IMG/VR virus record: IMGVR_UViG_3300031867_000006
Location: 1-64,000 of that record
Source: a virus
Taxonomy: Duplodnaviria; Caudoviricetes
Direction: 5' to 3' (one strand)
Length of the DNA: 64,000 nucleotides
Shown here: positions 1 through 64,000 of the stretch, piece after piece
Position numbering within the stretch: the stretch's first letter is position 1
How the letters are laid out: every line of letters starts with the position of its first letter
The notes under the pieces: generated by a model
The model's input: only the letters and a program-made list of their open reading frames with translations
What the model was told of the DNA's origin: nothing
Databases searched by the model: none
Made by a program: the position numbers and the translations under genes

Positions 1-226
1 TATGTGCGAATCTAAATCCTCTTCTCTGCATAATGGAATCTATGAATTTGTACTTCTTATCTATTTTAGCATTATACCTAACGCTAGTCGCAATTTCATG
101 CAAATCGCCTATGTCTGTAGGCGTCATAATAGAATATATAGATGGGCATTTTAGCTCATCATAGTCAAATTCTAACGCGGATTTATTCTTACTGTATAAC
201 TTCTGAATTAACGATATCCTGCTCAC
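1..226 (-). CDS. Hypothetical protein, 5' part only (runs off window)
   Basis: Manual translation: GGAGG RBS, then GTG at 226 overlapping the upstream stop; MSRISLIQKLYSKNKSALEFDYDEL...IMQRRGFRFAH is open to the window edge. Confidence 0.7.
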   Translation of the reverse strand, partial: MSRISLIQKLYSKNKSALEFDYDELKCPSIYSIMTPTDIGDLHEIATSVRYNAKIDKKYKFIDSIMQRRGFRFAH

Positions 227-1230
227 GGTGACGCACCTCCATTATTCTTCTTATAGATAGCATCTATAATATGGTTGGTCCACTCTCGCCGTCGTCTCTG
301 TGTATCTTCAGAACTTATATAAGTTGGTAACTTACCTTGGATTATACTTAGGCGCTTAGCCTCCGCGTTATATACAGATTGCATTCCCAATGCACTATCA
401 TATAAGTTATTATCAAACTTACCATCATCAAGCAATTGACTAATATATGGATTATCGGAATTGTGAAGCTTAAGTAATTCAGTATACTCTTTGCTATCAT
501 ATGTAGATCCGATATTACGTCTAGCTTTAGTATCAATATTCTTCTCAAGCCAGATCTCTCTTTCAAGCTTCCATAGATCGTCATTAAGGAACTCGCATAA
601 AGAATGACCCTCGAACTCTTTCTGCCCATTATAGAGCATAGTATTAATCATAGCAGCTTCTTGTTGCCCAGCAAGTACTCTATTAGGGCTGTTGCATACA
701 TTATATAGATGGACCATGTAGTTCCATTCATCCATGCTATGACGCTCTTCCTTAGTCATTACTTCATAACTAGAAGTTGGATTAAGCTTCTCGCTAATAA
801 ACTGATATAGTTTTTCTTGATCTAATTGTTTATCAGCATTCGCATAATTCCATTTCATCATCTCCAACTTAATCTGCTCATTAAGCTTCTGCTGTTGTAT
901 CATTGGAGATATAAATACATTGCCACCATATTGCCCAGGCATTCCATACATTCCAGTATACTGATAACCATACTGCTGATAATTAGGAACCTGCTGGTTC
1001 TGATATGGGTTATAATAATCACCGCCAAACATACTCTGTCCACTAGCCTGATAAGGATTTGGACCGTATGTGACTGGCTGAAATACATAATTCTGTTGCT
1101 GTGGGTTAGGCTGCATCTGATATTGTACAGTTTGACCCATCGGCACTATATTGCTATACGGGTTATATCCAGCGTTTGGAGAATTCATACCAAAGCCTCC
1201 TCCCTGGATATATTCATTCATTAGTCTCAC
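223..1230 (-). CDS. Hypothetical protein with Q/Y/N/G/P-rich low-complexity N-terminus
   Basis: 335-aa ORF with RBS; preceded by the 22-bp putative early promoter at 1265-1286. Confidence 0.75.
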   Translation of the reverse strand: MRLMNEYIQGGGFGMNSPNAGYNPYSNIVPMGQTVQYQMQPNPQQQNYVFQPVTYGPNPYQASGQSMFGGDYYNPYQNQQVPNYQQYGYQYTGMYGMPGQYGGNVFISPMIQQQKLNEQIKLEMMKWNYANADKQLDQEKLYQFISEKLNPTSSYEVMTKEERHSMDEWNYMVHLYNVCNSPNRVLAGQQEAAMINTMLYNGQKEFEGHSLCEFLNDDLWKLEREIWLEKNIDTKARRNIGSTYDSKEYTELLKLHNSDNPYISQLLDDGKFDNNLYDSALGMQSVYNAEAKRLSIIQGKLPTYISSEDTQRRRREWTNHIIDAIYKKNNGGASP

Positions 1231-1264
1231 TGTTACCTCCTTTGAGTTAACTGTATTTGTCTGC

Positions 1265-1286
1265 TACAATATTATAATATATAATT
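1265..1286 (-). promoter_or_regulatory. Putative early promoter, consensus AATTGYATAHTATARTWNTGTA (copy 1)
   Basis: AATTATATATTATAATATTGTA on the minus strand; near-identical copies at 2206, 29648, 30925 and 39119, each upstream of a minus-strand ORF. Confidence 0.7.
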
Positions 1287-1950
1287 ATTGTATAAATTGC
1301 TTGTAATTCAACGGTATTACATAGCTACACATAGTCAGATGATTCTCTGAGTAATCCATTTTAGGATAATCAGACTCTCTAACTTCGTATAATTTCTGTC
1401 TTGTCGATTTATCTATTAGATCATTATAGTATGATATTTTATAGATATCCTCAGGTCTAAGCCAAAATCCATTAGAGGTATAGAATACTTTATTCGCCTG
1501 ATCTAAACTCTTCGGTGAGTTTAGCCTTACGTGACCCTTCTGATGAAATAGATTTACATGAAGATTATGTGTAGTACAATAAGTGATTATAGCTTTGAAT
1601 AACTCTTGATTTTTAACAGGCTTACCATTAGTACCAAATAGCGTCCCTGTCGGACCAGCAGTAGCTATCCAGCTATCCATCCACTTCTTTATACCGTATA
1701 CTGTAAACTGGCTATCTGAATAGATGTAAATCTTATCATACTTATTAGGATAATATTGCATTATCTTCTCTGCCAATTTAATACCAATATAAACTGCAAG
1801 CATCTCCGATCTGTTATTAGTTGTATCAGGGCTAATTAGATAATCCTGCTCCCTATTATTAATGCAATAAGCTCCAGAACAACCAAATTGCCTACCATTC
1901 TCAAAATCACGAATAGAGGCATCTGTACAGATTTCTAATGTTTCCATCAT
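1285..1950 (-). CDS. rnhA: Ribonuclease HI
   Basis: ICTDAS, TTNNRSEMLA, IYSDSQF, W..W, PVKNQELF and HQKGH motifs of RNase HI. Confidence 0.9.
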   Translation of the reverse strand: MMETLEICTDASIRDFENGRQFGCSGAYCINNREQDYLISPDTTNNRSEMLAVYIGIKLAEKIMQYYPNKYDKIYIYSDSQFTVYGIKKWMDSWIATAGPTGTLFGTNGKPVKNQELFKAIITYCTTHNLHVNLFHQKGHVRLNSPKSLDQANKVFYTSNGFWLRPEDIYKISYYNDLIDKSTRQKLYEVRESDYPKMDYSENHLTMCSYVIPLNYKQFIQ

Positions 1951-2159
1951 AATTCGCTCCCCTTAATGCCTAACACATTAAATACACGATTTCTAAGAAA
2001 CTTATTTTGAATAATCTTTGTCAGCTCTTCATCTATAACACGTTCATTTTGCTTGAACATATGAATTTGAGCCAGAATTTCATTTTTCCTGTCAGCATAC
2101 GCCACAGGATCTTCTACATATTTTTCTAATAAATCAAAGTCAATTATTCGTCGTCTCAT
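1947..2159 (-). CDS. Hypothetical protein
   Basis: 70-aa ORF with AGGAG RBS, downstream of putative early promoter 2206-2227. Confidence 0.65.
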   Translation of the reverse strand: MRRRIIDFDLLEKYVEDPVAYADRKNEILAQIHMFKQNERVIDEELTKIIQNKFLRNRVFNVLGIKGSEL

Positions 2160-2205
2160 TATTCATTCTCCTTTCTAGACGATTATTATAAAGTCAACTT
2201 CACTT

Positions 2206-2227
2206 TACAAAATTATAATATACAATT
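2206..2227 (-). promoter_or_regulatory. Putative early promoter (copy 2)
   Basis: AATTGTATATTATAATTTTGTA on the minus strand. Confidence 0.7.
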
Positions 2228-2240
2228 AAACAAAACTTTG

Positions 2241-2263
2241 CCCCTAGGGATAATCCCTAGGGG
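2241..2263. terminator. CCCTAGGG-family hairpin, probable terminator
   Basis: CCCCTAGGGA-TAA-TCCCTAGGGG, perfect 10-bp stem, intergenic. Confidence 0.7.
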
Positions 2264-2300
2264 TAGTAACTAATTAATTAAAGAAAGGATGTGTATATGG

Positions 2301-3044
2301 TCAAAAATTGAAGAAATCTTCAACTGACTCTGTTTTGGGAGTTTCTGATCCAGGTTCCTGCTGATGAGGTTCTACATTAGCGTCCTCATTCTTAGGACCG
2401 CATTTGCACTCACCCTGAGGTCTTCCACATGTAGGGCAAATCTTCTTAGCCAGCTTCTCGGGTTTATCTGCTTCTGTAAAGATATCTGCAAATGGATTAG
2501 CAGACTCTTTCTTTACGCCGCACTCGCACTTGCTCATGGGCTTGCCACATTCCTTGCAGCACTTTTCTTTATTACCGGACTCTTTAACAGACTTTTTCTT
2601 CTTGATCTTGAATCCCTTGTCTGAAAGCTTCTTGGATATGTCTTCGATCTTACCAATCTTAGCCATCATATTGGAACCAGCCTTCTTAGACTTCTTGCAA
2701 GCCTCTGCGATCTTAGCAGATACAGAATCCTGAGATTCGATAACAAGACCTACAGCATGAGGATCAAGCTTATTAGCCTCGGCTACAGATACAAGAGCAG
2801 CCTCGATAGATGTAATGCCGTTATTCTGCATATAAGGCGCCAGATACTGCATCTCTGTGTAGAACTCACCCTTAATATTGATTACAGGAACAAACTCGGG
2901 AGCATAATGAACCTCTTCCTCAAGTTCTTCGATCTGTTCATATATATTAAGTACATGAGCTTCATTGATTGATGTGGACACTTCCATATCCAAATCGGAT
3001 GCTGCTACTTCAGCAAGAAGTGTTGTTGAATCTTTAAAAAACAT
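2301..3044 (-). CDS. Hypothetical protein with two Cys-rich CxxC..CxC knuckles, possible virion protein
   Basis: CKECGKPMSKCECG and CPTCGRPQGECKCG; ACA-N6-TAA motif at 3072-3084 upstream. Confidence 0.6.
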   Translation of the reverse strand: MFFKDSTTLLAEVAASDLDMEVSTSINEAHVLNIYEQIEELEEEVHYAPEFVPVINIKGEFYTEMQYLAPYMQNNGITSIEAALVSVAEANKLDPHAVGLVIESQDSVSAKIAEACKKSKKAGSNMMAKIGKIEDISKKLSDKGFKIKKKKSVKESGNKEKCCKECGKPMSKCECGVKKESANPFADIFTEADKPEKLAKKICPTCGRPQGECKCGPKNEDANVEPHQQEPGSETPKTESVEDFFNF

Positions 3045-3077
3045 TCCTATTACCTCCTTATGGGATAGATTTTAATA

Positions 3078-3863
3078 TTATGTTCTCGGTTTACTATTAT
3101 CCACAATATAACACATAGTACGTTTCTCTTGTGGAACTACATTAATACCTCTCTTGATCTCGTCTACACGATCTGATATCATAGGTTTGGTTTCTTGGAT
3201 AGCCTTAACTTGATCACCACCGGCCTGCTTGATGTATATCTTGTGATCATTGAATAATTGCATCTGATCGCTATATTTATTATTTGCTGTAGCATCTTCT
3301 GCATTATCTATAGCATCCAGAACCTCACTGTCGATATAATCATAATAATCTTCCTTAAAGCACTTATAGTCGCCAAAGACCTTATCAGTAGGAATAAAGA
3401 AGAAATTATTATGAACCATCTCATGTACAGTCTGAGAGAGTGGTATCAACCCTACATGTTTCAAATAATGATTATACATAACCTCTTCAGCACAAGCGAA
3501 TATATCCATATTTTCTTTATTTCTAATCCGCTTTCTTACTACGGCTATACATATATCATATAATGTCATTGGTGAATGGTGAATCTCGACTTTAACACCA
3601 GAGTTATCTCTAGAAGATGCACCTTCGAGAACACTACATTCATCCATCCCAGCATATGTCTTAAGATATTGCACAAGCCATCTGTATTCGAATGACTTTC
3701 TACATACGCCTTCGAGATCCTTAATAAACTTAGCAAAATCTCTATCGTCAGTCAAATCATATTGATCTGCATCAAATCTGGGTACATTACCAATTTCGAT
3801 AGTGGTTGAACCGCCATCTTCATAGTAATCATTACCCTGGTTCATATACTCAACATTTACCAT
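3078..3863 (-). CDS. Hypothetical protein, possible HNH-like fold
   Basis: C...VEIHH...LIPLSQTVHEMVH pattern resembles HNH; start moved to ATG 3863 after GGAGG; ends in KRTMCYIVDN motif. Confidence 0.5.
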   Translation of the reverse strand: MVNVEYMNQGNDYYEDGGSTTIEIGNVPRFDADQYDLTDDRDFAKFIKDLEGVCRKSFEYRWLVQYLKTYAGMDECSVLEGASSRDNSGVKVEIHHSPMTLYDICIAVVRKRIRNKENMDIFACAEEVMYNHYLKHVGLIPLSQTVHEMVHNNFFFIPTDKVFGDYKCFKEDYYDYIDSEVLDAIDNAEDATANNKYSDQMQLFNDHKIYIKQAGGDQVKAIQETKPMISDRVDEIKRGINVVPQEKRTMCYIVDNSKPRT

Positions 3864-3907
3864 GGCAATTAACCTCCTAATTAATAGAATGTTGAGCAAA
3901 TAAACGC

Positions 3908-4936
3908 TTATGTGGGTGTAATTAGAGGTTCTGCTGCATTAAATATACCAAATGAATCTCCATAATTTACATAGAATGTATCTACATGTGCTACAACATA
4001 GCCTTTATATGGAGCTTTTATTTCATCGAGTATTCTATATTTATCATACCCATCTATACTCCTGATCTTACATATAGCCTCATCTTTTTCAATTATACAG
4101 CCTACTGGAACAACCCACTCTAATAGACCAGAACAGTTTGCTGTTATATTAGCAGAAATTGCGTAATTAACCTTCTCTTTGAAATTGGTATGGAATTTTG
4201 AATTATATATACGCAGATTCTTAGTTATGAGCTTAATAAGCTCAATAAAGAAGTTTGTATCTATATATTCGAAAGACCATTGTGCTATAGAGTTAGCCAT
4301 ACCAGCTCTTTCTATAGTACATCCCAAGACCTTATTATTACCAATCCCTGGCATATTAGCTATCACGTTATTAACGTAATACTTAAGAGTTTCTAAGTCA
4401 TTCCTATATTTTATAGGCGCAAACACCTTATGGAATGCTCTATCTTGAGATTTAGTAACCTCATAAATAATCCTATCGATGAAAGCTACCCTTATAGGAT
4501 CATCATACGGATCATATACTATAGAATCACAACAGCAATAGCTATTATGGAAATCCAGAACAACTAGCTTAGCATCGTTATTATTTTTAAACTCAGTTGT
4601 ATTGACTATACTATCTATATGACCCATAATAAGCTGTCTAGCAGAGTAATCTGCGAAAGCATCATTCTGGTTATTACCAAACCATGCATTATCTCTGGAT
4701 CTATTCCTTATACCATTCTTATTAATAAATGGTATAATAATAAGCCTCTTGAAGTTATTCTTAATAAACTTCTGCAGAACTTCATCTCTGTTTATTCTGG
4801 CTATGATATTCATCAAAAGGATCGAGCATGGTAATTCATTACCATGCATCGACCCAACGAGAATCATATTATAAGAATGTATATCTGAAGACTCATATGA
4901 ATAAACAGATCCTTCATATTTTAGAAAATCATTCAT
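3908..4936 (-). CDS. M14-family zinc hydrolase (succinylglutamate desuccinylase/aspartoacylase-like)
   Basis: GSMHGNE Zn motif, IPFIN..G....R, LDFHN, TIE and a C-terminal hybrid-motif-like segment (EIKAPYKGYV). Confidence 0.75.
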   Translation of the reverse strand: MNDFLKYEGSVYSYESSDIHSYNMILVGSMHGNELPCSILLMNIIARINRDEVLQKFIKNNFKRLIIIPFINKNGIRNRSRDNAWFGNNQNDAFADYSARQLIMGHIDSIVNTTEFKNNNDAKLVVLDFHNSYCCCDSIVYDPYDDPIRVAFIDRIIYEVTKSQDRAFHKVFAPIKYRNDLETLKYYVNNVIANMPGIGNNKVLGCTIERAGMANSIAQWSFEYIDTNFFIELIKLITKNLRIYNSKFHTNFKEKVNYAISANITANCSGLLEWVVPVGCIIEKDEAICKIRSIDGYDKYRILDEIKAPYKGYVVAHVDTFYVNYGDSFGIFNAAEPLITPT

Positions 4937-4938
4937 AA

Positions 4939-5472
4939 TTAATATTCTCCTGTTGAACCAAATCCTCCACGATCTTCAGCTTCCAGATGATCAACCTCTT
5001 CGAATTCAAATTTAGGCTGATTCTCAACGATCCTAAACTGAGCAATCTTCTCACCTTGCTTAATAAGTACAGATTCCTTATATATAGGACTTGCTACATC
5101 TTTACCTGCGAAGGGGTGCATCTCCCAACCATCTTTAGGTGCAACTGATGCGATTACAGATAAGAACCACTGGTCATTGTCGCCACAATAGCTATTATCG
5201 ATAATACCGATAGAGTTTGCTACTGTAAGACCTCTCTTGATAGTAGATGATCTCGGTGCTAAATGTGCCTCATATCCTGAGGGAAGCTTCATGGCAACTC
5301 CAAGAGGGATAAGAGCACGCTGACCCTTAAGCACAATAGTATTCTCCGCGCAATACAGGTCGATCCAATCACCCTTGGCAATCTTCTCTAATCTAGGCAC
5401 ATTATCTGAAAAGTATTTGATCTTTACTTTAAGCTTTGTCTCATCTTCGATGAATTTTTTGTAGTCGCTCAT
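4939..5472 (-). CDS. dut: Trimeric dUTPase
   Basis: Motifs IDL, APRSS, GIIDNSYCG, IAQ and RGGFGSTG. Confidence 0.92.
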   Translation of the reverse strand: MSDYKKFIEDETKLKVKIKYFSDNVPRLEKIAKGDWIDLYCAENTIVLKGQRALIPLGVAMKLPSGYEAHLAPRSSTIKRGLTVANSIGIIDNSYCGDNDQWFLSVIASVAPKDGWEMHPFAGKDVASPIYKESVLIKQGEKIAQFRIVENQPKFEFEEVDHLEAEDRGGFGSTGEY

Positions 5473-6086
5473 TCTTTATTCTCCTTCTTTGCTGTTGGTG
5501 TTAGTATACTATTTAGATCTCTAGCATTCTTACTGTTAACGTATATCTCCTTTTTGGCTTTAATTATGTAAAACTTCGAAGGTATCAATGCATACTCCAC
5601 AGCACAGTTATTGCAATATGCTATAATAGTATCAGTATTATTGCTAGGCTTATTAAATATAAGTTTGTTATTACAATCTAAACACTTAAAATTATTGATA
5701 TTAATAAGTTGGTCATCCTTAGAGATAATATCGCCAATATCAAGCTTTATATTGTTATCATCCAGTGTATTCTGAGGTTCATTACTAATCTGTCTCTTAA
5801 GCTTAGTCAGATCAGTAGTAATATTAGTGAATTCAGACTCAGGGGTATACTTATAGATTGCTAAAAAGAGATGTCCTAACTCGGTAACAAATATAAGATA
5901 ATTAGCATTATGTACATTAGTTAGCATTATGAGACCATTCTTTTCATTAATCTCGTAATCATATGTACCATCGGTGTATATATTCATACTGCTAGTTATA
6001 TATTCGTCGTCTAACTGTTCCTGCTTATCAGCAATAAAATGTGCATCAAATAAACTGCATATATCTGTTACTGTCATAGCTATCAC
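5469..6086 (-). CDS. Hypothetical protein with zinc-ribbon-like CxxC...CxxC
   Basis: CLDC...CNNC; ORF in operon context. Confidence 0.6.
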   Translation of the reverse strand: MIAMTVTDICSLFDAHFIADKQEQLDDEYITSSMNIYTDGTYDYEINEKNGLIMLTNVHNANYLIFVTELGHLFLAIYKYTPESEFTNITTDLTKLKRQISNEPQNTLDDNNIKLDIGDIISKDDQLININNFKCLDCNNKLIFNKPSNNTDTIIAYCNNCAVEYALIPSKFYIIKAKKEIYVNSKNARDLNSILTPTAKKENKE

Positions 6087-6096
6087 GTCTCCTTTA

Positions 6097-6525
6097 TTAT
6101 TCTATTTCTTCCTCGCCCTCTTCATCATCCTCCTCATATTCATTATCATAGTCACTGTCATCGAAATCAATCGCAAGGACTTCCTCACTCTCATAAAAAT
6201 CCACTTCATCGATGGAGTATTTAACTGTATAGTTGAACCCATCGTAATATACATATAGTATATTACCATTCTCATCTGCTTCTGGAGGTAATACCCATAT
6301 GCTATCATCGTCATATAAGTTCTTAAGATCATTAAATACTATAGCAGCAATATTCTCAAATGGACTGATTATAGAATTAATACATTCCCTAAGATGCTCT
6401 CTGATTACTTCTAAAGCATCCTCCGGCTCATCGAATAGATACTTCTTACCACTAAGCTTATTAAAATCATTATATGACCAATTGCGATCATTTTCTATAG
6501 AAAACTTTGCTAAATAAAAACTCAT
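6097..6525 (-). CDS. Hypothetical acidic protein
   Basis: 142-aa ORF overlapping the upstream stop; D/E-rich tail. Confidence 0.65.
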   Translation of the reverse strand: MSFYLAKFSIENDRNWSYNDFNKLSGKKYLFDEPEDALEVIREHLRECINSIISPFENIAAIVFNDLKNLYDDDSIWVLPPEADENGNILYVYYDGFNYTVKYSIDEVDFYESEEVLAIDFDDSDYDNEYEEDDEEGEEEIE

Positions 6526-7517
6526 GAATATTTCCTCACCGTATCATCATCTTTAGATTCACCCTCAGTTTCGACTGTACCAATGACCTCATCTATAGAT
6601 TTATACTCCTCGACCTCATCAACTAAGCCAGTGAACTTATTATATTGCTGTTTGAAAATATCATCTATATACTCATCGCTAGCATTACCAATAAGATAAT
6701 CATCATCCTCTATCATATATACAGGAGATTCGAGAATATGTTCAACCATTTTATAATCAGCATTTTCCATACCAGGAATGGAGTGCTGACAAATATCTTC
6801 TGCATATATAATAAAGGCTGGATCTAATAATGCATCATGTAGTGATTGCATTCCACACGCGTGCTCAGGAGTAAAGCAATGAGTTATATCTAAAAGATCC
6901 TGCTTAGACATATTTGGAAGCATATGTACAAAGCTCTTGGTATCTGTTATATATTTAAAGTCTCGATACTCTAATTCCTCATCATACTTAGGCAATACCT
7001 TAATATGATCAAAGCTTGATTCGTTGATAATACCATAATTAATATGTTTATCGAACTCCTTCGAAGGTCTACATTTATAGATAACGTTCTCCATAAGTAT
7101 CTCTAATATAGGATTAGATGCATTCTCTATATAATCGAATATATAGGCATAATCATCACCACTTCCAGCCAGCACTATATAGTGAATTTGCTCAGGAACG
7201 TCCTCCGGTTCGAATGCTTCTACGCTCTTTCTGGAAATATCTTTCCTCTCAGCATCCTCTACAGAACCTCTGATATCACTAGCTGTATTGGTTTTATCGA
7301 TTGTCTTGACTGTAAGCTTACGTATATTAGTACATGCTGATACTAATTGATACGCATCGAATATATATCTGTCGGAAAACTTAATCAGACTTACTAAGTT
7401 ATATCTGCTATTATATATAGGGATCGCATACAACTCAGCCTCATAATCTAGGGAAGCAATTCTATCTTCCCTAGATAATTTTTTAAGCTTCCCGGCTATA
7501 TTTTTAAAAATAGCCAT
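6522..7517 (-). CDS. Hypothetical protein
   Basis: 331-aa ORF, translationally coupled. Confidence 0.7.
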   Translation of the reverse strand: MAIFKNIAGKLKKLSREDRIASLDYEAELYAIPIYNSRYNLVSLIKFSDRYIFDAYQLVSACTNIRKLTVKTIDKTNTASDIRGSVEDAERKDISRKSVEAFEPEDVPEQIHYIVLAGSGDDYAYIFDYIENASNPILEILMENVIYKCRPSKEFDKHINYGIINESSFDHIKVLPKYDEELEYRDFKYITDTKSFVHMLPNMSKQDLLDITHCFTPEHACGMQSLHDALLDPAFIIYAEDICQHSIPGMENADYKMVEHILESPVYMIEDDDYLIGNASDEYIDDIFKQQYNKFTGLVDEVEEYKSIDEVIGTVETEGESKDDDTVRKYS

Positions 7518-8506
7518 TATTCATCATCCTCCGAATACTCTTCTTCGCTTTCACTGTATTCTGTCTCTTCCTCATCGTCAGGCAGATCATCGCTAGACTC
7601 ACTGTAACCAGATGCTTCTAATTCATCAAGTTCTGTATCATCCTCTTCTGTAAGAGGACTTGTACTTTCTTCATCAGATTCATCCCATTCAACCAGTTTA
7701 TCAAGACGCTCTTCTTCACTGATCTCCTCTACAGGAACCTGATCACGGATGATAATATTAGTATTCAAATCTATTAGCCTCATCTTGGCTACAAGAGTAC
7801 CTTTAGGGATAGTAATCTCTTCATTGAATCTAACGTTCTTAGTATCATCTACAGATCTACCTCCACCGTAGTGGTGACCATATACATTTACAGCGTCATA
7901 CCTAACGAATTTAGGATTAAGCAATATTACAGGAACTTTCCAATCATTAAGACTGGAATGCTCATTGTCCAATATAAGAGGAGCTTCCTGAATGATACCG
8001 AAATTATCATACATGGTATCATATAAATATACCCATGCTTCATACTTCTTAGGCACTCTTATAGTAATACCAAGAGGAAGCTCTACACGCTGACCATACT
8101 CTATAGTTACATCCTGTGATAACTTTAGAGGTATCCATTTATTTTTATACTGAGACTTGAATGAGTTACCACCAGCATTCTTTTTGGTACGCAGAATAAC
8201 CTCGTCAAGCTCTTCCTTTCGTATGTTAGAATTCTCAAGAATCTGAAGAATCTTATCATGTTCATCATCCTTCTTCTCAAGCACTGAATAACGCTTATAC
8301 TGGAAGTTCTTTTCAGACTTCTGTACTATCTGATAATTACCCCAGCACTTCTGAAGGAATAGATCATAATTGTCATCATCATCGTAGATAAAATCCTGAA
8401 TATAATAGTACTCCTCATAAGGCTCATCTTCCTTACGCTCTATTATATTATTGAAGATTATCTGCTCCTTCTTAAGCTGACCTACCTTCTTTATTTTCTC
8501 TATCAT
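7517..8506 (-). CDS. dUTPase-fold protein lacking catalytic motifs, with acidic tail
   Basis: WIPL..SQDVTIEYGQRVELPLGITIRVPKKYEA...IPKGTLVAKMRLI parallels WIDL...ENTIVLKGQRALIPLGVAMKLPSGYEA...IKQGEKIAQFRIV of the neighbouring dut; RSS, GIID and RGGFGSTG are absent. Confidence 0.6.
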   Translation of the reverse strand: MIEKIKKVGQLKKEQIIFNNIIERKEDEPYEEYYYIQDFIYDDDDNYDLFLQKCWGNYQIVQKSEKNFQYKRYSVLEKKDDEHDKILQILENSNIRKEELDEVILRTKKNAGGNSFKSQYKNKWIPLKLSQDVTIEYGQRVELPLGITIRVPKKYEAWVYLYDTMYDNFGIIQEAPLILDNEHSSLNDWKVPVILLNPKFVRYDAVNVYGHHYGGGRSVDDTKNVRFNEEITIPKGTLVAKMRLIDLNTNIIIRDQVPVEEISEEERLDKLVEWDESDEESTSPLTEEDDTELDELEASGYSESSDDLPDDEEETEYSESEEEYSEDDE

Positions 8507-8508
8507 TT

Positions 8509-8790
8509 CTACTCACCTCTGAGTTCTCTGGCTGCTGCTAATGCATCTTCAAATCTGAAATATACTTTGCTGGATGTATGATGTATTTCAGATACCGGTT
8601 TATCAATATATATCTTTTCTATATCGCATACTCCTATATTAGCATCATTACATACATGATATAATAACGGTGTAAATGATACAGGCTCAGCAGGCTTTAA
8701 TCTATCTTTAAAGATTATTACTTCAAAATTACCAATAGCACCGCAGCCTCTGCAAGAACATCGCATATAGTTTACTTTCTTCTCATCCAT
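8509..8790 (-). CDS. Hypothetical Cys-containing protein
   Basis: 93-aa ORF in operon. Confidence 0.6.
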   Translation of the reverse strand: MDEKKVNYMRCSCRGCGAIGNFEVIIFKDRLKPAEPVSFTPLLYHVCNDANIGVCDIEKIYIDKPVSEIHHTSSKVYFRFEDALAAARELRGE

Positions 8791-9247
8791 TTTGCTTAGC
8801 CTCCTGAAGAGATTTGATACACTCTATCATATTATTATACTCTTTATCCAGCAAGCTCTTAGTTTCAATAAGTCTCCTAAGAGTAAATATATGATGAGTT
8901 CTGGAATCATAGGCTACTATGAGTGGATAATTATCGCGCATTTCTGTATACTCATACTTACGCAAGTTGGTGCTTAACAGATCCGTTAACTCTTCGGCTT
9001 CTTTCTTATTGTTTACGAGATAATATGTATAATCTCGACCAATAAGCATTGGTGATAAGTTAAGAAGCATCTCTACCACGCCTGTGTCGTTAACCTTAGA
9101 ACAGTCAATCTTACCGAGTTCATACTTCTTAAGCTCGCCTTTTTGGGTAAGATAGAACTCATGATCATCGGCATCTTCTTCCTTATCAAATACTTTTCCA
9201 TCTGAAGTCTTATACTTCTTTACAGATACTTCTATTTCCTCAATCAT
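8783..9247 (-). CDS. Hypothetical protein
   Basis: 154-aa ORF with N-terminal YKTSDGKVF. Confidence 0.65.
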   Translation of the reverse strand: MIEEIEVSVKKYKTSDGKVFDKEEDADDHEFYLTQKGELKKYELGKIDCSKVNDTGVVEMLLNLSPMLIGRDYTYYLVNNKKEAEELTDLLSTNLRKYEYTEMRDNYPLIVAYDSRTHHIFTLRRLIETKSLLDKEYNNMIECIKSLQEAKQNG

Positions 9248-10143
9248 ATTGCTATCTCCAATTTAATCTGCGGGTTAACTTCCTTGACTTTGGACTGGAT
9301 GTTATTCATTATTCGGAAATCTTCTACAGTATACTCATAGAAGTCCTTGCTAGGTACAGCAAACTCAGGCATCTCATCAGTATCTTCAAATACAATAGAT
9401 TCTCTATTGATGATTTCTCTAGCAGCGTCCATATGACGGTCATAAATCTGTGCATTAGCAATCACATGAGTAAATACTCCGGGAACATAACCCTTAATCT
9501 TAGAAGACTTCTTATAAGTATTCATATGACCAACGATCATGTTAAGCAGAGCAATATACTGAATTTCATTGATTGAGCCTGAGGTAAGATAATCGCTGGA
9601 TCTCTGAATCATCATGCAATCCACGTAATTATACATAGCACCATGTCTTACATTATAGATATTCTGGAAGCAGCAAGGCTTCAATCCATGATCAGACTGG
9701 AAATCATCATTCTGCCATAATGATATAATATGTCTTCTTCCATCGGGATCATTAACTAAGCCATTAAGCAGCTCATTCATAAGATCATGCTCTGCAACAG
9801 TACTGCCATAGCAGGAGCCAATTGTTCGATCTCCACAGTCCCATTCATCCCACCATGTAACACCATACTTATCTTTAAGAAGATCCAGATCATTAGACTG
9901 ATCCTGATAGATCCAAAGAATCTCTCCGATAGCAGACTTTATTGCAGTGGGCCTCAATGTAATGAATGGACAATCTCCTCCGTCAAGATCATACTTCATC
10001 ATCTCATGATTAATAGATAAAGTATGTGCGGGTACATCATCAGCCCATCTAGGTCTAGGATTCTCATCCATTGTACCTTCACGAATGATCTTGTTTAAGA
10101 TCTTCTTCTGATAATAATCTCCCTTTGTTATTAAACCTTCCAT
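9244..10143 (-). CDS. thyA: Thymidylate synthase
   Basis: EILW, YG, DPDGRRHIISLW, LKPCC, QRSSD.......N (dUMP-type Asn) and AQIYDRH. Confidence 0.93.
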   Translation of the reverse strand: MEGLITKGDYYQKKILNKIIREGTMDENPRPRWADDVPAHTLSINHEMMKYDLDGGDCPFITLRPTAIKSAIGEILWIYQDQSNDLDLLKDKYGVTWWDEWDCGDRTIGSCYGSTVAEHDLMNELLNGLVNDPDGRRHIISLWQNDDFQSDHGLKPCCFQNIYNVRHGAMYNYVDCMMIQRSSDYLTSGSINEIQYIALLNMIVGHMNTYKKSSKIKGYVPGVFTHVIANAQIYDRHMDAAREIINRESIVFEDTDEMPEFAVPSKDFYEYTVEDFRIMNNIQSKVKEVNPQIKLEIAI

Positions 10144-10155
10144 TATTCATCCTCC

Positions 10156-10359
10156 TTAAATTCTGCTAGTTATTATTGTTGATTCTTTCACATTGTCCGC
10201 GAGCATCTTCATTGCAGTCTGCAAGCCCCTGATATAATCTTCCGATTCCTTTTTGTCATTTTTATTATTATCTATAATACTATTAATATCATCATGTGTT
10301 TTTTGTATACTATATAATGGAACAACTCTAATTAATTTACTCATTCTGCATCGCTCCAA
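10156..10359 (-). CDS. Hypothetical protein
   Basis: Short ORF in a tightly packed operon. Confidence 0.5.
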   Translation of the reverse strand: MERCRMSKLIRVVPLYSIQKTHDDINSIIDNNKNDKKESEDYIRGLQTAMKMLADNVKESTIITSRI

Positions 10360-10805
10360 TCAAGCTGAAGCTTGCCAAGCGGACACTCTTCATAAGATCT
10401 ACCACAGTCACATAAGTCAATCTGCCTATTAAGCTTCATGCATACGCATGTAAGGTCATCTATATTTATATCCCAAGCTCTATAGAACTCACAATCATCT
10501 CTACAATCTCTAGGGAAATGCTTAATCTCACCAATCTTTTCGATCTTTTTAATCTTATTAAGAATATCTCTATACTTATCAGCAATCTTACCCCAATCTT
10601 CATCACTCATATTTAAATGATGTAATGAATTAAGCATGTTAAGTTTAAGCACGCTGGTAGCATATTTGATACCTCTGATAAAACCATTAACGTATAAATT
10701 ATTATCCCCATCTGATGATTTATCATGAGCCTCAATAATCATATCGTAATAATGATCAACTGTCTTTTTGATGTCTTTAATAGACATAATGTAATCAATT
10801 TCCAT
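10341..10805 (-). CDS. Hypothetical protein with Cys-rich C-terminus
   Basis: 154-aa ORF with GGAGG RBS. Confidence 0.65.
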   Translation of the reverse strand: MEIDYIMSIKDIKKTVDHYYDMIIEAHDKSSDGDNNLYVNGFIRGIKYATSVLKLNMLNSLHHLNMSDEDWGKIADKYRDILNKIKKIEKIGEIKHFPRDCRDDCEFYRAWDINIDDLTCVCMKLNRQIDLCDCGRSYEECPLGKLQLDWSDAE

Positions 10806-10816
10806 TTAACCCTCCA

Positions 10817-11413
10817 TTAGAATCTGAATCCATACGCATAAGCGAGATATTCTTTATTGACATGCTCTAATAGGTCTGAAGTTTTAGGAAAACCATCCCA
10901 TGTAGGACCCTTCTTTAAAAGAAGCTTGGACTTATGATTATCATTCAGCATATAGATAACGTGATTTATAAACCATAAGAACGTCTGCCTATCAGGCATT
11001 ATTAACTCAACCACTTTACCATAAGCATTATGAATTGCATTGAGAATACGGAACTTAGCAACTTCTGGGGCCTTAAGATCACCATTCTTGAATAAATCTA
11101 ATTCGACTGTGAAATAAGACTTGATCCTATCTTTTTCTTTATTAGTAGTATTTATAAAATCATCTGTGATGTCATCCATAATATCATCATAACCGCCGAT
11201 AGAATCATCGAAAAGCTCTTTAAACTCCCTTGCTGTTGCTACATCAATTCTTCTCCCTAAAGGAACCTGAATGAATTCATCATTGTCAGATTTCTTTGTG
11301 CTGATTGTGTTGATAGTATCGATAACGCCAATATAATATGCATCTGGTTGAAAATATCTTTGTGTTGGGCGCGTATAGTCTTTTTTAAATAATGTATTTT
11401 TAAACTCACTCAT
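10817..11413 (-). CDS. Hypothetical protein, paralogous to 11406-11759
   Basis: C-terminal half (RILNAIHNA...KSKLLLK...VNKEYLA) aligns by eye with the neighbour (NIRRALYKA...RAKILLK...INREFLA). Confidence 0.6.
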   Translation of the reverse strand: MSEFKNTLFKKDYTRPTQRYFQPDAYYIGVIDTINTISTKKSDNDEFIQVPLGRRIDVATAREFKELFDDSIGGYDDIMDDITDDFINTTNKEKDRIKSYFTVELDLFKNGDLKAPEVAKFRILNAIHNAYGKVVELIMPDRQTFLWFINHVIYMLNDNHKSKLLLKKGPTWDGFPKTSDLLEHVNKEYLAYAYGFRF

Positions 11414-11759
11414 AAAACTCTACCCCTCTAGCATTCCAATATGCTATAAATTGATCTGCAAGGAATTCACGATTTATTCTCTTTATTTGATTCGGATCAA
11501 TATCAGTACAATCATCACTTATTTTTAAGAGTATTTTAGCTCTTTCAGTACCCCATAATTTATCTTGAATATCTACTACAAAATACCCAAGTGTTTTATG
11601 GTTTGGTATTGGAATTACAAGTATTTTATCGCCGGCCTTATATAATGCTCTACGAATATTATCTGCTATATACCAAGGACTAAATATATTAATTGGGTCA
11701 TCTTTAAATACATCGACTTCATAGTATTCACGCTCAAGCTTTATCCTCTCAATCTCCAT
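11406..11759 (-). CDS. Hypothetical protein
   Basis: 117-aa ORF, coupled. Confidence 0.6.
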   Translation of the reverse strand: MEIERIKLEREYYEVDVFKDDPINIFSPWYIADNIRRALYKAGDKILVIPIPNHKTLGYFVVDIQDKLWGTERAKILLKISDDCTDIDPNQIKRINREFLADQFIAYWNARGVEFYE

Positions 11760-12369
11760 CTATATCTACCTCTTTAGATTTCCAGTATAAATATGCGTTA
11801 CATATTTTCAGCGCATCACAATAGTCATCATAAACCCTAAATCCGGGTCTAAAAGCAACAACGCCTGCAGCATCTACAGGTATAGCCTCACAAATATCAA
11901 CCAGGTTATCGATCCTTAGATTAATGGCTTCACATTCTATCTCTATATAATCTTTATAATCATGATTAATGAATTTAATAATAATCTCTTGAAGAATATT
12001 CTTGGCTTCATCTTTGCATTCTTCATATGATTTAGGAGTACATAACATAGCGTTTGATAATCTATTAATACCAAGATCATAAACTGTGAAATTATCTGGA
12101 TCTTCGCATGCTGCATGAACCAATGTACGAAGGCTATACTTATTGAAATATTGTGACCATGTGCTAGAAAAATCATTACCACGAAATCTACACATATCAA
12201 TTATCATTTCAAATAATCTAGCATCAAACCTATCTTTATTTTCAGTCTGTTTCTTAGGAGGATTAAGCTTAAAGATTACATAATCCAGAGCTTCTGTTGC
12301 TGAAGAGTCATGCTTTAGACTATAGATAGCCCTGAGCTTCATAAGTTCTAATAAGACTTCATTCTTCAT
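11749..12369 (-). CDS. Hypothetical protein
   Basis: ORF track gives 11749-12456; start more likely ATG 12369 (MKNEVLL) after GGGAG, which removes the long overlap. Confidence 0.6.
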   Translation of the reverse strand: MKNEVLLELMKLRAIYSLKHDSSATEALDYVIFKLNPPKKQTENKDRFDARLFEMIIDMCRFRGNDFSSTWSQYFNKYSLRTLVHAACEDPDNFTVYDLGINRLSNAMLCTPKSYEECKDEAKNILQEIIIKFINHDYKDYIEIECEAINLRIDNLVDICEAIPVDAAGVVAFRPGFRVYDDYCDALKICNAYLYWKSKEVDIDGD

Positions 12370-12847
12370 TACTCCCATCAATATACTGTATATCATATAA
12401 TATATGACATGGTTTATCAATAGCAATAGCCATTTCATGATATGTATTTTTAGCAACTGCTACTCTCTGCTCCTGATGAGTACCACTGATATCTATAGCA
12501 GTATGAACTATCTTACCACCAGAATGTGAAGCGTCTTGTAATGTCTCCATAATCTTGGCTTCATGGAGATGCCTCTTATCATAATAGTCGACTATCTTAG
12601 AAGCATCATCTTTATCAACTAAACAGCATCCTAAGTCGGCTGTTATAAAGATGACATGCTTATTAGTATTTTTCTTAAACTCTTCAGCGATACGCTTAAG
12701 TTGTCCAGCGTGCCATGTTCTCATATTATTAAAATTCTTATCTATTTTAACGATAAGGACCTTATCATCACTAAGATCTGCTGTCATGCATTCTATATAT
12801 TTAGTAATGTTTTTATAGAATTTCTTCTTTCTCTTTCTATGATTCAT
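12359..12847 (-). CDS. Hypothetical protein
   Basis: 162-aa ORF with basic N-terminus. Confidence 0.6.
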   Translation of the reverse strand: MNHRKRKKKFYKNITKYIECMTADLSDDKVLIVKIDKNFNNMRTWHAGQLKRIAEEFKKNTNKHVIFITADLGCCLVDKDDASKIVDYYDKRHLHEAKIMETLQDASHSGGKIVHTAIDISGTHQEQRVAVAKNTYHEMAIAIDKPCHILYDIQYIDGSNEE

Positions 12848-13139
12848 TTTTTATCCGCCTCCATCTTATAGGATGTAATAGTTTATCTAACCACGTGTAA
12901 TATATAGGACAACTCCGTAAGTTACTAATAACTATAGTATCTATATTAGGATCATCCATTAAAACACGTTTAACAGTTTCAGCAATTACGCCTCTAGATA
13001 TATCACCATACGCTTCATTATAATATCTTTCAACATCGATCTCAAGCTTCATACTGTTATCCTCTATTTCTAAATTCATACTGCTATCCTCTACTTCTAA
13101 ATAATCTACCGATTCCATTAAATAAATTAGATAAAGCAT
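12837..13139 (-). CDS. Hypothetical protein
   Basis: 100-aa ORF; start uncertain; internal LE(V/I)ED(S/N)SM duplication. Confidence 0.5.
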   Translation of the reverse strand: MLYLIYLMESVDYLEVEDSSMNLEIEDNSMKLEIDVERYYNEAYGDISRGVIAETVKRVLMDDPNIDTIVISNLRSCPIYYTWLDKLLHPIRWRRIKNES

Positions 13140-13281
13140 CTACAGCTTTATCAATAGTAGGATCAGTATAACCATGTTTTATATGAACACCGCCATTCTT
13201 AATAGTAGTATTCTTATAACCACCACATTCTTTATTCTCTTTAGTAAGAGTATTCTTAAACTCACTCATATATAATAACAC
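13084..13281 (-). CDS. Small hypothetical protein
   Basis: GGAGG RBS; MSEFKNTL is shared with the start of 10817-11413. Confidence 0.55.
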   Translation of the reverse strand: MLLYMSEFKNTLTKENKECGGYKNTTIKNGGVHIKHGYTDPTIDKAVDALSNLFNGIGRLFRSRG

Positions 13282-13533
13282 CTCCTTTAGGATATAATTA
13301 GATTAATAACATGTGCTAGGGGCTATAAAAATCTAAATTATAGCATAAATACATAAAAAATACCCCTAGCCACAGTGGGCTAGGAGCATAAAAAGCGTAA
13401 AATACGCACCAAATGGGCTCATTTACAGAAAAATCTACGCAATGGGTACGTTAAGCAATTTTCACCATTTTTCGCCATTCTCGCCGTGTATTTCGCCAAA
13501 CTTCAATATACACATAATGGTGGTCGTATACTA

Positions 13534-13581
13534 GGCAAAACAAGGTGCTCGGAAGAGGGGTTCCTCGTACCTTGTTTTGCC
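13534..13581. other. Long intergenic hairpin downstream of the silent cassette
   Basis: GGCAAAACAAGGT (13534-13546) / ACCTTGTTTTGCC (13569-13581), 13-bp perfect stem with an inner GGAA/TTCC pair. Confidence 0.6.
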
Positions 13582-14476
13582 CTTAAGTTAGGCGGAAAGG
13601 TTATGAATAGGGCTATATGAAAAATCGGGTATGTGTAAGCGCCCCTTCGCGTGTCTCATGGCGGGTGCTAAATTAATCCTATGCAAACATAGTTAAATAG
13701 CACAGAACGGACTAACGCCGTTATTATAATTATTACCAGTATGAGGACTTGTAGCAGCAGTATTTGTATTAATTATACCAGTTGAAACTACTATTGCAAA
13801 ACTATTACTATCATTATCCGATTGATTATTCTTAGTATTGCATGATAGTAACCACCAATTCATCGCCGAGCCTCCCTCACCCTGCGTTTTCACGCGATTA
13901 CCTGAGGTTGCATACCATTCATATTGTTTGCAATGAGTGTTTTCATTAGATGCATATGTATTGGAGCCGAATATTTCGTATTCTGAGTGAAGAATAAATT
14001 TTACGTTTGAGGTTAACTGTTGGGTTGTAACACCGCCGCCATCATTATGGTAATGTGATGAGGGTTTAACGAGCGAGTAGAAATTACCCTTCGTCGCATT
14101 CTGCTGTGCGGTAGTATATGCGCCATCTATGAATGTCTTCATAGCGGTAGCGTTATAACCGCCGGCATTAGTGTTAGAACTATTCATCTGTCTACCTACG
14201 GAGAGACAATTCTTCTGTCCCACGAGGGCATGATATGTAGTGCCTCCAGATGTAGTATTCTTCTTCCCGTCAGGTCCAGCCTTACATCCAGAAGATGAGG
14301 GCAGGTCGATAACTACGAACTTAACGTCTTCTGCTAATCCATCAGATGAAGAACCATTAAGATGTACTGTACGTTCATTACCGACAGCCCATGTAGTCTG
14401 CGCTAATGTAATAGTACCTGCATCGACTGCAGCGAACATATTGGCTATATCAGACGCAGAACCTGTAGCCCATGAT

Positions 14477-14517
14477 ACAATAGGGTTAGTAACTGTAACA
14501 GACTGTGTAGTCGTATG
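14477..14517 (-). repeat. 41-bp perfect inverted repeat of 24710-24750
   Basis: CATACGACTACACAGTCTGTTACAGTTACTAACCCTATTGT is identical in both copies. Confidence 0.95.
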
Positions 14518-14603
14518 ATTAGATCCATTATTACTATAAGAGATCGTTACATAACTATTAGATGTAGACAGCGGATCAGGAGTTACTGTAAGGGTATTAT
14601 TGT

Positions 14604-14619
14604 TAATGGTCCCCGTGGA
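14604..14619 (-). repeat. 16-bp perfect inverted repeat of 24605-24620, candidate crossover site
   Basis: TCCACGGGGACCATTA in both copies; homology stops a few bases upstream of it. Confidence 0.9.
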
Positions 14620-14648
14620 GCTTTGAGGTCATATCTTTATATAGCCAA

Positions 14649-14661
14649 GACATTGAATTAA
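14649..14661 (+). promoter_or_regulatory. Putative late promoter (ACA-N6-TAA) of the RNAP gene
   Basis: GACATTGAATTAA upstream of the RBS; the same motif precedes about 15 other ORFs. Confidence 0.6.
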
Positions 14662-14686
14662 TTACTATTACGAAAGGAGATCCCCT

Positions 14687-17600
14687 ATGCTTTATTTAGA
14701 TGATTTGAAGTACATGAAGCTTTATAAGAAGCAATTCTTTGCTCCAATTAATAAAGATGATCGTAAGCATAACTCTGCTATACTATTATTGACTAGGAAT
14801 CCATTATACTCTAATGAGATGATGTTTAATAAGTTCATGGTTAATCGTAAGACATTTATATCATATTATATCGAGAAGGATATAATGTATACTATAAATA
14901 ATGAGTCTAGACTTCTGGAAAGAGATTATTATGATAATCTTAACGTGCTCAATGAGGCGTCTGCAGAAGTATATCATGAGACTACAGATCTATATTTTGG
15001 GGAGTCTATGGATGAGGACTTTTTTAATGAATTCTTTGTTAAATCTGGTAATACTCTGCAGTTCTTCAACGAAATGTACGATGAAAAGATATATAATGAA
15101 GTCGCTGGAGTTAACCAGAAGTATAAGAGGCTTCTCTATGTCGATAGGCTTAAGAATAACCGCGATGTGGTTAAGCTCTATAAAGATATGAAGAAGAACT
15201 TTCCAGAGATGGCTCAGTATAAAACCTATCTTGATTATAAGAAATATAAAGGGCTGAATCTCTTTATAGATCTCCGCTATTACATAGATACATTCCTCAA
15301 TAATAATACATTCAAGATTATACAATCTAGAAGCTTATTCTTTGAGTTCTTAAGAAGATCTATTATGGATAAGCGTATTACTGAGGCTGGATATACTAAG
15401 AAGACTGTATTAGTGCCTATAGATGGTATGGCTTGGAGTGCCGATACAAGCATTGATGCGCCCGAGATATATGATTTCCGCAAGTTATTGAATCCTATAT
15501 CATTATTCTATAATAAGCTTAAGTTTGATCCTGAAGCATTAATCAATGCATTTGGAGATATGGACTTTGTATTTATGGGTAAGGAAGGCTATTTCAAATT
15601 CAATCCTACTAAGATAAATACGCAGACTAGAGTGATGTTTATTACATTACTCGATAAGCTTAGAAACAATGAACCCATTGAGGATGATGAGCCTGATAAT
15701 AGCCCTGCTGGAATTACTACAGATATTGCAGACAAGCTCGAAGCAAATAAAGGCATAAAGATTCATAATCTGACTGGAGAGACCAACTCTGACGATGAAG
15801 ATGAACGACTTAAGGCCGATCTAGTCAAGAAGATTAACGATGCGTCAGAGCAATCACCAGATGAGGAGACTGCATTAGATAGAATGGACAAGGGTAGTAT
15901 GGCTGATGATAGCATTCCTGCGGCAGATATAATCGCAGCATTATCTACAGATGCAGACGATAATATCAAGCTCTCAGCAGCCAGAGTTAATCGTATTAAA
16001 GACACTCAGGATAAGTTCTATCAGAGGCAGATCAATGGCAAATCCGTTAAGGATATGGTTAATGAATCTAATAAGCCTGCTGAGTTACCAGAGGTTGCTT
16101 TACCAATTAAGAGCATCAATGAAGAGTGGAAGCACCTCAAGGCTATTAATTTCGAAAAAGAGTATGATCTCGATGCAGATATAGTCAAGATACTCAATAG
16201 CTTATCTGATACAAATAAACATTATCCGGTATCTATATTAGATATGACTATAGAAGACACTTCTACATCTGAGGACTGGATATATACATATACGGTTAAA
16301 TGCGAGGATTATAGCGGCAAGAGATTCACTCTTAAGTTTGATATACCGAAGCTTAGAGATGATAGATTCATGAGACTTAGGTCTAATGAGAAGATATTCT
16401 CTATAGAGATGCCACTTATACCAATAAGCAAGACCGATGAGGATACTACTCAGATAGTATCATTCTATAATAAGATCTTTATAGAAAGATATTATACATC
16501 AACTGGCAAGTCGATGCCTTGGATGAGTAAATTTATTAAGAGGCTTAATGAAGATCCAAACTGTATTTGTGAGCTTGGCGATAATACAAAGATCTGCCAG
16601 AAGTATGAGCTTCCGATAGATTATATAGATATGGCGACTATATTTAATACAATAACTATATCCACACCCAATACTAAGCTTGCTGATCAAGTAACCATCA
16701 TGTTTAACCAGGATGAGTTACGTAAAACCATAGCACCCTTTAAGGTTGATCCTATGAGATTGCCAATTGGCATCTGTAGTGATAAAGTAATATATTACGA
16801 TAGGAATATGCTTGATACTATTAAGCAGCAGTATTTGAACGTCACTGGTAAGAATATAGATATATCTGGTACTGGTTCTAAATGGACTTACAGCAGAGCT
16901 TCTATATTGAATACTAATATACCCGTAATTGTTATATTAGCTCATGATATTGGCTTAATTAAAGCTATGGATATTGCTGGTGTTAAATACACTATTACAG
17001 ATAAGAGACATTCCGTAGATAATAATGAAATACAGATTAAGCTAGCGGATGGATATATCTATTATATGGCTACTTCTGAAGCGTTGATGCTTATGGGTGG
17101 ACTTAATGAATGTGATATGGGCTCAATTAAGATTGCTGAGCTTAACAGCAAGATGACTTGGGTTGATCAGCTGGATAATTTCGGCGGTAGAGTTAAAACA
17201 GACGGTCTGGATAACTTTGCAGATTTGATGTATGATCCTATAACGATAGAAGTATCTAAGGATTATAAATTACCAGAAACTTATCATGAAGCTTTGATAT
17301 ATGCTTCTAATCTACTGGTTGATAATAAGTATATTAAGCATACTGACTTATCCACTAATAGATATAGGACCAATGAGGTCATTGCAGCCCAGTTCTATAG
17401 AGCTCTTAGCTCCTCATATAAGGAATATGCATTATCTAATAAGCATGGTCGTAAAGTCGCAATGTCTATGAAGCAGTCTGCTGTAATTGATCTCATCTTA
17501 GCACAGAATACTACATCTGATCTATCAGTATTTCAGCCTCTATTAGAGATAGAAGCGAAGAATACTATCTCAACCAAGGGCGTTACAGGTATGAATAGTG

Positions 17601-19036
17601 AGAGAGCTTACAAGATGGATAAGAGAGGTTATACAGACTCTATGCTTAATATCATCGCTCAGGCTACTGGATTTGCATCAACTGTTGGTGTAAATAGACA
17701 GACTACTATTAATCCTAATATAGTCGGTGGTAGAGGTTATTTCAAACAGTCTGGCACTGATAATATGAATATAGTAAACTCTATGTCTATGACTGAAGCA
17801 TTGAGTCCTAATGCTCTTACTCATAATGACCCATTCCGTAATGATATGAGTTTTATACAGACCTCTAAACATGGAACACCTATAGAGTACGCAACTCCCG
17901 CATTGGTAACCACAGGCGCAGATGCTGCAATGCCTTATTTATGCTCAAATATGTTTGCTCATAAGTCTAAGATGGCTGGTAAAGTAACCGAATTAACTGA
18001 CAAATATATGATTGTTGAGTATAGAGATGGTTCTAAAGACTTTATTAATCTGGATGAGCAGACCATGAAGAATTCAGACGGTGGGTTCTATATAACGTTA
18101 CAGCTTAAGACAGATCTTAAGGAAGGCCAGGGCTTTAAAGAAGGCGCTATACTTGCTTATGATAAAAAGTCTTTCTCTAATATAGTTGGTGATGGCAAAC
18201 AGCTCTGTTATAACCAGGGTATTCTTACTAAAGTTGCTATAATTACATCTGAAGATGGATATGAAGACTCTGCCTCTATATCTGATTGGTTATCTGAAAT
18301 GATGGCATCTGATGTAGTTGTTAGCAAGCCCGTTATATTGGAACCACAAACCAATGTATTATACTTAGCTAAGAAAGGTCAAACAGTTAAAGAGGGTGAA
18401 CCCATACTTATTTTCCAGAGTCCGTTTGATGAAGAAGATGCTAATGTATTAATTAAGAATCTCAATGTTGAAGATGGTGATATATCTGAGATCGGTAGAA
18501 ATATTATCAAATCTAAAGTCACTGGAGTCATCCAGGATATTAAGATATATAGAACTGTTGATATAGAGGAACTCTCAGACTCTCTACAGAAGATAGTTAA
18601 AGCTAAAGAGACAGAGATTAATAAGCTTAAAAGAGCTTCTGCAGGATCATTATCACCAGCTCAGCTAGATCCAACTGGTAAGCTGGAGATGAACGGTAAA
18701 CTTAAGAATGTAGATGGAATACTTATTGAGATCTATATGAAGTATCATGATAAATTCCAGATAGGATCTAAGCAGGTTGTAGAGTCAGCTAATAAGAATG
18801 TAATCTATAATATCTACTCAGATGAAGATGCTCCTTATACAGATGCTAGACCTACAGAAGCTATAGATTCTATAACCTCTTGTAGCTCATTAGATGGTCG
18901 TATGGTCATCAGCCCTATCATAAATGGTGGATTAAATAAAGCCATGATAGAACTCTCTAGAAAATGTAAAGAAATCTATGGAGTTAAATGGGAAACTATA
19001 CATGAAATTTATCAGAATGAGATTAACAAGAGATAA
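14687..19036 (+). CDS. Phage multisubunit RNA polymerase beta-like subunit (phiKZ/AR9 type, probably virion RNAP)
   Basis: RYRTNE, KGVTG, VGVNRQ, HNDPFR...Q.SKH, GYEDS, GSK......NK (two conserved lysines) and DGRM follow the order of beta-subunit conserved blocks; long N-terminal extension. Confidence 0.85.
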   Translation: MLYLDDLKYMKLYKKQFFAPINKDDRKHNSAILLLTRNPLYSNEMMFNKFMVNRKTFISYYIEKDIMYTINNESRLLERDYYDNLNVLNEASAEVYHETTDLYFGESMDEDFFNEFFVKSGNTLQFFNEMYDEKIYNEVAGVNQKYKRLLYVDRLKNNRDVVKLYKDMKKNFPEMAQYKTYLDYKKYKGLNLFIDLRYYIDTFLNNNTFKIIQSRSLFFEFLRRSIMDKRITEAGYTKKTVLVPIDGMAWSADTSIDAPEIYDFRKLLNPISLFYNKLKFDPEALINAFGDMDFVFMGKEGYFKFNPTKINTQTRVMFITLLDKLRNNEPIEDDEPDNSPAGITTDIADKLEANKGIKIHNLTGETNSDDEDERLKADLVKKINDASEQSPDEETALDRMDKGSMADDSIPAADIIAALSTDADDNIKLSAARVNRIKDTQDKFYQRQINGKSVKDMVNESNKPAELPEVALPIKSINEEWKHLKAINFEKEYDLDADIVKILNSLSDTNKHYPVSILDMTIEDTSTSEDWIYTYTVKCEDYSGKRFTLKFDIPKLRDDRFMRLRSNEKIFSIEMPLIPISKTDEDTTQIVSFYNKIFIERYYTSTGKSMPWMSKFIKRLNEDPNCICELGDNTKICQKYELPIDYIDMATIFNTITISTPNTKLADQVTIMFNQDELRKTIAPFKVDPMRLPIGICSDKVIYYDRNMLDTIKQQYLNVTGKNIDISGTGSKWTYSRASILNTNIPVIVILAHDIGLIKAMDIAGVKYTITDKRHSVDNNEIQIKLADGYIYYMATSEALMLMGGLNECDMGSIKIAELNSKMTWVDQLDNFGGRVKTDGLDNFADLMYDPITIEVSKDYKLPETYHEALIYASNLLVDNKYIKHTDLSTNRYRTNEVIAAQFYRALSSSYKEYALSNKHGRKVAMSMKQSAVIDLILAQNTTSDLSVFQPLLEIEAKNTISTKGVTGMNSERAYKMDKRGYTDSMLNIIAQATGFASTVGVNRQTTINPNIVGGRGYFKQSGTDNMNIVNSMSMTEALSPNALTHNDPFRNDMSFIQTSKHGTPIEYATPALVTTGADAAMPYLCSNMFAHKSKMAGKVTELTDKYMIVEYRDGSKDFINLDEQTMKNSDGGFYITLQLKTDLKEGQGFKEGAILAYDKKSFSNIVGDGKQLCYNQGILTKVAIITSEDGYEDSASISDWLSEMMASDVVVSKPVILEPQTNVLYLAKKGQTVKEGEPILIFQSPFDEEDANVLIKNLNVEDGDISEIGRNIIKSKVTGVIQDIKIYRTVDIEELSDSLQKIVKAKETEINKLKRASAGSLSPAQLDPTGKLEMNGKLKNVDGILIEIYMKYHDKFQIGSKQVVESANKNVIYNIYSDEDAPYTDARPTEAIDSITSCSSLDGRMVISPIINGGLNKAMIELSRKCKEIYGVKWETIHEIYQNEINKR

Positions 19037-19145
19037 CATTTAAATAATCTGAAGTGTGACTAATGGAGGTTACGTTGCGCTCGCGATTACATTTTGTAAC
19101 TACAGGTTTAGACTACATAAAATTATTTTATGGAGGTATTTAAGA

Positions 19146-19823
19146 ATGGCTACTAATAAAAAGACGGTTATCCGTAAAAAGATTGGTAATGTGGTATACA
19201 ATTTACTGCCCCAGACAAGTTCTGATATCGTAACACACGTTACGACCGGCAATAGCTCTACCACAGTTGCAGCGCTGTTGAATACACTTAATGACACCAT
19301 GGGTACTCTTTCTGAGTCCACAGTTGGTGATGAGATCGACGCTAAGATCCTTGCATTCAAGAAGGAAATCTATGGCGTAAACAGTGATGAGTACAAGACT
19401 GGTATCGCTGCAGCTCTTGATACAATCAAAGAGATCGCTGACATCCTTGGAGATTCTGAGGAAGCTGGTACAGTTATCGCTAACATCGCTACACTTAAGG
19501 CTGAAGTTGAGACAGCTACAACTGGCCTCCTTGATCGTGTAAGCACAATCGAGTCCGACCTCAATACAGCAACTACAGGTCTTAAGGATCGTGTTTCTGC
19601 ATTGGAGAGCTTCACAACTGGTCAGACAACTGATGACGTTCCTGTTGGTCCTAACGAGGATCGTAACTACGTTACTACAACTGAAAAGAATAAGATCGCT
19701 TCCAGCGCAAACGTAACAGTTCTTGCTGCTTCTGCATCTGCTGATTCTGACGTTGCAAACGCTGAGGATCTGTACTTCCTCGAGATTACAGCTCCTGTTG
19801 CTGACGGCGGCGTTACACCGTAA
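19146..19823 (+). CDS. Tail fibre-associated coiled-coil protein
   Basis: Start ATG 19146 after GGAGG; KKIG..YNLLPQTSSD N-motif; ALDTIKEIAD; TATTGL.DRVS heptad repeats. Confidence 0.65.
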   Translation: MATNKKTVIRKKIGNVVYNLLPQTSSDIVTHVTTGNSSTTVAALLNTLNDTMGTLSESTVGDEIDAKILAFKKEIYGVNSDEYKTGIAAALDTIKEIADILGDSEEAGTVIANIATLKAEVETATTGLLDRVSTIESDLNTATTGLKDRVSALESFTTGQTTDDVPVGPNEDRNYVTTTEKNKIASSANVTVLAASASADSDVANAEDLYFLEITAPVADGGVTP

Positions 19824-19842
19824 TCATACACTGACACTTTTG

Positions 19843-19880
19843 GGCGACTAGAATTACCTCCATTCTAGTTGTCTTTCTTT
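19843..19880 (+). terminator. Intrinsic terminator-like hairpin
   Basis: GGCGACTAGAAT-TACCTCC-ATTCTAGTTGTC followed by TTTCTTT. Confidence 0.65.
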
Positions 19881-19903
19881 AAAAGGTATAAGGGTACATT
19901 AGA

Positions 19904-20227
19904 ATGCGAGTATTAATCAAAAAGAAGATTGGTAATCAAGTTCAACATTTATACCCGCAAACTTATGCTGACGTTGTGCTATATAATGATAGTACTAGCG
20001 TAGCATCTGTGCTAACGTCAATACTTTCAGATATAAGCGAAATAAAGGCTGCGTTAGGTATCAATGATACTGTGTATGCTTTGGATGGTAATAATGATTA
20101 TATTACTGATTCCGATGGTGATAAAGTTATTGCTATTTCCAATGCTACGACTGTAGCTCAAAACGCAAACAATTCCGCAGAGCAACTTGATGATGGCAAT
20201 ACAGAAGACCTTGTTGTCAGTGAATAA
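19904..20227 (+). CDS. Tail fibre-associated protein (shared N-terminal motif)
   Basis: KKIGNQVQHLYPQTYADVV. Confidence 0.6.
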   Translation: MRVLIKKKIGNQVQHLYPQTYADVVLYNDSTSVASVLTSILSDISEIKAALGINDTVYALDGNNDYITDSDGDKVIAISNATTVAQNANNSAEQLDDGNTEDLVVSE

Positions 20228-20302
20228 TGGTATAAGTTATTAGACGGATATAAAAGTTCGAACTTTGATTATTAAGGTCTTATTTTTAAACATGTTTAAA
20301 AG

Positions 20303-20330
20303 GTGCCCTAGGGAGAGATCCCTAGGGTAC
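20303..20330. terminator. CCCTAGGG-family hairpin
   Basis: GTGCCCTAGGGA-GAGA-TCCCTAGGGTAC followed by TTT. Confidence 0.7.
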
Positions 20331-20425
20331 TTTGGCTAGCCAATTAATTGGTAAGCTAGAAAACATTTATATAATGCTTAATATAGCACACGATAAAATC
20401 TTACAGAAAGGAAGGTATTAATACT

Positions 20426-20995
20426 ATGGCTATTAATAAAGGAACTTTAGCCAAGAAGATTGACGGTGTGATGGAATACATTTATCCAAAGACATCTGCT
20501 GATCAGGTCGTTACTGATCCAACACGTAATACTAGACTTCCTGAAACGTTAGGTGGTAAAGCAAACGCTCCATCATTTATAGAGACAGTATTATTAGCCA
20601 GTAATTGGGTCGAGGGTACTATCTATAATGAAGTTACTCCTAATGGTTCTGAGAATCCGTCTACTAGCGGTTGGTATGAACTGAGTAATGATACGTATAC
20701 TGCATCTTCAGATACAACTGTAAATAATAATAAAACGTATTATGCTCGGGGTTCGAAATATACTTATCAGCTGCCATATCATAATAACTATAGAGTGACT
20801 GTTAATGCATCTAAATATGCTACTCTGCAGGAGTTCTTCACTTTCGTTAATGGTATGATAGTCGGCGATTCTGATAATAATATACTTACCGCGCTTGGAT
20901 CACTTCCGGGAATAAATATCCACGTACTCTTAGAAGTGAGTAAGATAGCTGAGAATCCATCAGCTTCAGATACATATGTAGAACCAAATTCATAA
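20426..20995 (+). CDS. Tail fibre-associated protein
   Basis: MAINKGTLAKKIDGVMEYIYPKTSADQV; C-terminal LASNW...LTALGSLP.INI.V; ACA-N6-TAA at 20362. Confidence 0.65.
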   Translation: MAINKGTLAKKIDGVMEYIYPKTSADQVVTDPTRNTRLPETLGGKANAPSFIETVLLASNWVEGTIYNEVTPNGSENPSTSGWYELSNDTYTASSDTTVNNNKTYYARGSKYTYQLPYHNNYRVTVNASKYATLQEFFTFVNGMIVGDSDNNILTALGSLPGINIHVLLEVSKIAENPSASDTYVEPNS

Positions 20996-21010
20996 AGGAG
21001 GTAAATTACA

Positions 21011-21622
21011 ATGGCTATTAATAAAGCTACTCTTGCAAAAGAGATAGACGGAGTCATCGAATATATCTATCCTAAAACTTCCGGCGATATAGTTGTATAC
21101 GATGATACTCATTCAGTATCAGCAATGATCTCAATGCTTAGAGCTACTAAAGTCGACCAGATTGAAGGTATGGGATTATCTTCTAACGACTTTAGTAATG
21201 CTTATCGTGATAAGCTCGATAGTATTGAGAGGGGTGCTACCGTAACCAGGACTGATGAGAATCTCAACGCAACTTCAAGTAACCCTCCGGCTAACTCAGC
21301 TGTTACTGGAGCTATGTTGAATAAGCTTGAGAGTAAGCATACGTATATTAATTATACACTGAGAGCATCTGGATGGACTCAGGATGGCTTCTATATGATT
21401 GAGAATGAGTATCCTACATCGGATTATCTTGTTGGTCTCATGGTAGGTCCTATGAATAATGATCAATACGAGGCTTTCTCTGCTGCACATATCATTGGAT
21501 CTGAGCTTGATACAGAAAGCAATTACTTCAAGGCTATTGGTGAGATTCCCGACATTGATATTCCTGTAATATTCGATATTCGTAAGATTACACCTGACGT
21601 TCTGCCTTCGAGTACACACTGA
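21011..21622 (+). CDS. Tail fibre-associated protein, paralog of 20426-20995
   Basis: MAINKATLAKEIDGVIEYIYPKTSGD; KVDQIEGMGLSSNDFSNAYRDKLDSIE fibre-type repeat. Confidence 0.7.
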   Translation: MAINKATLAKEIDGVIEYIYPKTSGDIVVYDDTHSVSAMISMLRATKVDQIEGMGLSSNDFSNAYRDKLDSIERGATVTRTDENLNATSSNPPANSAVTGAMLNKLESKHTYINYTLRASGWTQDGFYMIENEYPTSDYLVGLMVGPMNNDQYEAFSAAHIIGSELDTESNYFKAIGEIPDIDIPVIFDIRKITPDVLPSSTH

Positions 21623-21668
21623 TAATTAAGTTAGTCTGACCAACTAACTTTATAGGAGGATAATAAAA

Positions 21669-22235
21669 ATGAACAATAACTTACCTGAGGGGACTGTATT
21701 TAGGAATATAAAGCGTTTTAAGGGTTCCAGCGTATTTGGTAAACGTATAAATTTCCCGTTTAATACCGAATTCGTAATTAATGATGATGGTTATCTTTGT
21801 CATAAAGATAAAGATGGGAAATGGTTTGCTGTATGCCATAAGGAATCTGAGAATGCTTATAATATAATCCTTCCAAAGTACCCAGATGAATCCGAAGAGG
21901 ATTTCCAAGAGAAAGCTAGCTTATATAAAGCTATCAAAGAGAAGACTACCGGAGCTTCATATACAGATCCTGGAAGAATCTCAGTTAAAGATGATGCTTA
22001 TAATAAGCTATTTGCTGATGAAACTTGCTATAAGTTTAGAAAACTTAACGATGAGTTTGATCATGAGAATTGGAACTGGGATAGAACCAAGCTTCAGGAG
22101 GCATCTCTTGAAGATTTGCGCCACATGTGGGATGTTATTAAGGATGCTTGTGAAAGAGTAATTCCTATAAATACAGTACCGAAAGAAGAGTTACTAAAAC
22201 AGTCAAAAGATCAGCAACAATCTATGATGATCTAA
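21669..22235 (+). CDS. Hypothetical protein of the fibre/DGR module
   Basis: 188-aa ORF with RBS; from memory, KRFKG...SENAY...WNW....ASLEDLRHM resembles genes beside DGR fibres in Clostridia prophages (unverified). Confidence 0.55.
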   Translation: MNNNLPEGTVFRNIKRFKGSSVFGKRINFPFNTEFVINDDGYLCHKDKDGKWFAVCHKESENAYNIILPKYPDESEEDFQEKASLYKAIKEKTTGASYTDPGRISVKDDAYNKLFADETCYKFRKLNDEFDHENWNWDRTKLQEASLEDLRHMWDVIKDACERVIPINTVPKEELLKQSKDQQQSMMI

Positions 22236-22265
22236 TAATAAAAATTTATAAGGAGGTATATACAG

Positions 22266-22553
22266 ATGGCTGATACAAAAGGTATTGAGTTCACTAGCGA
22301 ACAGGCCCAGCGTATCTGGGATGCTATTGGAGCAATTAATCAGCAGATGTGGGAGCTCAGAAAAGACGTAGATCGTATTTCTGAAATGCGCCATAGTGTT
22401 TCCACAGTAGGTATTGATGAAGCTCAGGAAGCTATCGCTGAGCTCGGCGTTATAGTCCTTGGTGATGGAGAGATCCCCGAGGAGGCGGAACCTACAGAAG
22501 AGGGTGGCGGTGAGGAAGAACCTTCCGAAGAGCCTGTTGAGCCCACAGAATAA
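22266..22553 (+). CDS. Small coiled-coil protein, possible fibre chaperone
   Basis: DEAQEAIAELG coiled coil, acidic tail, RBS. Confidence 0.55.
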   Translation: MADTKGIEFTSEQAQRIWDAIGAINQQMWELRKDVDRISEMRHSVSTVGIDEAQEAIAELGVIVLGDGEIPEEAEPTEEGGGEEEPSEEPVEPTE

Positions 22554-22570
22554 TATAGGAGGTACTGATA

Positions 22571-22696
22571 ATGGTTAAAATTTATTATAACAGAGTAAAA
22601 TCTGGAGCATGGACTATTGAGCAGGTTCCTTCTAAGTATAGGGAAGCTGTAAGGAAAATGCTTGAAGCAGACAGTAGCATGCCGACTGGCGAATAA
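22571..22696 (+). CDS. 41-aa small protein (CD1375/XkdX-like)
   Basis: Not in ORF track; GGAGG RBS; MVKIYYNRVKSGAWTIEQVPSKYREAVRKMLEADSSMPTGE. Confidence 0.7.
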   Translation: MVKIYYNRVKSGAWTIEQVPSKYREAVRKMLEADSSMPTGE

Positions 22697-22717
22697 TATA
22701 GAAAGGAGATAAAGTAA

Positions 22718-25465
22718 ATGCCTACATTAGTTAATATGGGCGGCGGTGCTACATCATTAGCATCTATTATACGTAGCATTAAAGTTACGCAGCAGCCTAA
22801 CAAAATGATATACGCAATGAATGAAGCGTTCGACACTACAGGTTTGCAGGTGTCCGCATTCTATGCGATGGGTAATAGTTCTGAAATCACAAACTGGACG
22901 ACTAGCCCTGCAGATGGCGATCCGATTACTACTAATCCCACAACGGTTACAGTATCCGCTAACGACGACAAGGGAAATGAGCATCATGTTACTTTCCAGG
23001 TTGTTTGTAAGTATGTAACTGGTATCGCTGTTACAACACCGCCTAACAAGACAAAGTATAAGGTTGGTGAGAATCTTGACACTACAGGCATGGTAGTTAC
23101 GGCTACATACTCTAATGGCGATACCGCTATTGTAACACCGGTAGTTTCCGCTAATGGACAGCCTGTGGCTAAGGGAACCTCATCGTTCAACATTTCTTAT
23201 ACTCAGGACGGTGTGACTGTAACGACCTCACAGGATATCACTGCAATATATCCTACAAGCTTATCGGTTACTTCTGTACCGACAAAGACTAAATATAAGG
23301 TTGGCGAGACATTCGATGATTCTAATATGATCGTAACAGCAATGTTCTCAGATAGCTCTACCACAGAGGTAGTTACAGCATCTTGTGCTTATGATACTAC
23401 TACTCCGTTTGTAAAGACGGATGATGCAGTTGCTATCTCATATACAGGATATGGTGAGACTGTTGCAACCTCCCAGGCTGTTACAGTTATTTACCCGACT
23501 TCTATTGCAGTTTCTACTGGATCTGCTAAGAGTAAGTATAAGGTTGGTGAAGCATTTGATTCTACCGGTATGGTTGTTACCGCAACATTCAGTGATAATA
23601 TAACTACTGAGGACGTAACAGCTTCTTGTACTTTGAGCCCTGATAATGGAGATACTCTTACAAAGAGTGCTACAGAAATTGCTGTTTCTTATACAGGATA
23701 TGGCGAGACTTGCACAACCACCCAGGCTATCACAATGATCTGGCCTACGAGTTTGTCGCTTGCAACCGCACCTACAAAGACCAAGTATAAAGTTGGAGAA
23801 ACCTTTGATGGTACTGGCATGACAGTTACCGCTACATTCAGTGATGGAACTACGACTGAGAATGTGACTTCATCGGCTACGTATGATAGTTCGACTGCAC
23901 TTGTTAAGGGTGCGACCACACATGCTATCGAGTACACAGGATACGGTGAGACAGTATCTTGCAACGCTAATATTAGCGTAATTTATCCTACATCGATTGC
24001 TGTTACAACAAATCCGACTAAGATGTCTTACGCCGGTGGCGAAGCTCTCAATCTCTCCGGAATGGTTATTACCGCAACATTCAGCGATAACTCTACTACG
24101 GAAGTTGTTAACTACACATCCTCTTCACCCGCAAATGGGGCTACACTTGCAGCCGGACAGAACACCAGAACTGTTACTATCACTTATACAGGATATGGCG
24201 AGACTTGCACAACATCCTTCGATGTATCTATGGTTTATCCTACAGCGGTTGCTCTTAAGTATACACCGGCAAACAATAATAGCTACATCGCAGATCAGCA
24301 GTTAGATCTTACTCCGTCTTCCGGTACAGTTACTTATACTATCACGTATAATAATGGATCTACATCTGATGTAACCAGCGGTGTAACTGTAAGTCCTGCT
24401 ATTGGCACGCAGCTTACTTCCAGCCATACTAAGTATACCCTGTCCTACACAGGTGGTGGCACAACTGTAACACATGATTACGACTTAACCATTAAGTATG
24501 TAACTTCTATTGCCGTTACCACAGAGCCGACTAAGAAGACTTACTTCTCCGGTGAATCGTTTGATAAGACTGGTATGGTTGTTACAGCGACATATTCTGA
24601 TAGTTCCACGGGGACCATTAGCAATAATGCTATTTCTATCACTCCTTCTGGAGCATTAAGCACGAGTAATTCGTATGTGACTATTAGTTATACCAATAAT
24701 GGTACCGCTCATACGACTACACAGTCTGTTACAGTTACTAACCCTATTGTTTCATGGGCTACTGGTACAGGCGCAGAGATCAAACAGATGATGGATGCTG
24801 TTGATGCTGGACAGATTACCCTTGCTGGTACTACATGGGCTGTTGGTAATGAAAGATCAGTACATCTTGCCGGTAACATTAATGAAGACGTTAAGTTTGT
24901 TGTTGAGGATATCGGTGGAACTACATCTGGTGGTACTGCGTATCATTTTGCCGTTGGTCAGAAAAATGGTTTATCGGCAACTCGACAGATGAATTCATCG
25001 GATACAAACTCCGGCGGGTACAACTCATCAGCAATGAAGACTTTTATTGAAGGTGATTATCAGACAGCACTTCAGAATGCCACTACAGGTAACTTCTGGG
25101 AAGCTGTAAAATCAGCAACACATAAATCGCAGATTTATAGCAGTGGTCTGCAGAGTACAACCGCGAAGGTTATTTTACATTCAATATTTGAAACTAATTC
25201 AAATAACACATTCTATAATAACAATTCGTGGAGTCAATATATGCCAGATGAAACTACAGCGAATGGGTTCCATCAATTTGAATGGTATAAGACCTCTGGA
25301 AACCGTATTAAGAAGCAAGGTGAGTCAGGCAGCGCGAATTACTCTTGGTCACGCTCAGCCGATACGGGCTACAGCTACCACTTCTGGCATGTTTATACAG
25401 GCGGTACAGCCACCGGCAGCACCGCGTCCAACAGTCTTCTGGTGGCCCCGTTCTGTGTCCTCTAA
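22718..25465 (+). CDS. DGR target protein: eight bacterial Ig-like (Big_3-type) repeats plus C-terminal C-type-lectin/DUF6273-like variable domain; likely receptor-binding fibre/adhesin
   Basis: Repeats SIAVTT.P.K..Y..GE.FD.TGMVVTAT(Y/F)SD; C-terminal W.RS...V...G.....A.....VAPFC encoded by the VR. Confidence 0.9.
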   Translation: MPTLVNMGGGATSLASIIRSIKVTQQPNKMIYAMNEAFDTTGLQVSAFYAMGNSSEITNWTTSPADGDPITTNPTTVTVSANDDKGNEHHVTFQVVCKYVTGIAVTTPPNKTKYKVGENLDTTGMVVTATYSNGDTAIVTPVVSANGQPVAKGTSSFNISYTQDGVTVTTSQDITAIYPTSLSVTSVPTKTKYKVGETFDDSNMIVTAMFSDSSTTEVVTASCAYDTTTPFVKTDDAVAISYTGYGETVATSQAVTVIYPTSIAVSTGSAKSKYKVGEAFDSTGMVVTATFSDNITTEDVTASCTLSPDNGDTLTKSATEIAVSYTGYGETCTTTQAITMIWPTSLSLATAPTKTKYKVGETFDGTGMTVTATFSDGTTTENVTSSATYDSSTALVKGATTHAIEYTGYGETVSCNANISVIYPTSIAVTTNPTKMSYAGGEALNLSGMVITATFSDNSTTEVVNYTSSSPANGATLAAGQNTRTVTITYTGYGETCTTSFDVSMVYPTAVALKYTPANNNSYIADQQLDLTPSSGTVTYTITYNNGSTSDVTSGVTVSPAIGTQLTSSHTKYTLSYTGGGTTVTHDYDLTIKYVTSIAVTTEPTKKTYFSGESFDKTGMVVTATYSDSSTGTISNNAISITPSGALSTSNSYVTISYTNNGTAHTTTQSVTVTNPIVSWATGTGAEIKQMMDAVDAGQITLAGTTWAVGNERSVHLAGNINEDVKFVVEDIGGTTSGGTAYHFAVGQKNGLSATRQMNSSDTNSGGYNSSAMKTFIEGDYQTALQNATTGNFWEAVKSATHKSQIYSSGLQSTTAKVILHSIFETNSNNTFYNNNSWSQYMPDETTANGFHQFEWYKTSGNRIKKQGESGSANYSWSRSADTGYSYHFWHVYTGGTATGSTASNSLLVAPFCVL
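25333..25459 (+). repeat. DGR variable repeat (VR)
   Basis: 127-bp ungapped match to TR with 18 mismatches, 17 of them at TR adenines. Confidence 0.97.
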
Positions 25466-25472
25466 TGTCTGA

Positions 25473-25558
25473 GCGAAGCGAAGGAGCACGAAAGTGCGAC
25501 TGGTAGCGTAGCGGATTATCCTCGACGGCGTCTATCATAAAGCCGTCGAGGATTTTTT
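25473..25558 (+). promoter_or_regulatory. Post-VR hairpin cluster and terminator
   Basis: GCGAAGC (25473-79), GCAC-GAAA-GTGC (25486-97), GCGTAGC (25506-12) and a 12-bp stem ATCCTCGACGGC/GCCGTCGAGGAT (25518-53) followed by a T-run. Confidence 0.75.
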
Positions 25559-25584
25559 AAATAAACAATTTTAATGAAAGTGGG

Positions 25585-26202
25585 GTGATTTATGTGTCGG
25601 TACCGGCATATAAAAGACAGTTATCATGTGTAGAGTATATAAATAGTGCTATGCAAATGGCTGCTTTATGTACAACTATGTATAATAAAGTTCCGCAAAA
25701 ATATAAATACCCGTTTGAACAGATGTTAAACATGTCTTACGATGCGTTATATCATCTAGATATGGCTAATAATACTAATTATAGAGAAACTAGCTTTGTT
25801 AATGATTATCTGTTTAAACGAAATAATATAACTTATGGTAAAGAAGAAATAAGAACTATAGGTTGTATTGCTGAGATTAATTTTGGTATTCTCGAAGCAA
25901 ATAATGTATTAAAGAAAAGAAACATTACTCACTATAGAGAAAATGTTGGAAGGATAGTTGATACTGAACTAAAAACTGCAAATGGTGTATTAAACTATCA
26001 TGCTAAGAAATTTAGAAATAAAATGAATGATTTGGGTATGACGATACAACAGGTTAATTCATACCCGCAAGCAATTAATGGTACAGGATTAAATGCGGTA
26101 AATCAATACATAAAAACCGCACCAATGAAAACCCAATTGGTTCCAAAGAATAACAACAATAAAGTAAGTATGTGTAAAATAATAGATAAAAAATCTGCTT
26201 AA
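25585..26202 (+). CDS. avd: DGR accessory variability determinant (Avd-like) with C-terminal extension
   Basis: Sits between VR and TR; helical, basic; SVPAYKRQLS.VEY N-terminus of the type seen in Firmicutes-phage Avd-like proteins. Confidence 0.7.
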   Translation: MIYVSVPAYKRQLSCVEYINSAMQMAALCTTMYNKVPQKYKYPFEQMLNMSYDALYHLDMANNTNYRETSFVNDYLFKRNNITYGKEEIRTIGCIAEINFGILEANNVLKKRNITHYRENVGRIVDTELKTANGVLNYHAKKFRNKMNDLGMTIQQVNSYPQAINGTGLNAVNQYIKTAPMKTQLVPKNNNNKVSMCKIIDKKSA

Positions 26203-26303
26203 TTTACATACTATGGTTATGAATCGTTGATTGTTCTGTTTGTGTTTCAGTCCCTTAGCTGTTCGCTGCAGTTCCCGTCTTTGGTTGACTCCAGGGTATT
26301 CTT

Positions 26304-26430
26304 CGCGAATAACTCTTGGTCACGCTCAGCCAATACGAACAACGGCAACAACTTCTGGAATGTTAATACAGACGGTACAGCCAACAACAACAACGCGTCC
26401 AACAGTAATCTGGTGGCCCCGTTCTGTGTC
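26304..26430 (+). ncRNA. DGR template repeat (TR)
   Basis: AAC/AAT-rich copy of the VR (39 adenines, 15 AAY codons in target frame) between avd and RT; the spacer to 26755 is probably part of the DGR RNA. Confidence 0.95.
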
Positions 26431-26755
26431 GGCGCTATGCATAGTGCATGTATTATGATGGACTATACTTGTTATAGTTTGACGCGAGTATGCGATTATC
26501 AACCGCGAAAGCAAATTCATTTACCTTCATGATGCAGGGATGACTAACCATGTTTACATTCTTTGGAATGCAAATGAACAGATGCCGTGGATTGGCGGTC
26601 ATTATGGTATTCCATACTCCTCGCCTCTTAAGTGATATGTGTTATCATTCACGGCAACCCATAGTCGGGTTTTCAAAACATAGACTATGTATCACATGGG
26701 CATCACGCTCATGTGGGTATTTACCGCTTTATTATAAGATAGGGAAGTAGTAACA

Positions 26756-28000
26756 ATGAGTTACGCAAATTATATTGATCCTAAATATAGGATTCCTTTC
26801 GAATATGTAGCTAATTTTGAACCGATGTATAATGCATGTTATGAATGTCTTACTGGAGTTATGTGGAAAGCCAGTGCTCAAAATTTTTGTTTTAATTTAG
26901 ATCAAATAGCATATCAGCTATCAATGGAATTATTATATGGTATTTATAGGTCTAATGGATTTTCAAATTTTAAAATAAATGAGAGGGGTAAAATTAGAGA
27001 TATTCATTCGGTTCATATAACAGAAAGAGCTGTCCAAAAATCATTAGTTCAAAATGGATTAAGACCCATTATAGCACCTAGATTAATATCTGCTAATTGT
27101 GCTACTCTTCCGGGAAGAGGAACAGATTATGCTTTAGATTTATTAAGAATTCATTTATTTAATCATGTAAAAGAACATGGTCTTGAAGGTGGAATTCTTA
27201 CTATGGATTATCATGCTTATTATGATTCTGTAGTTCATAGTATATTACTTAATGACCTTAGACAAATAATCTGGGATGATAGAATATTCATGCTTTCGCA
27301 GTATTTCATCGATATGTTTACTAATATGGAGGCTGTATCTAAGCATGGATTTGCGTATAACCAAGTTGCTCAAGAAATAGTTGCTGAAACTCAAGAAGAG
27401 TCAGTTAGTACATGTAATGAAGATGAAGAATATATGCTTGAGAAATTTGGGCCTAGAGGATTGGGTCTAGGCTCAGAAATATCGCAAATTACGGCAATAT
27501 TTTATCCAAATCCAATAGATCATTATATAAAAGAACAACTTAGAATTAAAGGCTATGCTAGATATATGGACGATAGCTATCTTATATCTAACGATTTAGG
27601 ATATCTAAATTATTGTAAAGATGTAATAACTGATATGTCACTTAAAAGAGGATTAGTATTTAATCCAAATAAATTAGTTATTACTCCATTTAAAAGCGGA
27701 AAGGGTAATTCATTTGTTTATTTAAAGAAGCACTGCCATTTCACAAATACCGGAAAATTAATTATGGAAATATCAGATAAAGCTATAACTAAACATAGAC
27801 AACAACTTCTTACGCAGTATGAGTTATTCATACGTGGCAGGATGACTATAGATGAAGTTTATCAATCATTTATGTGCTGGAGAGAATCTGTTAAGAAATA
27901 TAACTCAAGAAATTCATTATTTGATTTAACTCAATTATTTTTCTATTTATTTAGAGGTTATATAAATCCAGTAATGAAGGATAAACTAAATAATATCTAA
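26756..28000 (+). CDS. DGR reverse transcriptase
   Basis: ERGKIRDI, ERAVQ, GRGTDYA, MDYHAYYDS, GLGLGSEISQ and YARYMDD motifs; adjacent TR/VR pair. Confidence 0.95.
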   Translation: MSYANYIDPKYRIPFEYVANFEPMYNACYECLTGVMWKASAQNFCFNLDQIAYQLSMELLYGIYRSNGFSNFKINERGKIRDIHSVHITERAVQKSLVQNGLRPIIAPRLISANCATLPGRGTDYALDLLRIHLFNHVKEHGLEGGILTMDYHAYYDSVVHSILLNDLRQIIWDDRIFMLSQYFIDMFTNMEAVSKHGFAYNQVAQEIVAETQEESVSTCNEDEEYMLEKFGPRGLGLGSEISQITAIFYPNPIDHYIKEQLRIKGYARYMDDSYLISNDLGYLNYCKDVITDMSLKRGLVFNPNKLVITPFKSGKGNSFVYLKKHCHFTNTGKLIMEISDKAITKHRQQLLTQYELFIRGRMTIDEVYQSFMCWRESVKKYNSRNSLFDLTQLFFYLFRGYINPVMKDKLNNI

Positions 28001-28020
28001 TCACTGAGACATCAAAGTAA

Positions 28021-29259
28021 TTGGAGGTGATTAAAATGGCTAAAGTAAAAAACAATACCATTCAATATAAATATAATATAGTCCTTAAGTATCTCAATAA
28101 TAAGGGTTCTGGAGCATCATCTGTAGATATTAAAACAGAGTCTATTAAGATGCTGACTATAGATTATGACTTTGATGCAGACGATTGCATGCCTGTAATA
28201 TTCGCCAATCTTAATTTAGATAAATCATTTGTAGACCATATGGTAGAGTATGCGAATGATAATTTATTTATGATGGCAATACAGAAATATGATGATCTAT
28301 CAGAGACTAAAGAGAAAATAGAATGCTTTAGGGAGAAGTTCGTCTATTTCTTACCAAATGATGTGAATAAGAATGATCAGATAGATTATAATGAAGACAC
28401 TCAGGAGGAAAACGGTGATAATACATACCAGAATGTAACTATAGGAATGATCTGTCTTAAACATATAAATCTCAATAGGAACTTCAATAAGCCTAAAGTT
28501 GTTAAAAAGAATACTATGTATGAAATAGTACAATCTATACTTAGCAAGCATAATGATATTCTTATTGAACCATTTGACGATAATAAAAAGTTTGACTCTC
28601 TTATCTTACCCGATAAGGACTCTGTTAATAAGGAGCTTGCTGCATTAAATGATTATAGAGTATTCTATGATACTCCATATAGATTCTTTTATGATTTCGA
28701 TTGCGCTTATCTAGTAAGCTCCTCCGGCAAGGCTATTACCAGACAATGTGAAAAATATGGTAATATAATTGTACAGATTAAAGATATAATGTCTGATGAG
28801 GCTAATGACGTTGGATTTACTGTTAATAATGGCGATGGAGTCTATCAGGTTCCAGTAAGCTATGCAGATACACAGATATTTGATAATACAGTCGCTAATA
28901 AATCAAAAAATAATATCACTGGTAAAACATCGGATGGTAAAACAAATAAGAGACTCAATAACCAGGCTTCGTATACCAAGTCTATAACCAGCACAGTCAG
29001 AATCAATAACGAAAATGAAGGCATGCTCGATAACATCAAAGCCGATCAGAATAGTAACAATTTCTTTATATACTTCAGTAAGGCTGCATTAGATATAGAC
29101 TTGTTTACTATAAATAAGAAGATTACTGTTAAGAATATAGATCGCTATAATAAATATGATGGTAAATTCTTATTATATAGAAAACGCGACATGTTTATAC
29201 TGGAAGACAATACATTTAGTCTTATGGAAATGATTAACTTAAGAAGAATAGAGAATTAA
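28021..29259 (+). CDS. Putative virion structural (baseplate hub-like) protein
   Basis: 412-aa ORF (probable start MAKVK after GGAGG); ACA-N6-TAA at 28008; function inferred from context only. Confidence 0.45.
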   Translation: MEVIKMAKVKNNTIQYKYNIVLKYLNNKGSGASSVDIKTESIKMLTIDYDFDADDCMPVIFANLNLDKSFVDHMVEYANDNLFMMAIQKYDDLSETKEKIECFREKFVYFLPNDVNKNDQIDYNEDTQEENGDNTYQNVTIGMICLKHINLNRNFNKPKVVKKNTMYEIVQSILSKHNDILIEPFDDNKKFDSLILPDKDSVNKELAALNDYRVFYDTPYRFFYDFDCAYLVSSSGKAITRQCEKYGNIIVQIKDIMSDEANDVGFTVNNGDGVYQVPVSYADTQIFDNTVANKSKNNITGKTSDGKTNKRLNNQASYTKSITSTVRINNENEGMLDNIKADQNSNNFFIYFSKAALDIDLFTINKKITVKNIDRYNKYDGKFLLYRKRDMFILEDNTFSLMEMINLRRIEN

Positions 29260-29272
29260 ACAAAAAAGAATC

Positions 29273-29292
29273 GGGGTGCTTAATTGCACCCC
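29273..29292. terminator. Hairpin between convergent genes
   Basis: GGGGTGC-TTAATT-GCACCCC with an A-run on the left. Confidence 0.7.
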
Positions 29293-29300
29293 TATATCTT

Positions 29301-29618
29301 TTACGCCTTAAATACTTTCCATGTATGACCCCATGCATAATCACCGTGGCAAGCGTCAAAAGTGATAATATAGCACCGCTCTGCGCGAGAATCAAATAAG
29401 TTGCTATCGTCGATCTCAAAGTGCTCTAATTCTTCAGGTACATAGAGATTTCTTAAGATAGTTTCAAGCTTGCGCTCGATTTCCCAATCCTTATTGTATT
29501 CAATCTCTTCGGAGAACTTGGAATAAGTGTTGTAATCACCAACCGGAATAAAATTGAAAGTTGCTTTCATAATGATACCTCCTTTCTGAAATATACTAGG
29601 CGCTCTTTTAATAACCAC
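29301..29618 (-). CDS. Hypothetical protein, putatively early
   Basis: Likely start at MKATFNF after AGGAGG; putative early promoter 29648-29669. Confidence 0.6.
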   Translation of the reverse strand: MVIKRAPSIFQKGGIIMKATFNFIPVGDYNTYSKFSEEIEYNKDWEIERKLETILRNLYVPEELEHFEIDDSNLFDSRAERCYIITFDACHGDYAWGHTWKVFKA

Positions 29619-29647
29619 TATGGTTAACCTAATATTCTTTGTATCAT

Positions 29648-29669
29648 TACACTATTATATTATACAATT
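29648..29669 (-). promoter_or_regulatory. Putative early promoter (copy 3)
   Basis: AATTGTATAATATAATAGTGTA. Confidence 0.7.
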
Positions 29670-29698
29670 ATAATTCAGAACTTTAACAAAAAGAATAA

Positions 29699-29720
29699 CC
29701 CTAGGGATTTCTCCCTAGGA
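29699..29720. terminator. CCCTAGGG-family hairpin
   Basis: CCCTAGGGATTTCTCCCTAGGA. Confidence 0.7.
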
Positions 29721-29726
29721 TATTTA

Positions 29727-30380
29727 TTATGAAAACGAACCTTGAGTTTCTTTAATCCATTCTAATAATTCCTTATTATCATTATTTGGTATAACTACAT
29801 TACTAATATCCGAATTAAGTACTATAGGTTTCGGCAATAACCAATACTTATCTTTCAGATATTTAAGTGGCTTCATAGGTAATAACATATTTGCATATAT
29901 ATCTAGCCCATTATGTATCGAATTATACATATCAATGCTATCATATATTATTACAAATTTATTATATCCATAGAACGGCTTATTAGTTATTACAATATCT
30001 CCAACACCAACAGAATATCCAATACTATTATCAATATCAGATTCATATCTTAATTCATATACAGGATTATACAGATCTATGTAATATTTATATATCGAAT
30101 TATACCTATAATTATACTCAATTCTAAGTATATATTTTGACTCAACTATATAATCAATTATATAACAGATATTATCCTTTATGAATGGTATCTTACGGAT
30201 ATGAATCTTTGCTTTAAATAAGTCTTCTTTTAAATCTATATCTTTGTCTATAATCGGGTCGATAATATTATATTTATCTAACTTATATTTATCATCCCTA
30301 ACATAATCCAGATCATTATATAAAATATAATTTTTAGATCCAGCCGTATATTTTATATATTCATGCTTTAATACATTCAT
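29727..30380 (-). CDS. Hypothetical I/Y/K/D-rich protein
   Basis: 217-aa ORF, very AT-rich. Confidence 0.6.
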   Translation of the reverse strand: MNVLKHEYIKYTAGSKNYILYNDLDYVRDDKYKLDKYNIIDPIIDKDIDLKEDLFKAKIHIRKIPFIKDNICYIIDYIVESKYILRIEYNYRYNSIYKYYIDLYNPVYELRYESDIDNSIGYSVGVGDIVITNKPFYGYNKFVIIYDSIDMYNSIHNGLDIYANMLLPMKPLKYLKDKYWLLPKPIVLNSDISNVVIPNNDNKELLEWIKETQGSFS

Positions 30381-30382
30381 AT

Positions 30383-30889
30383 TTATTTACCATTCTTCTT
30401 CAAATATTCATTTTCTTTTTCAACAAGTTCCTTTTCAAGAGATTCAACCTTCTTGGCACGATCAGCATCATTTCTACACTCATAAATATCTAAAGCGTAT
30501 TGCCAGTTCCGCTCAGCAAAGTCGCAATAATATTTATAATCCTTATTACCCAAAATTTTTATAGCATCAGCTTTCTTCTCAGGCGTTGTACTGAGAACGC
30601 CTTTCTTAATATGAAATGACACGTAATCTTTATGATTATTCTGTGCTGGCTTAACCTTATTCTTTTTAGGTCCAGATGGTCTACCGACTTTAAATCTAGG
30701 ACCTTCCTGACCGAAATCTGTTACTATTACATTAACTTTACCCTTTTCACTCTTACTAGCCAGTTCTATGGATTCGTATAAAATACCATTGCTTTCGAAT
30801 AATACCATAATTGGCTTCTCTGATACATCGTGAACACATTCTAATAAACTTTCAATACCAACCTTTTCGATATAAACTTCAAATAACAT
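30383..30889 (-). CDS. Hypothetical protein, putatively early
   Basis: 168-aa ORF, AGGAGG RBS, putative early promoter 30925-30946. Confidence 0.65.
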   Translation of the reverse strand: MLFEVYIEKVGIESLLECVHDVSEKPIMVLFESNGILYESIELASKSEKGKVNVIVTDFGQEGPRFKVGRPSGPKKNKVKPAQNNHKDYVSFHIKKGVLSTTPEKKADAIKILGNKDYKYYCDFAERNWQYALDIYECRNDADRAKKVESLEKELVEKENEYLKKNGK

Positions 30890-30924
30890 AAATTTCCTCC
30901 TTATAAGAATATTTGTTTGTTTAT

Positions 30925-30946
30925 TACAATATTATATTATACAATT
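30925..30946 (-). promoter_or_regulatory. Putative early promoter (copy 4)
   Basis: AATTGTATAATATAATATTGTA. Confidence 0.7.
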
Positions 30947-30960
30947 AATTCATAAATTAA

Positions 30961-30982
30961 CCCTAGGGATTTCTCCCTAGGG
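30961..30982. terminator. CCCTAGGG-family hairpin
   Basis: CCCTAGGGATTTCTCCCTAGGG directly after the stop of 30995-33691. Confidence 0.75.
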
Positions 30983-30994
30983 TATTTATTATGA

Positions 30995-33691
30995 TTATTT
31001 ATTACGTCTAAAGATTCCACGTTTTTTAGGCTGCTCCTGTTGCTGTTGTCCGCCCTGATCATTATTCTCAGGCTGAGCATTTACATTACCCTCAGCGTTT
31101 CCTTCAGCAGGTTGCTGCTGTTGTTCACCACCTTGATTCTGACCTTTCTGATAATTACCGGCATCCTGTTTAGTTGCACGATTATCTTTATTATCATTAA
31201 GATCTTTACCGCCATATGATCTAACATGGGCTCTAATAAGATCCATATAATCAGTAGCAATACGTTCGCATGCGGTAAGTTTAGAAGCTATAAGTGATCT
31301 ATTAATATTCTGCCACTTATTCATAACTTCAGTAACCTGCTTAACAGCCTCTTCTTCAGACATACCATCGGCTACTTTTACAGTATCCTTATTGTATTTA
31401 TCGGTATTATCTTTATCTCCGCCAATATTATTAGTAGAAGTCATCTGGCTTACAGCGTTAGTATTCTGCTTATTAGGATCTCTACCATCCTGATTACCAG
31501 ATATAGTAGCTTGAGTCTTTTCTTTCTCTGCTACTTTATCTTGACCAGTTATATTAACTCCGCCATTTGCTTCAAGCATAGCAGATTCTCCAGTAGCCTG
31601 CTGCTGTTTACCGCCTTGATTATTGTTCTGATTCTGACCAGTCTGCTGATTTGCAGTACTATTAGGGGTATTATTAGGTTGAGCATTCTTACTAGCTCTA
31701 ATAGCATTAGTAATAGCTTGCTCAATCTGAGCTGTAGACTTCTCAAGATTATTAATATCTTTATTAGTAATATTCTTGATGTCTTCAAAGTTATAGCAGA
31801 AATTATACATCTTTCTGAACTCTAACTGATTGAATGTACCCTCAGATTTACCCCTGTCAGCAGCGATGAAGAAATCCTTAAACTGTTCTGCTAAGGTTCT
31901 ATCATCTTCATACTTAAACTCACCTTGGCCATTTGCTTTCATAATCTGTTCAGTAGCAGCACCAACACCTTCCTGGTTGAGTGTTTCTTTGTAAGCATCA
32001 TAATTAAATGCCGGAACCTCTGTATTCATAAGTCGCTGAATACCAGTCTCATAATCGCCAGTATAAGAGTATTTAAGATCCTCTTTAGGTTTCTTATTGA
32101 GAATTATATCCTTATATTTCTCAAGATAAGCTTTATTATCGAGCAAAATATTACTCATGCTCTCTAAGAACCTAGCAATCAGCCCTTTAGCGAACTCGAT
32201 GAGTTTATTCCATTTAGCTTTGATATTATCAGAAGCCTTAGCCTCAAGCATAACAGACTCTTTAACAGTAATCATACCGCCGAGAGACTGTATAAGTTTG
32301 CTCTCATTAGCAATCTTATTATTAAGATACTCATTATATGCTGATTCACTCATATAAATGCTAGATCCAAATCCAGAGCCTATAAATGATTCATCAGATA
32401 TAGCATACTTAGGCTTTTCTACAGCAGTCTCCTCAGATGTAGTATCATCAGGGTTATCAACCACAGTAGGATTACCGCCGAAAGGAATAACGTCTTCCGA
32501 ACCTTCGAATATATTAAGGTATTTATTAACCTCTTCCTGATACTCTGCAGATTCTCTCTTGCTATCAGGGCGATAGATCTTACCAAGAGCTCCATAAAGA
32601 GTAGCACGGTCCTGCTTATAGCAATCTTTTACAGCATCAAGCTTAGCCGAGAAAGCCATAGCGTGGATATTAGAGAACTCTTGAATCTGCTCACATTTAT
32701 TTTTGATATATACATCAAGCTGATATAAAAACTCACTAGAGATTCCAACGCCCTTAAGCTCGGAATTATCGATCCTTGTTTTATCAGGCTCAGGGAATTT
32801 CTTAACCAACTCTTCAGGAGTAAGAGCTCCGCCTCTAGAAGTAATATCTTTAATATTCTTCTCAAGATGGCGATACGCATCATCAAGCCTCTTCATTTGA
32901 GCTTCGATATCTTTCTTTGTTTTAGCAAAGTCGAAATATCTGTTCTTTGCGATACGTACATAGCTTGCATCTACAGTAATTTCATCTGTATCGATTTCGC
33001 CATTGCGATAAATACGGAAGAGCTCTTCATTATACTGAGCTGATGTGATTACGTCTGTAAATCCAAGCAGTGTGGCTCTGAATTTATCATATTCTGCTTC
33101 ACGATCTAATCTCCCGATTGCTGCTTTAACCTGTTCAGCGCCGATAGCACCATTAGCATCACCGATAAGATCTTTAACAAGATCATTAGACCAGTCTAAT
33201 CCAGCATTGGGATCGGGTATGTTGGGAGAGAATGTAAATTCATATCCAGTGATTTTAAACTCGTCTGCATCTTTGAACTTATCTAAGTCTTTTTTATGCT
33301 TAGCGATATATTTATCATTGTTAACGAAGCTATTGAGTGCGTTAACGAATCTCTGATAAATAGATTTAATCCATTTAAGGAATTTCTCTATAATATCGCG
33401 GACTTTAGCGAAGAAATCACTAAAGCTTTCCAGAACAACTACATCGCTAGTAGATTCAGAGATAGCTTTATAGAGAGTCAACTTACTCTCAGTAAGATCT
33501 CTAATCTGTTCATTAACGAAATCTACTGTTCTTAGATAGTATGATTCTTCCATATCCATAGTAGTTAATTTATTAATATCTACTATAGAAGGCTGAATCT
33601 CATCATCCATAAACATTAGATCGAATGTGGAATTCGCTAATGTATTAGTAGGAATCATCGTATCCATATGGTTTACCTCCTTAATTTTCAT
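30995..33691 (-). CDS. Putative internal head protein with two tandem paralogous domains
   Basis: VLESFSDFF..KWIKSIYQRF..NDKYIAKHK and MLEAKAS..KGLIARFL..NKAYLEKYK; Q/N-rich linkers; ACA-N6-TAA at 33735. Confidence 0.55.
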   Translation of the reverse strand: MKIKEVNHMDTMIPTNTLANSTFDLMFMDDEIQPSIVDINKLTTMDMEESYYLRTVDFVNEQIRDLTESKLTLYKAISESTSDVVVLESFSDFFAKVRDIIEKFLKWIKSIYQRFVNALNSFVNNDKYIAKHKKDLDKFKDADEFKITGYEFTFSPNIPDPNAGLDWSNDLVKDLIGDANGAIGAEQVKAAIGRLDREAEYDKFRATLLGFTDVITSAQYNEELFRIYRNGEIDTDEITVDASYVRIAKNRYFDFAKTKKDIEAQMKRLDDAYRHLEKNIKDITSRGGALTPEELVKKFPEPDKTRIDNSELKGVGISSEFLYQLDVYIKNKCEQIQEFSNIHAMAFSAKLDAVKDCYKQDRATLYGALGKIYRPDSKRESAEYQEEVNKYLNIFEGSEDVIPFGGNPTVVDNPDDTTSEETAVEKPKYAISDESFIGSGFGSSIYMSESAYNEYLNNKIANESKLIQSLGGMITVKESVMLEAKASDNIKAKWNKLIEFAKGLIARFLESMSNILLDNKAYLEKYKDIILNKKPKEDLKYSYTGDYETGIQRLMNTEVPAFNYDAYKETLNQEGVGAATEQIMKANGQGEFKYEDDRTLAEQFKDFFIAADRGKSEGTFNQLEFRKMYNFCYNFEDIKNITNKDINNLEKSTAQIEQAITNAIRASKNAQPNNTPNSTANQQTGQNQNNNQGGKQQQATGESAMLEANGGVNITGQDKVAEKEKTQATISGNQDGRDPNKQNTNAVSQMTSTNNIGGDKDNTDKYNKDTVKVADGMSEEEAVKQVTEVMNKWQNINRSLIASKLTACERIATDYMDLIRAHVRSYGGKDLNDNKDNRATKQDAGNYQKGQNQGGEQQQQPAEGNAEGNVNAQPENNDQGGQQQQEQPKKRGIFRRNK

Positions 33692-33771
33692 TAAAGAATA
33701 TTACAATTTATTGCCTTACAGCTAATAGTATCAATTATTTAAATGTCTTAACTCTAAAGCAATAAATGCAA

Positions 33772-33795
33772 GGCTACGCTATTACTAGCGTAGCC
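33772..33795. terminator. Intergenic hairpin terminator
   Basis: GGCTACGCTA-TTAC-TAGCGTAGCC. Confidence 0.7.
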
Positions 33796-33851
33796 CTACA
33801 CTAAGTCTTATTTAAAACTGTTTATTGTATCCAGTTTGGTGCTTGGATAAA

Positions 33852-34889
33852 TTATGCGAAGTCAACCATATCGAAGATGTTAGTAGACTCGCTGACTGTA
33901 GCAGCCTCTTCCTTCTTCTTGTATGACATAACCTTTACGCAGATAGCCTTAGCCTGGCGATTAGCTTCTTTATGAGCGTTCGTAAGAGCGCCAAATGCAA
34001 CAGTAAGATCGTTAGAGTATGCCTTCCAAATCTTAATAGAGTTATTAACATGCTTCTGTACATTATCTGCCTTGCCGGAAAGCTTGTCGTCAGCCTCCAT
34101 AGCTTTAGCTGTAACACCCTTATTGTACTCTGAAGCAACCTTATCAAGAGCCTTGATATATTCATCGATCTTCTTAATAATATCCTTTTCCTGCTTTTCA
34201 ACGGTCTTAATAGAATCTTTAGTGCCCTTGATAGTTGTAAGAGCTGTACGTACATCAGCAGAAGAAACTTCGAAAGATTCCTTATCGCCGTAAAGCTCTT
34301 CTTTCAGTGCATCACGGAACTCAGACTCATCCATGCGACCTTTATTTGCTCCGATGATAGCACCACGCCTGGATTCAATTGAAGCATCAATATCTTCATT
34401 AGATCTCTTATCTTCATCTTCATCAGCTGTCGGATTAGTAGGAACATGAACATCTTTAATGCTGAATGTTACATTCATAAGCTTCTTGTAGCCGTTGAAC
34501 TCAAAGTCCTTAAGATTGCCAGCGTTACGAAGAATATCCTTCTCGTACTTCTTAATGAAGTCCTTATCTTTCATGGTGAAAGATCCGATAGTAGCAACAA
34601 ACTTCTTGAAGATAGACTTAATCTTCTCAATAACCTTCTGGAAGAAAGCTTTAACCTTCTCAATGAAGCCCTTGAATGCACCAGCCTCCTGAACAAAGAG
34701 GGAAGCATGATTCTCATTGTAGTACTTCAGCTCAGAGATGCCAACTGCACGCATAAGAGAATTGTAGTTGCACTCGTTCTCCCAAACATGCATAAGAGCT
34801 CCGCCGATACCCAGATCGTACTGACTCTCGCTTACTCCTTCAAGGCTGTAAAGTGCAGAATTCGACTCAAAATTTGTATCGAAAATCAT
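33852..34889 (-). CDS. Putative internal head protein (paralog family)
   Basis: MIFD..F, GGAL, VQEAG..KIKSIFKKF...KDKDFIKKYE; strong highly-expressed codon bias. Confidence 0.55.
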   Translation of the reverse strand: MIFDTNFESNSALYSLEGVSESQYDLGIGGALMHVWENECNYNSLMRAVGISELKYYNENHASLFVQEAGAFKGFIEKVKAFFQKVIEKIKSIFKKFVATIGSFTMKDKDFIKKYEKDILRNAGNLKDFEFNGYKKLMNVTFSIKDVHVPTNPTADEDEDKRSNEDIDASIESRRGAIIGANKGRMDESEFRDALKEELYGDKESFEVSSADVRTALTTIKGTKDSIKTVEKQEKDIIKKIDEYIKALDKVASEYNKGVTAKAMEADDKLSGKADNVQKHVNNSIKIWKAYSNDLTVAFGALTNAHKEANRQAKAICVKVMSYKKKEEAATVSESTNIFDMVDFA

Positions 34890-34910
34890 ATCTATTTACC
34901 TCCTTAAATA

Positions 34911-36110
34911 TTAATAGAACAACTCGCCAAAGAATGCAGACTCTTTGCCGTTGTAATCGGTGTCAACGGTACCGTCAACCTTATCCTTCTCGTACTTCTC
35001 AACCTGACCCTTCTTCTCACCCTTAGCATAGTCAGCTACGTTCTTATCAGGATCGTCAGAAACATCACCGTCTTTAACGTTCTCACTAGCTACGGAAGAA
35101 GCTCCGATATCAGTAGCGTCAGCATTGGAATCGATAGCGCCCTGGATGACATCCTCAACTTCCTGCTCTGCAGCCTCAGCTACAGCATCAAGGAATTCAA
35201 CCTGCTCCTCAAGCTTCTTATCGTTAGCAGCAACCGCCTTCATGAATGCAGCTTTATTCTGCTTATATTCCGCTTTCGTCTTCTCTCCAACAACCTGGAA
35301 ATACTTAAGTGAAGCGGTCTGGAATGCAGATGCCATATCATAAGCCTTATTAGCCTCATCAATCTTGCTCTGTTCTGCACCAGATTTAGCAAGATCATTA
35401 GCCTTCTTATCAGCATCCTTAACAGCCTTATCACAAGCCTTGATAGCGTCCTTCTCTTTCTTTTCGGCATCCTTCGTATTCTTAGCAGAATCCTTGAGGA
35501 AGTTAATAACTCCACGAATACCGTTAACCTCAGAAAGCTTTACGGTTTCCTCATCATCAAGGAATGCGTCAAGGTTGGCATCCTCAAGTGAGCAGCTCAG
35601 GAAGTGCTCAACTCTCTTATCAGACTCAGAATCCCAGCCGTTAGCTGTTCCGCAGTCGCCTTCGTTTGTAAGACTGAAACCGCCTTTAGCCTTGCGCCAC
35701 TTAACCTCGAGTTTATCGATGTTAGTCTTGCGAAGAACCTCCGCCTCATATTTCTTGATAAGTTCCTTATCCTTCATATAAAGACCATTGATCTTGCTCA
35801 TGAAGTTATGGAAGATAGCCTTGATCTTTGCGATAAGCTTCTCAAAGAGAGACTTGATCTTAGCCCAAATACCCTTAACGGAAGCTTCCTGAAGTGCCTG
35901 CATTTCGCCTTCACGAACAACGCCGTTAGCAGATTCATTGATCTTGCATGCAGCAGCTTCAACTCTGATCATTGCGTTGAACATCTTAAAATCATTGCGT
36001 GCGCCCTCTACCAATGCAAGAGCAGCACCGTATGAATTGTTATAACTTTCGTCCATCGGAATAGCAGATGCGCCACCATTCAGACTTGTGAAATCATTAT
36101 CAAAAATCAT
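34911..36110 (-). CDS. Putative internal head protein (paralog family)
   Basis: MIFD..F, GAAL, LQEAS..KIKAIFHNF...KDKELIKKYE; ACA-N6-TAA at 36201. Confidence 0.55.
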   Translation of the reverse strand: MIFDNDFTSLNGGASAIPMDESYNNSYGAALALVEGARNDFKMFNAMIRVEAAACKINESANGVVREGEMQALQEASVKGIWAKIKSLFEKLIAKIKAIFHNFMSKINGLYMKDKELIKKYEAEVLRKTNIDKLEVKWRKAKGGFSLTNEGDCGTANGWDSESDKRVEHFLSCSLEDANLDAFLDDEETVKLSEVNGIRGVINFLKDSAKNTKDAEKKEKDAIKACDKAVKDADKKANDLAKSGAEQSKIDEANKAYDMASAFQTASLKYFQVVGEKTKAEYKQNKAAFMKAVAANDKKLEEQVEFLDAVAEAAEQEVEDVIQGAIDSNADATDIGASSVASENVKDGDVSDDPDKNVADYAKGEKKGQVEKYEKDKVDGTVDTDYNGKESAFFGELFY

Positions 36111-36220
36111 ACTGAATTTACCTCCTTATAATTTTTAGAGTTTTTCTCTTTTTATAAACAGATTTTTATAAGGAATCAAAGGCAGTTGTTCCTTACAAAT
36201 TTACATATATGTTATAGAAC

Positions 36221-37357
36221 CTAAAAGAGAATAGAGTTTGCTGAATCAGGGATGGAGTCAAGAACTTCATCCTGTTTATATTTCTTAGAGTCAAGCTTTT
36301 TGATTTCACTCTCAGCTTTCTTCTCGCCAGTTCTAGTTTCAACCTTAATACCATTGGAGATCTTCTTAAAGAAATCAGCAACCTTACGCTGCTTCTTAGC
36401 AACCTCTTTTTTGTCTTTAATGTCTTTTGCAAGGTTATTCTCTATATTATATGCGTTCATCTGCAACAATGTAGCCTGCGCATCAAAGTAGTTGGCTACC
36501 TTGCTGCGGCTATAATAAAAGAAAAATATTAATTCTCGGATAATAGGAATAATCAGTAATATTAATCCAAGCGATACTGCAATGCTACTTGCGGTAAACG
36601 CCACCCCATATCCAACAAAGTTCTTAGATCCTTTAGCAGCATTCTGTTGCATAACAAAATCCATAGCCTTATCGAATTCACCGGAGGCACAGATCTTATT
36701 GAACTTTGCCAGATCTCTGAATAACAGATTATCCTTAGTCTTAGCAAGTCCTGCTCTATCTACTGCAATTTCAAATCCTTCATCGTCAGGAGCTTTAATG
36801 AATTCAATACAACTACTAATCATAAAGGATACAGAGCTAACTATAGAAAGAGCTATTGTATTGTAGATGATGATGGGCATCTGCACATTCAAAGCATAAG
36901 CTTTTTCGAACATGTCCTTACGATCAATCAGATTCTGAAGACTTAAGCTTACCGTGTTAATGCTATCCAACGGCTGGTTATAGTTCTGCAGAATGTCGGT
37001 AATGATATTAATGCAATCTACCAGTTTGTCGTAACTGTCGATCTTAGTTATATCACCTCTAGACATAGGAATCGTGCCGAAATCTATGTCATCCACCTTA
37101 TCTACAATGTGCTTGTACAGCTTATTAGATAACGAAGTCATCACCACATTTTGATCGTTTTCATTTACAGTCAATAACACCTTCCGTGTCATCTCATCTT
37201 CCACAGAAAAGTATTTCATCGCCTCATTAAACTGACGGGATCTGTATATGGAATCGTAGTCAATATCATCCCTAGTGGTAGAGGCTTCGTCAAGCATATA
37301 GCCTGTAAAGTCAACAGCTTCTTCAGCTACCTGTTTAGGTTCATATGTAGTAACCAT
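36221..37357 (-). CDS. Putative virion protein with a hydrophobic segment
   Basis: GVAFTASSIAVSLGLILLIIPIIRELIFFFYY. Confidence 0.5.
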   Translation of the reverse strand: MVTTYEPKQVAEEAVDFTGYMLDEASTTRDDIDYDSIYRSRQFNEAMKYFSVEDEMTRKVLLTVNENDQNVVMTSLSNKLYKHIVDKVDDIDFGTIPMSRGDITKIDSYDKLVDCINIITDILQNYNQPLDSINTVSLSLQNLIDRKDMFEKAYALNVQMPIIIYNTIALSIVSSVSFMISSCIEFIKAPDDEGFEIAVDRAGLAKTKDNLLFRDLAKFNKICASGEFDKAMDFVMQQNAAKGSKNFVGYGVAFTASSIAVSLGLILLIIPIIRELIFFFYYSRSKVANYFDAQATLLQMNAYNIENNLAKDIKDKKEVAKKQRKVADFFKKISNGIKVETRTGEKKAESEIKKLDSKKYKQDEVLDSIPDSANSILF

Positions 37358-37379
37358 TGCTCAGTGATCCTCCTTTCCA

Positions 37380-38693
37380 CTATCGATTTATCTTACTCAT
37401 TAAGTTAACAACTTTCTTATATGAGGAGTCCTTAGCCTCCTTCTCAAGTGCATCATAAGTGATGGTCTCGTAAGTACTGTCACCATCATCAAATAAGAAT
37501 TTAGCGATCTCAAGTGTTTCATCGCAAATAACAATATCCATAAGATTAAATTTATCCAGAATTGATCTGGTTACATGGCTCTTGTCCATATCAACGTCGT
37601 TATATTTCTTAAGATATTCAACCTCATCCTGAGACATCACAAGTGATGTAATGGGTGAAGCATCATTTCTCTTAAGCAGCGTCATGAATTTGTTCATAGT
37701 GGCTCTTCTTTCAAGAACCTTGAACATCTTCGCATTATTCGAATCACTAGCCATGTTGATGGCGTCAATCTTAGCTTTATCGATTGCAAATGCTAAATCC
37801 TTGAAGAATGAAATCTCTCTTGTTGATGCTCTCACAAGGTTAAATAAACTGTTCGAGTCCTTATATTTAGATACCACCCTATTTATAATTTCCATTGACT
37901 CTACTAAGTACATTTTTGCCTTGATACCAACAACTGCCATCTGATTGATAGCGTTACCATCCTTCGTGTAGATGAAGTTAATCTGCATCATAGTGGGCAT
38001 AAGTTCATTAGCCTTATCAAGCTGAGGCTGTGTCAATTGCTGCTTCAGGAAATCTGAAGTATCTTTATTGTATCTGGCATGATCTGTACCAAACCTAGTC
38101 GGCACAGTGCCCCTCGTATGCATAGGCATTCTCACACCCATGGGGGCTTCCGTCATAAGTTCTACGCTGGATTCACCATAAGCATTCTTGGTAATCTTAA
38201 AATCGTTAATTGAAGTCTCGTTATATACCTCATCGAGATAAAAGTTAAGATTCTTCATATCCTCTTTAACTATCTCGAAGGCATCACGATCTGTAATAGT
38301 AATTCCAGACTCCAATGCATCGATCTTATCCAGTGCATCAATTAGATCACTTAATCCATATCCCTTACGGAGATCCAGATTATTATGGAACTGGCTAATA
38401 TAGCCATCCAATGTATCTTTATCAGAAAACTGTATAGAATTGAATAAAAGCTGCATAAGTGAAGCACACTTACGTTCAACGGCTTTATTAACAATCATAG
38501 CAGTCTGATAACTAATTGAATCCGATACTAATACCGGAAATACCAAAACCAGATTGGAAGCTCGGCGAGCTATAGATCCAGTACTATTTCTTTTATTGAT
38601 CCAATCAACCTGGTCAAAATCTTTGACGCTAGTAATAACGTCATAAATGTCTCGCACAATCGTTTCGTGCAGTCTTTGACACTCGTTCATCAC
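37380..38693 (-). CDS. Putative virion structural protein
   Basis: 437-aa ORF; ACA-N6-TAA at 38716; context only. Confidence 0.5.
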   Translation of the reverse strand: MMNECQRLHETIVRDIYDVITSVKDFDQVDWINKRNSTGSIARRASNLVLVFPVLVSDSISYQTAMIVNKAVERKCASLMQLLFNSIQFSDKDTLDGYISQFHNNLDLRKGYGLSDLIDALDKIDALESGITITDRDAFEIVKEDMKNLNFYLDEVYNETSINDFKITKNAYGESSVELMTEAPMGVRMPMHTRGTVPTRFGTDHARYNKDTSDFLKQQLTQPQLDKANELMPTMMQINFIYTKDGNAINQMAVVGIKAKMYLVESMEIINRVVSKYKDSNSLFNLVRASTREISFFKDLAFAIDKAKIDAINMASDSNNAKMFKVLERRATMNKFMTLLKRNDASPITSLVMSQDEVEYLKKYNDVDMDKSHVTRSILDKFNLMDIVICDETLEIAKFLFDDGDSTYETITYDALEKEAKDSSYKKVVNLMSKINR

Positions 38694-38804
38694 GTAACCT
38701 CCTTCTGGTTAGACTTTAATAATATGTTTAATCGCAAAAAATAATAAAGTTATATAATTTATCTTATTTTTAAGCCAAAAAATAAAGAGACGAATAAAGA
38801 ACTT

Positions 38805-39002
38805 TTAATTTTTTATTCCTACAATAGCTTTTGCATATGCTTCGTTTTCGGTTCCCTTATATTTATTAACAAATTCCAACTTAGCTTCTAATGACTCTAA
38901 TACATATTTCTTACGAAAGCTGACTTTTGCAGCTGCTCTGCATCTAGCCTTTTCATAGTCCTCTTGTATATAGTCATATTCACTTGGTATTACGAACTCC
39001 AT
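38805..39002 (-). CDS. Small hypothetical protein, putatively early
   Basis: AGGAGG RBS; putative early promoter 39119-39140. Confidence 0.6.
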   Translation of the reverse strand: MEFVIPSEYDYIQEDYEKARCRAAAKVSFRKKYVLESLEAKLEFVNKYKGTENEAYAKAIVGIKN

Positions 39003-39118
39003 TGTTGATTATCCTCCTACACGTTAAAAGTTTCTATATGCTATCATAGTGCTACTATAATGCTATACAAAAAATGTGGAGTAGAGATAATCCTTTGGAC
39101 TCCGTCTCTTTATCTCTT

Positions 39119-39140
39119 TACAGTACTATAGTATGCAATT
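39119..39140 (-). promoter_or_regulatory. Putative early promoter (copy 5)
   Basis: AATTGCATACTATAGTACTGTA. Confidence 0.6.
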
Positions 39141-39207
39141 GAAATTATTATTAACCCAGTAATAGTCTAATCCAAAAACATTTATATAATTTATACGAAA
39201 GGAGGGA

Positions 39208-40302
39208 ATGAGGCGGTTTATGGCTACCAATATGAATCCTTTAGATGGAAGCAAAGAAACCAGAGGTAAGAAATCTTACACAAAAACTGGCGATATCGGA
39301 AAGTCCAGAACTTTCGAAATTAAGAATATCGGCGAAGTGATGGCTGCTAATAGATTATTCAAGAGATCTGAAATACAGATGTATAATAAGTTCTCTAGAT
39401 ATGGATTCATCAATCCATATGATAATGAGCAGTATCTCAGAGAATATCTATTCTTTACCAGACCGGATCTGAATCTATTAGCCGGCAAAAATAAATTAGC
39501 TTGCAAGGCTTATAAGACTGCTGGTGAAAATAGTACTAGAAGCCTTGAAGATATTCCTTATTTTGTGGATATGCTTAACAAGCAGTATTATACTCTGCTA
39601 TCTCTGCAGAGTTCTATGACTGATTTAAAGACTCCATTTATAAATCTACTCACTAATACATCTAGCTCTAGATTAGATCTTCCTGAGATTAACGCAGAAT
39701 CTCATGAGACTACCTCTAACATAATGGGATATACTATGAGTACAAGAGGTCACAGTCTTAAATCCGGAGTTGGATTTGATTTTAATTTGCAATTTAACGA
39801 CACGGCATATTTAGAGGTTTATAATCTGGCTAAAATTTATGATACTTATGTAAATATGTGTAGAGTCGGCGAGCATACTAATAAGAAGGATTATATCACT
39901 AATGGTATTGATCCTATACAGTTCTCTATATATAAGTTCTTAGTCGGTCAGGATGGCGAAACCATTATGTACTATGCTAAGATCACTGGAGTATATATAA
40001 ATAACGTCCCAAGAGGCGATATGTCTGATCCAACAGACTTTGGTAAGATTAGTTTAGGGTTCCATGGGTTCGATGTAGATGATTCTAACCCTGCTATACT
40101 TGGAGAGTTTAACTCTTTAGTTGGTAAATATCTTAATGGTACTAAAGAAGCTATGACCATGTTATATTCCCATGGAGGCGTAAACAATGATTGGGCTTGG
40201 CTTCCTTACGTAACTAGGAATATGGATGCTAGATCTAAGAGAAGAGCTCCCAAAGGATCTGAAAATACAAACTATGATTACAGACTTAAATGGATAAAAT
40301 AA
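39208..40302 (+). CDS. Putative tail tube-like/baseplate structural protein
   Basis: YLFFTRPDLNL; lies directly before the baseplate wedge-like gene; ACA-N6-TAA at 39177. Confidence 0.5.
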   Translation: MRRFMATNMNPLDGSKETRGKKSYTKTGDIGKSRTFEIKNIGEVMAANRLFKRSEIQMYNKFSRYGFINPYDNEQYLREYLFFTRPDLNLLAGKNKLACKAYKTAGENSTRSLEDIPYFVDMLNKQYYTLLSLQSSMTDLKTPFINLLTNTSSSRLDLPEINAESHETTSNIMGYTMSTRGHSLKSGVGFDFNLQFNDTAYLEVYNLAKIYDTYVNMCRVGEHTNKKDYITNGIDPIQFSIYKFLVGQDGETIMYYAKITGVYINNVPRGDMSDPTDFGKISLGFHGFDVDDSNPAILGEFNSLVGKYLNGTKEAMTMLYSHGGVNNDWAWLPYVTRNMDARSKRRAPKGSENTNYDYRLKWIK

Positions 40303-40323
40303 ACAGAAAGGAGTATAATTTGA

Positions 40324-43300
40324 ATGGCATCAACAAATACTAATACAAATAGTAATGTATTGACCACGGATATATATGAGATTGCTGATTTCATTGATAC
40401 TATAAGAAGCAATACTATATCCGAAGTCGACGCAACTGCTGCTATGGTTGGTATATTCGGTTATATGTCTGAAGTTCATTCGCAATCATTACAAGATGTA
40501 TTAATTAAGATATCTGAGACTAGTAATGAAGCTATCGCTACCAGAGCTAAGTTCTCTAAGAATATATTAGCTCATGCTATGAACGCTGCTATAACAGATA
40601 TTAATAGTCATCCTGCGATGATGACAATGATGATATATTTACCGATTGATTATATGATGCAGAACCTCGCATCATACGATAGCATTACAGGTAAATCTAC
40701 ATTCATTTTAAGCCATGAAGTACCATTTAATATAGATGATCATGAGTTCCATTTAGATTATGATGTAATAATCAATAGAACTCGTAATTCATCTGGTACT
40801 TATGTATATACAGCGATGTATGATCTGTTTGAACCTGGAACTACGCAGATTAAACAGCGCAATTCTATATCAAATATATCCAACCCTTATATCACTACTA
40901 TAATTCAGACTACTGTAGATAGTGAAGATTATGTAGCTTTCTCAGCAAGACTTCATCAGGTTAAGCTTGATGTTATCGAGAAGGATATCCTTACAGATAC
41001 AGATATCGAGAATAAAGCTATCACTTTTGAATTCGATAATCAGCTCGCTACATTTGATGTAGATGTTGTTGAGTCTGATGGTACTGTTAGACATCTGACG
41101 CCAATATATGCTGGTCTGCTTGATTATACAGTTGAGGATGGTCAGTGGTGCTACTATGAATATATAACTGAAAATTGCATAAGAATCCTCTTTTCCAGAG
41201 ATAGCTACATTCCAGGCCTCAACGCAACCGTTAAAGTTAACGTACAGATCTCTGAAGGCTCCGGAGGTAACTTCACTTATACTACTAATTTTAGGACTGC
41301 ACTTAAATCAGATACATATGATAACTATAATGGTATGTATGCTCTTATCTATCCACTTATGAATGGTATTTCAAATGGTGGTAAAGATAAGAAGTCTGTT
41401 GCTGATCTTAAGAAGATTATCCCTAGAGAAACCTCCTCTAGAGGCAGCGTTATTAATACTACTGATTTAAATAACTTCTTCAATAGTATTAATGATAATA
41501 ATACCCATCTGTACTTTTACAAGAAAAAGGATAATCCTTTTGAGAGATTGTACTATACTTATCTCATTATGAAGAAGAGAGACGTGGTATTTCCGACGAA
41601 TACATTGGATCTTAAGATTCAGCAGTCTGACTTTAAGAAAGACTCAGAGAATAATAATCTTATTATTACTCCTGGAACGGTATTTTATTATTATGATCAT
41701 GGTAGTGATTACTTGAATGATTATTGTACAGTGGTTCCACCTGAGTATGAGGAAGGCTTAGATCCTGAGCAGTATCCATATCCAATGGTTAAGAACGCCG
41801 ATGGTCAGCTTGTTAGAGTATTCGAATATGTAAGTCCTTTCTTAATGACTATAGATGATGATTTAATTATATCTTATCTCTTTACAGTAATGAATGAGAA
41901 TAAGACCTTTAAGTTTGAATCTATTAATACAGCTTCAGACACCCAGTTTATTGCTACTAATATGGATTGGACTCGGAAGTACGTATATAAAGATGAGAAT
42001 GGCAATGAGCAGTTCTATGAATATAAATACAATATGAAGATGGATCTGCTGATGAATACAAATCAGACAGATTATAAACTCTGTACTGTAGATACTGACG
42101 CTAACGGTAATAAGTTTATCTCAGATTGTAGAGTTAAAGTTATTATGGTTCTTTATGCTGATTCTACCGATAGGCATCCTTACAGATATCTTGAAGGTTA
42201 TATTACTGAGTATGATGATCTCGAAGGCATCTTCACGTTTAGTTTTGATCTTGATACTGATGATATGATGGATAGTAATAATAGAATTAATATTCTTAAT
42301 ATTTATAATGCTAAACCTGAAGCATACCAGAAAGTTGATTCTATGGAATCATCCCATGGTTATCTTAGCAAGAATACATTTGCTAAGATTTATATATTAG
42401 CAGATTTCGGATTAAGAGCTGGTGATGAAGTTGATGGTGTAGAGATCGATGAGGATGAAGAAACTATTGTACTCTTTGGAGATGATGGTATTGGTAATCG
42501 TACAGAAATAGAGAATATTGTTCCTACAAAGCAGGATCTTATAGATGAGTTCCTTAGGAATGAAATCTATTATGATGAAGATGGCAATCAAATTAACGTT
42601 ATCTCTATTATGAGATCAAAACCTGAGTATATGGAGGAAGTCTTCTTATATAATGGTAATGAGATTGCGACTACATCGGCTATACTGAGATATCTCCGTA
42701 ATAACCAGAATTCAGACTTTGTACAGAATGTGCTTCTGCAGGATGAGTATTCTAAGCTCGTAATAGAGTCTTACAACTTTATTGATTTGGCTAGATATAC
42801 ACTCTGTAATGTATTATCTGTAGATGGTGGTATAGACTTCTACCATGATTATTCTAAGATTATGACAGGTGTAGTCAATATCGCTAAAGTTAATAGAGTA
42901 GATATTCAGGGTAATCCTGTATATAAGGCAATTCCTAGATCAGATTCTTATGGTAATCCTTATAATGAATACAAACCTCTCTATGTAACCAATGATGATG
43001 GAACTCCGTTCTATAATTATACCATTAGTAGAATTCCTATGATAAAGAATGGGTTCCTTGTATCAGAAGCAGATGTACAGGAGTTTATTTTTGATATAGA
43101 AGAGCGTCGTAAATACATAGAAGAGTGTATGCTGGTTCTTGAGGATACATTTGGATTGGACTTCAAGTTTGTTAATACATATGGACCTTCTAAGAGATTC
43201 TATTATATTCTTCCTAACGAGAAGTCTTACTACGCTACGGCTATACTTAAGAGGGTATATATCTATAACAATACAGATGCTGAAGAGAAGATTGACGCAT

Positions 43301-43752
43301 TGACTATCGGTCAGCAAGTTAAGATTCTTAGCGCATCTGGAATCTGGGGATATATTGAATCTCCAACTGCTGGTTATGTAAGGCTCTCTGAATTAGAGAG
43401 GGTTAAGAACTACATTAATAATGTGGCTGTTAAATTTAAGTTTGCTCTTGAAGCTGAGACCTCCGCTGATAAGAATATTGGTGGAAATATTATCTATGAT
43501 ATTAAGAACTATGTGGAGACTATCAATGAAATTAATGAAATCCATGTTCCTAATATTATTACTCTCATTACGAATAACTTCAGGGAGCAGATTAAGTACT
43601 TTGAGTTCCTCGATGTAAATGGATATGGAGCTGCTTGTCAGCATCTATACCTCGATGATACAGAAGATGTAGATACTTGCCCTGAATTTATCAATATCGA
43701 ATCTTCTGATGATTCCACACATGCTCCAGTTATGGAGATTACGGTGTATTAA
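40324..43752 (+). CDS. Baseplate wedge subunit-like protein with an SH3b-like insert near the C-terminus
   Basis: SEGSGGN and GGKDKKSVADLKK.IP.....R..V..TDL resemble T4 gp6/baseplate-J blocks; KIDALTIGQQVKIL..SGIWGYIE...GYV looks SH3b-like. Confidence 0.65.
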   Translation: MASTNTNTNSNVLTTDIYEIADFIDTIRSNTISEVDATAAMVGIFGYMSEVHSQSLQDVLIKISETSNEAIATRAKFSKNILAHAMNAAITDINSHPAMMTMMIYLPIDYMMQNLASYDSITGKSTFILSHEVPFNIDDHEFHLDYDVIINRTRNSSGTYVYTAMYDLFEPGTTQIKQRNSISNISNPYITTIIQTTVDSEDYVAFSARLHQVKLDVIEKDILTDTDIENKAITFEFDNQLATFDVDVVESDGTVRHLTPIYAGLLDYTVEDGQWCYYEYITENCIRILFSRDSYIPGLNATVKVNVQISEGSGGNFTYTTNFRTALKSDTYDNYNGMYALIYPLMNGISNGGKDKKSVADLKKIIPRETSSRGSVINTTDLNNFFNSINDNNTHLYFYKKKDNPFERLYYTYLIMKKRDVVFPTNTLDLKIQQSDFKKDSENNNLIITPGTVFYYYDHGSDYLNDYCTVVPPEYEEGLDPEQYPYPMVKNADGQLVRVFEYVSPFLMTIDDDLIISYLFTVMNENKTFKFESINTASDTQFIATNMDWTRKYVYKDENGNEQFYEYKYNMKMDLLMNTNQTDYKLCTVDTDANGNKFISDCRVKVIMVLYADSTDRHPYRYLEGYITEYDDLEGIFTFSFDLDTDDMMDSNNRINILNIYNAKPEAYQKVDSMESSHGYLSKNTFAKIYILADFGLRAGDEVDGVEIDEDEETIVLFGDDGIGNRTEIENIVPTKQDLIDEFLRNEIYYDEDGNQINVISIMRSKPEYMEEVFLYNGNEIATTSAILRYLRNNQNSDFVQNVLLQDEYSKLVIESYNFIDLARYTLCNVLSVDGGIDFYHDYSKIMTGVVNIAKVNRVDIQGNPVYKAIPRSDSYGNPYNEYKPLYVTNDDGTPFYNYTISRIPMIKNGFLVSEADVQEFIFDIEERRKYIEECMLVLEDTFGLDFKFVNTYGPSKRFYYILPNEKSYYATAILKRVYIYNNTDAEEKIDALTIGQQVKILSASGIWGYIESPTAGYVRLSELERVKNYINNVAVKFKFALEAETSADKNIGGNIIYDIKNYVETINEINEIHVPNIITLITNNFREQIKYFEFLDVNGYGAACQHLYLDDTEDVDTCPEFINIESSDDSTHAPVMEITVY

Positions 43753-43789
43753 ACAACATTTTAGTAAATTATTAAGGAGGTAAATCACT

Positions 43790-44788
43790 ATGTATGATTC
43801 TAGAGATATAGAGTTTGCTGACATGAGCTATCCATCAGAAAGCAGAGCTGCTCTTTACGCAGACATTCACGCACAGCATGAAGCCCTTGTACAGGAAGAA
43901 GAGAACAGAAGAAATATGGAAGAGCTCGCAGCCCAGAGAGAATATGATGAGGCAGTGTCTTCTTATAATGAGTATGCTGGCATCGGCAATACTCTTGAAG
44001 CAGATCGTGTAGCTTACTTAGAGAGCGTTAAGAATGCGCTTCTCTGTGAGTCTCTGCTTAGAGTATATAAAGAGAGCTATGCTACTCCGCTTAGCAACTC
44101 TAATGCTCATAAAGCTAAATGTTTTATAATGAACTTCATTAAAGAGCAGGGCGCTAATGATATTCTTCGCACATGCAGAACAAAGAGTCGCCTTCTGTCA
44201 GAACTCTCCCAGGTTGTAGATAAAGCCTACGATAAGGTTATCGAGAATGCTGATGCTGCGGAGTGTGATGAGAATATAGATCTTGCAGAAGTTCTTAGAA
44301 ACAATAGACTTACTCAGGATATCACGGATGACTTCTACTCAGAGCTTAATGATATCGATATTAATGATGCTGCTTCTATGATCAAAGAGCGCGTATCTGA
44401 TACAATCGCTGATTTCATCGATACTAATACAGCTGCAAAGCTTGATTATCAGGAGATCCTCGATAATGCTAAGGATCAGATTGATTCTACAAGTAATGAA
44501 GAATATAAGGAAGACATCCAGGCTAGAGCAGAAGCTCAGATTATGCAGATGGAAAACTATAAGGATAAGTCAGTATTCCAGTGCATGATTGAGGCTATGA
44601 CTAAGCAGATCTTCAAAAATGATGATCTTAAGGCTAAGTACATTAAGGAAGGTACCAATGTAGATATGGATGCTATCGTAGAGAATGCACAGATTGCATA
44701 TACTCTTCTGGAGATGGTTAATACTCTTGGTATCATCAATGTAGATGAAGCTTACATTGCCAAGTATCTCGACGCACTTAATAAATAA
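43790..44788 (+). CDS. Putative virion protein (acidic, helical)
   Basis: 332-aa ORF; ACA-N6-TAA at 43755. Confidence 0.5.
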   Translation: MYDSRDIEFADMSYPSESRAALYADIHAQHEALVQEEENRRNMEELAAQREYDEAVSSYNEYAGIGNTLEADRVAYLESVKNALLCESLLRVYKESYATPLSNSNAHKAKCFIMNFIKEQGANDILRTCRTKSRLLSELSQVVDKAYDKVIENADAAECDENIDLAEVLRNNRLTQDITDDFYSELNDIDINDAASMIKERVSDTIADFIDTNTAAKLDYQEILDNAKDQIDSTSNEEYKEDIQARAEAQIMQMENYKDKSVFQCMIEAMTKQIFKNDDLKAKYIKEGTNVDMDAIVENAQIAYTLLEMVNTLGIINVDEAYIAKYLDALNK

Positions 44789-44854
44789 GTGTATGCAAAT
44801 AGGCCGTCGAGTTGAGCGATGAGGCCGGCCCGGTGGTTTATTTCATATAAATTC

Positions 44855-44879
44855 ACCCCTAGGCAAATTGCCTAGGGGT
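44855..44879. terminator. CCCTAGG-family hairpin between convergent genes
   Basis: ACCCCTAGGCAA-A-TTGCCTAGGGGT. Confidence 0.7.
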
Positions 44880-44888
44880 ATTATCTTA

Positions 44889-45140
44889 TCAAATTTTAAT
44901 AAGTGTATTAGAAGCATTCAGCGTAAATATATTTAATACGCTGCGATCACATTTATCATTATACCATGCTTTGAATGCTGTTAATATAGCATCCACAGGG
45001 TCAGATGAATGTGTTACTCTAATAGTACGATCGCCATTATTAATAACACTATCACATTCGATAAGATCACAAAGATCATTAATATTATCCTTCTTATTGA
45101 TTTCTATACGTGCATTATACAGATCTTTTAAGTTATTCAT
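44889..45140 (-). CDS. Hypothetical protein
   Basis: 83-aa ORF with GGAGG RBS. Confidence 0.55.
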   Translation of the reverse strand: MNNLKDLYNARIEINKKDNINDLCDLIECDSVINNGDRTIRVTHSSDPVDAILTAFKAWYNDKCDRSVLNIFTLNASNTLIKI

Positions 45141-45145
45141 TATTT

Positions 45146-45859
45146 TTAACCTCCGAAATAGTCTACATTCATTCCGTCGGTAAAATCTTTCCTCTTTGTT
45201 ATTGATTTGTACTGGTTATAGCAACATAATTGATTAGCATATTTTAAATCAATTTCCATTCTTGGTAATACTGAATAATATTTGCGTAATGTAGCGTCTA
45301 CTACAACAATATCGTCTATCCATACATTCTGCGTGAACGCATCTGAATAGCTCTTCTCGATATTATCAAAGTCAGGTTTAATCATAGGCCTAATTAAGCC
45401 TATTTCAGCAAGGAACGTGTCGACTCTATTATAAGCCGCCGGTGTGGGAAAATATGCTTTGTATTCTATATCACATGGAGTACAAAGCAATTGCTCAAGA
45501 TGGCTTAAGTGCTCTTTGGTTATCATACTCATATATTCTCTATTCTGTCTACCAGTAATTGAATATACTTGTATAAATCCATTGAGTCCAGTCACAGCAT
45601 TTACAATACCTTTCTTATTGATTAGCCTAGCACGAGGTCTAGGTGTATATTCAGGTATTTCATAAAGAACTAATCTTATGGTTTCATAATATGTAGAATC
45701 AATGAAGTTTTGTCTAGAAGCAATTATCTGCTCTTGCATAAAGTCAGTTATTTTAAGAGTATCGCAAAGGTATTCTAACCTCTGTCTATAATCTCTAGGT
45801 ACATGACCATACTTCATTTCGTATTCAATCATTTTGGTCTTTTTACTTTTCTCCGCCAT
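45146..45859 (-). CDS. rusA: RusA-like Holliday junction resolvase
   Basis: PRPR, KPDFDNIEK..SD and WIDD..VV catalytic pattern. Confidence 0.82.
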   Translation of the reverse strand: MAEKSKKTKMIEYEMKYGHVPRDYRQRLEYLCDTLKITDFMQEQIIASRQNFIDSTYYETIRLVLYEIPEYTPRPRARLINKKGIVNAVTGLNGFIQVYSITGRQNREYMSMITKEHLSHLEQLLCTPCDIEYKAYFPTPAAYNRVDTFLAEIGLIRPMIKPDFDNIEKSYSDAFTQNVWIDDIVVVDATLRKYYSVLPRMEIDLKYANQLCCYNQYKSITKRKDFTDGMNVDYFGG

Positions 45860-46151
45860 TGTTATCCTCTTCTTCAGGTGCCGCTAAGCACCTAAATACA
45901 TTAACGTTGCCTATAATGAGTTCTACAAATCTAAATATAAAGAAATCACTCTCATGTAAAACAACAGGTTTATAACCTTCCTTATAATAGATAGTATCAT
46001 TATCTGCTGTAACGTATACATTATCATAGTCTATTGGCTTAAATTTTTCTAAAATTTTAGCACTTCCTATTATTGTGAAGGATTCATAAGCCTTTTCAAA
46101 TATTTTTACTTTCTGGCTTACAAATCCATATAGTTGTGAGAATTCAATCAT
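45843..46151 (-). CDS. Hypothetical protein
   Basis: 102-aa ORF with RBS. Confidence 0.55.
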   Translation of the reverse strand: MIEFSQLYGFVSQKVKIFEKAYESFTIIGSAKILEKFKPIDYDNVYVTADNDTIYYKEGYKPVVLHESDFFIFRFVELIIGNVNVFRCLAAPEEEDNNGGEK

Positions 46152-46160
46152 ATAACCTCC

Positions 46161-46451
46161 TTAGATAAGCGGCAAAATATATACTCTATGAGGGTCACCA
46201 TAGAAATTAGTCTTAACCGTAACAAAATATATAGCGTTAGGACACTCTTCTGTAGGTTCTATGCGCTCTGTTGTAAAGCCATCTCTAGCTTTAAACGTTA
46301 TACGTATATTTGTTCGTATAGGTCTTATTCTTTCTATTGCCGTTTTGGGACCCAGTATTATTATCATTGCTGTTTCTGGTAGATCTATATGCTCATAAGT
46401 TTTAATCTTATCTATGGCATAATCGTATAGTTCTTTATGAGTCATAAACAA
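46161..46451 (-). CDS. Hypothetical protein
   Basis: 96-aa ORF with RBS. Confidence 0.55.
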   Translation of the reverse strand: MFMTHKELYDYAIDKIKTYEHIDLPETAMIIILGPKTAIERIRPIRTNIRITFKARDGFTTERIEPTEECPNAIYFVTVKTNFYGDPHRVYILPLI

Positions 46452-46483
46452 TCCTCCTGTTTAAGTATATGTATATAGCATAA

Positions 46484-48184
46484 TCAAAATACACCAAACA
46501 CCTTGGCTACCTTATTGTTTAATGACTGTACTATAGATCCAAATATACCACTAGTAACCGCATCCTGTAAGTTACCTTTCTGCAATGTAAAGTATAATTT
46601 AGCCATTCTCTGAATATCCTGGTCATTTATATTGACGCCGCATGAATTGGCTATATAATCTAATTCAGTTATATTGCTGAATAATGCTAAACCGAACTTT
46701 CCTTTAGTAGATACTCCTTTGGTCATAGCCATGCCTTCATACATATCTTTTATACCAAAAGATACTTCAGCGACTGTAGGAATACCATCGACTGTCCATT
46801 CACCCTCAGCGCCCTTATTAACAGATAAGTCAGTAATAATACCCATATCTACATTAAATAAGCCTTTATAATAGCATCTAACGAGGAATGGTGAGTAATA
46901 AGCCTGACTAATAGATTCTCTTGGTAATGTAAGTGCTATCAGATGATATATAGGCACTAATATATACAAGAATACAGACAGTTTATCCCCCGCCGGAGCC
47001 ACAAGCTTCATAGACGCAGAGTAAGACCTACCGAAATTAGAATCAGTCCATATTTCAGGGAATATCAATTTACCACCGGCTAATAAAGTCTGCGCTTTAT
47101 TAATTATTCCAGTAAGCATATTATTACCACCAAGACCAACTCTCTTAACAGCATCCTGTACGTTTTGCATATTCTTCTCTAAATCGCCCTGGCCAGTAAA
47201 CTTATCAAGGGTTGCGCCAACTGTGGAACCTATAGTACCAGCTAAGAAGTTCATTTCTCTAGCCTGGTCGGATAATCCATTGATTGTTGATGATAATGAT
47301 GATTGTCCAGTGCTATTAGAAAAGCTATCGCTGACTGTAGAGCCACAATCTGCATAGAAAGCAATACAACCAGTGTAAGGTCCAAGAAATCTACTCATCT
47401 GACCATGTGAGAATATATTCAGTGAGCTCTTACCATCTGATGTATTGTAGAGCCAGTTCTTTGAACCAAGCTCTTTCCCATCTACAGTAACCTTATCGAT
47501 ACCTAATATGATAGCAGCAGCTCTAACCATAGTATTTACATAAGCGAAATAGCTTACATAATCATATTTAAGAGAATAATATTTTCCACTACCATTCTTC
47601 ATAAGTTTATCAAATGTAGCCTCAGCCATACCATTAAATATATTAGCTAATGCTATCTTCTTATCCTTCTTAGAGAAAGATGACATGAATGATGGTACAC
47701 CGGGTGTAATAAGTAATAGAGGAATATTCTTAATAATTCTTTCCGAATATACTCTACCAAATGCAGTATTATCACTAGATCCATCTATTCTAAAATCAGT
47801 GTTAGGTAAAAATTGCATAGGTAGACCTAATACACCTCGCATATCCCTAATACGTAATCCTTCTTGTAATTTATCATAATAGTTACCATCTGAGAATCTA
47901 GAATATTCAATAAGAAATGCAGAATCCAAATCTATATCATAATTATCTTCATCATTAGATGCTAAATATTCTTTATTTGATTCCTGGAATTGTTCATACT
48001 TAGTCTTGGTACTTTCCAGCTTCTTCTCCAGTTTTTTCTTCTCATCTTCATCTGTAGTCGCGGCGATCTCAGATTCAAGATTAGATATTTTACTTTGATA
48101 AGAATCAGATTTATCTTGAGCTTGCTGTTTCTTTTTGGCGTAATTACCAATCTCTTCAGCGGTCATTTTAGCCATAGGAATCAC
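46484..48184 (-). CDS. Putative tail/baseplate structural protein
   Basis: Follows the tape measure gene; FPEIW.DS.F.RSY and GIITDLSV.KG..W..DG.PT blocks; ACA-N6-TAA at 48193. Confidence 0.55.
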   Translation of the reverse strand: MIPMAKMTAEEIGNYAKKKQQAQDKSDSYQSKISNLESEIAATTDEDEKKKLEKKLESTKTKYEQFQESNKEYLASNDEDNYDIDLDSAFLIEYSRFSDGNYYDKLQEGLRIRDMRGVLGLPMQFLPNTDFRIDGSSDNTAFGRVYSERIIKNIPLLLITPGVPSFMSSFSKKDKKIALANIFNGMAEATFDKLMKNGSGKYYSLKYDYVSYFAYVNTMVRAAAIILGIDKVTVDGKELGSKNWLYNTSDGKSSLNIFSHGQMSRFLGPYTGCIAFYADCGSTVSDSFSNSTGQSSLSSTINGLSDQAREMNFLAGTIGSTVGATLDKFTGQGDLEKNMQNVQDAVKRVGLGGNNMLTGIINKAQTLLAGGKLIFPEIWTDSNFGRSYSASMKLVAPAGDKLSVFLYILVPIYHLIALTLPRESISQAYYSPFLVRCYYKGLFNVDMGIITDLSVNKGAEGEWTVDGIPTVAEVSFGIKDMYEGMAMTKGVSTKGKFGLALFSNITELDYIANSCGVNINDQDIQRMAKLYFTLQKGNLQDAVTSGIFGSIVQSLNNKVAKVFGVF

Positions 48185-48222
48185 CTCCTTTATTACATTA
48201 TTGTTTAAGCGGCATAAAATTA

Positions 48223-48246
48223 AGGGTAGCCACTTAGGGCTACCCT
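48223..48246. terminator. Hairpin terminator after the tape measure gene
   Basis: AGGGTAGCC-ACTTAG-GGCTACCCT. Confidence 0.7.
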
Positions 48247-48261
48247 ATATAATCATAAGTT

Positions 48262-51200
48262 CTATTCTGCAGCTATAGCTTTCATAGCATTAACCACACT
48301 AGCGAGAGACTGATCATTTAATTGATCTGTATATTTATCATATGTAGAAGTACCCTTTCCGGTAATCTGACGTTTAGTAGATTGTCCAGATTGAGCATTT
48401 GCAACGTCTTCTGCTGTAATCTCCACGTTAAGCTTCTTGTTAAGGATCTTAACGATAGTATTAAGCTTATCAGTATTATCTGCTATGGTCATCAGGAAGT
48501 TTATGATCTGTGTAAGATCTATATCGCTACCTTTGCCATATCTAGGTTTATCTGTACCCTTAGGATCTTCATAATAGAGTGAAGACTCTTTACTGCTAGC
48601 TGTCTTCTTTGCAGGAATATAATTAAGGGTTTGTCCACCTCTACCATATTTATATGAATCTTGTAACTGACCATACTTAGACAGAGGTTTAATACCATTA
48701 TCTCCCTTGCCAAACGGGCTAGTAAGAGGTTCGCTATTACGTCTCCAGATTGTTGTATAGCTAGGATGGCTAGAACCAGATACTCCAGGTGTTCTAAGAG
48801 CATTGGTAGAACCACCATTCCAAACCATATGTCTTCCGCCTTCATTATGAGAGAAGATTTCGGCATGACCATTTCTAGAGATAATATCACCCTTCTGGAG
48901 TCCTTCCCATCCGGGCCATCCCATCTTAGTAAATCCCTTAAGAGAAATTCCTGAGCCACTGGTCCAAGCACCTGAAGCGGGAGGCCAAATACCTGTTTCC
49001 ATAGCACCGGCCGCCATTGCTGCTGCACTTGTAAGACCAGTACAGTCATTTCTATACTTAAGTTTCTCACCATTGATAGTGATGGTTGACATCATGGGTG
49101 CTTGATAAGTAGGATTATTAGCAGCGATAGCTTTCTTAACTGTCTCGATAGTGCTAATCCAACTAGACATATCTCCACTTGCAGCTCCGCCACTTTGATA
49201 AGGTGATCCAGCATCTCCACCGCTATCACCAGTAGTGGTTGTTGTAGTGCTAGATGATGAAGACATTAATCCCATAGCCTTACCAATTTTAGACTCACTC
49301 ATAGTCTTAGTCAATGCATTGGTAAAAGCTGATAAAGGATCATCTGGCTGCTGTGTTGTCGTATCTATAGATGCTGCAGCTCCATTAACAACACCAGTAT
49401 CAGCACCGGTTGAAGCTGCAGAACCAGCATCTCCTGCAGGTGCATTTGCACTACCATAGCATACAGCCTTAGTAATTGTAGTATTACCCCATTCAGGATG
49501 ACAACTAGCCGTACCAGGATTAGCATGCATAGAAGCAGCAGCACCACCTTTTGATGAGCTATACCAAGTACGTTTATCTACAACGAATTCTACAATGCAT
49601 TTACCATCCAGATGGCCCCAAGTGTTGCAACCTTTGTCTGTAGGATTCTTAATATCTGCAATTATACATTTAAGAACCTTACCGTTTGCTTTATAGAAGT
49701 CTACCGCATCACCAACCTGACCGAATGTTGTGGTACATGCTATTGTATATCTACCATCAATGATACCAAATCCTTCAGAGTTAAAGTTCTGACCCTTAGC
49801 AGCTCTAAGCTTGTACTGTGCTGAAGATGGCGATGTTATGCATTGCCAGCCCATATAGCTATGCACGCCACCTAAACCTGCAGGAATATTGATAGTGGTA
49901 GGACCAGTGCCATACTTACCAATTCCATATATAGGTATAATTCCAGAACCTCTACCATAAGCAGATACACCAAGCGATGTCTTATTAAGTAGTGATCTAG
50001 TATCATATAATTGGTTATCATAAGGACTCTCGGGATCTTGTACAATAGATTTATTCCCAACAGTACCTGTTACAGTTACATAGTGTGGTGATTTACCAAA
50101 TGGTGTAGATGAGGATGTTCCTCTACCATCTGAACCCATGAGTACGGTTGGCATACCGCTGTTAATATTTTTCTCAAGAGTATTCCTATTATAGCTTATT
50201 TCTGAACCTAAACCATTCTTGCTAAAGTAATCTGTAAAGAATCCAGGTTTTGTACCACCATCAGTTTCTTTATATCCTCTAGATACAGCATAATTAGATG
50301 CAGCAACTATAGGATTCTTACCTCTACCAAATGATTCAAGAACATTGACTGCAGCTGCTGGACCACAAGCAGAGTCACCAATAGTCTGTCTAGATCTATC
50401 AGCTGAACTATTGTAAGGCAAATTAGCTATGGAAGAATCGATCTGTTTGGAGTATCCTCTACCATAAGTACCTGTACCAGTAACGAACTTCTTAGCGGCC
50501 TGCCATTTATCGTTCAGCCAATTGCCAGCACTTGTCTTAGCACTATCATAAGCTTTAGAAGCCTTATCAGCTTTATCTCCAACCCAATCACTAACACCAT
50601 CAGCAAGGTCTTTAGCACCATCTACAAAATCACCAATTTTGTCTTTAACGTCATCGATGAAATTAAGCATGGGTTCAATTATCATATTGAATATACCCTT
50701 GATAGAACCACCAATCTTGCTTAAGCCAAGACTCATACTCCATACACCCTTAATAGGATCTCCGTCAGTTAAGTCTGCTTTAACATCCCATATTGATTTG
50801 ATATCATTCATGGATTTAACGTTATCAGCAGCTTTATTAATAGATTCTTGAGCATTATTTACTGCATTTGCATTAGTTCTAGATTTATCCATAGCACTTG
50901 TGAAAGCACTACTAATCTTACCACCAATCCAATGTAAACCAGCTCCAGGAACCTGTGTAAGTTTATATATTGTAAATAATCCCTTGTTTAAACCTGCCAT
51001 TGGATCACCTTCGGTAGGCGTAAACTCGGCACTCCATAATCCCTTAATATCTCCAGCCGCAGCTTTCTCTTTCACTGCTGGTATATTACTACCAAGCGAT
51101 TCGAATCCAGCCTTTGCTTTAGATACTATAGATTTAACAGCATCTGATACTTTATGACCAGCCCAAGATATGGCAGCTATAGGTACGCTGTATATCTTAG

Positions 51201-54200
51201 TAAAATGGTATAATGCAGTATTGATTCCAGAAAGAGGATCATTCTCTCCAGCCTCATAATTAGATGTAAGTATTCCAATAGGATCGCCAGACATCATCTT
51301 ATCTTTTACATTACCTGCATTGGTAAGTAAACTATTAAATGAACCCTTAACCCCATCTACTACTTTGCCAGCAAATTTCTTAATCTCATTAGCTATACGC
51401 TTAACAAGCATTATAGGGAATGACATAATTCTAGCGCCAAATGCAGCTGTATGAGCCATACCAGAAAGAGGTCCTTCCGGAGCAGCATCAATCTTAAGGA
51501 AATCAGTAAGACTACTATTAGGATCTTTTATGAGGGCTTCACCCTTCTGTTCCTGCTCAGCAATATACTTGCCGTAATCAACTGCCTTATTAACAGCTTT
51601 CGTAACGCCTTCCTTCACTGCAGTTCCAGCGTTCTTAGCTAAATTAATAGCATTAGAGCCAAGCTCTTTAGCTTTGTCAACCGCAAAAGCACCAGCTTTC
51701 TTGATGTTGGAACCTAACGCCTTAGCGCCTGCTTTAATTGCTTTGCCAGCCTTCTTAACTCCAGATTTAATTGCTCCGCCAATTCTGCCAGTTACAGAAT
51801 GCTTTTTCTTAAGATACTCTTCCTTAGTATCTGTAGATCCAGTCTTCTCAAGATAAGCCTGATATTCAGCATCTGCTTCTTTTTGACGCTCTTCGAGATC
51901 ATCACCCATGAGCTTAAACAGATTAGAGCAAATCCACGGTACACCCGGGATCACTGCAGGAATAATCAAAAGGTTAGCTAATGCATTAACTAAACCACAG
52001 CCTAACTCTTCGAGCAAGTTAGTATCAGAAACACCAAGTATAGACTCAGCCTGATCACAACCTGTAACAAAGTCTGCTATAAGGAATGCTACAGTTACAA
52101 TAAGATTAAGCTTAGAAGCAGCATTTTTAAGCAAAGCCTCGCCAGCTTCTGCACTACCTCTACCAATTGCTTTTAAGAAAGTCTCAGAAACCTGTTTCTT
52201 TAACTTAGCAGCATATTTCATAGCGTTCTCGCCAACAGCTTTAGCAGCTTTTGCTAATCTATTCTGTACAATAGGACTATTAAAGAGATTGTCTAATCCC
52301 TTAACAAGAGCATCCTTCATTTTAGCAACTACAGATGCAACCTTATCAGATTTAGATAATCCACCACCAGCACCTTCCATCAATGCTCTAGTAGCATCAT
52401 CAGCACTATTAATGAATTCACCCTTCTTTACGAAGTCTCCAACGCTTTTCTTAACAGCATCTTTAGCACCTTTGATTCTATTAACAACAGTCGCTCCCTT
52501 GGAACCATTCTCAAAGAATGTTTCGCCAGCAGCTTTCCTTCCAATACCTTTACCGATATCACCAGCTGCTTCAAGAGGTGTTGTAATAGCTTTACCAATA
52601 ACACCACCGGCTTTACCAAGTACAGATTTAGACTTAAGAAGCTTACCACTAAATTTAGAAACTTGTGTTACGAGTGGACTTCCGCCAACTGCAGCAGCAT
52701 GAGCCATTCCATTTGCTGTAACTTTAGCATAGCTTGATCCCTTAAAGCTAGGGTCTTTAAATGCAAGATTTCCATCTTTATCAATATAACCTTCAGTACC
52801 ATCAACATTATAGATCTTACTATACTGACCATTGGCTATCTGTCCATATGTAAGCTGATTACCATTCTCGTCATACATTCCAGATAATGTATCAGCTCCA
52901 TATTTCTCAACAAGTTCTTGTAATCTATTAGTAGAATACTTATTCTTAAAACCTACATTGGTCTTATTACCAGTAACATTATCCATTACTGTTAAAGCAG
53001 CTCCAGCAGCACCGCCAGGTCCATTACTGGGACCACCATCTTTATCACCATCACCACTGCCAAAGATAGCATCATGAATAATATCTCCAAGAGACTTATC
53101 GCCAAATAATGCTTCTTTTATAGAAGAACCGATATTAACAAGAGCAGTGCCAATTGCTGGTATTGCAGTTCCTGTTATCCAAGGCACAACCTTTTCAGTA
53201 ATCCAGGGATGTAATACCTTTTCCCATATAGGTTTAATAAATCCATCATAGATCTTCTTAAGAATTCCAGACTTCCAAAGCAAGTAACCACCGAATAACA
53301 TAGCAAGCGGATTAAGCTTTGTGCCTTTACCTTCTTCATCCATATTATCAAACATGGAGTTGAATCTATCAGACATCTTCTGCTGAGCAGTATGCAACTT
53401 CTCTGCAGCCGCATCTTTAAGCTTCTTGGCTGTTACAATAGCTTTAGTCTTAGGATCAGTAGTATCAGGATCAATAGATCCATCATTACTTTTCTTAAAT
53501 ATCATAGCTTCGCCATCGGCATTAATAATAGGCATCTTTCCATCGCCTTTATCATCAAGATCTCCGCCTAATACAGAAGAACCACCACCGGCCGAACCAG
53601 CTTCTTCTTTCTGTCCAAACGGAAGCATATCTTTTAATGCTTTAGCTTTCTTAGCACCGCCAAGCAAGGACTTGCCGGCACCTAAGATACCTTTACCGAT
53701 AGCGCCAATACCTTTAGCAGCAGCACCTAAGAGGAATGTACCAATACCATTAGATTCAATTTCCTCAGTATCAGCATTCTGAGTTAATCCCGTTTTAAGA
53801 TTTTGTCTTTCCACAGGAGATATTTTATCAACTCCCTGAATAGAATCATATGTAGTCCATAATTTAGCTTTAACTATCTCTTTGCATTTAGCATTAAGAT
53901 CATTTAAGTTAAACATATTAAGGGTTAATAAATAAGCAAGCTCATCCTTATTTACAAGTTTACCTCTACCCTTTGCACTTCTTGCTGCAAAGTAATGACT
54001 AATATATTTATAATCAGAGAATATACTATAAATAGTCTTAATCTCCTTTTCAGTAAGTTCATTATGAATATAATTATGAGCATCGCTATCAAATCTCATT
54101 TTGAATTTAGCAAATTGATTAATCTCTGCTAAATTATCAGAAAGATTTGCTCTGGTTTCGCCATTTCTAATAGCTTTATTAATATCTCTCCCAAGCTTAC

Positions 54201-57200
54201 GCTCTCCATGAACAGCAGCAATAGCATTAGCTCCAAATCTAATAGCTGCAGTTCCTGCAGTTAGCGGGCTCATAGCTATTCTTCTAACATCGTCAATACC
54301 AGTACCAATTAAATTCCTAGCTTTACCAAGTTTACCTTTATATTTAAAATCGGCAGACACACCATGTATACCAATTTTTCCAGGTATATTAGTAATATCA
54401 TCAGTATGAAATCCAGTACTACGTGTCAAATGATCTTTAAATTCATCTGTAAGCTGTCTATCATCACTACCGAACCATTTATCAATTCGTTTCTGATAGA
54501 TAGCATCGTATTTCTCATTAACCTTCTCAAGAGATTCATCGAATTTGGCAGACATTTTATTTACAATATCTTGAAGCCCACCATCTTCTCCATCAGCAAT
54601 TTTAATACCCTTAGTAGCAATATCACTAACAAATCCTTTAATATCAGCTACATTCTCAGGAGTTTTTAATTGCATACTCTGATCAACTTGATTACCTGCT
54701 TCTCTATTAGTAATCTCAGTATTAAAGTTCTTTACAAGTTTAGATATGTCATATCTACTACCAAGATTAACCTTCAGACCCATATTCTTGAATGTATCTT
54801 CAAGTTCAGCTCTGGTTTCGGCTAACTCTCCTTCTGTAAGCTTTCCAGCTCTAGCTTTACGCTCTCTGATATCAACATAGCCTTTAAGTTTAGATTGAAG
54901 ACCGGTATCCCCTTCCATAAGACTTTCAAGTTCTTTTTCACTGATACCAGTTGAAGAACCAGAAGTTCTATATTTCTGAAGTACTGCAGGAATCTTATCT
55001 ATTTCACCAGCGTCTAAATGCTTTCTTATTTGCTTAAGAGCGGCTCCACTAAGTTTATTACCATTACCATCTCTATAGTTATTAAGAATTGAATCTATCT
55101 CTTTGCGTCGCCTATTAGATTCTCTTGTAAGACTAGCATTATTATCAGAAATGTCTTCAAGCTTCCTAACCATATCCTTGGCATCTTCTAATGATAGGTC
55201 TCCCTCTGCAGAACCGCCAATGTTAGCAAGCATTCTATCAAAGTCACTTACTTTATTACCACGCTTATTATTCATTTGCCATTCGATACGCTCAGCAGCA
55301 GTCATATAATCTGCTTCTCCACGTTCGATAGCTTTACCTCTAATACGATCACCTGCAACTCCAAAAAGCTTAAGTGGGCTAGTAGCAATATTAAATGCCT
55401 TCTTACCTAACCATAAACCAGCACGAGCCGGCGCAGTAGCAGCTTTAGTAACTCCGAGTATAGATCTAGATAAAGTACCAGCTAACCCTTCATCACTTTC
55501 AGCCCATTCAGTAATCTTTCTAGGTATAGAACCAAGCGCTTTAGGTAATGCATGTATAGCAGGTACTGTAAATTTGTTTAATGGAAGAATTATATTCTTC
55601 TCAATTGTATTCATCAGATCATCTTTAAATGATAAAGCTGATTTGGTTAATGGTTCAAAAGCATCTGATAAGAATCCAACCAGTCCACCTTCTCTAACAC
55701 CATTAACATCTATACCAAGGATCATGTCCTTGAACTCGTCGGTGGTAGTCATCATGCCTAAACCAGCACCGATAGCCATATTACCAACTAATCCGAAAGG
55801 ACCACCAAATACAAGTCCGGCAATTGCTCCGCCAGCAGCACCTTTAGCAGCCCCAGGAAGTAACTGCTTAAGAATATCTGTTTCTTTGCTAGATAACTTA
55901 AGAGATCCACCCTCACCAAAGTACTTCTGCATGAAAGTTTCATTATTCTTAAGTAATCCAATAGTACCACCAACAAGAAGTCCGCCTATAGGACCTAATG
56001 GTGTAAGCATACCAGGAATAATTCCAGCAAGACCATACTTAACCATATCCGGGAAGTACTTCTTGAATGTATCCTGAAGATCTTTAGATATAATTCCACC
56101 AGAACGCGACTTGCCATCTTCCCCAAGTTTACCAAACAGCTTATCCTTAAGGAACGTAGAATTCCTAATAATATTAACACCAGCGCCTAATGCAGCTCCA
56201 AATAAAGGACCACCAACAACCATTCCAAGAGCTCCACCAGTTGCACCACCAGCCAATGCTTCTGGAGCATACTGCTTAGCTTCTTTCAGGAAGTCTTTAA
56301 CTGTAACATCACCATTGGAAATATCAATACTTCCACCAGCATGTTTTGCTACAGATAATCCCATTCTCTTAGCCATTAATTCTTCTCGACCAAGATCCTG
56401 CTGTTTACCAACCAACCCCTTAGGATTATAAATATGAGTATAATCACCAAGCCCATAAGCTCCAGTCTTAGGTACAGTTCCTCTATAGTCTAATACGTTA
56501 GGTGAACCATCGCCATTTACACCGTAGAGTTGCTCTCCTTTGGAAAGCATAGTAATACCCTTAAATGGAGCTTTGAATGTACCTTTAGCATGTTGCTGTA
56601 CATTAACTCGTTCTATGCGAGTAATAAGCATATTCTTATGCTTATTTTCATCATATCCACCGCGAGAAGCAGCCATACGTAACTCATCGATCTTAGTATC
56701 TGAAACTCCAAGCTTACGGCATTCCTCCTCAAGCTCTTCAGGAGTCATAGCTAACATCTTACGATAATCTCTACTAGCATAAGCTTTATTAGGACTATAT
56801 AAAACACTTAATCTCTCATCACGCTTCTCTTTTGTAGCTAAAGCATCGTTCTTCTTAACCCAACCAAGTTCACCTGATTTTGTTAATCCTTGCTGCCAAC
56901 CCTTAGCAGTCATTCTTTCCATAGCCGCTCTATTATTGCTTCTGATAGTAGCAGCATTCATTGGCTCCTTAATATATTTATCATATACAGGACCATAGAC
57001 TTCTTTATTAGCATTGACAAACATCTTGCCAAGACCAATAAATTGATCTTTAAGAGATTCAGTAAATCTATCCTTGAAATCGTCACCTAAACCAAGCTTT
57101 TCTTTAAGAGGGTCAAAGATTGTATCTTTGAGATAATCGCCGGCTTTAGTAAACAGATCATTGGTTTTGCCAATAAGCATTTCCATAAAGCCGCTATACT

Positions 57201-59742
57201 TATTCTTATCGCCATCTTGGTCAGTGCCTTCAATTTCAGTTCTGTAGAATATTTCATATATATTTTTATCAGCAGCATAAATAAGATCTGTCATAGCAGT
57301 GGTCATACCACCAGCTACAGCAGCTGTAATAGAACCATATTTATTAAGAGCTCCAGATATCTTAGTAAAGATATTTTTCTCTTCCGGAGTTTCTAATTCA
57401 TTGGTTTCTTTCTCAGCCTTCTTAGCCTCACGTTCAATATCATCTCTTGTAATAAACTTACCACCGTAAAGCTTTTCGTTAAGAGCTTTGCTTAATGCAT
57501 TGCTATTAACTTTATTCTTCATATCACGGTTATAAGTATCTGTATTTACATCGATAAGAAGATCTGCTAAGTGCTGAAGTGCTTCTGTATCTTCATCACT
57601 AAATCTGGAGAAATCAACAGCCTTACCTTCGAGGATATTCTTTATAGCTTTACGTTTGATCTCTTCATCTTTATTCTGTCTATCAGCAACACTAGTCTGA
57701 GGTTTATTAGGATTAGTAAGACTAATATTCTTAAAGTCTACTTTAACAGCATTATCTGCAACTGTACCACCAGTACCAGCAACAACTCCGCCGTTAACTC
57801 TAGCCCAGATAAGTTCCTTATTAATATTCTGAAGATAATTAAATAAGGAATTGCCATACTCATCCTTAATCTGAAGTAATGGAGAAGAACCTTCCCATTT
57901 CTCAGATTTAGAATCGCCTATTTTAGTCCACTTTCCAGCAGCTCTATCAGATTTAGATGTAGATTCATCCTGGAAGATAGTTGTTATAGTATCCGTAACT
58001 CCAGAATTAATACTGTCTATAATCCTCTGCTCCTGAGCTTTTGAATCAAGAACCTGACGAGAATTCATAAGCTTAGAATAGTCAGTAACTACATTACCAC
58101 GTCTATCTCTACGCTTAGCAGAATTCTTATAGATATCAGCAATCTCTTTATAATGCCTATAGAATGCCGGATATTCAGCATAGCTAACATCATTCTTTGT
58201 AGGCGTTGCATTAGGATTAAATATACCATTGTTATTATAGAGATACATCTGGAACTCAAGCATAGCCTGATTGATCTCATCAATTTCAGCCTGAGACTGT
58301 GCTCCTGCCTTACGTATATTTAATCCAGTTGTCATGTTAGCTTTAACATCAGCTGTAGCAGACTGAATAGCATTATTCTTAATATCATCATATCTTCTTC
58401 TTATAGCTCTAGCATCAGTAAATTTACCAGAGTTATAATCAAAGATTCGTTCAGGATTACTACTTAATACAGACTCAATCCTTCTCAAATATGCGGGGAT
58501 AACTTCAATGATAGCTTTACGAGTAATACCATCAAATGGGATTGGTCCCTTCTCATATTTAGAAGTATCTATAGATCTACTTACATTGGTATTTATACCA
58601 AATATCTTGGCTACCATCTCAAGAGGACCGCCTTTGCCGATCTGATTTCCAAGTGAACCTATAGCAGTAGCAAATGCGTTAGATATCGTTCCATTAAGTT
58701 CTTTAGTGGCTTCTTTAAGTGTAGCAGGAATAGCTGCTTTAACCATGAAATCGGTAATGAATCTTAATGGCGATGTCATCATAGCCATAAGCATATTGGA
58801 ATCTCCGCCCATTCCAGGCATAAGTGATTCCATTTCTTTATTGATATTAGTCTTTATATTCTTAAAGTAATTATCAATGTCAGGCATACCAGAACTGGAG
58901 ATTTCACTCCATTTCATAATACCTCTAGATTTCTGGTTTTTCTGAGCAGATTGCTTTTCTTTCTCCGCAGCAGACGTATACTGCTGCTTCTGAAGTTCTA
59001 GCATTTCCTTAAGTATAGAGTTGCGTTCTGTATCTAATTTAATAGATTCAGTAAAGTAACTGCTCATATTCTTATCCATATTTCCCAAGCTTGTCGCTAA
59101 AAGATTATGGATTGTTCCCATGGTAGAATTTACTACGGAGATATCATTATGAATGCCTCCGATGAGACGTTCATTCTGATTGTAAATCATACCAACGGAA
59201 GTTCTCATATTCTTAATCTGAGCATCTGATGCAGTCATTACAGCATTAACTGTAGCACCAGCGACAGCCTTATTAGATCCTTCTATAGCACTTGCTATAA
59301 TCTTATCTCCGGCTGTGACCTCTGATTTAGAACCTTGAGTGGATGTATCTTTAGATTTGCCATTAATAATGTCTTCCCAGTTGTCATCAATCCCGAACTC
59401 AGAAAGATCATTCATATCGTCGGCATCAATTCCAAGGAATTTACCAGCTTCTGCTTCGCGCTCTTTATTATAGAATTTACCAGTCTTCAAATCCTGGATA
59501 GCATTCTTCAAGCCATAATCAGCAGCTTGATAAATCTTAGAGTTCTTTACATAACCAATTGATCTGGTTATTGTAGTCGTAGGATGTCTAACTGCTTTAT
59601 ATACATTGACAAACGCATCCTTATTAGACGCAGCAAAATCTATCATTTCAGGAGCATCTTGCTTTGCAGTATCTACTGCACTATAAGCAATGGATTTCAT
59701 TACATTTTTCATGTAGTTATTACGAAGCGCCACTAGGTTCAC
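48262..59742 (-). CDS. Tape measure / tail-associated lysin, 3826 aa, with C-terminal C39-like peptidase, a further putative cell-wall domain and an NlpC/P60-like amidase
   Basis: Long A/G/K-rich helical body with glycine-zipper segments; Q.D....TIGDSACGP...HYV...DP (C39-like); DCTGL...LQKGDII...GHAEI (NlpC/P60-like). Confidence 0.8.
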   Translation of the reverse strand: MNLVALRNNYMKNVMKSIAYSAVDTAKQDAPEMIDFAASNKDAFVNVYKAVRHPTTTITRSIGYVKNSKIYQAADYGLKNAIQDLKTGKFYNKEREAEAGKFLGIDADDMNDLSEFGIDDNWEDIINGKSKDTSTQGSKSEVTAGDKIIASAIEGSNKAVAGATVNAVMTASDAQIKNMRTSVGMIYNQNERLIGGIHNDISVVNSTMGTIHNLLATSLGNMDKNMSSYFTESIKLDTERNSILKEMLELQKQQYTSAAEKEKQSAQKNQKSRGIMKWSEISSSGMPDIDNYFKNIKTNINKEMESLMPGMGGDSNMLMAMMTSPLRFITDFMVKAAIPATLKEATKELNGTISNAFATAIGSLGNQIGKGGPLEMVAKIFGINTNVSRSIDTSKYEKGPIPFDGITRKAIIEVIPAYLRRIESVLSSNPERIFDYNSGKFTDARAIRRRYDDIKNNAIQSATADVKANMTTGLNIRKAGAQSQAEIDEINQAMLEFQMYLYNNNGIFNPNATPTKNDVSYAEYPAFYRHYKEIADIYKNSAKRRDRRGNVVTDYSKLMNSRQVLDSKAQEQRIIDSINSGVTDTITTIFQDESTSKSDRAAGKWTKIGDSKSEKWEGSSPLLQIKDEYGNSLFNYLQNINKELIWARVNGGVVAGTGGTVADNAVKVDFKNISLTNPNKPQTSVADRQNKDEEIKRKAIKNILEGKAVDFSRFSDEDTEALQHLADLLIDVNTDTYNRDMKNKVNSNALSKALNEKLYGGKFITRDDIEREAKKAEKETNELETPEEKNIFTKISGALNKYGSITAAVAGGMTTAMTDLIYAADKNIYEIFYRTEIEGTDQDGDKNKYSGFMEMLIGKTNDLFTKAGDYLKDTIFDPLKEKLGLGDDFKDRFTESLKDQFIGLGKMFVNANKEVYGPVYDKYIKEPMNAATIRSNNRAAMERMTAKGWQQGLTKSGELGWVKKNDALATKEKRDERLSVLYSPNKAYASRDYRKMLAMTPEELEEECRKLGVSDTKIDELRMAASRGGYDENKHKNMLITRIERVNVQQHAKGTFKAPFKGITMLSKGEQLYGVNGDGSPNVLDYRGTVPKTGAYGLGDYTHIYNPKGLVGKQQDLGREELMAKRMGLSVAKHAGGSIDISNGDVTVKDFLKEAKQYAPEALAGGATGGALGMVVGGPLFGAALGAGVNIIRNSTFLKDKLFGKLGEDGKSRSGGIISKDLQDTFKKYFPDMVKYGLAGIIPGMLTPLGPIGGLLVGGTIGLLKNNETFMQKYFGEGGSLKLSSKETDILKQLLPGAAKGAAGGAIAGLVFGGPFGLVGNMAIGAGLGMMTTTDEFKDMILGIDVNGVREGGLVGFLSDAFEPLTKSALSFKDDLMNTIEKNIILPLNKFTVPAIHALPKALGSIPRKITEWAESDEGLAGTLSRSILGVTKAATAPARAGLWLGKKAFNIATSPLKLFGVAGDRIRGKAIERGEADYMTAAERIEWQMNNKRGNKVSDFDRMLANIGGSAEGDLSLEDAKDMVRKLEDISDNNASLTRESNRRRKEIDSILNNYRDGNGNKLSGAALKQIRKHLDAGEIDKIPAVLQKYRTSGSSTGISEKELESLMEGDTGLQSKLKGYVDIRERKARAGKLTEGELAETRAELEDTFKNMGLKVNLGSRYDISKLVKNFNTEITNREAGNQVDQSMQLKTPENVADIKGFVSDIATKGIKIADGEDGGLQDIVNKMSAKFDESLEKVNEKYDAIYQKRIDKWFGSDDRQLTDEFKDHLTRSTGFHTDDITNIPGKIGIHGVSADFKYKGKLGKARNLIGTGIDDVRRIAMSPLTAGTAAIRFGANAIAAVHGERKLGRDINKAIRNGETRANLSDNLAEINQFAKFKMRFDSDAHNYIHNELTEKEIKTIYSIFSDYKYISHYFAARSAKGRGKLVNKDELAYLLTLNMFNLNDLNAKCKEIVKAKLWTTYDSIQGVDKISPVERQNLKTGLTQNADTEEIESNGIGTFLLGAAAKGIGAIGKGILGAGKSLLGGAKKAKALKDMLPFGQKEEAGSAGGGSSVLGGDLDDKGDGKMPIINADGEAMIFKKSNDGSIDPDTTDPKTKAIVTAKKLKDAAAEKLHTAQQKMSDRFNSMFDNMDEEGKGTKLNPLAMLFGGYLLWKSGILKKIYDGFIKPIWEKVLHPWITEKVVPWITGTAIPAIGTALVNIGSSIKEALFGDKSLGDIIHDAIFGSGDGDKDGGPSNGPGGAAGAALTVMDNVTGNKTNVGFKNKYSTNRLQELVEKYGADTLSGMYDENGNQLTYGQIANGQYSKIYNVDGTEGYIDKDGNLAFKDPSFKGSSYAKVTANGMAHAAAVGGSPLVTQVSKFSGKLLKSKSVLGKAGGVIGKAITTPLEAAGDIGKGIGRKAAGETFFENGSKGATVVNRIKGAKDAVKKSVGDFVKKGEFINSADDATRALMEGAGGGLSKSDKVASVVAKMKDALVKGLDNLFNSPIVQNRLAKAAKAVGENAMKYAAKLKKQVSETFLKAIGRGSAEAGEALLKNAASKLNLIVTVAFLIADFVTGCDQAESILGVSDTNLLEELGCGLVNALANLLIIPAVIPGVPWICSNLFKLMGDDLEERQKEADAEYQAYLEKTGSTDTKEEYLKKKHSVTGRIGGAIKSGVKKAGKAIKAGAKALGSNIKKAGAFAVDKAKELGSNAINLAKNAGTAVKEGVTKAVNKAVDYGKYIAEQEQKGEALIKDPNSSLTDFLKIDAAPEGPLSGMAHTAAFGARIMSFPIMLVKRIANEIKKFAGKVVDGVKGSFNSLLTNAGNVKDKMMSGDPIGILTSNYEAGENDPLSGINTALYHFTKIYSVPIAAISWAGHKVSDAVKSIVSKAKAGFESLGSNIPAVKEKAAAGDIKGLWSAEFTPTEGDPMAGLNKGLFTIYKLTQVPGAGLHWIGGKISSAFTSAMDKSRTNANAVNNAQESINKAADNVKSMNDIKSIWDVKADLTDGDPIKGVWSMSLGLSKIGGSIKGIFNMIIEPMLNFIDDVKDKIGDFVDGAKDLADGVSDWVGDKADKASKAYDSAKTSAGNWLNDKWQAAKKFVTGTGTYGRGYSKQIDSSIANLPYNSSADRSRQTIGDSACGPAAAVNVLESFGRGKNPIVAASNYAVSRGYKETDGGTKPGFFTDYFSKNGLGSEISYNRNTLEKNINSGMPTVLMGSDGRGTSSSTPFGKSPHYVTVTGTVGNKSIVQDPESPYDNQLYDTRSLLNKTSLGVSAYGRGSGIIPIYGIGKYGTGPTTINIPAGLGGVHSYMGWQCITSPSSAQYKLRAAKGQNFNSEGFGIIDGRYTIACTTTFGQVGDAVDFYKANGKVLKCIIADIKNPTDKGCNTWGHLDGKCIVEFVVDKRTWYSSSKGGAAASMHANPGTASCHPEWGNTTITKAVCYGSANAPAGDAGSAASTGADTGVVNGAAASIDTTTQQPDDPLSAFTNALTKTMSESKIGKAMGLMSSSSSTTTTTTGDSGGDAGSPYQSGGAASGDMSSWISTIETVKKAIAANNPTYQAPMMSTITINGEKLKYRNDCTGLTSAAAMAAGAMETGIWPPASGAWTSGSGISLKGFTKMGWPGWEGLQKGDIISRNGHAEIFSHNEGGRHMVWNGGSTNALRTPGVSGSSHPSYTTIWRRNSEPLTSPFGKGDNGIKPLSKYGQLQDSYKYGRGGQTLNYIPAKKTASSKESSLYYEDPKGTDKPRYGKGSDIDLTQIINFLMTIADNTDKLNTIVKILNKKLNVEITAEDVANAQSGQSTKRQITGKGTSTYDKYTDQLNDQSLASVVNAMKAIAAE

Positions 59743-59829
59743 CTCCCTTCATTTGGGTTATTTTAATTACAGTAATGTCAAATCTAACAAAAAATAACAG
59801 GCTATGGGTTAATTAAGCAAAAAAGAATC

Positions 59830-59851
59830 CCCTAGGGATTTCTCCCTAGGG
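59830..59851. terminator. CCCTAGGG-family hairpin
   Basis: CCCTAGGGATTTCTCCCTAGGG, identical to 30961-30982; T-run on the minus strand. Confidence 0.75.
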
Positions 59852-59903
59852 TGTTAGAAAGGAATATATGTTTAACAAGGCGTCTATGCCATTGATTGCC
59901 TAA

Positions 59904-60458
59904 TTACTTAAGCCAGGAAGGGCAAGAACCTGCAACGCTGAGTGTCTCATAGCTGGGAACCTTTGTAGACTGCTTAGAATATGCAGGCGTTCCATCAGGA
60001 TTAACACCAGTCTTAATGGGGAATGTTGATACAGACTCAGGCTTGATCTTAAGCTTAAGAGATACGTCGCTCTTTTCACGCTTTCCAAGAGGAAGCTTCC
60101 TGCCAGTATGAAGATAGGTATTGATAAACTCCTTAGAAATTCCAACCATAGCTGTAGCATCAGCCTTGGTGAATTCGTAACCAGCTGCAAGAGTCTGAGC
60201 CTCTGCCTTGGGAATAGAACCAGCTCCAGCAAGGATATCAGTAGCAATTACAACTGCATCTTCACGAGGGCAGTACTGTCCTTCAACGCCAGACTTGCCG
60301 TAGATATCAACCTTATAATCCGGATCATTAAGCATTGCTCTCATTACGCTGATCTCATCTGCCTTGGATGCCGATGACTGTGTCTTCTCAGTATCAATTT
60401 TCTTTACAAGGTCTGTTACTTTAATTTGTTCCATTTGTTTATCCTCCTTATGAAACAT
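59904..60458 (-). CDS. Putative DNA-binding protein, possibly HU/IHF-like
   Basis: Helical core, then YLHTGRKLPLG and a beta-arm-like segment; highly-expressed codon bias; probable start MEQIK. Confidence 0.45.
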   Translation of the reverse strand: MFHKEDKQMEQIKVTDLVKKIDTEKTQSSASKADEISVMRAMLNDPDYKVDIYGKSGVEGQYCPREDAVVIATDILAGAGSIPKAEAQTLAAGYEFTKADATAMVGISKEFINTYLHTGRKLPLGKREKSDVSLKLKIKPESVSTFPIKTGVNPDGTPAYSKQSTKVPSYETLSVAGSCPSWLK

Positions 60459-60541
60459 AATATTGGTTTTCTGCTACTAAGACTACGCAAAGCCCTAATA
60501 ATCATTACAAATATGTATGTATATTTGTAAACTTTTACGCG

Positions 60542-60694
60542 TTAGGCAGTCTTAGCTTCCTTCTCTTTATCTACTATTCTACACATAACCACTTTCTTAG
60601 GCGGTTTACCCTTAGCTTTGATATAATCGTTCAATTCCGTATCTGTCATTGATGTCAATATATCTAAAAAGTCTTTTCTAGACATCTTTTTCAT
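60542..60694 (-). CDS. 50-aa basic protein
   Basis: Not in ORF track; AGGAGG RBS; MKKMSRKDFLDILTSMTDTELNDYIKAKGKPPKKVVMCRIVDKEKEAKTA. Confidence 0.75.
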   Translation of the reverse strand: MKKMSRKDFLDILTSMTDTELNDYIKAKGKPPKKVVMCRIVDKEKEAKTA

Positions 60695-60738
60695 CGTACT
60701 CTACCTCCTTTAAGTACATGTAACCATAGAGATAAAGT

Positions 60739-61134
60739 TTAATATTTATCGCCGTTCATATCCATTATATTCTTGAGTACATTGGCAGTATCATATTCAA
60801 GATCCATTGTTTTATATAGAATCTTAATCTCATTGGTATCATGAGGATATTTTTCCTTTAGAGCATTATTAAATAGCATCTTAATAGATTTAGCTACTTC
60901 CATATCTGATATGTCATCCATACTAGATCCAGGAAACATATCATTGGTTAAATCTGTAAGACCAAGTATTCTCTTTGGAACTTCAACACGAATTTTATAG
61001 TTCTTATTCCTGACCATATTTAATAATACAGTTTCAGTATTTATGTAATCATTTAGATCTATAAATTTACACCCAAAGATTCTACCAATATATAATGGAT
61101 CACGCATCTTTTCCTGGTTCAGCATCGATGACAA
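60739..61134 (-). CDS. Hypothetical protein
   Basis: 131-aa ORF; start uncertain. Confidence 0.55.
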   Translation of the reverse strand: MSSMLNQEKMRDPLYIGRIFGCKFIDLNDYINTETVLLNMVRNKNYKIRVEVPKRILGLTDLTNDMFPGSSMDDISDMEVAKSIKMLFNNALKEKYPHDTNEIKILYKTMDLEYDTANVLKNIMDMNGDKY

Positions 61135-61732
61135 TTGGATCTACCTCCTCTATACCTACAATATACATCTTATGATTAAACTCATTGAATGAATCTAATC
61201 CCTTCTTCATAATTAAAGCGCCCATCTTCTGCTCATCGAATGTAATGATAAAATCCTTATCTTCAATGGTCATATTAGCGTCAGATTTAAGAACGTGCCC
61301 AACTCTGCTGATTATAACAGAATTCTCTTTAATGGCGAATTTATTATTGTCAGCGTACTCTTCGAGCTCTTTGAGACATGCTTCTTCATCCTGACCATCC
61401 TTGGCTATGATAAGCTTAGCGTTGATGACTTTATCATCAGATCCAATAGGTTTATAGAATATGCCATAGATGGTATCAAGCTCATCATTCTTACCGACAG
61501 TCTTATTAGTCTTGAATTCATCTCTGCTGGCAATCCGAAATAATACCATAGATGATGTAATATTATACATCAAAGCATCGTTAGTAAACTTAGAGATATT
61601 CATATAAACCTTGCGGAATATGGATGTGGTATTCTCCGCATCTTCATCCTCAAGAAGCCTAACTCTAGTATTTATGTTAAACTCTTCTCCAGTGAGAAGA
61701 TGTATATCATTAAGTACAATATACTTATCCAT
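61100..61732 (-). CDS. Hypothetical protein
   Basis: 210-aa ORF with RBS. Confidence 0.65.
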   Translation of the reverse strand: MDKYIVLNDIHLLTGEEFNINTRVRLLEDEDAENTTSIFRKVYMNISKFTNDALMYNITSSMVLFRIASRDEFKTNKTVGKNDELDTIYGIFYKPIGSDDKVINAKLIIAKDGQDEEACLKELEEYADNNKFAIKENSVIISRVGHVLKSDANMTIEDKDFIITFDEQKMGALIMKKGLDSFNEFNHKMYIVGIEEVDPIVIDAEPGKDA

Positions 61733-61741
61733 CTTATCCTC

Positions 61742-62062
61742 CTACACTATCTCAACTTCCAAGCCATTACATCTGTCCTCAAGCCTAGCGAATACAGTTG
61801 CGTTATCGCAATTTGTAACTTCGCCATAAAGAGTAATAGCTTCTGATTCATTCTTTGCTACTATGGCTACAGGATTCCTCATAGATAAACCTGACTCTTC
61901 TGTATAGTCATTTTCGCATGCCAAAAATAAAGATTTATGATGAAGCTGGTTGGTCACGCCTTCTTCCATATAACCATTTACAAAATCACTTGTAAAGCCT
62001 ACCATATTATTATATAGTGCATCAAGCACATCAGGCTTTGGCCTATATATAAACTGAATCAT
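61742..62062 (-). CDS. Hypothetical protein
   Basis: 106-aa ORF, coupled. Confidence 0.6.
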   Translation of the reverse strand: MIQFIYRPKPDVLDALYNNMVGFTSDFVNGYMEEGVTNQLHHKSLFLACENDYTEESGLSMRNPVAIVAKNESEAITLYGEVTNCDNATVFARLEDRCNGLEVEIV

Positions 62063-62463
62063 TTTTTATCTCCTTTCTTAATAATTTTTGGAGTTCTCAT
62101 TAGTTTTATAAACTGCAAACCACAGTTATTAGCATATATGGTAGTCTGGTTATACACTCTTATCTTAGAGGATCTATAATCATAACCGCCACTGATAGAT
62201 AAATATTTACCAACTACAAGTATATGCTTATCTGAGTCTAAGCATTCGCTGAAATTAATGAAATCTTCTATAGTAACAATACTGTTTAACCACGCAGTAT
62301 CAATTATATAATCAATACCAGGGATATCTCTAAATGCCCTCATAAACATAGCATATTTATTTTCAGAACCACTTAATATTTTCCCTCTATTTAGATTGCT
62401 GCGTGTATATATGATATGATCTTTCATAAGATATTCTTTAAGGATTGCCTCTTTCATAAGCAC
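62059..62463 (-). CDS. Hypothetical protein
   Basis: 134-aa ORF with RBS. Confidence 0.6.
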   Translation of the reverse strand: MLMKEAILKEYLMKDHIIYTRSNLNRGKILSGSENKYAMFMRAFRDIPGIDYIIDTAWLNSIVTIEDFINFSECLDSDKHILVVGKYLSISGGYDYRSSKIRVYNQTTIYANNCGLQFIKLMRTPKIIKKGDKK

Positions 62464-62466
62464 CTC

Positions 62467-63531
62467 CTAAAGACCATTTAAATCCAAAGGATTATCTATG
62501 AAGTATTGATTGTTAATGTTCCGGACAGTATTTGGATCATGCAAATCAATCAGCCAGCTTATATCTCTAGATTCAGCCATAGAACTATAAATTCTATATT
62601 GGAACGGCAAATCCACAGCATTGAATCTATATTTGAAAGTGACTGGATCTGTATACTTAGCAATTCCCGGTAAGTTATTGTAAATATAATCAGTATCACT
62701 ATTATAACCATTAATGATCTTATTCGCAGAGACTGCCTCACTAAGCAATCTGCTACTTATGGTTATATTACACATAGCTTTAAGATTATACTCATACAAA
62801 CCAACGCATGTGATCAGTATACTTAATAATCCAGAATCTAACGTAGCCAAATAACCCAATGTCTTATCATTGTTTGTTTTGAATGATCTAGCCAATACGT
62901 TAGACTTATTCACATAGAATGATATGTCCTCAGCATTCTTCTTAGATGGTCTTAATATAACAGTATTGTTGAATAATGCTGGCAACTGATAGCATAATTT
63001 ATCCTTAGTGATTATCACTGCTGGAACATCCATATTCTTGGATATATTCTCATAGATAAACATAGAACAATTAGTGGTTCTCTTAATAAGATAAACACCT
63101 TCTATGTATGCTACCAGTATCTTTAATAATTCCAATTGGGATTCTATATATGAATTGGTATTGTCATATTCAAGAGTATCTTTGAAAGATTCGTTATTAT
63201 CACCGAATGATTGATAGAACTGTTTGTGGTTTCCAGATTCATTAGTACCATAGACTAAATATATTCTTGTTGCTACTCCATATCTAGTCCAATAAAATCT
63301 ACGCATATGGGCTGCTAAGTTTATCAATCCTGATACTATGAGAAGTTTCTTCTCTATAGATACTTGCCTCTTATACACACCCTTAAGCATATCAAATACA
63401 TCTATATATACATCTATCTTATCAGATGATGTATCGAAAGCTTCACTCATCAATTTTTCTAGCATATCATACTTTATATAATATGCATACATCAAGCTTT
63501 CTAATTTTACTTTGAAATCATCCATTTTCAC
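62467..63531 (-). CDS. Hypothetical protein, possible PIN/5'-nuclease-like fold
   Basis: VYIDVFDML...IYLVY...VIITKD layout resembles PIN/FEN folds, but the acidic residues look incomplete. Confidence 0.4.
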   Translation of the reverse strand: MKMDDFKVKLESLMYAYYIKYDMLEKLMSEAFDTSSDKIDVYIDVFDMLKGVYKRQVSIEKKLLIVSGLINLAAHMRRFYWTRYGVATRIYLVYGTNESGNHKQFYQSFGDNNESFKDTLEYDNTNSYIESQLELLKILVAYIEGVYLIKRTTNCSMFIYENISKNMDVPAVIITKDKLCYQLPALFNNTVILRPSKKNAEDISFYVNKSNVLARSFKTNNDKTLGYLATLDSGLLSILITCVGLYEYNLKAMCNITISSRLLSEAVSANKIINGYNSDTDYIYNNLPGIAKYTDPVTFKYRFNAVDLPFQYRIYSSMAESRDISWLIDLHDPNTVRNINNQYFIDNPLDLNGL

Positions 63532-63793
63532 TACCTAAAATGAGTTCTAATACTTTAGCCTTAATCTCCGGATTGTTTAAAGCATCATGACATCGCTTAC
63601 ACATATAGGTTATATCATTAACCTCATCCAACATGAAAGGCTCGCCACAAATGATACAATCTCTTGCCAGATTGAATCCAAGAATTGTACCTTTATCATT
63701 GTTATTGCCAACAGGGATAACTTTCTCAGGTTTCTTAATAGATCCCCTTCTGATATTATCTTTATCAAGCAGCATCTTCGGAATCCTCCTCAT
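63518..63793 (-). CDS. Small zinc-finger protein
   Basis: CIICG...MCKRC. Confidence 0.55.
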   Translation of the reverse strand: MRRIPKMLLDKDNIRRGSIKKPEKVIPVGNNNDKGTILGFNLARDCIICGEPFMLDEVNDITYMCKRCHDALNNPEIKAKVLELILGSENG

Positions 63794-64000
63794 CTTCTTC
63801 AGATTTATATTCTACAAGCTGGCTAGGGTCATAGAAATCTTCACTACCATCATCATCGTACCCAGCCGCTTCTATCTCAGTATAATGTTCAAGATCCTCT
63901 TCAAATGTATCTCTTGTACTGAGTCCTCTAAGGATACGTCTGGGATCTCCATATCCATTTTCTACTAATACACATGTAAGCTCATCTGCTGCTTCATCAG
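63765..64000 (-). CDS. Acidic hypothetical protein, 3' part only
   Basis: Manual translation ...DEAADELTCVLVENGYGDPRRILRGL...EDEEDSEDAA*. Confidence 0.55.
   Translation of the reverse strand, partial: DEAADELTCVLVENGYGDPRRILRGLSTRDTFEEDLEHYTEIEAAGYDDDGSEDFYDPSQLVEYKSEEDEEDSEDAA

Follow-up and report, generated by a model that had tools for sequence, protein, structure and literature searches.

Tail-fibre tips are exchanged modularly by recombination at conserved linkers, leaving gene fragments behind, as in T-even gp37/38. Dedicated switches are also known. Mu G/Gin, P1 C/Cin, and p15B Min are invertible tail-fibre segments with serine invertases (PMC6109161), and the Rin shufflon of Bifidobacterium prophages is served by a tyrosine invertase and 11-bp rix sites (Mavrich et al., 2018, PMC6109161). 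Other receptor-binding proteins, with C-type-lectin/DUF6273 tips, are diversified by DGRs, among them BPP-1 Mtd and the "tentaclins" (PMC10743442).

The locus considered here is in a Caudoviricetes jumbo phage (IMG/VR record IMGVR_UViG_3300031867_000006), of which positions 1 to 64,000 (64,000 nt, "the window") were analyzed. An earlier reading of the window, referred to below as the original prediction, had proposed that a silent, inverted receptor-tip cassette might be exchanged with the tip of a DGR target by inversion. The features concerned, in window coordinates, are:

13360-13692, minus strand: non-coding tail of the cassette, structured over ~300 nt (z = -3.76), with hairpin and terminator
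13693-14628, minus strand: headless tip cassette ("tip B"), 311 codons plus stop
14359-14627: left inverted homology arm, with a 16-mer (14604-14619) and a 41-bp identical block (14477-14517)
14629-14686, plus strand: junction (14629-14652), then the conserved RNAP upstream motif (14653-14670) and SD (14673-14679)
14687-19036, plus strand: multisubunit RNAP beta-like gene (phrog_3148, E = 2e-138), inside the inverted block
19056-22696, plus strand: small fibre-associated genes (255, 107, 189, 203, 188, 95, and ~41 aa), syntenic with relatives
22718-25465, plus strand: expressed fibre and DGR target, with ~8 Big_3 repeats and DUF6273 "tip A"; VR at 25333-25459
24597-24868: right inverted homology arm, within the expressed fibre gene, with the 16-mer (24605-24620) and 41-bp block (24710-24750)
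25585-28000, plus strand: rest of the DGR, comprising an Avd-like ORF (25585-26202), TR (26304-26430), and RT (26756-28000)
28021-29259, plus strand: gene x, 412 aa, or 407 aa from ATG 28036

The headless cassette and the expressed fibre

The cassette frame (13696-14628, minus strand) is intact: its 311 sense codons run up to a stop at 13693-13695. It encodes the end (~47 aa) of an Ig (Big_3) repeat, followed by a DUF6273 C-type-lectin-like tip. A TGA lies directly 5' of it (14631-14629), and an alternative genetic code can be ruled out as a rescue, because TAA at 14661-14659 shuts the frame again with no start between the two. The earliest in-frame ATG, GTG, or TTG is ATG 14439, leaving 248 aa, and a Shine-Dalgarno-like 4-mer is absent both there and at the out-of-frame ATG 14632; by a crude count, such 4-mers accompany 67% of this genome's long ORFs and 9% of random positions. 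Both the intact frame and its want of a usable start had been part of the original prediction and were confirmed; with no start and no SD, the cassette appears from its sequence to be untranslated at present.

Expression as an independent gene seems highly improbable, whether as a 248-aa protein from ATG 14439 or as the full frame by a +1 shift from ATG 14632 (ATGACC...CGGGGAC, perhaps on a leaderless transcript). Standalone DUF6273 proteins of ~260-280 aa do exist (P0004-P0007, P0012); ATG 14632 overlaps the TGA, one base out of frame, with a GGGG run 18 nt downstream; and the intact frame is followed by a dedicated terminator. However, besides the lack of an SD at either ATG, Met64 (ATG 14439) falls inside the conserved domain, past the nearly invariant W53/A54 at which the domain begins in standalone homologues, and the product would have no N-terminal attachment segment at all. 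In the cassette, Leu also takes the place of the conserved Arg in the W-x-R-S scaffold, and the frameshift is pure conjecture.

In a genome of 36% GC, an intact frame with a dN/dS of 0.13-0.34 implies either that the cassette was displaced recently or that selection maintains it. An AlphaFold2 model had a mean pLDDT of 58, too poor for a fold search. The cassette tail includes a hairpin with a 14-bp stem (13534-13581) and, downstream, a strong intrinsic terminator (13360-13389); an Rfam scan of 12.5-29.5 kb gave no relevant match.

The expressed fibre has the characteristics of a DGR target: an RT matching Pfam RVT_1 and phrog_1423, an adenine-specific TR/VR pair (17 of 18 mismatches at TR adenines), and a VR at the C-terminus of DUF6273. 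The cassette is collinear with its last ~290 aa, as originally proposed, with 56% identity to fibre aa 629-883 by BLASTP (E = 2e-82). The cassette's counterpart of the VR exceeds it by 13 aa, is rich in AT and Asn, and is dissimilar to the TR. The cassette was also considered as a second VR or TR, and this was rejected within the 165-kb contig searched (about 59% of the genome): its 3' end aligns with the TR no further than CCGTTCTGTG, and has no further copy in that contig.

Tip A (24745-25486) has 80% nucleotide identity to a standalone tip gene on a siphophage contig (L012), beginning at 24745, which is the IVSWA domain boundary and the end of the 41-bp block. This comparison shows a foreign affinity of tip A, to a siphophage gene; GC content gives no indication of a foreign DGR module. 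Tip B is found on a full-length 696-aa fibre at the same locus in a relative (L006) whose small fibre genes are orthologous, the tip there being 64-65% identical to the cassette in amino acids and 71% in nucleotides. Cassette codons 1-60 group with the expressed fibre (45 informative sites vs. 15), and codons 181-245 with tip B (55 vs. 22). The cassette is a mosaic, with a fibre-like 5' arm and the rest tip-B-like.

A patchy mosaic between cassette and expressed tip, together with the intact cassette frame, is what might be seen if tip B were a silent reservoir from which patches are gene-converted into the expressed tip, as in pilS/pilE, with no flipping of the segment. In a near-identical strain (P0138), known at the protein level only, the fibre is the same over aa 1-825, but its last ~90 aa differ; like the cassette, this variant stretch contains KTQGEGGSA and is without a 9-aa insert. 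It is, however, at least as similar to other tip-A alleles (P0003) as to the cassette, so that an outside donor explains the P0138 tip, and there is a single cassette here, compared to many in known systems. A donor role seems very unlikely.

Inverted arms and gene order

Within the 165-kb contig the 16-mer has just two occurrences, at 14604 and 24605; a search for further copies had been proposed with the original prediction. The 41-bp block was confirmed by codon alignment as 13 consecutive identical codons; given the amino-acid pattern, its permutation P is 0.008, which makes it real, yet only moderately significant. As predicted, both blocks are inverted and in the same reading frame. Their assignment to the last Ig repeat needs amendment for the 41-bp block, which spans the last Ig strand plus the linker into DUF6273 (...TVTNP/IVSWA). 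Overall the arms are 71% identical in nucleotides, with a dS of 0.79 in the arm and >2 downstream. Rather than coinciding with a module boundary, the homology starts partway through an Ig domain, adjoining the conserved RNAP promoter motif. The exact 41-mer is absent from IMG/VR and the JGI metagenomes.

In the nearest relatives, whose RNAP is 63-64% identical, the gene order is A(+) x(-) RNAP(+) small genes(+) fibre(+) ThyA(+), with x(-) directly upstream of RNAP(+). The arrangement in L001/L008 and L003 is A(+) x(-) RNAP(+) small(+) DUF6273 fibres(+), and in L003 the fibre region is followed by RT and ThyA(+). The original prediction had called for such a comparison, and relative to these phages the RNAP-fibre-DGR block (14.63-28.0 kb) is inverted, between x and the cassette. 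Gene x marks the far end of the block; the cassette, at its boundary, retains the ancestral direction, the same as that of ThyA (9244-10143). Flipping 14.6-24.6 kb gives the exact order of the relatives, except that 3.4 kb of DGR is inserted between x and RNAP, a position at which none of the relatives found has a DGR. The promoter proposed at 14649, just inside the boundary, agrees with the RNAP upstream motif at 14653-14670, which is conserved in 8/8 genomes. L004, L005, L007, L009, and L010 have a different layout around the RNAP gene; these neighborhoods are plastic in this phage group, so that the polarity is based on just two lineages of relatives. INPHARED holds no close DNA relatives, and no close relatives were found in IMG/VR with the cassette and RNAP peptides.

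Near-identical ENA and Logan contigs were compared through gene tables. The IMG/VR contig and an independent ENA k141 contig (11.7 kb) cross both arms in the same orientation; the Logan k=31 contigs end at the 41-bp block, and are uninformative on orientation. The ENA contig has a 100% identical RNAP and an identical spacing of 248 bp from the minus-strand gene start to the RNAP start. An assembly artefact at 14.6 kb was rejected as unlikely on the strength of this shared layout and spacing.

Possible displacement, truncation, or reversible switching

It is slightly more probable than an even chance that an inversion by recombination displaced the native tip and joined the stalk to a horizontally acquired module of tip A and DGR. 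The ancestral layout would have been A(+) x(-) RNAP(+) small genes(+) fibre[stalk-tip B](+) terminator ... ThyA(+). A module consisting of half Ig, linker, tip A (VR), Avd, TR, and RT would have been placed between x and RNAP in opposite orientation, and homologous recombination between the inverted arms (half Ig, linker, and the start of the tip domain) would then have flipped the RNAP-stalk segment. As a result stalk-tip A-DGR would be expressed, and tip B left headless against the RNAP promoter, facing the former terminator; the strong terminator after the cassette fits the old end of the fibre operon, as expected. That the steps came in this order, and that recombination brought them about, is our inference. 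An alternative route to the same end state is insertion of the DGR module into the fibre gene, followed by a non-homologous inversion of RNAP..RT. The cassette should still be able to recombine with the expressed gene, via the 41-bp stretch and the surrounding 71%-identical homology, and this remaining homology makes rare reversal or patch-wise gene conversion possible, as a by-product and not a dedicated switch.

Tip B could conceivably instead be a truncated tandem paralogue, from an ancestor with two tandem fibres in which a non-homologous RNAP..RT inversion cut the second in its last Ig repeat. DUF6273 fibre paralogues are in tandem in L001 (three) and L006 (two), and in L003 a DGR follows the fibre region with the same orientation. 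The cut stalk would, however, be expected in inverted orientation between RT and x, where only 20-35 bp are present, and one would have to assume a further precise deletion or a breakpoint that happened to coincide; this history is judged quite unlikely.

The original prediction had favored an inversion toggle. Its structural part stands: the cassette lacks a head, lies in frame and in inverted orientation, and would be joined to the stalk by a crossover in the arms. Recurrent or programmed flipping is unsupported, with no site-specific recombinase in the 165-kb contig, diverged arms, and a single orientation in both contigs. An active switch, by which the 10-kb RNAP-bearing segment would toggle the stalk of a two-state jumbo-phage fibre between the DGR-hypermutated tip A and a fixed ancestral tip B, is considered unlikely. 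The agent could be a recombinase from the unseen 40% of the genome or from the host, or phage recombination acting efficiently at the 16-mer or the 41-bp block. Consistent with a switch are the in-frame inverted arms with their 41-bp block (P = 0.008) and unique 16-mer, the intact cassette ORF, and a fine-scale mosaicism suggestive of more than one exchange. Both orientations should be viable, with the RNAP promoter motif inside the segment and the flipped form matching the synteny of the relatives, and the search for recombinases covered only 59% of the genome. That search, widened to the 165-kb contig after no invertase had been recognized in the window, again yielded no serine or tyrosine recombinase: Resolvase (PF00239) and Phage_integrase (PF00589) had no match at E <= 1, and large-serine Recombinase (PF07508) no match. 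A RecA-family recombinase was also looked for, and none was found. Known inversion switches maintain short identical sites, unlike these arms, with their 71% identity, dS of 0.79, and homology beginning mid-domain. The topology would also be unusual, with the constant part and eight other genes within the flipping segment, and the IMG/VR and ENA k141 contigs share one orientation through both arms.

If the two-state fibre were real, the VR could diversify free of selection while tip A is silent, in a layered host-range system that could do without a dedicated invertase. Even if the cassette is no more than a relic, this locus remains a clear worked example of a phage acquiring a DGR-served tip: the joint falls at the Ig/tip linker, the former tip is preserved intact, and a block of 10-13 kb including RNAP is inverted. 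It also shows tip domains moving between jumbo phages and siphophages. Should rare recombination re-express tip B, it would provide a fallback receptor specificity alongside the hypermutable one, with a bearing on host-range prediction and on the escape of DGR targets from dead-end variants.

Comparison with known systems

Like Mu, P1, and p15B, this locus has two opposed alternative fibre C-termini, one of them start-less at any time, that could be joined in frame by inversion. It differs in having no invertase gene in the 165-kb contig, in the one orientation found in both assemblies that resolve the arms, and in the placement of the constant stalk, RNAP, and seven other genes inside the segment, with the tips outside. 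Where Gin, Cin, and Min act at short (~26 bp) inverted sites, there is here a 16-mer and a 41-mer within ~270 bp of diverged coding homology, and no invertase-type dyad crossover site was recognized in the arms. With the Rin shufflon it shares a phage of gut-type Gram-positive hosts and a silent C-terminal receptor-binding-protein cassette, but there is a single cassette, no repeated short core site, and no Phage_integrase-family gene in 165 kb.

Among DGR-diversified receptor-binding proteins, the expressed fibre is a standard target, with a C-terminal VR in DUF6273 and TR and RT downstream; the cassette, as a paralogous non-target tip, sets the locus apart. Compared to gene conversion at pilS/pilE or vls, the cassette is start-less with mosaic arms, and the new segment in P0138, seen in protein only, is not specifically cassette-like. 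Modular tip exchange is matched in that tips A and B are each closer to tips of other phages than to each other, and in the joint at the Ig/tip linker with a leftover fragment. The difference is that this leftover is intact, inverted, and, by a single crossover, re-expressible.

The DGR, its target fiber, and the cassette

The IMG/VR virus record (165,769 bp, 35.9% GC, completeness ~59% by CheckV) belongs to a phage with ribosome sites of the Shine-Dalgarno (SD) type. The main features around its DGR are:

13360-13389: strong terminator, after the cassette
13696-14628, minus strand: cassette, an open frame of 311 codons
14687-19036, plus strand: RNAP beta-like gene of the multisubunit type, matching phrog_3148 (E = 2e-138)
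22718-25465, plus strand: DGR target fiber, 915 aa, with ~8 Big_3 repeats and a DUF6273 tip
25333-25459: VR
26304-26430: TR
26756-28000, plus strand: RT

The DGR is real: there is an RT, and a TR/VR pair with 18 mismatches, 17 of them at adenines of the TR, with the fiber as target, as originally predicted. The same prediction held that the cassette is an intact frame with no usable start, collinear with the C-terminal part of this fiber, and both points were borne out. A TGA is immediately adjacent upstream, with a TAA ten codons beyond; the earliest canonical start is ATG 14439, and no SD-like motif precedes either this or the out-of-frame ATG 14632. The latter (14630-14632) overlaps the frame-closing TGA, is one base out of frame with the cassette (a +1 shift would be needed), and begins a 9-codon ORF without SD, MTSKLHGDH and a stop, with a GGGG run within it.

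The cassette is a member of the DUF6273 family, a C-type-lectin-like domain and a known type of DGR target (PMC10743442). In standalone DUF6273 proteins (~260-280 aa) the domain begins at V-S-W-A, upstream of the internal Met of the cassette, so a product from ATG 14439 would be truncated. With this and the missing SD at both ATGs against it, independent expression of the cassette is very improbable. A structure model of the cassette was of poor quality.

The cassette is 56% identical to fiber aa 629-883 (E = 2e-82), with homology beginning in mid-domain, at residue ~36 of the last Ig repeat, which has 82. Both predicted identical sequences are present: the 16-mer (14604-14619 and 24605-24620) occurs in the 165-kb contig at these two sites only, one in the cassette and one in the fiber, and the 41-bp block (14477-14517 and 24710-24750) amounts to 13 identical codons in a run (permutation P = 0.008). 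Between the two copies, dS is 0.79 in the arm of inverted homology (14359-14627 and 24597-24868) and saturated elsewhere; dN/dS is 0.13-0.34.

After the cassette, 13390-13692 (minus strand) is ~300 nt of non-coding, relatively GC-rich sequence (fold z = -3.76), containing a 14-bp-stem hairpin at 13534-13581 and having no match in Rfam. A fiber with the cassette's tip type in another phage contig, L006, is also trailed by a structured gap (~310 nt), with no detectable sequence similarity to this one.

Gene order in relatives and in other assemblies

Relatives of the RNAP are many (55-64% identity, on contigs of 225-320 kb); polarity was compared in L001/L002/L008 and L003, the closest two lineages for which long flanks are available. 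Their common order is a gene set A(+), gene x(-), RNAP(+), small genes(+), and the fiber region, which in L001 holds three DUF6273 fibers in tandem; in L003, RT(+) and then ThyA(+) follow the small fiber genes. The window homologues of the flanking genes are:

38693-30998, minus strand: gene set A, plus in the relatives
28021-29259, plus strand: gene x, minus in the relatives
9244-10143, minus strand: ThyA, plus in L003

In the window both flanks are minus and the block from RNAP to RT (14.63-28.0 kb) is plus, so the block is inverted relative to both lineages. The cassette is at one boundary, in the direction of ThyA; at the other, 20-35 bp separate RT from x. In other relatives (L004, L005, L007, L009, L010, and L011) the place upstream of RNAP is taken by a giant tape-measure-like gene, so this neighborhood is plastic and the polarity rests on only two lineages.

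The sequence TTGrACAAATTAATAATA, with an SD, is kept upstream of RNAP in 8/8 genomes (the window, L001, L003-L005, L007, L009, and L010), 3-15 nt from the SD except in one outlier, L010. This candidate for a phage-specific promoter or operator lies at 14653-14670 in the window, which confines the joint to 14629-14652.

Flipping 14.6-24.6 kb only, the inversion originally proposed, would regain the relatives' order, with the DGR module (tip A of the expressed fiber, Avd, TR, RT) inserted between x and RNAP; the geometry fits. A history judged somewhat better than even is that tip B, now in the cassette, was the native fiber tip, that the tip A-DGR module arrived inverted, and that the segment from RNAP to the stalk was subsequently turned around by homologous recombination between the arms. 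The competing route, in which the module entered the fiber gene and a non-homologous inversion of RNAP through RT came next, would require a coincident breakpoint or clean removal of a second stalk, and is quite unlikely.

The ENA assembly ERZ27256863 contains the same phage (RNAP protein 100% identical). Its 11.7-kb contig carries a cut minus-strand gene, RNAP, small genes, and a 907-aa fiber (P0138); the distance between the minus-strand and RNAP starts is exactly 248 bp, matching the cassette's ATG, so this contig runs through both arms with the same orientation as the window. This speaks against an assembly artefact at 14.6 kb, for which the original prediction had allowed; the cut product (237 aa) probably corresponds to the cassette. 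In other contigs, from this sample and from SRR9036512, both flanks extend with the window's arrangement. A Logan contig begins within the 41-bp block, as expected at k = 31, and is uninformative on orientation. Independent assemblies of this phage (ENA k141, Logan k31) both break within 13728-13856, the Asn-rich C-terminal region of the cassette; these contig ends suggest that strains vary in this region or that the unseen part of the genome holds a repeat.

Tip families and mosaicism

P0138 is identical to the window fiber over aa 1-825 and differs in the last ~90 aa (a 9-aa indel and many substitutions). The divergence (window 25190-25465) begins ~45 aa upstream of VR and is an allelic replacement beyond DGR mutagenesis; tip alleles are thus exchanged among strains.

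Two full-length fibers have tips of the cassette subtype, P0137 (696 aa, 64% identical to the cassette) and P0139 (846 aa, 51%). The P0137 gene, in L006, is behind orthologues of the window phage's small fiber genes, and is therefore at the same locus. At L006 4996-6620 a second fiber paralogue is called as two overlapping frames (102 and 433 aa), a split that could reflect frameshift, decay, or sequencing error.

The cassette itself is a mosaic: in codons 1-60 the expressed fiber is favored at 45 informative sites vs. 15, and in codons 181-245 the P0137 tip at 55 vs. 22. The expressed tip (24745-25486) is 80% identical at the nucleotide level to a DUF6273 gene (268 aa, standalone) whose neighbors in the siphophage-like contig L012 are Sipho_Gp37, Laminin_G_3, and XkdX; taken with TR stretch 26304-26381, identity to L012 3509-4247 is ~80%. 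The similarity opens at the IVSWA boundary (24745), where the 41-bp block ends, and no DGR is visible within the 8-kb contig. These matches point to transfer of a tip domain across phage families.

A 70-72-nt piece of the cassette coding sequence (13905-13976), encoding IFGSNTYASNENTHCKQYEWYA, which is conserved in tip-B fibers of other phages, has two intergenic copies in the full contig (77934-78003 and 158698-158769; 98.6% identity). The copies are mutually inverted, differ in orientation to local genes, and share ahead of them CCTATTTATATATA, which is part of a 16-nt palindrome and is absent elsewhere.

The intact frame and known fiber switches

Since its frame is intact, the cassette event was arguably recent, or selection still acts on the cassette; chiefly on this account, two further readings stay alive. 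A role as gene-conversion donor, which the intact frame would suit, is distinctly improbable. Active switching between tips, as originally proposed, is also favored by the intact frame, by the in-frame inverted copies, and by an inversion that gives the relatives' order, but is unlikely. In line with the original prediction, which saw no recognizable invertase in the window, a wider Pfam search of the 165-kb contig (~59% of the genome) for Resolvase, Phage_integrase, large-serine Recombinase, and RecA gave no match.

The Gin, Cin, Min, and Rin fiber switches have an adjacent invertase, short identical sites, and a constant part outside the flipping segment (PMC6109161). The window locus differs: it is without an adjacent invertase (165 kb searched), its identical 16-mer and 41-bp block are embedded in 270 bp of coding homology at 71% identity in which no invertase-type site was recognized, and its constant part is inside the candidate flipping segment.

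Follow-up and report, generated by a model that had tools for sequence, protein, structure and literature searches.

A short C-terminal motif as a candidate docking tag on DNA-acting proteins of an uncultured jumbo-phage group, including an Avd-like DGR protein

Known clamp-binding consensuses comprise Q-x-x-L-x-x-F-F, Q-L-[SD]-L-F, and the hydrophobic-acidic tail of the T4 type. PCNA, which is reached through the first of these (the PIP box), is a hub that serves dozens of clients by a short linear motif, with nucleases, a methyltransferase, and tiny, near-motif-only proteins (p21-type competitors) among them. In T4 and RB69, DNA and transcription proteins dock on the gp45 clamp (PDB 1B77, 6DRT) with a short hydrophobic terminal peptide, and the tails of the gp43 polymerase, gp33, and gp55 together with a ligase peptide were used for comparison in this study. 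For PhiKZ and Goslar, distant relatives of the phage described here, two preprints from 2026 have shown a clamp-derived polymerase subunit of chimalliviruses, Rhc, and describe no shared C-terminal tag (PMC13648687, PMC13648698). The PhiKZ polymerase is split, and its contact with the clamp-derived domain, a monomer, is through the C subunit of that polymerase, not the N subunit (PMC13648687). In DGRs, the accessory protein Avd (BPP-1 bAvd, Roseburia phage Shimadzu Avd) has a helical core of ~130 aa and is encoded between the VR-containing target and the TR and reverse transcriptase (RT).

The DNA analyzed here (the window, 64 kb in full) is the start of a single 165,769-bp contig (G000; 36% G+C) from an AR9/PBS1-like jumbo phage of ~250 kb; the completeness of the contig was estimated at 59% (CheckV). 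The B-family DNA polymerase and the multisubunit RNA polymerase (msRNAP) that it encodes were closest, at 26-32% identity, to their counterparts in the AR9/PBS1, Staphylococcus, and phiR1-37 jumbo phages, and its close uncultured relatives in IMG/VR measure 239-266 kb; the contig is therefore a jumbo-phage fragment of the msRNAP-encoding, chimallin-less kind. Three relatives, G001, G003 (96% complete), and G005, were taken as whole genomes, and orthologs were paired by BLAST.

The window contains a DGR whose VR and TR (Table 1) align without gaps over 127 bp with 18 mismatches, 17 of which are at TR adenines; the locus thus possesses the adenine-specific VR/TR pair and the RT that define a DGR. 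The closest RT in the phage collection was that of phage Shimadzu. Located between VR and TR, upstream of the RT gene, is an ORF whose product we call Avd-like because of this position and a weak similarity: residues 36-120 matched the annotated Shimadzu Avd (136 aa) with a BLASTP E value of 0.013, and the lead in the ESM atlas was to Avd-like/bAvd clusters (score, 0.85). Pfam models (E<=1), bAvd included, gave no match to this protein and likewise none to the annotated Shimadzu Avd. The protein, whose database copy begins at residue 4, consists of a predicted helical core of ~130 aa, a size comparable to the four-helix bundle of Avd proteins, and an extension of ~70 aa that ends in the motif considered below; its AF2 model was poor (pLDDT, 42), with four long helices predicted ahead of the extension.

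Table 1. Features of the DGR, the tagged window proteins, and the clamp-fold protein. Coordinates are window positions, except for the clamp-fold protein, which lies further along the contig.
Feature	Position	Strand	Basis
RNase H, 221 aa, bearing a variant tag-like element close to the C terminus	1285..1950	-	NCBIfam RNase HI E 2.6e-13
Variant tag-like element L-T-M-C-S-Y-V-I on RNase H	1315..1338	-	
261-aa protein, phrog_12252, probably an HNH-like nuclease	3078..3863	-	phrog_12252 E 1.3e-43
C-terminal tag on the 261-aa protein	3096..3125	-	
DGR target protein, Big_3 repeats and DUF6273 C-terminal domain	22718..25465	+	Pfam
VR in the DGR target protein	25333-25459		VR/TR comparison
Avd-like DGR accessory ORF, 205 aa	25585..26202	+	Position, weak similarity
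C-terminal tag K-x-x-M-C-x-I-I-D-K on the Avd-like protein, 3 residues before the stop	26161..26190	+	
DGR template repeat (TR)	26304..26430	+	Aligns with VR
DGR reverse transcriptase, 414 aa, untagged	26756..28000	+	RVT_1 E 2.6e-10; phrog_1423 E 6e-55
50-aa mini-protein, short conserved helical head and tag	60542..60694	-	
C-terminal tag on the 50-aa protein	60566..60595	-	
Clamp-fold protein (predicted), 211 aa, directly after and overlapping the polymerase N-subunit gene	Contig 158818-159453	-	

The initial annotation of this DNA, made from the sequence alone, had reported a tail motif shared by the Avd-like protein, the 261-aa protein, and the 50-aa protein, and all three copies were found where it had placed them, as was a weaker element near the end of RNase H (L-T-M-C-S-Y-V-I). 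The consensus in the contig was [KR]-x-x-M-C-x-I-V-D, or, more broadly, [KR]-x-x-M-[CV]-x-[IV]-[IV]-[DNE], and its general pattern is basic residues, two hydrophobic residues, any residue, two further hydrophobic residues, and D, N, or E. Translated in all six frames, the window contained M-C-x-[IV]-[IV]-D exactly three times, each time 4-8 residues ahead of the stop of a real-looking ORF, and seven of its eight six-frame occurrences in the whole contig were 0-23 residues before a stop, a range that also describes the distance from tag to C terminus among the carriers of the contig. Among 201 ORFs, M-C-x-[IV]-[IV] was counted 12 times in tails (last 30 residues) and twice in bodies, and the version preceded by a basic residue ([KR]-x(1-2)-M-C-x-[IV]-[IV]) 12 times in tails and nowhere else. 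Residue shuffling (300 rounds) yielded a mean of 0.05 tail matches and a maximum of one against the 12 observed, the bias toward tails had a binomial P of 3e-9, and a de novo scan for gapped four-residue words in the contig and two relatives returned M-C-x-I-V as the top tail-enriched word. The genome-wide C-terminal enrichment on which the initial proposal had been made to depend is thus evident.

Synonymous codons varied between the copies (TGT/TGC, ATA/ATT, GTG/GTA/GTC/GTT, AGA/CGT), and did so at every tag position that permits a synonymous change, indicating that conservation acts at the protein level, as had been proposed. A DNA-level repeat, such as a promoter, terminator, intron remnant, or homing site, was rejected on the same ground and because the motif is always in frame. 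Special cysteine chemistry, including a mini split-intein N-fragment in which the Cys follows a junction, was also discarded, since the cysteine is replaced elsewhere by V, I, A, Y, or F and some tags stop directly after the D. The fraction of disorder-promoting residues in the 20 positions before the tags was slightly raised in G000 (0.65 versus 0.57) and not raised in G001 and G003; therefore, we do not claim a general low-complexity linker.

Two of the tailed window proteins could be characterized further. The 261-aa phrog_12252 protein is probably an HNH-like nuclease, as its atlas lead was to HNH and T5 nicking-endonuclease clusters, and the description of the three tailed proteins as unrelated needs to be amended in this respect, that is, for function. 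Its orthologs were present in all five relatives searched (whole-record search), with M-C kept in G001 and G003 and replaced by L-V-A-K-V in G005. The 50-aa ORF is a real gene, considering its strong upstream ribosome-binding site (AAAGGAGG) and its orthologs in G001, G003, and G005 (tblastn; 49-65% identity over 40-45 aa), which share a conserved head of ~25 residues plus the tag; in the G005 ortholog, the tag reads A-C-R-V-V, and the Met is gone. The RNase H orthologs keep h-[CA]-x-Y-V-[IV]-P, again without the Met in the G005 copy.

At least 14 ORFs of the contig are tagged. Apart from the Avd-like and phrog_12252 proteins, they include the N subunit of DNA polymerase B (640 aa, with three tandem copies), an RNA polymerase beta' subunit, an SF helicase (509 aa), HNH endonucleases from two families, five or six in all, proteins of 251 and 129 aa without an assigned function, and mini-proteins of 50, 55, and 57 aa. 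Further carriers in G003 were a DnaB-like helicase, RNAP beta, a DNA methyltransferase, and a 70-aa HTH protein. No structural protein was found among the carriers that could be named. The polymerase C subunit, the DGR RT, and the other RNAP pieces are untagged, a distribution that would fit one tag per multi-subunit complex. Elsewhere in the contig, tandem 55- and 57-aa ORFs show similarity to the phrog_12252 protein in its tail region, and the linker-plus-tag module can therefore be copied on its own. The tag is modular, in that it has been gained, lost, and duplicated and is present on selfish HNH genes as well as on two unrelated DGR accessory proteins. In the N-subunit tails of the polymerase from 30 metagenomic lineages, the modal number of tags was three and the modal spacing 12 residues. 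Collectively, these data support a short linear docking tag on the C-terminal tails of DNA-acting phage proteins.

The distribution of the tag among DGR proteins bears on its origin. The Shimadzu Avd stops at the end of the helical core and carries no tag, as the initial annotation had expected of an ordinary Avd, whereas the Avd-like protein adds the ~70 residues with the phage tag. A search of 5.8 billion proteins detected a single homolog of the Avd-like protein (P0002; 31-37% identity), which ends in two tandem tags. G001 possesses a second, different DGR (RT 32% identical, DUF6273 target), the 242-aa accessory ORF of which is tag-ended and otherwise shares nothing with the Avd-like protein; no DGR was found in G003 and G005. 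Hence, the local tag is found in this phage group on two DGR accessory proteins that are unrelated to each other, which is the strongest support for a tag grafted on to connect an acquired DGR with the machinery of the phage itself. The proposal of a phage-specific docking or localization tag grafted on Avd is supported by this untagged Shimadzu protein, by the tail enrichment, and by the conservation in orthologs.

That conservation was pronounced: orthologs retained the tag at 46-67% identity, and in one lineage the tag changed its dialect in step. We compared 11 ortholog sets (RNAP beta, RNAP beta', DnaB, the SF helicase, phrog_12252, the 50-aa protein, the 129-, 215-, and 231-aa proteins, the polymerase N subunit, and RNase H) and found that all 29 tails from the Met-type genomes (G000, G001, and G003) have the tag Met, versus none of the 11 orthologous tails of the Met-less G005, where the tag is roughly [AVIL]-[IVC]-x-[KR]-V (about [AV]-I-K-R-V). 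M-V tags also exist within the Met-type genomes, and the polymerase tails of the 30 metagenomic lineages exhibited M-C, M-V, M-Y, M-F, L-C, and Met-less dialects. That 11 unrelated proteins of one lineage should all have changed the same residue is difficult to account for without a single reader, which suggests that all tag copies are read by one common, co-evolving partner. The motif is very probably a shared docking or targeting tag with one such reader.

A candidate for the reader is encoded next to the triple-tagged polymerase subunit. The polymerase is split, with the C subunit encoded at 138057-139919 of the contig, and the gene of the N subunit is directly followed and overlapped by that of a 211-aa protein, which keeps its place after the polymerase in 17 of 17 related loci. 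Its family comprises ~99 representatives, all of 200-220 aa. The AF2 model (pLDDT, 95.9) predicted a two-domain clamp fold over the full length: the best 50 Foldseek matches in the PDB were all sliding clamps or processivity factors, VIA Z scores to Rad1, PCNA, T4 gp45, the beta clamp, and UL42 were 9-10.4 over ~190 of the 211 residues, and residues 1-211 aligned to residues 2-255 of PCNA and 1-223 of gp45 (rmsd, 3.7-4.5 over 182-195 residues). Matches in BFVD included PCNAs and beta clamps as well as proteins of uncultured myoviruses and RNase H-clamp proteins of chimalliviruses. By sequence, the protein belongs to no described clamp family: Pfam and NCBIfam gave no match, a profile of 86 homologs found no PDB clamp, hhalign of PhiKZ Rhc (gp155) against the clamp profile gave no link, and tblastn of the protein against 50,697 phage records returned nothing. 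AR9 was considered as a cultured model and set aside, since its polymerase N-subunit tail is untagged; its gp128, in the syntenic place, is weakly similar to the clamp family (hhalign E 0.03).

In this arrangement, the contig resembles the Rhc-encoding phages, which have the same split B-family polymerase, represented here by an N subunit of ~640 aa and a C subunit encoded elsewhere, and a clamp-derived accessory; unlike Rhc, the clamp-fold protein is free-standing, with RNase H as a separate gene, and it is the C subunit that Rhc contacts. It also resembles T4, whose gp45 (VIA Z, 9.4-9.6) is likewise a clamp-fold protein of ~210-230 aa encoded alongside replication genes. The motif itself is unrelated in sequence to the T4 tails, stands in three tandem copies on the polymerase N subunit, and is distributed over more client classes (HNH, DnaB, methyltransferase, HTH, and DGR Avd), and a loader like gp44/62 was not found; binding of the tag to the clamp is, here, a prediction. 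The breadth of clients and the presence of nucleases, a methyltransferase, and tiny, near-motif-only proteins recall PCNA and its hub-and-motif organization, from which the tag of this phage differs in its beta-strand-like h-h-x-h-h pattern with flanking charges and without a Q or an aromatic pair.

We propose that the tag is a docking peptide read by the 211-aa clamp-fold protein, and we assign this statement as a whole a probability of roughly 45%. On phage DNA under replication, the predicted clamp would serve as a hub, much as PCNA does for PIP-box proteins or T4 gp45 for the tails of gp43, gp33, and gp55; the polymerase would hold it through its three tandem tags, the 12-residue spacing of which would fit the three pockets of a trimeric two-domain clamp, and clients with one tag would be recruited only for a time. 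Through its tag, the Avd-like protein would deliver the complex of Avd and RT to the phage DNA being replicated, the RT itself being untagged and the complex having one tag; DGRs being patchy in this phage group, the tag would plug an acquired DGR into the replication factory. Clamp columns 10, 31 (I/V to Y/F), 46, and 206 separate Met-type from Met-less lineages, a covariation that carries no statistical weight because the Met-less lineages form one clade and represent a single event. Positions 31 and 206 presumably lie at the PIP pocket of PCNA, as judged from the alignment end-points. Among 86 clamps of the family, 24 have Y or F at position 31. A search for further pairs of clamp and polymerase tail added one locus from a metagenome scan, no new lineage from viral scans, and none from a scan of genome contigs.

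Several observations on the replication proteins speak against a clamp as reader. The PF13177 clamp-loader model had no match, and PF00004 had one strong match that was confined to G000 and not conserved in the near-complete relatives (96-98% complete); no conserved AAA+/RFC-like loader was thus found in these relatives with Pfam models, which divergent loaders could escape. In PhiKZ, the clamp-derived domain is a monomer and touches the C subunit rather than the N subunit (PMC13648687). The polymerase C subunit of the phage described here ends in an invariant tail (...V-N-Y-S-N-I-[IV]-x-L) that is independent of the dialect and could be the true clamp contact. The tag fits none of the known clamp-binding consensuses, and the range of clients, with an HTH regulator, a methyltransferase, DnaB, and Avd, exceeds that of any known phage clamp.

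This range is easier to understand as access control than as recruitment to the fork, given that the carriers amount to nearly everything that acts on DNA, including HNH, methyltransferase, HTH, and DGR accessory proteins. The tag might accordingly be an address or import signal for a DNA compartment or condensate of chimallin-less jumbo phages, with an importer or shell protein as the reader, such that any protein needing phage DNA would require a tag, one per complex. One tag per complex is what piggy-back import would need, any single reader could account for the in-step change, and the task of sorting DNA-acting proteins to the phage DNA is shared with the chimallin-based phage nucleus. 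We know of no linear import signal in nucleus-forming phages, in contrast to the clear linear C-terminal motif of this contig. No candidate shell or importer was identified in the analysis of the contig, and a single-sequence search with PhiKZ gp54 (E<=1) found no chimallin homolog in G000, G001, G003, and G005, a weak argument inasmuch as distant or different shells would escape it. PBS1-like msRNAP phages have, moreover, been reported to lack chimallin (10.1101/2023.02.24.529968). We regard an import signal as doubtful, and its most far-reaching form, in which this would be the first linear targeting signal of a bacteriophage, admitting proteins to an unseen DNA compartment through a dedicated phage receptor, as unlikely; were it true, homing endonucleases and acquired DGRs would need the local tag dialect to work.

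The single reader might instead belong to the host, as a component of its replisome, nucleoid, or RNA polymerase, and the G005 dialect would then reflect a different host. Nothing ties the tag physically to any phage protein, and a host switch would also be expected to shift the dialect in one clade. We nevertheless consider a host reader distinctly improbable, because the tag is unlike the bacterial beta-clamp consensus Q-L-[SD]-L-F, polymerases and a clamp-fold protein are supplied by these phages themselves, and the many polymerase-tail dialects among close lineages suggest fast co-evolution within the phage.

A scheme with no reader at all, in which the tags bind each other by beta-strand zippering and build a multivalent replication and transcription condensate around the triple-tag polymerase as scaffold, seems very unlikely. 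Mutual compatibility would force the in-step change, the polymerase carries about three copies at 12-residue spacing, and prediction gives the tag as a short hydrophobic beta-strand with charges on either side; the AF2 secondary structure of the tails is, however, of low confidence, single five-residue strands seldom self-associate specifically, and we know of no phage precedent.

Still less credit is due to a C-terminal degron or processing site through which a phage or host protease would time the turnover of DNA enzymes. The location on exposed C-terminal tails is suitable, and a protease or adaptor as common reader would explain the in-step change; three tandem copies on an essential polymerase in 30 lineages are hard to rationalize on such terms, and a distance of 0-23 residues to the terminus is unlike that of terminus-reading degrons. 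Chance resemblance or a DNA repeat read in frame, for which only the shortness of the motif could be invoked, is refuted by the shuffles (0.05 versus 12), the differing synonymous sites, and the retention of the tag in diverged orthologs.

Our search of the full-text literature returned no account of a tag of this kind, of homing endonucleases bearing clamp-binding motifs, or of Avd being linked to a clamp. A docking tag read by the clamp-fold protein, as the candidate reader, would extend the principle of a clamp hub served by short linear motifs. If the tag is such a hub-docking peptide, the network of the replication and transcription factory would become readable from sequence in a large uncultured jumbo-phage group: ORFs ending in the local dialect, including the mini-proteins of 50-57 aa, would be predicted to work on phage DNA, so that several ORFs without a known function would gain a site of action. 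The in-step shift would provide a testable specificity switch between Met-type and Met-less tags, with clamp position 31 as its counterpart. The Avd-like protein would be the first DGR accessory protein known to us to be wired to a replisome-type hub, a link that bears on where and when DGR cDNA integrates into the target gene. More broadly, a docking role of the tag suggests that mobile elements, HNH homing endonucleases and DGRs alike, must adopt the tag dialect of the resident phage, which would constitute a compatibility barrier to horizontal transfer.

The C-terminal tag is found at the end of both members of a tandem pair of mini-ORFs, 55 and 57 aa long. Their final 22-39 residues are similar to the tail of a phrog_12252 protein (a probable HNH-like nuclease) encoded by the uncultured relative G001, suggesting that the linker-plus-tag module has been duplicated by itself. 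The tagged 50-aa mini-protein of the window has a conserved head that may resemble the helix-extended-helix (SAP / Rho-N-like) DNA-binding motif. Separately, six small ORFs share a different C-terminal end, G-D-x-L-V.

Both polymerase subunit genes are split into pieces by inserts in the lineage of the relative G005 and in the stretch L079. These inserts, which look like intron-type mobile elements, contain HNH genes bearing the local Met-less tag, together with a repeated pseudo-ORF (...F-K-G-F-S-P-T-H-L-S-R-T-P...). The end of the polymerase C subunit, N-F-P-L-x-S-I-G-L ... V-N-Y-S-N-I-[IV]-x-L, was invariant in all four genomes compared, with no dependence on tag dialect, and may represent the canonical polymerase-clamp contact.

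The AAA match of the 406-aa ORF scored 88.6 bits, and no counterpart was detected in G003 or G005, two relatives with near-complete genomes; this protein does not look like a conserved clamp loader. In Bacillus phage AR9, gp128 occupies a place syntenic with that of the clamp family (the candidate tag reader), with the polymerase N subunit and RNase H on one side and a virion protein on the other, and its similarity to the family in hhalign is very weak (E 0.03). The tail of the AR9 polymerase N subunit is without the M-C tag.

A second, different DGR was found in G001. It has a DUF6273 target, a tagged accessory ORF of 242 aa and a stretch resembling a TR, and its RT is 32% identical to the RT of our contig.

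Coordinates of the features discussed (L numbers, stretches of DNA)
Feature	Position	Strand	Remark
Tandem 55- and 57-aa mini-ORFs	contig 122871-123201 (L003:18871-19201)	minus	tag at both C-termini
50-aa mini-protein, head	window 60596-60694	minus	D-F-L..L.S-M-T-D-T-E-L-N-D-Y-I-K
Six small ORFs	contig 92262-93089, 155230-155816, 161698-162266		
Insert-broken polymerase genes	G005 160-166 kb (L008, L048); L079:1898-2020		
Polymerase C subunit	contig 138057-139919 (L004:14057-15919)	minus	C-terminal tail
406-aa ORF	contig 81383-81772 (L001:17383-17772)	minus	strong AAA match (PF00004)
AR9 gp128	L028:6627-7343		238-aa hypothetical protein
Second DGR	G001 175040-179272 (L075:15040-19272)		

Since G003 and G005 have no DGR, these elements are patchy across the phage group.
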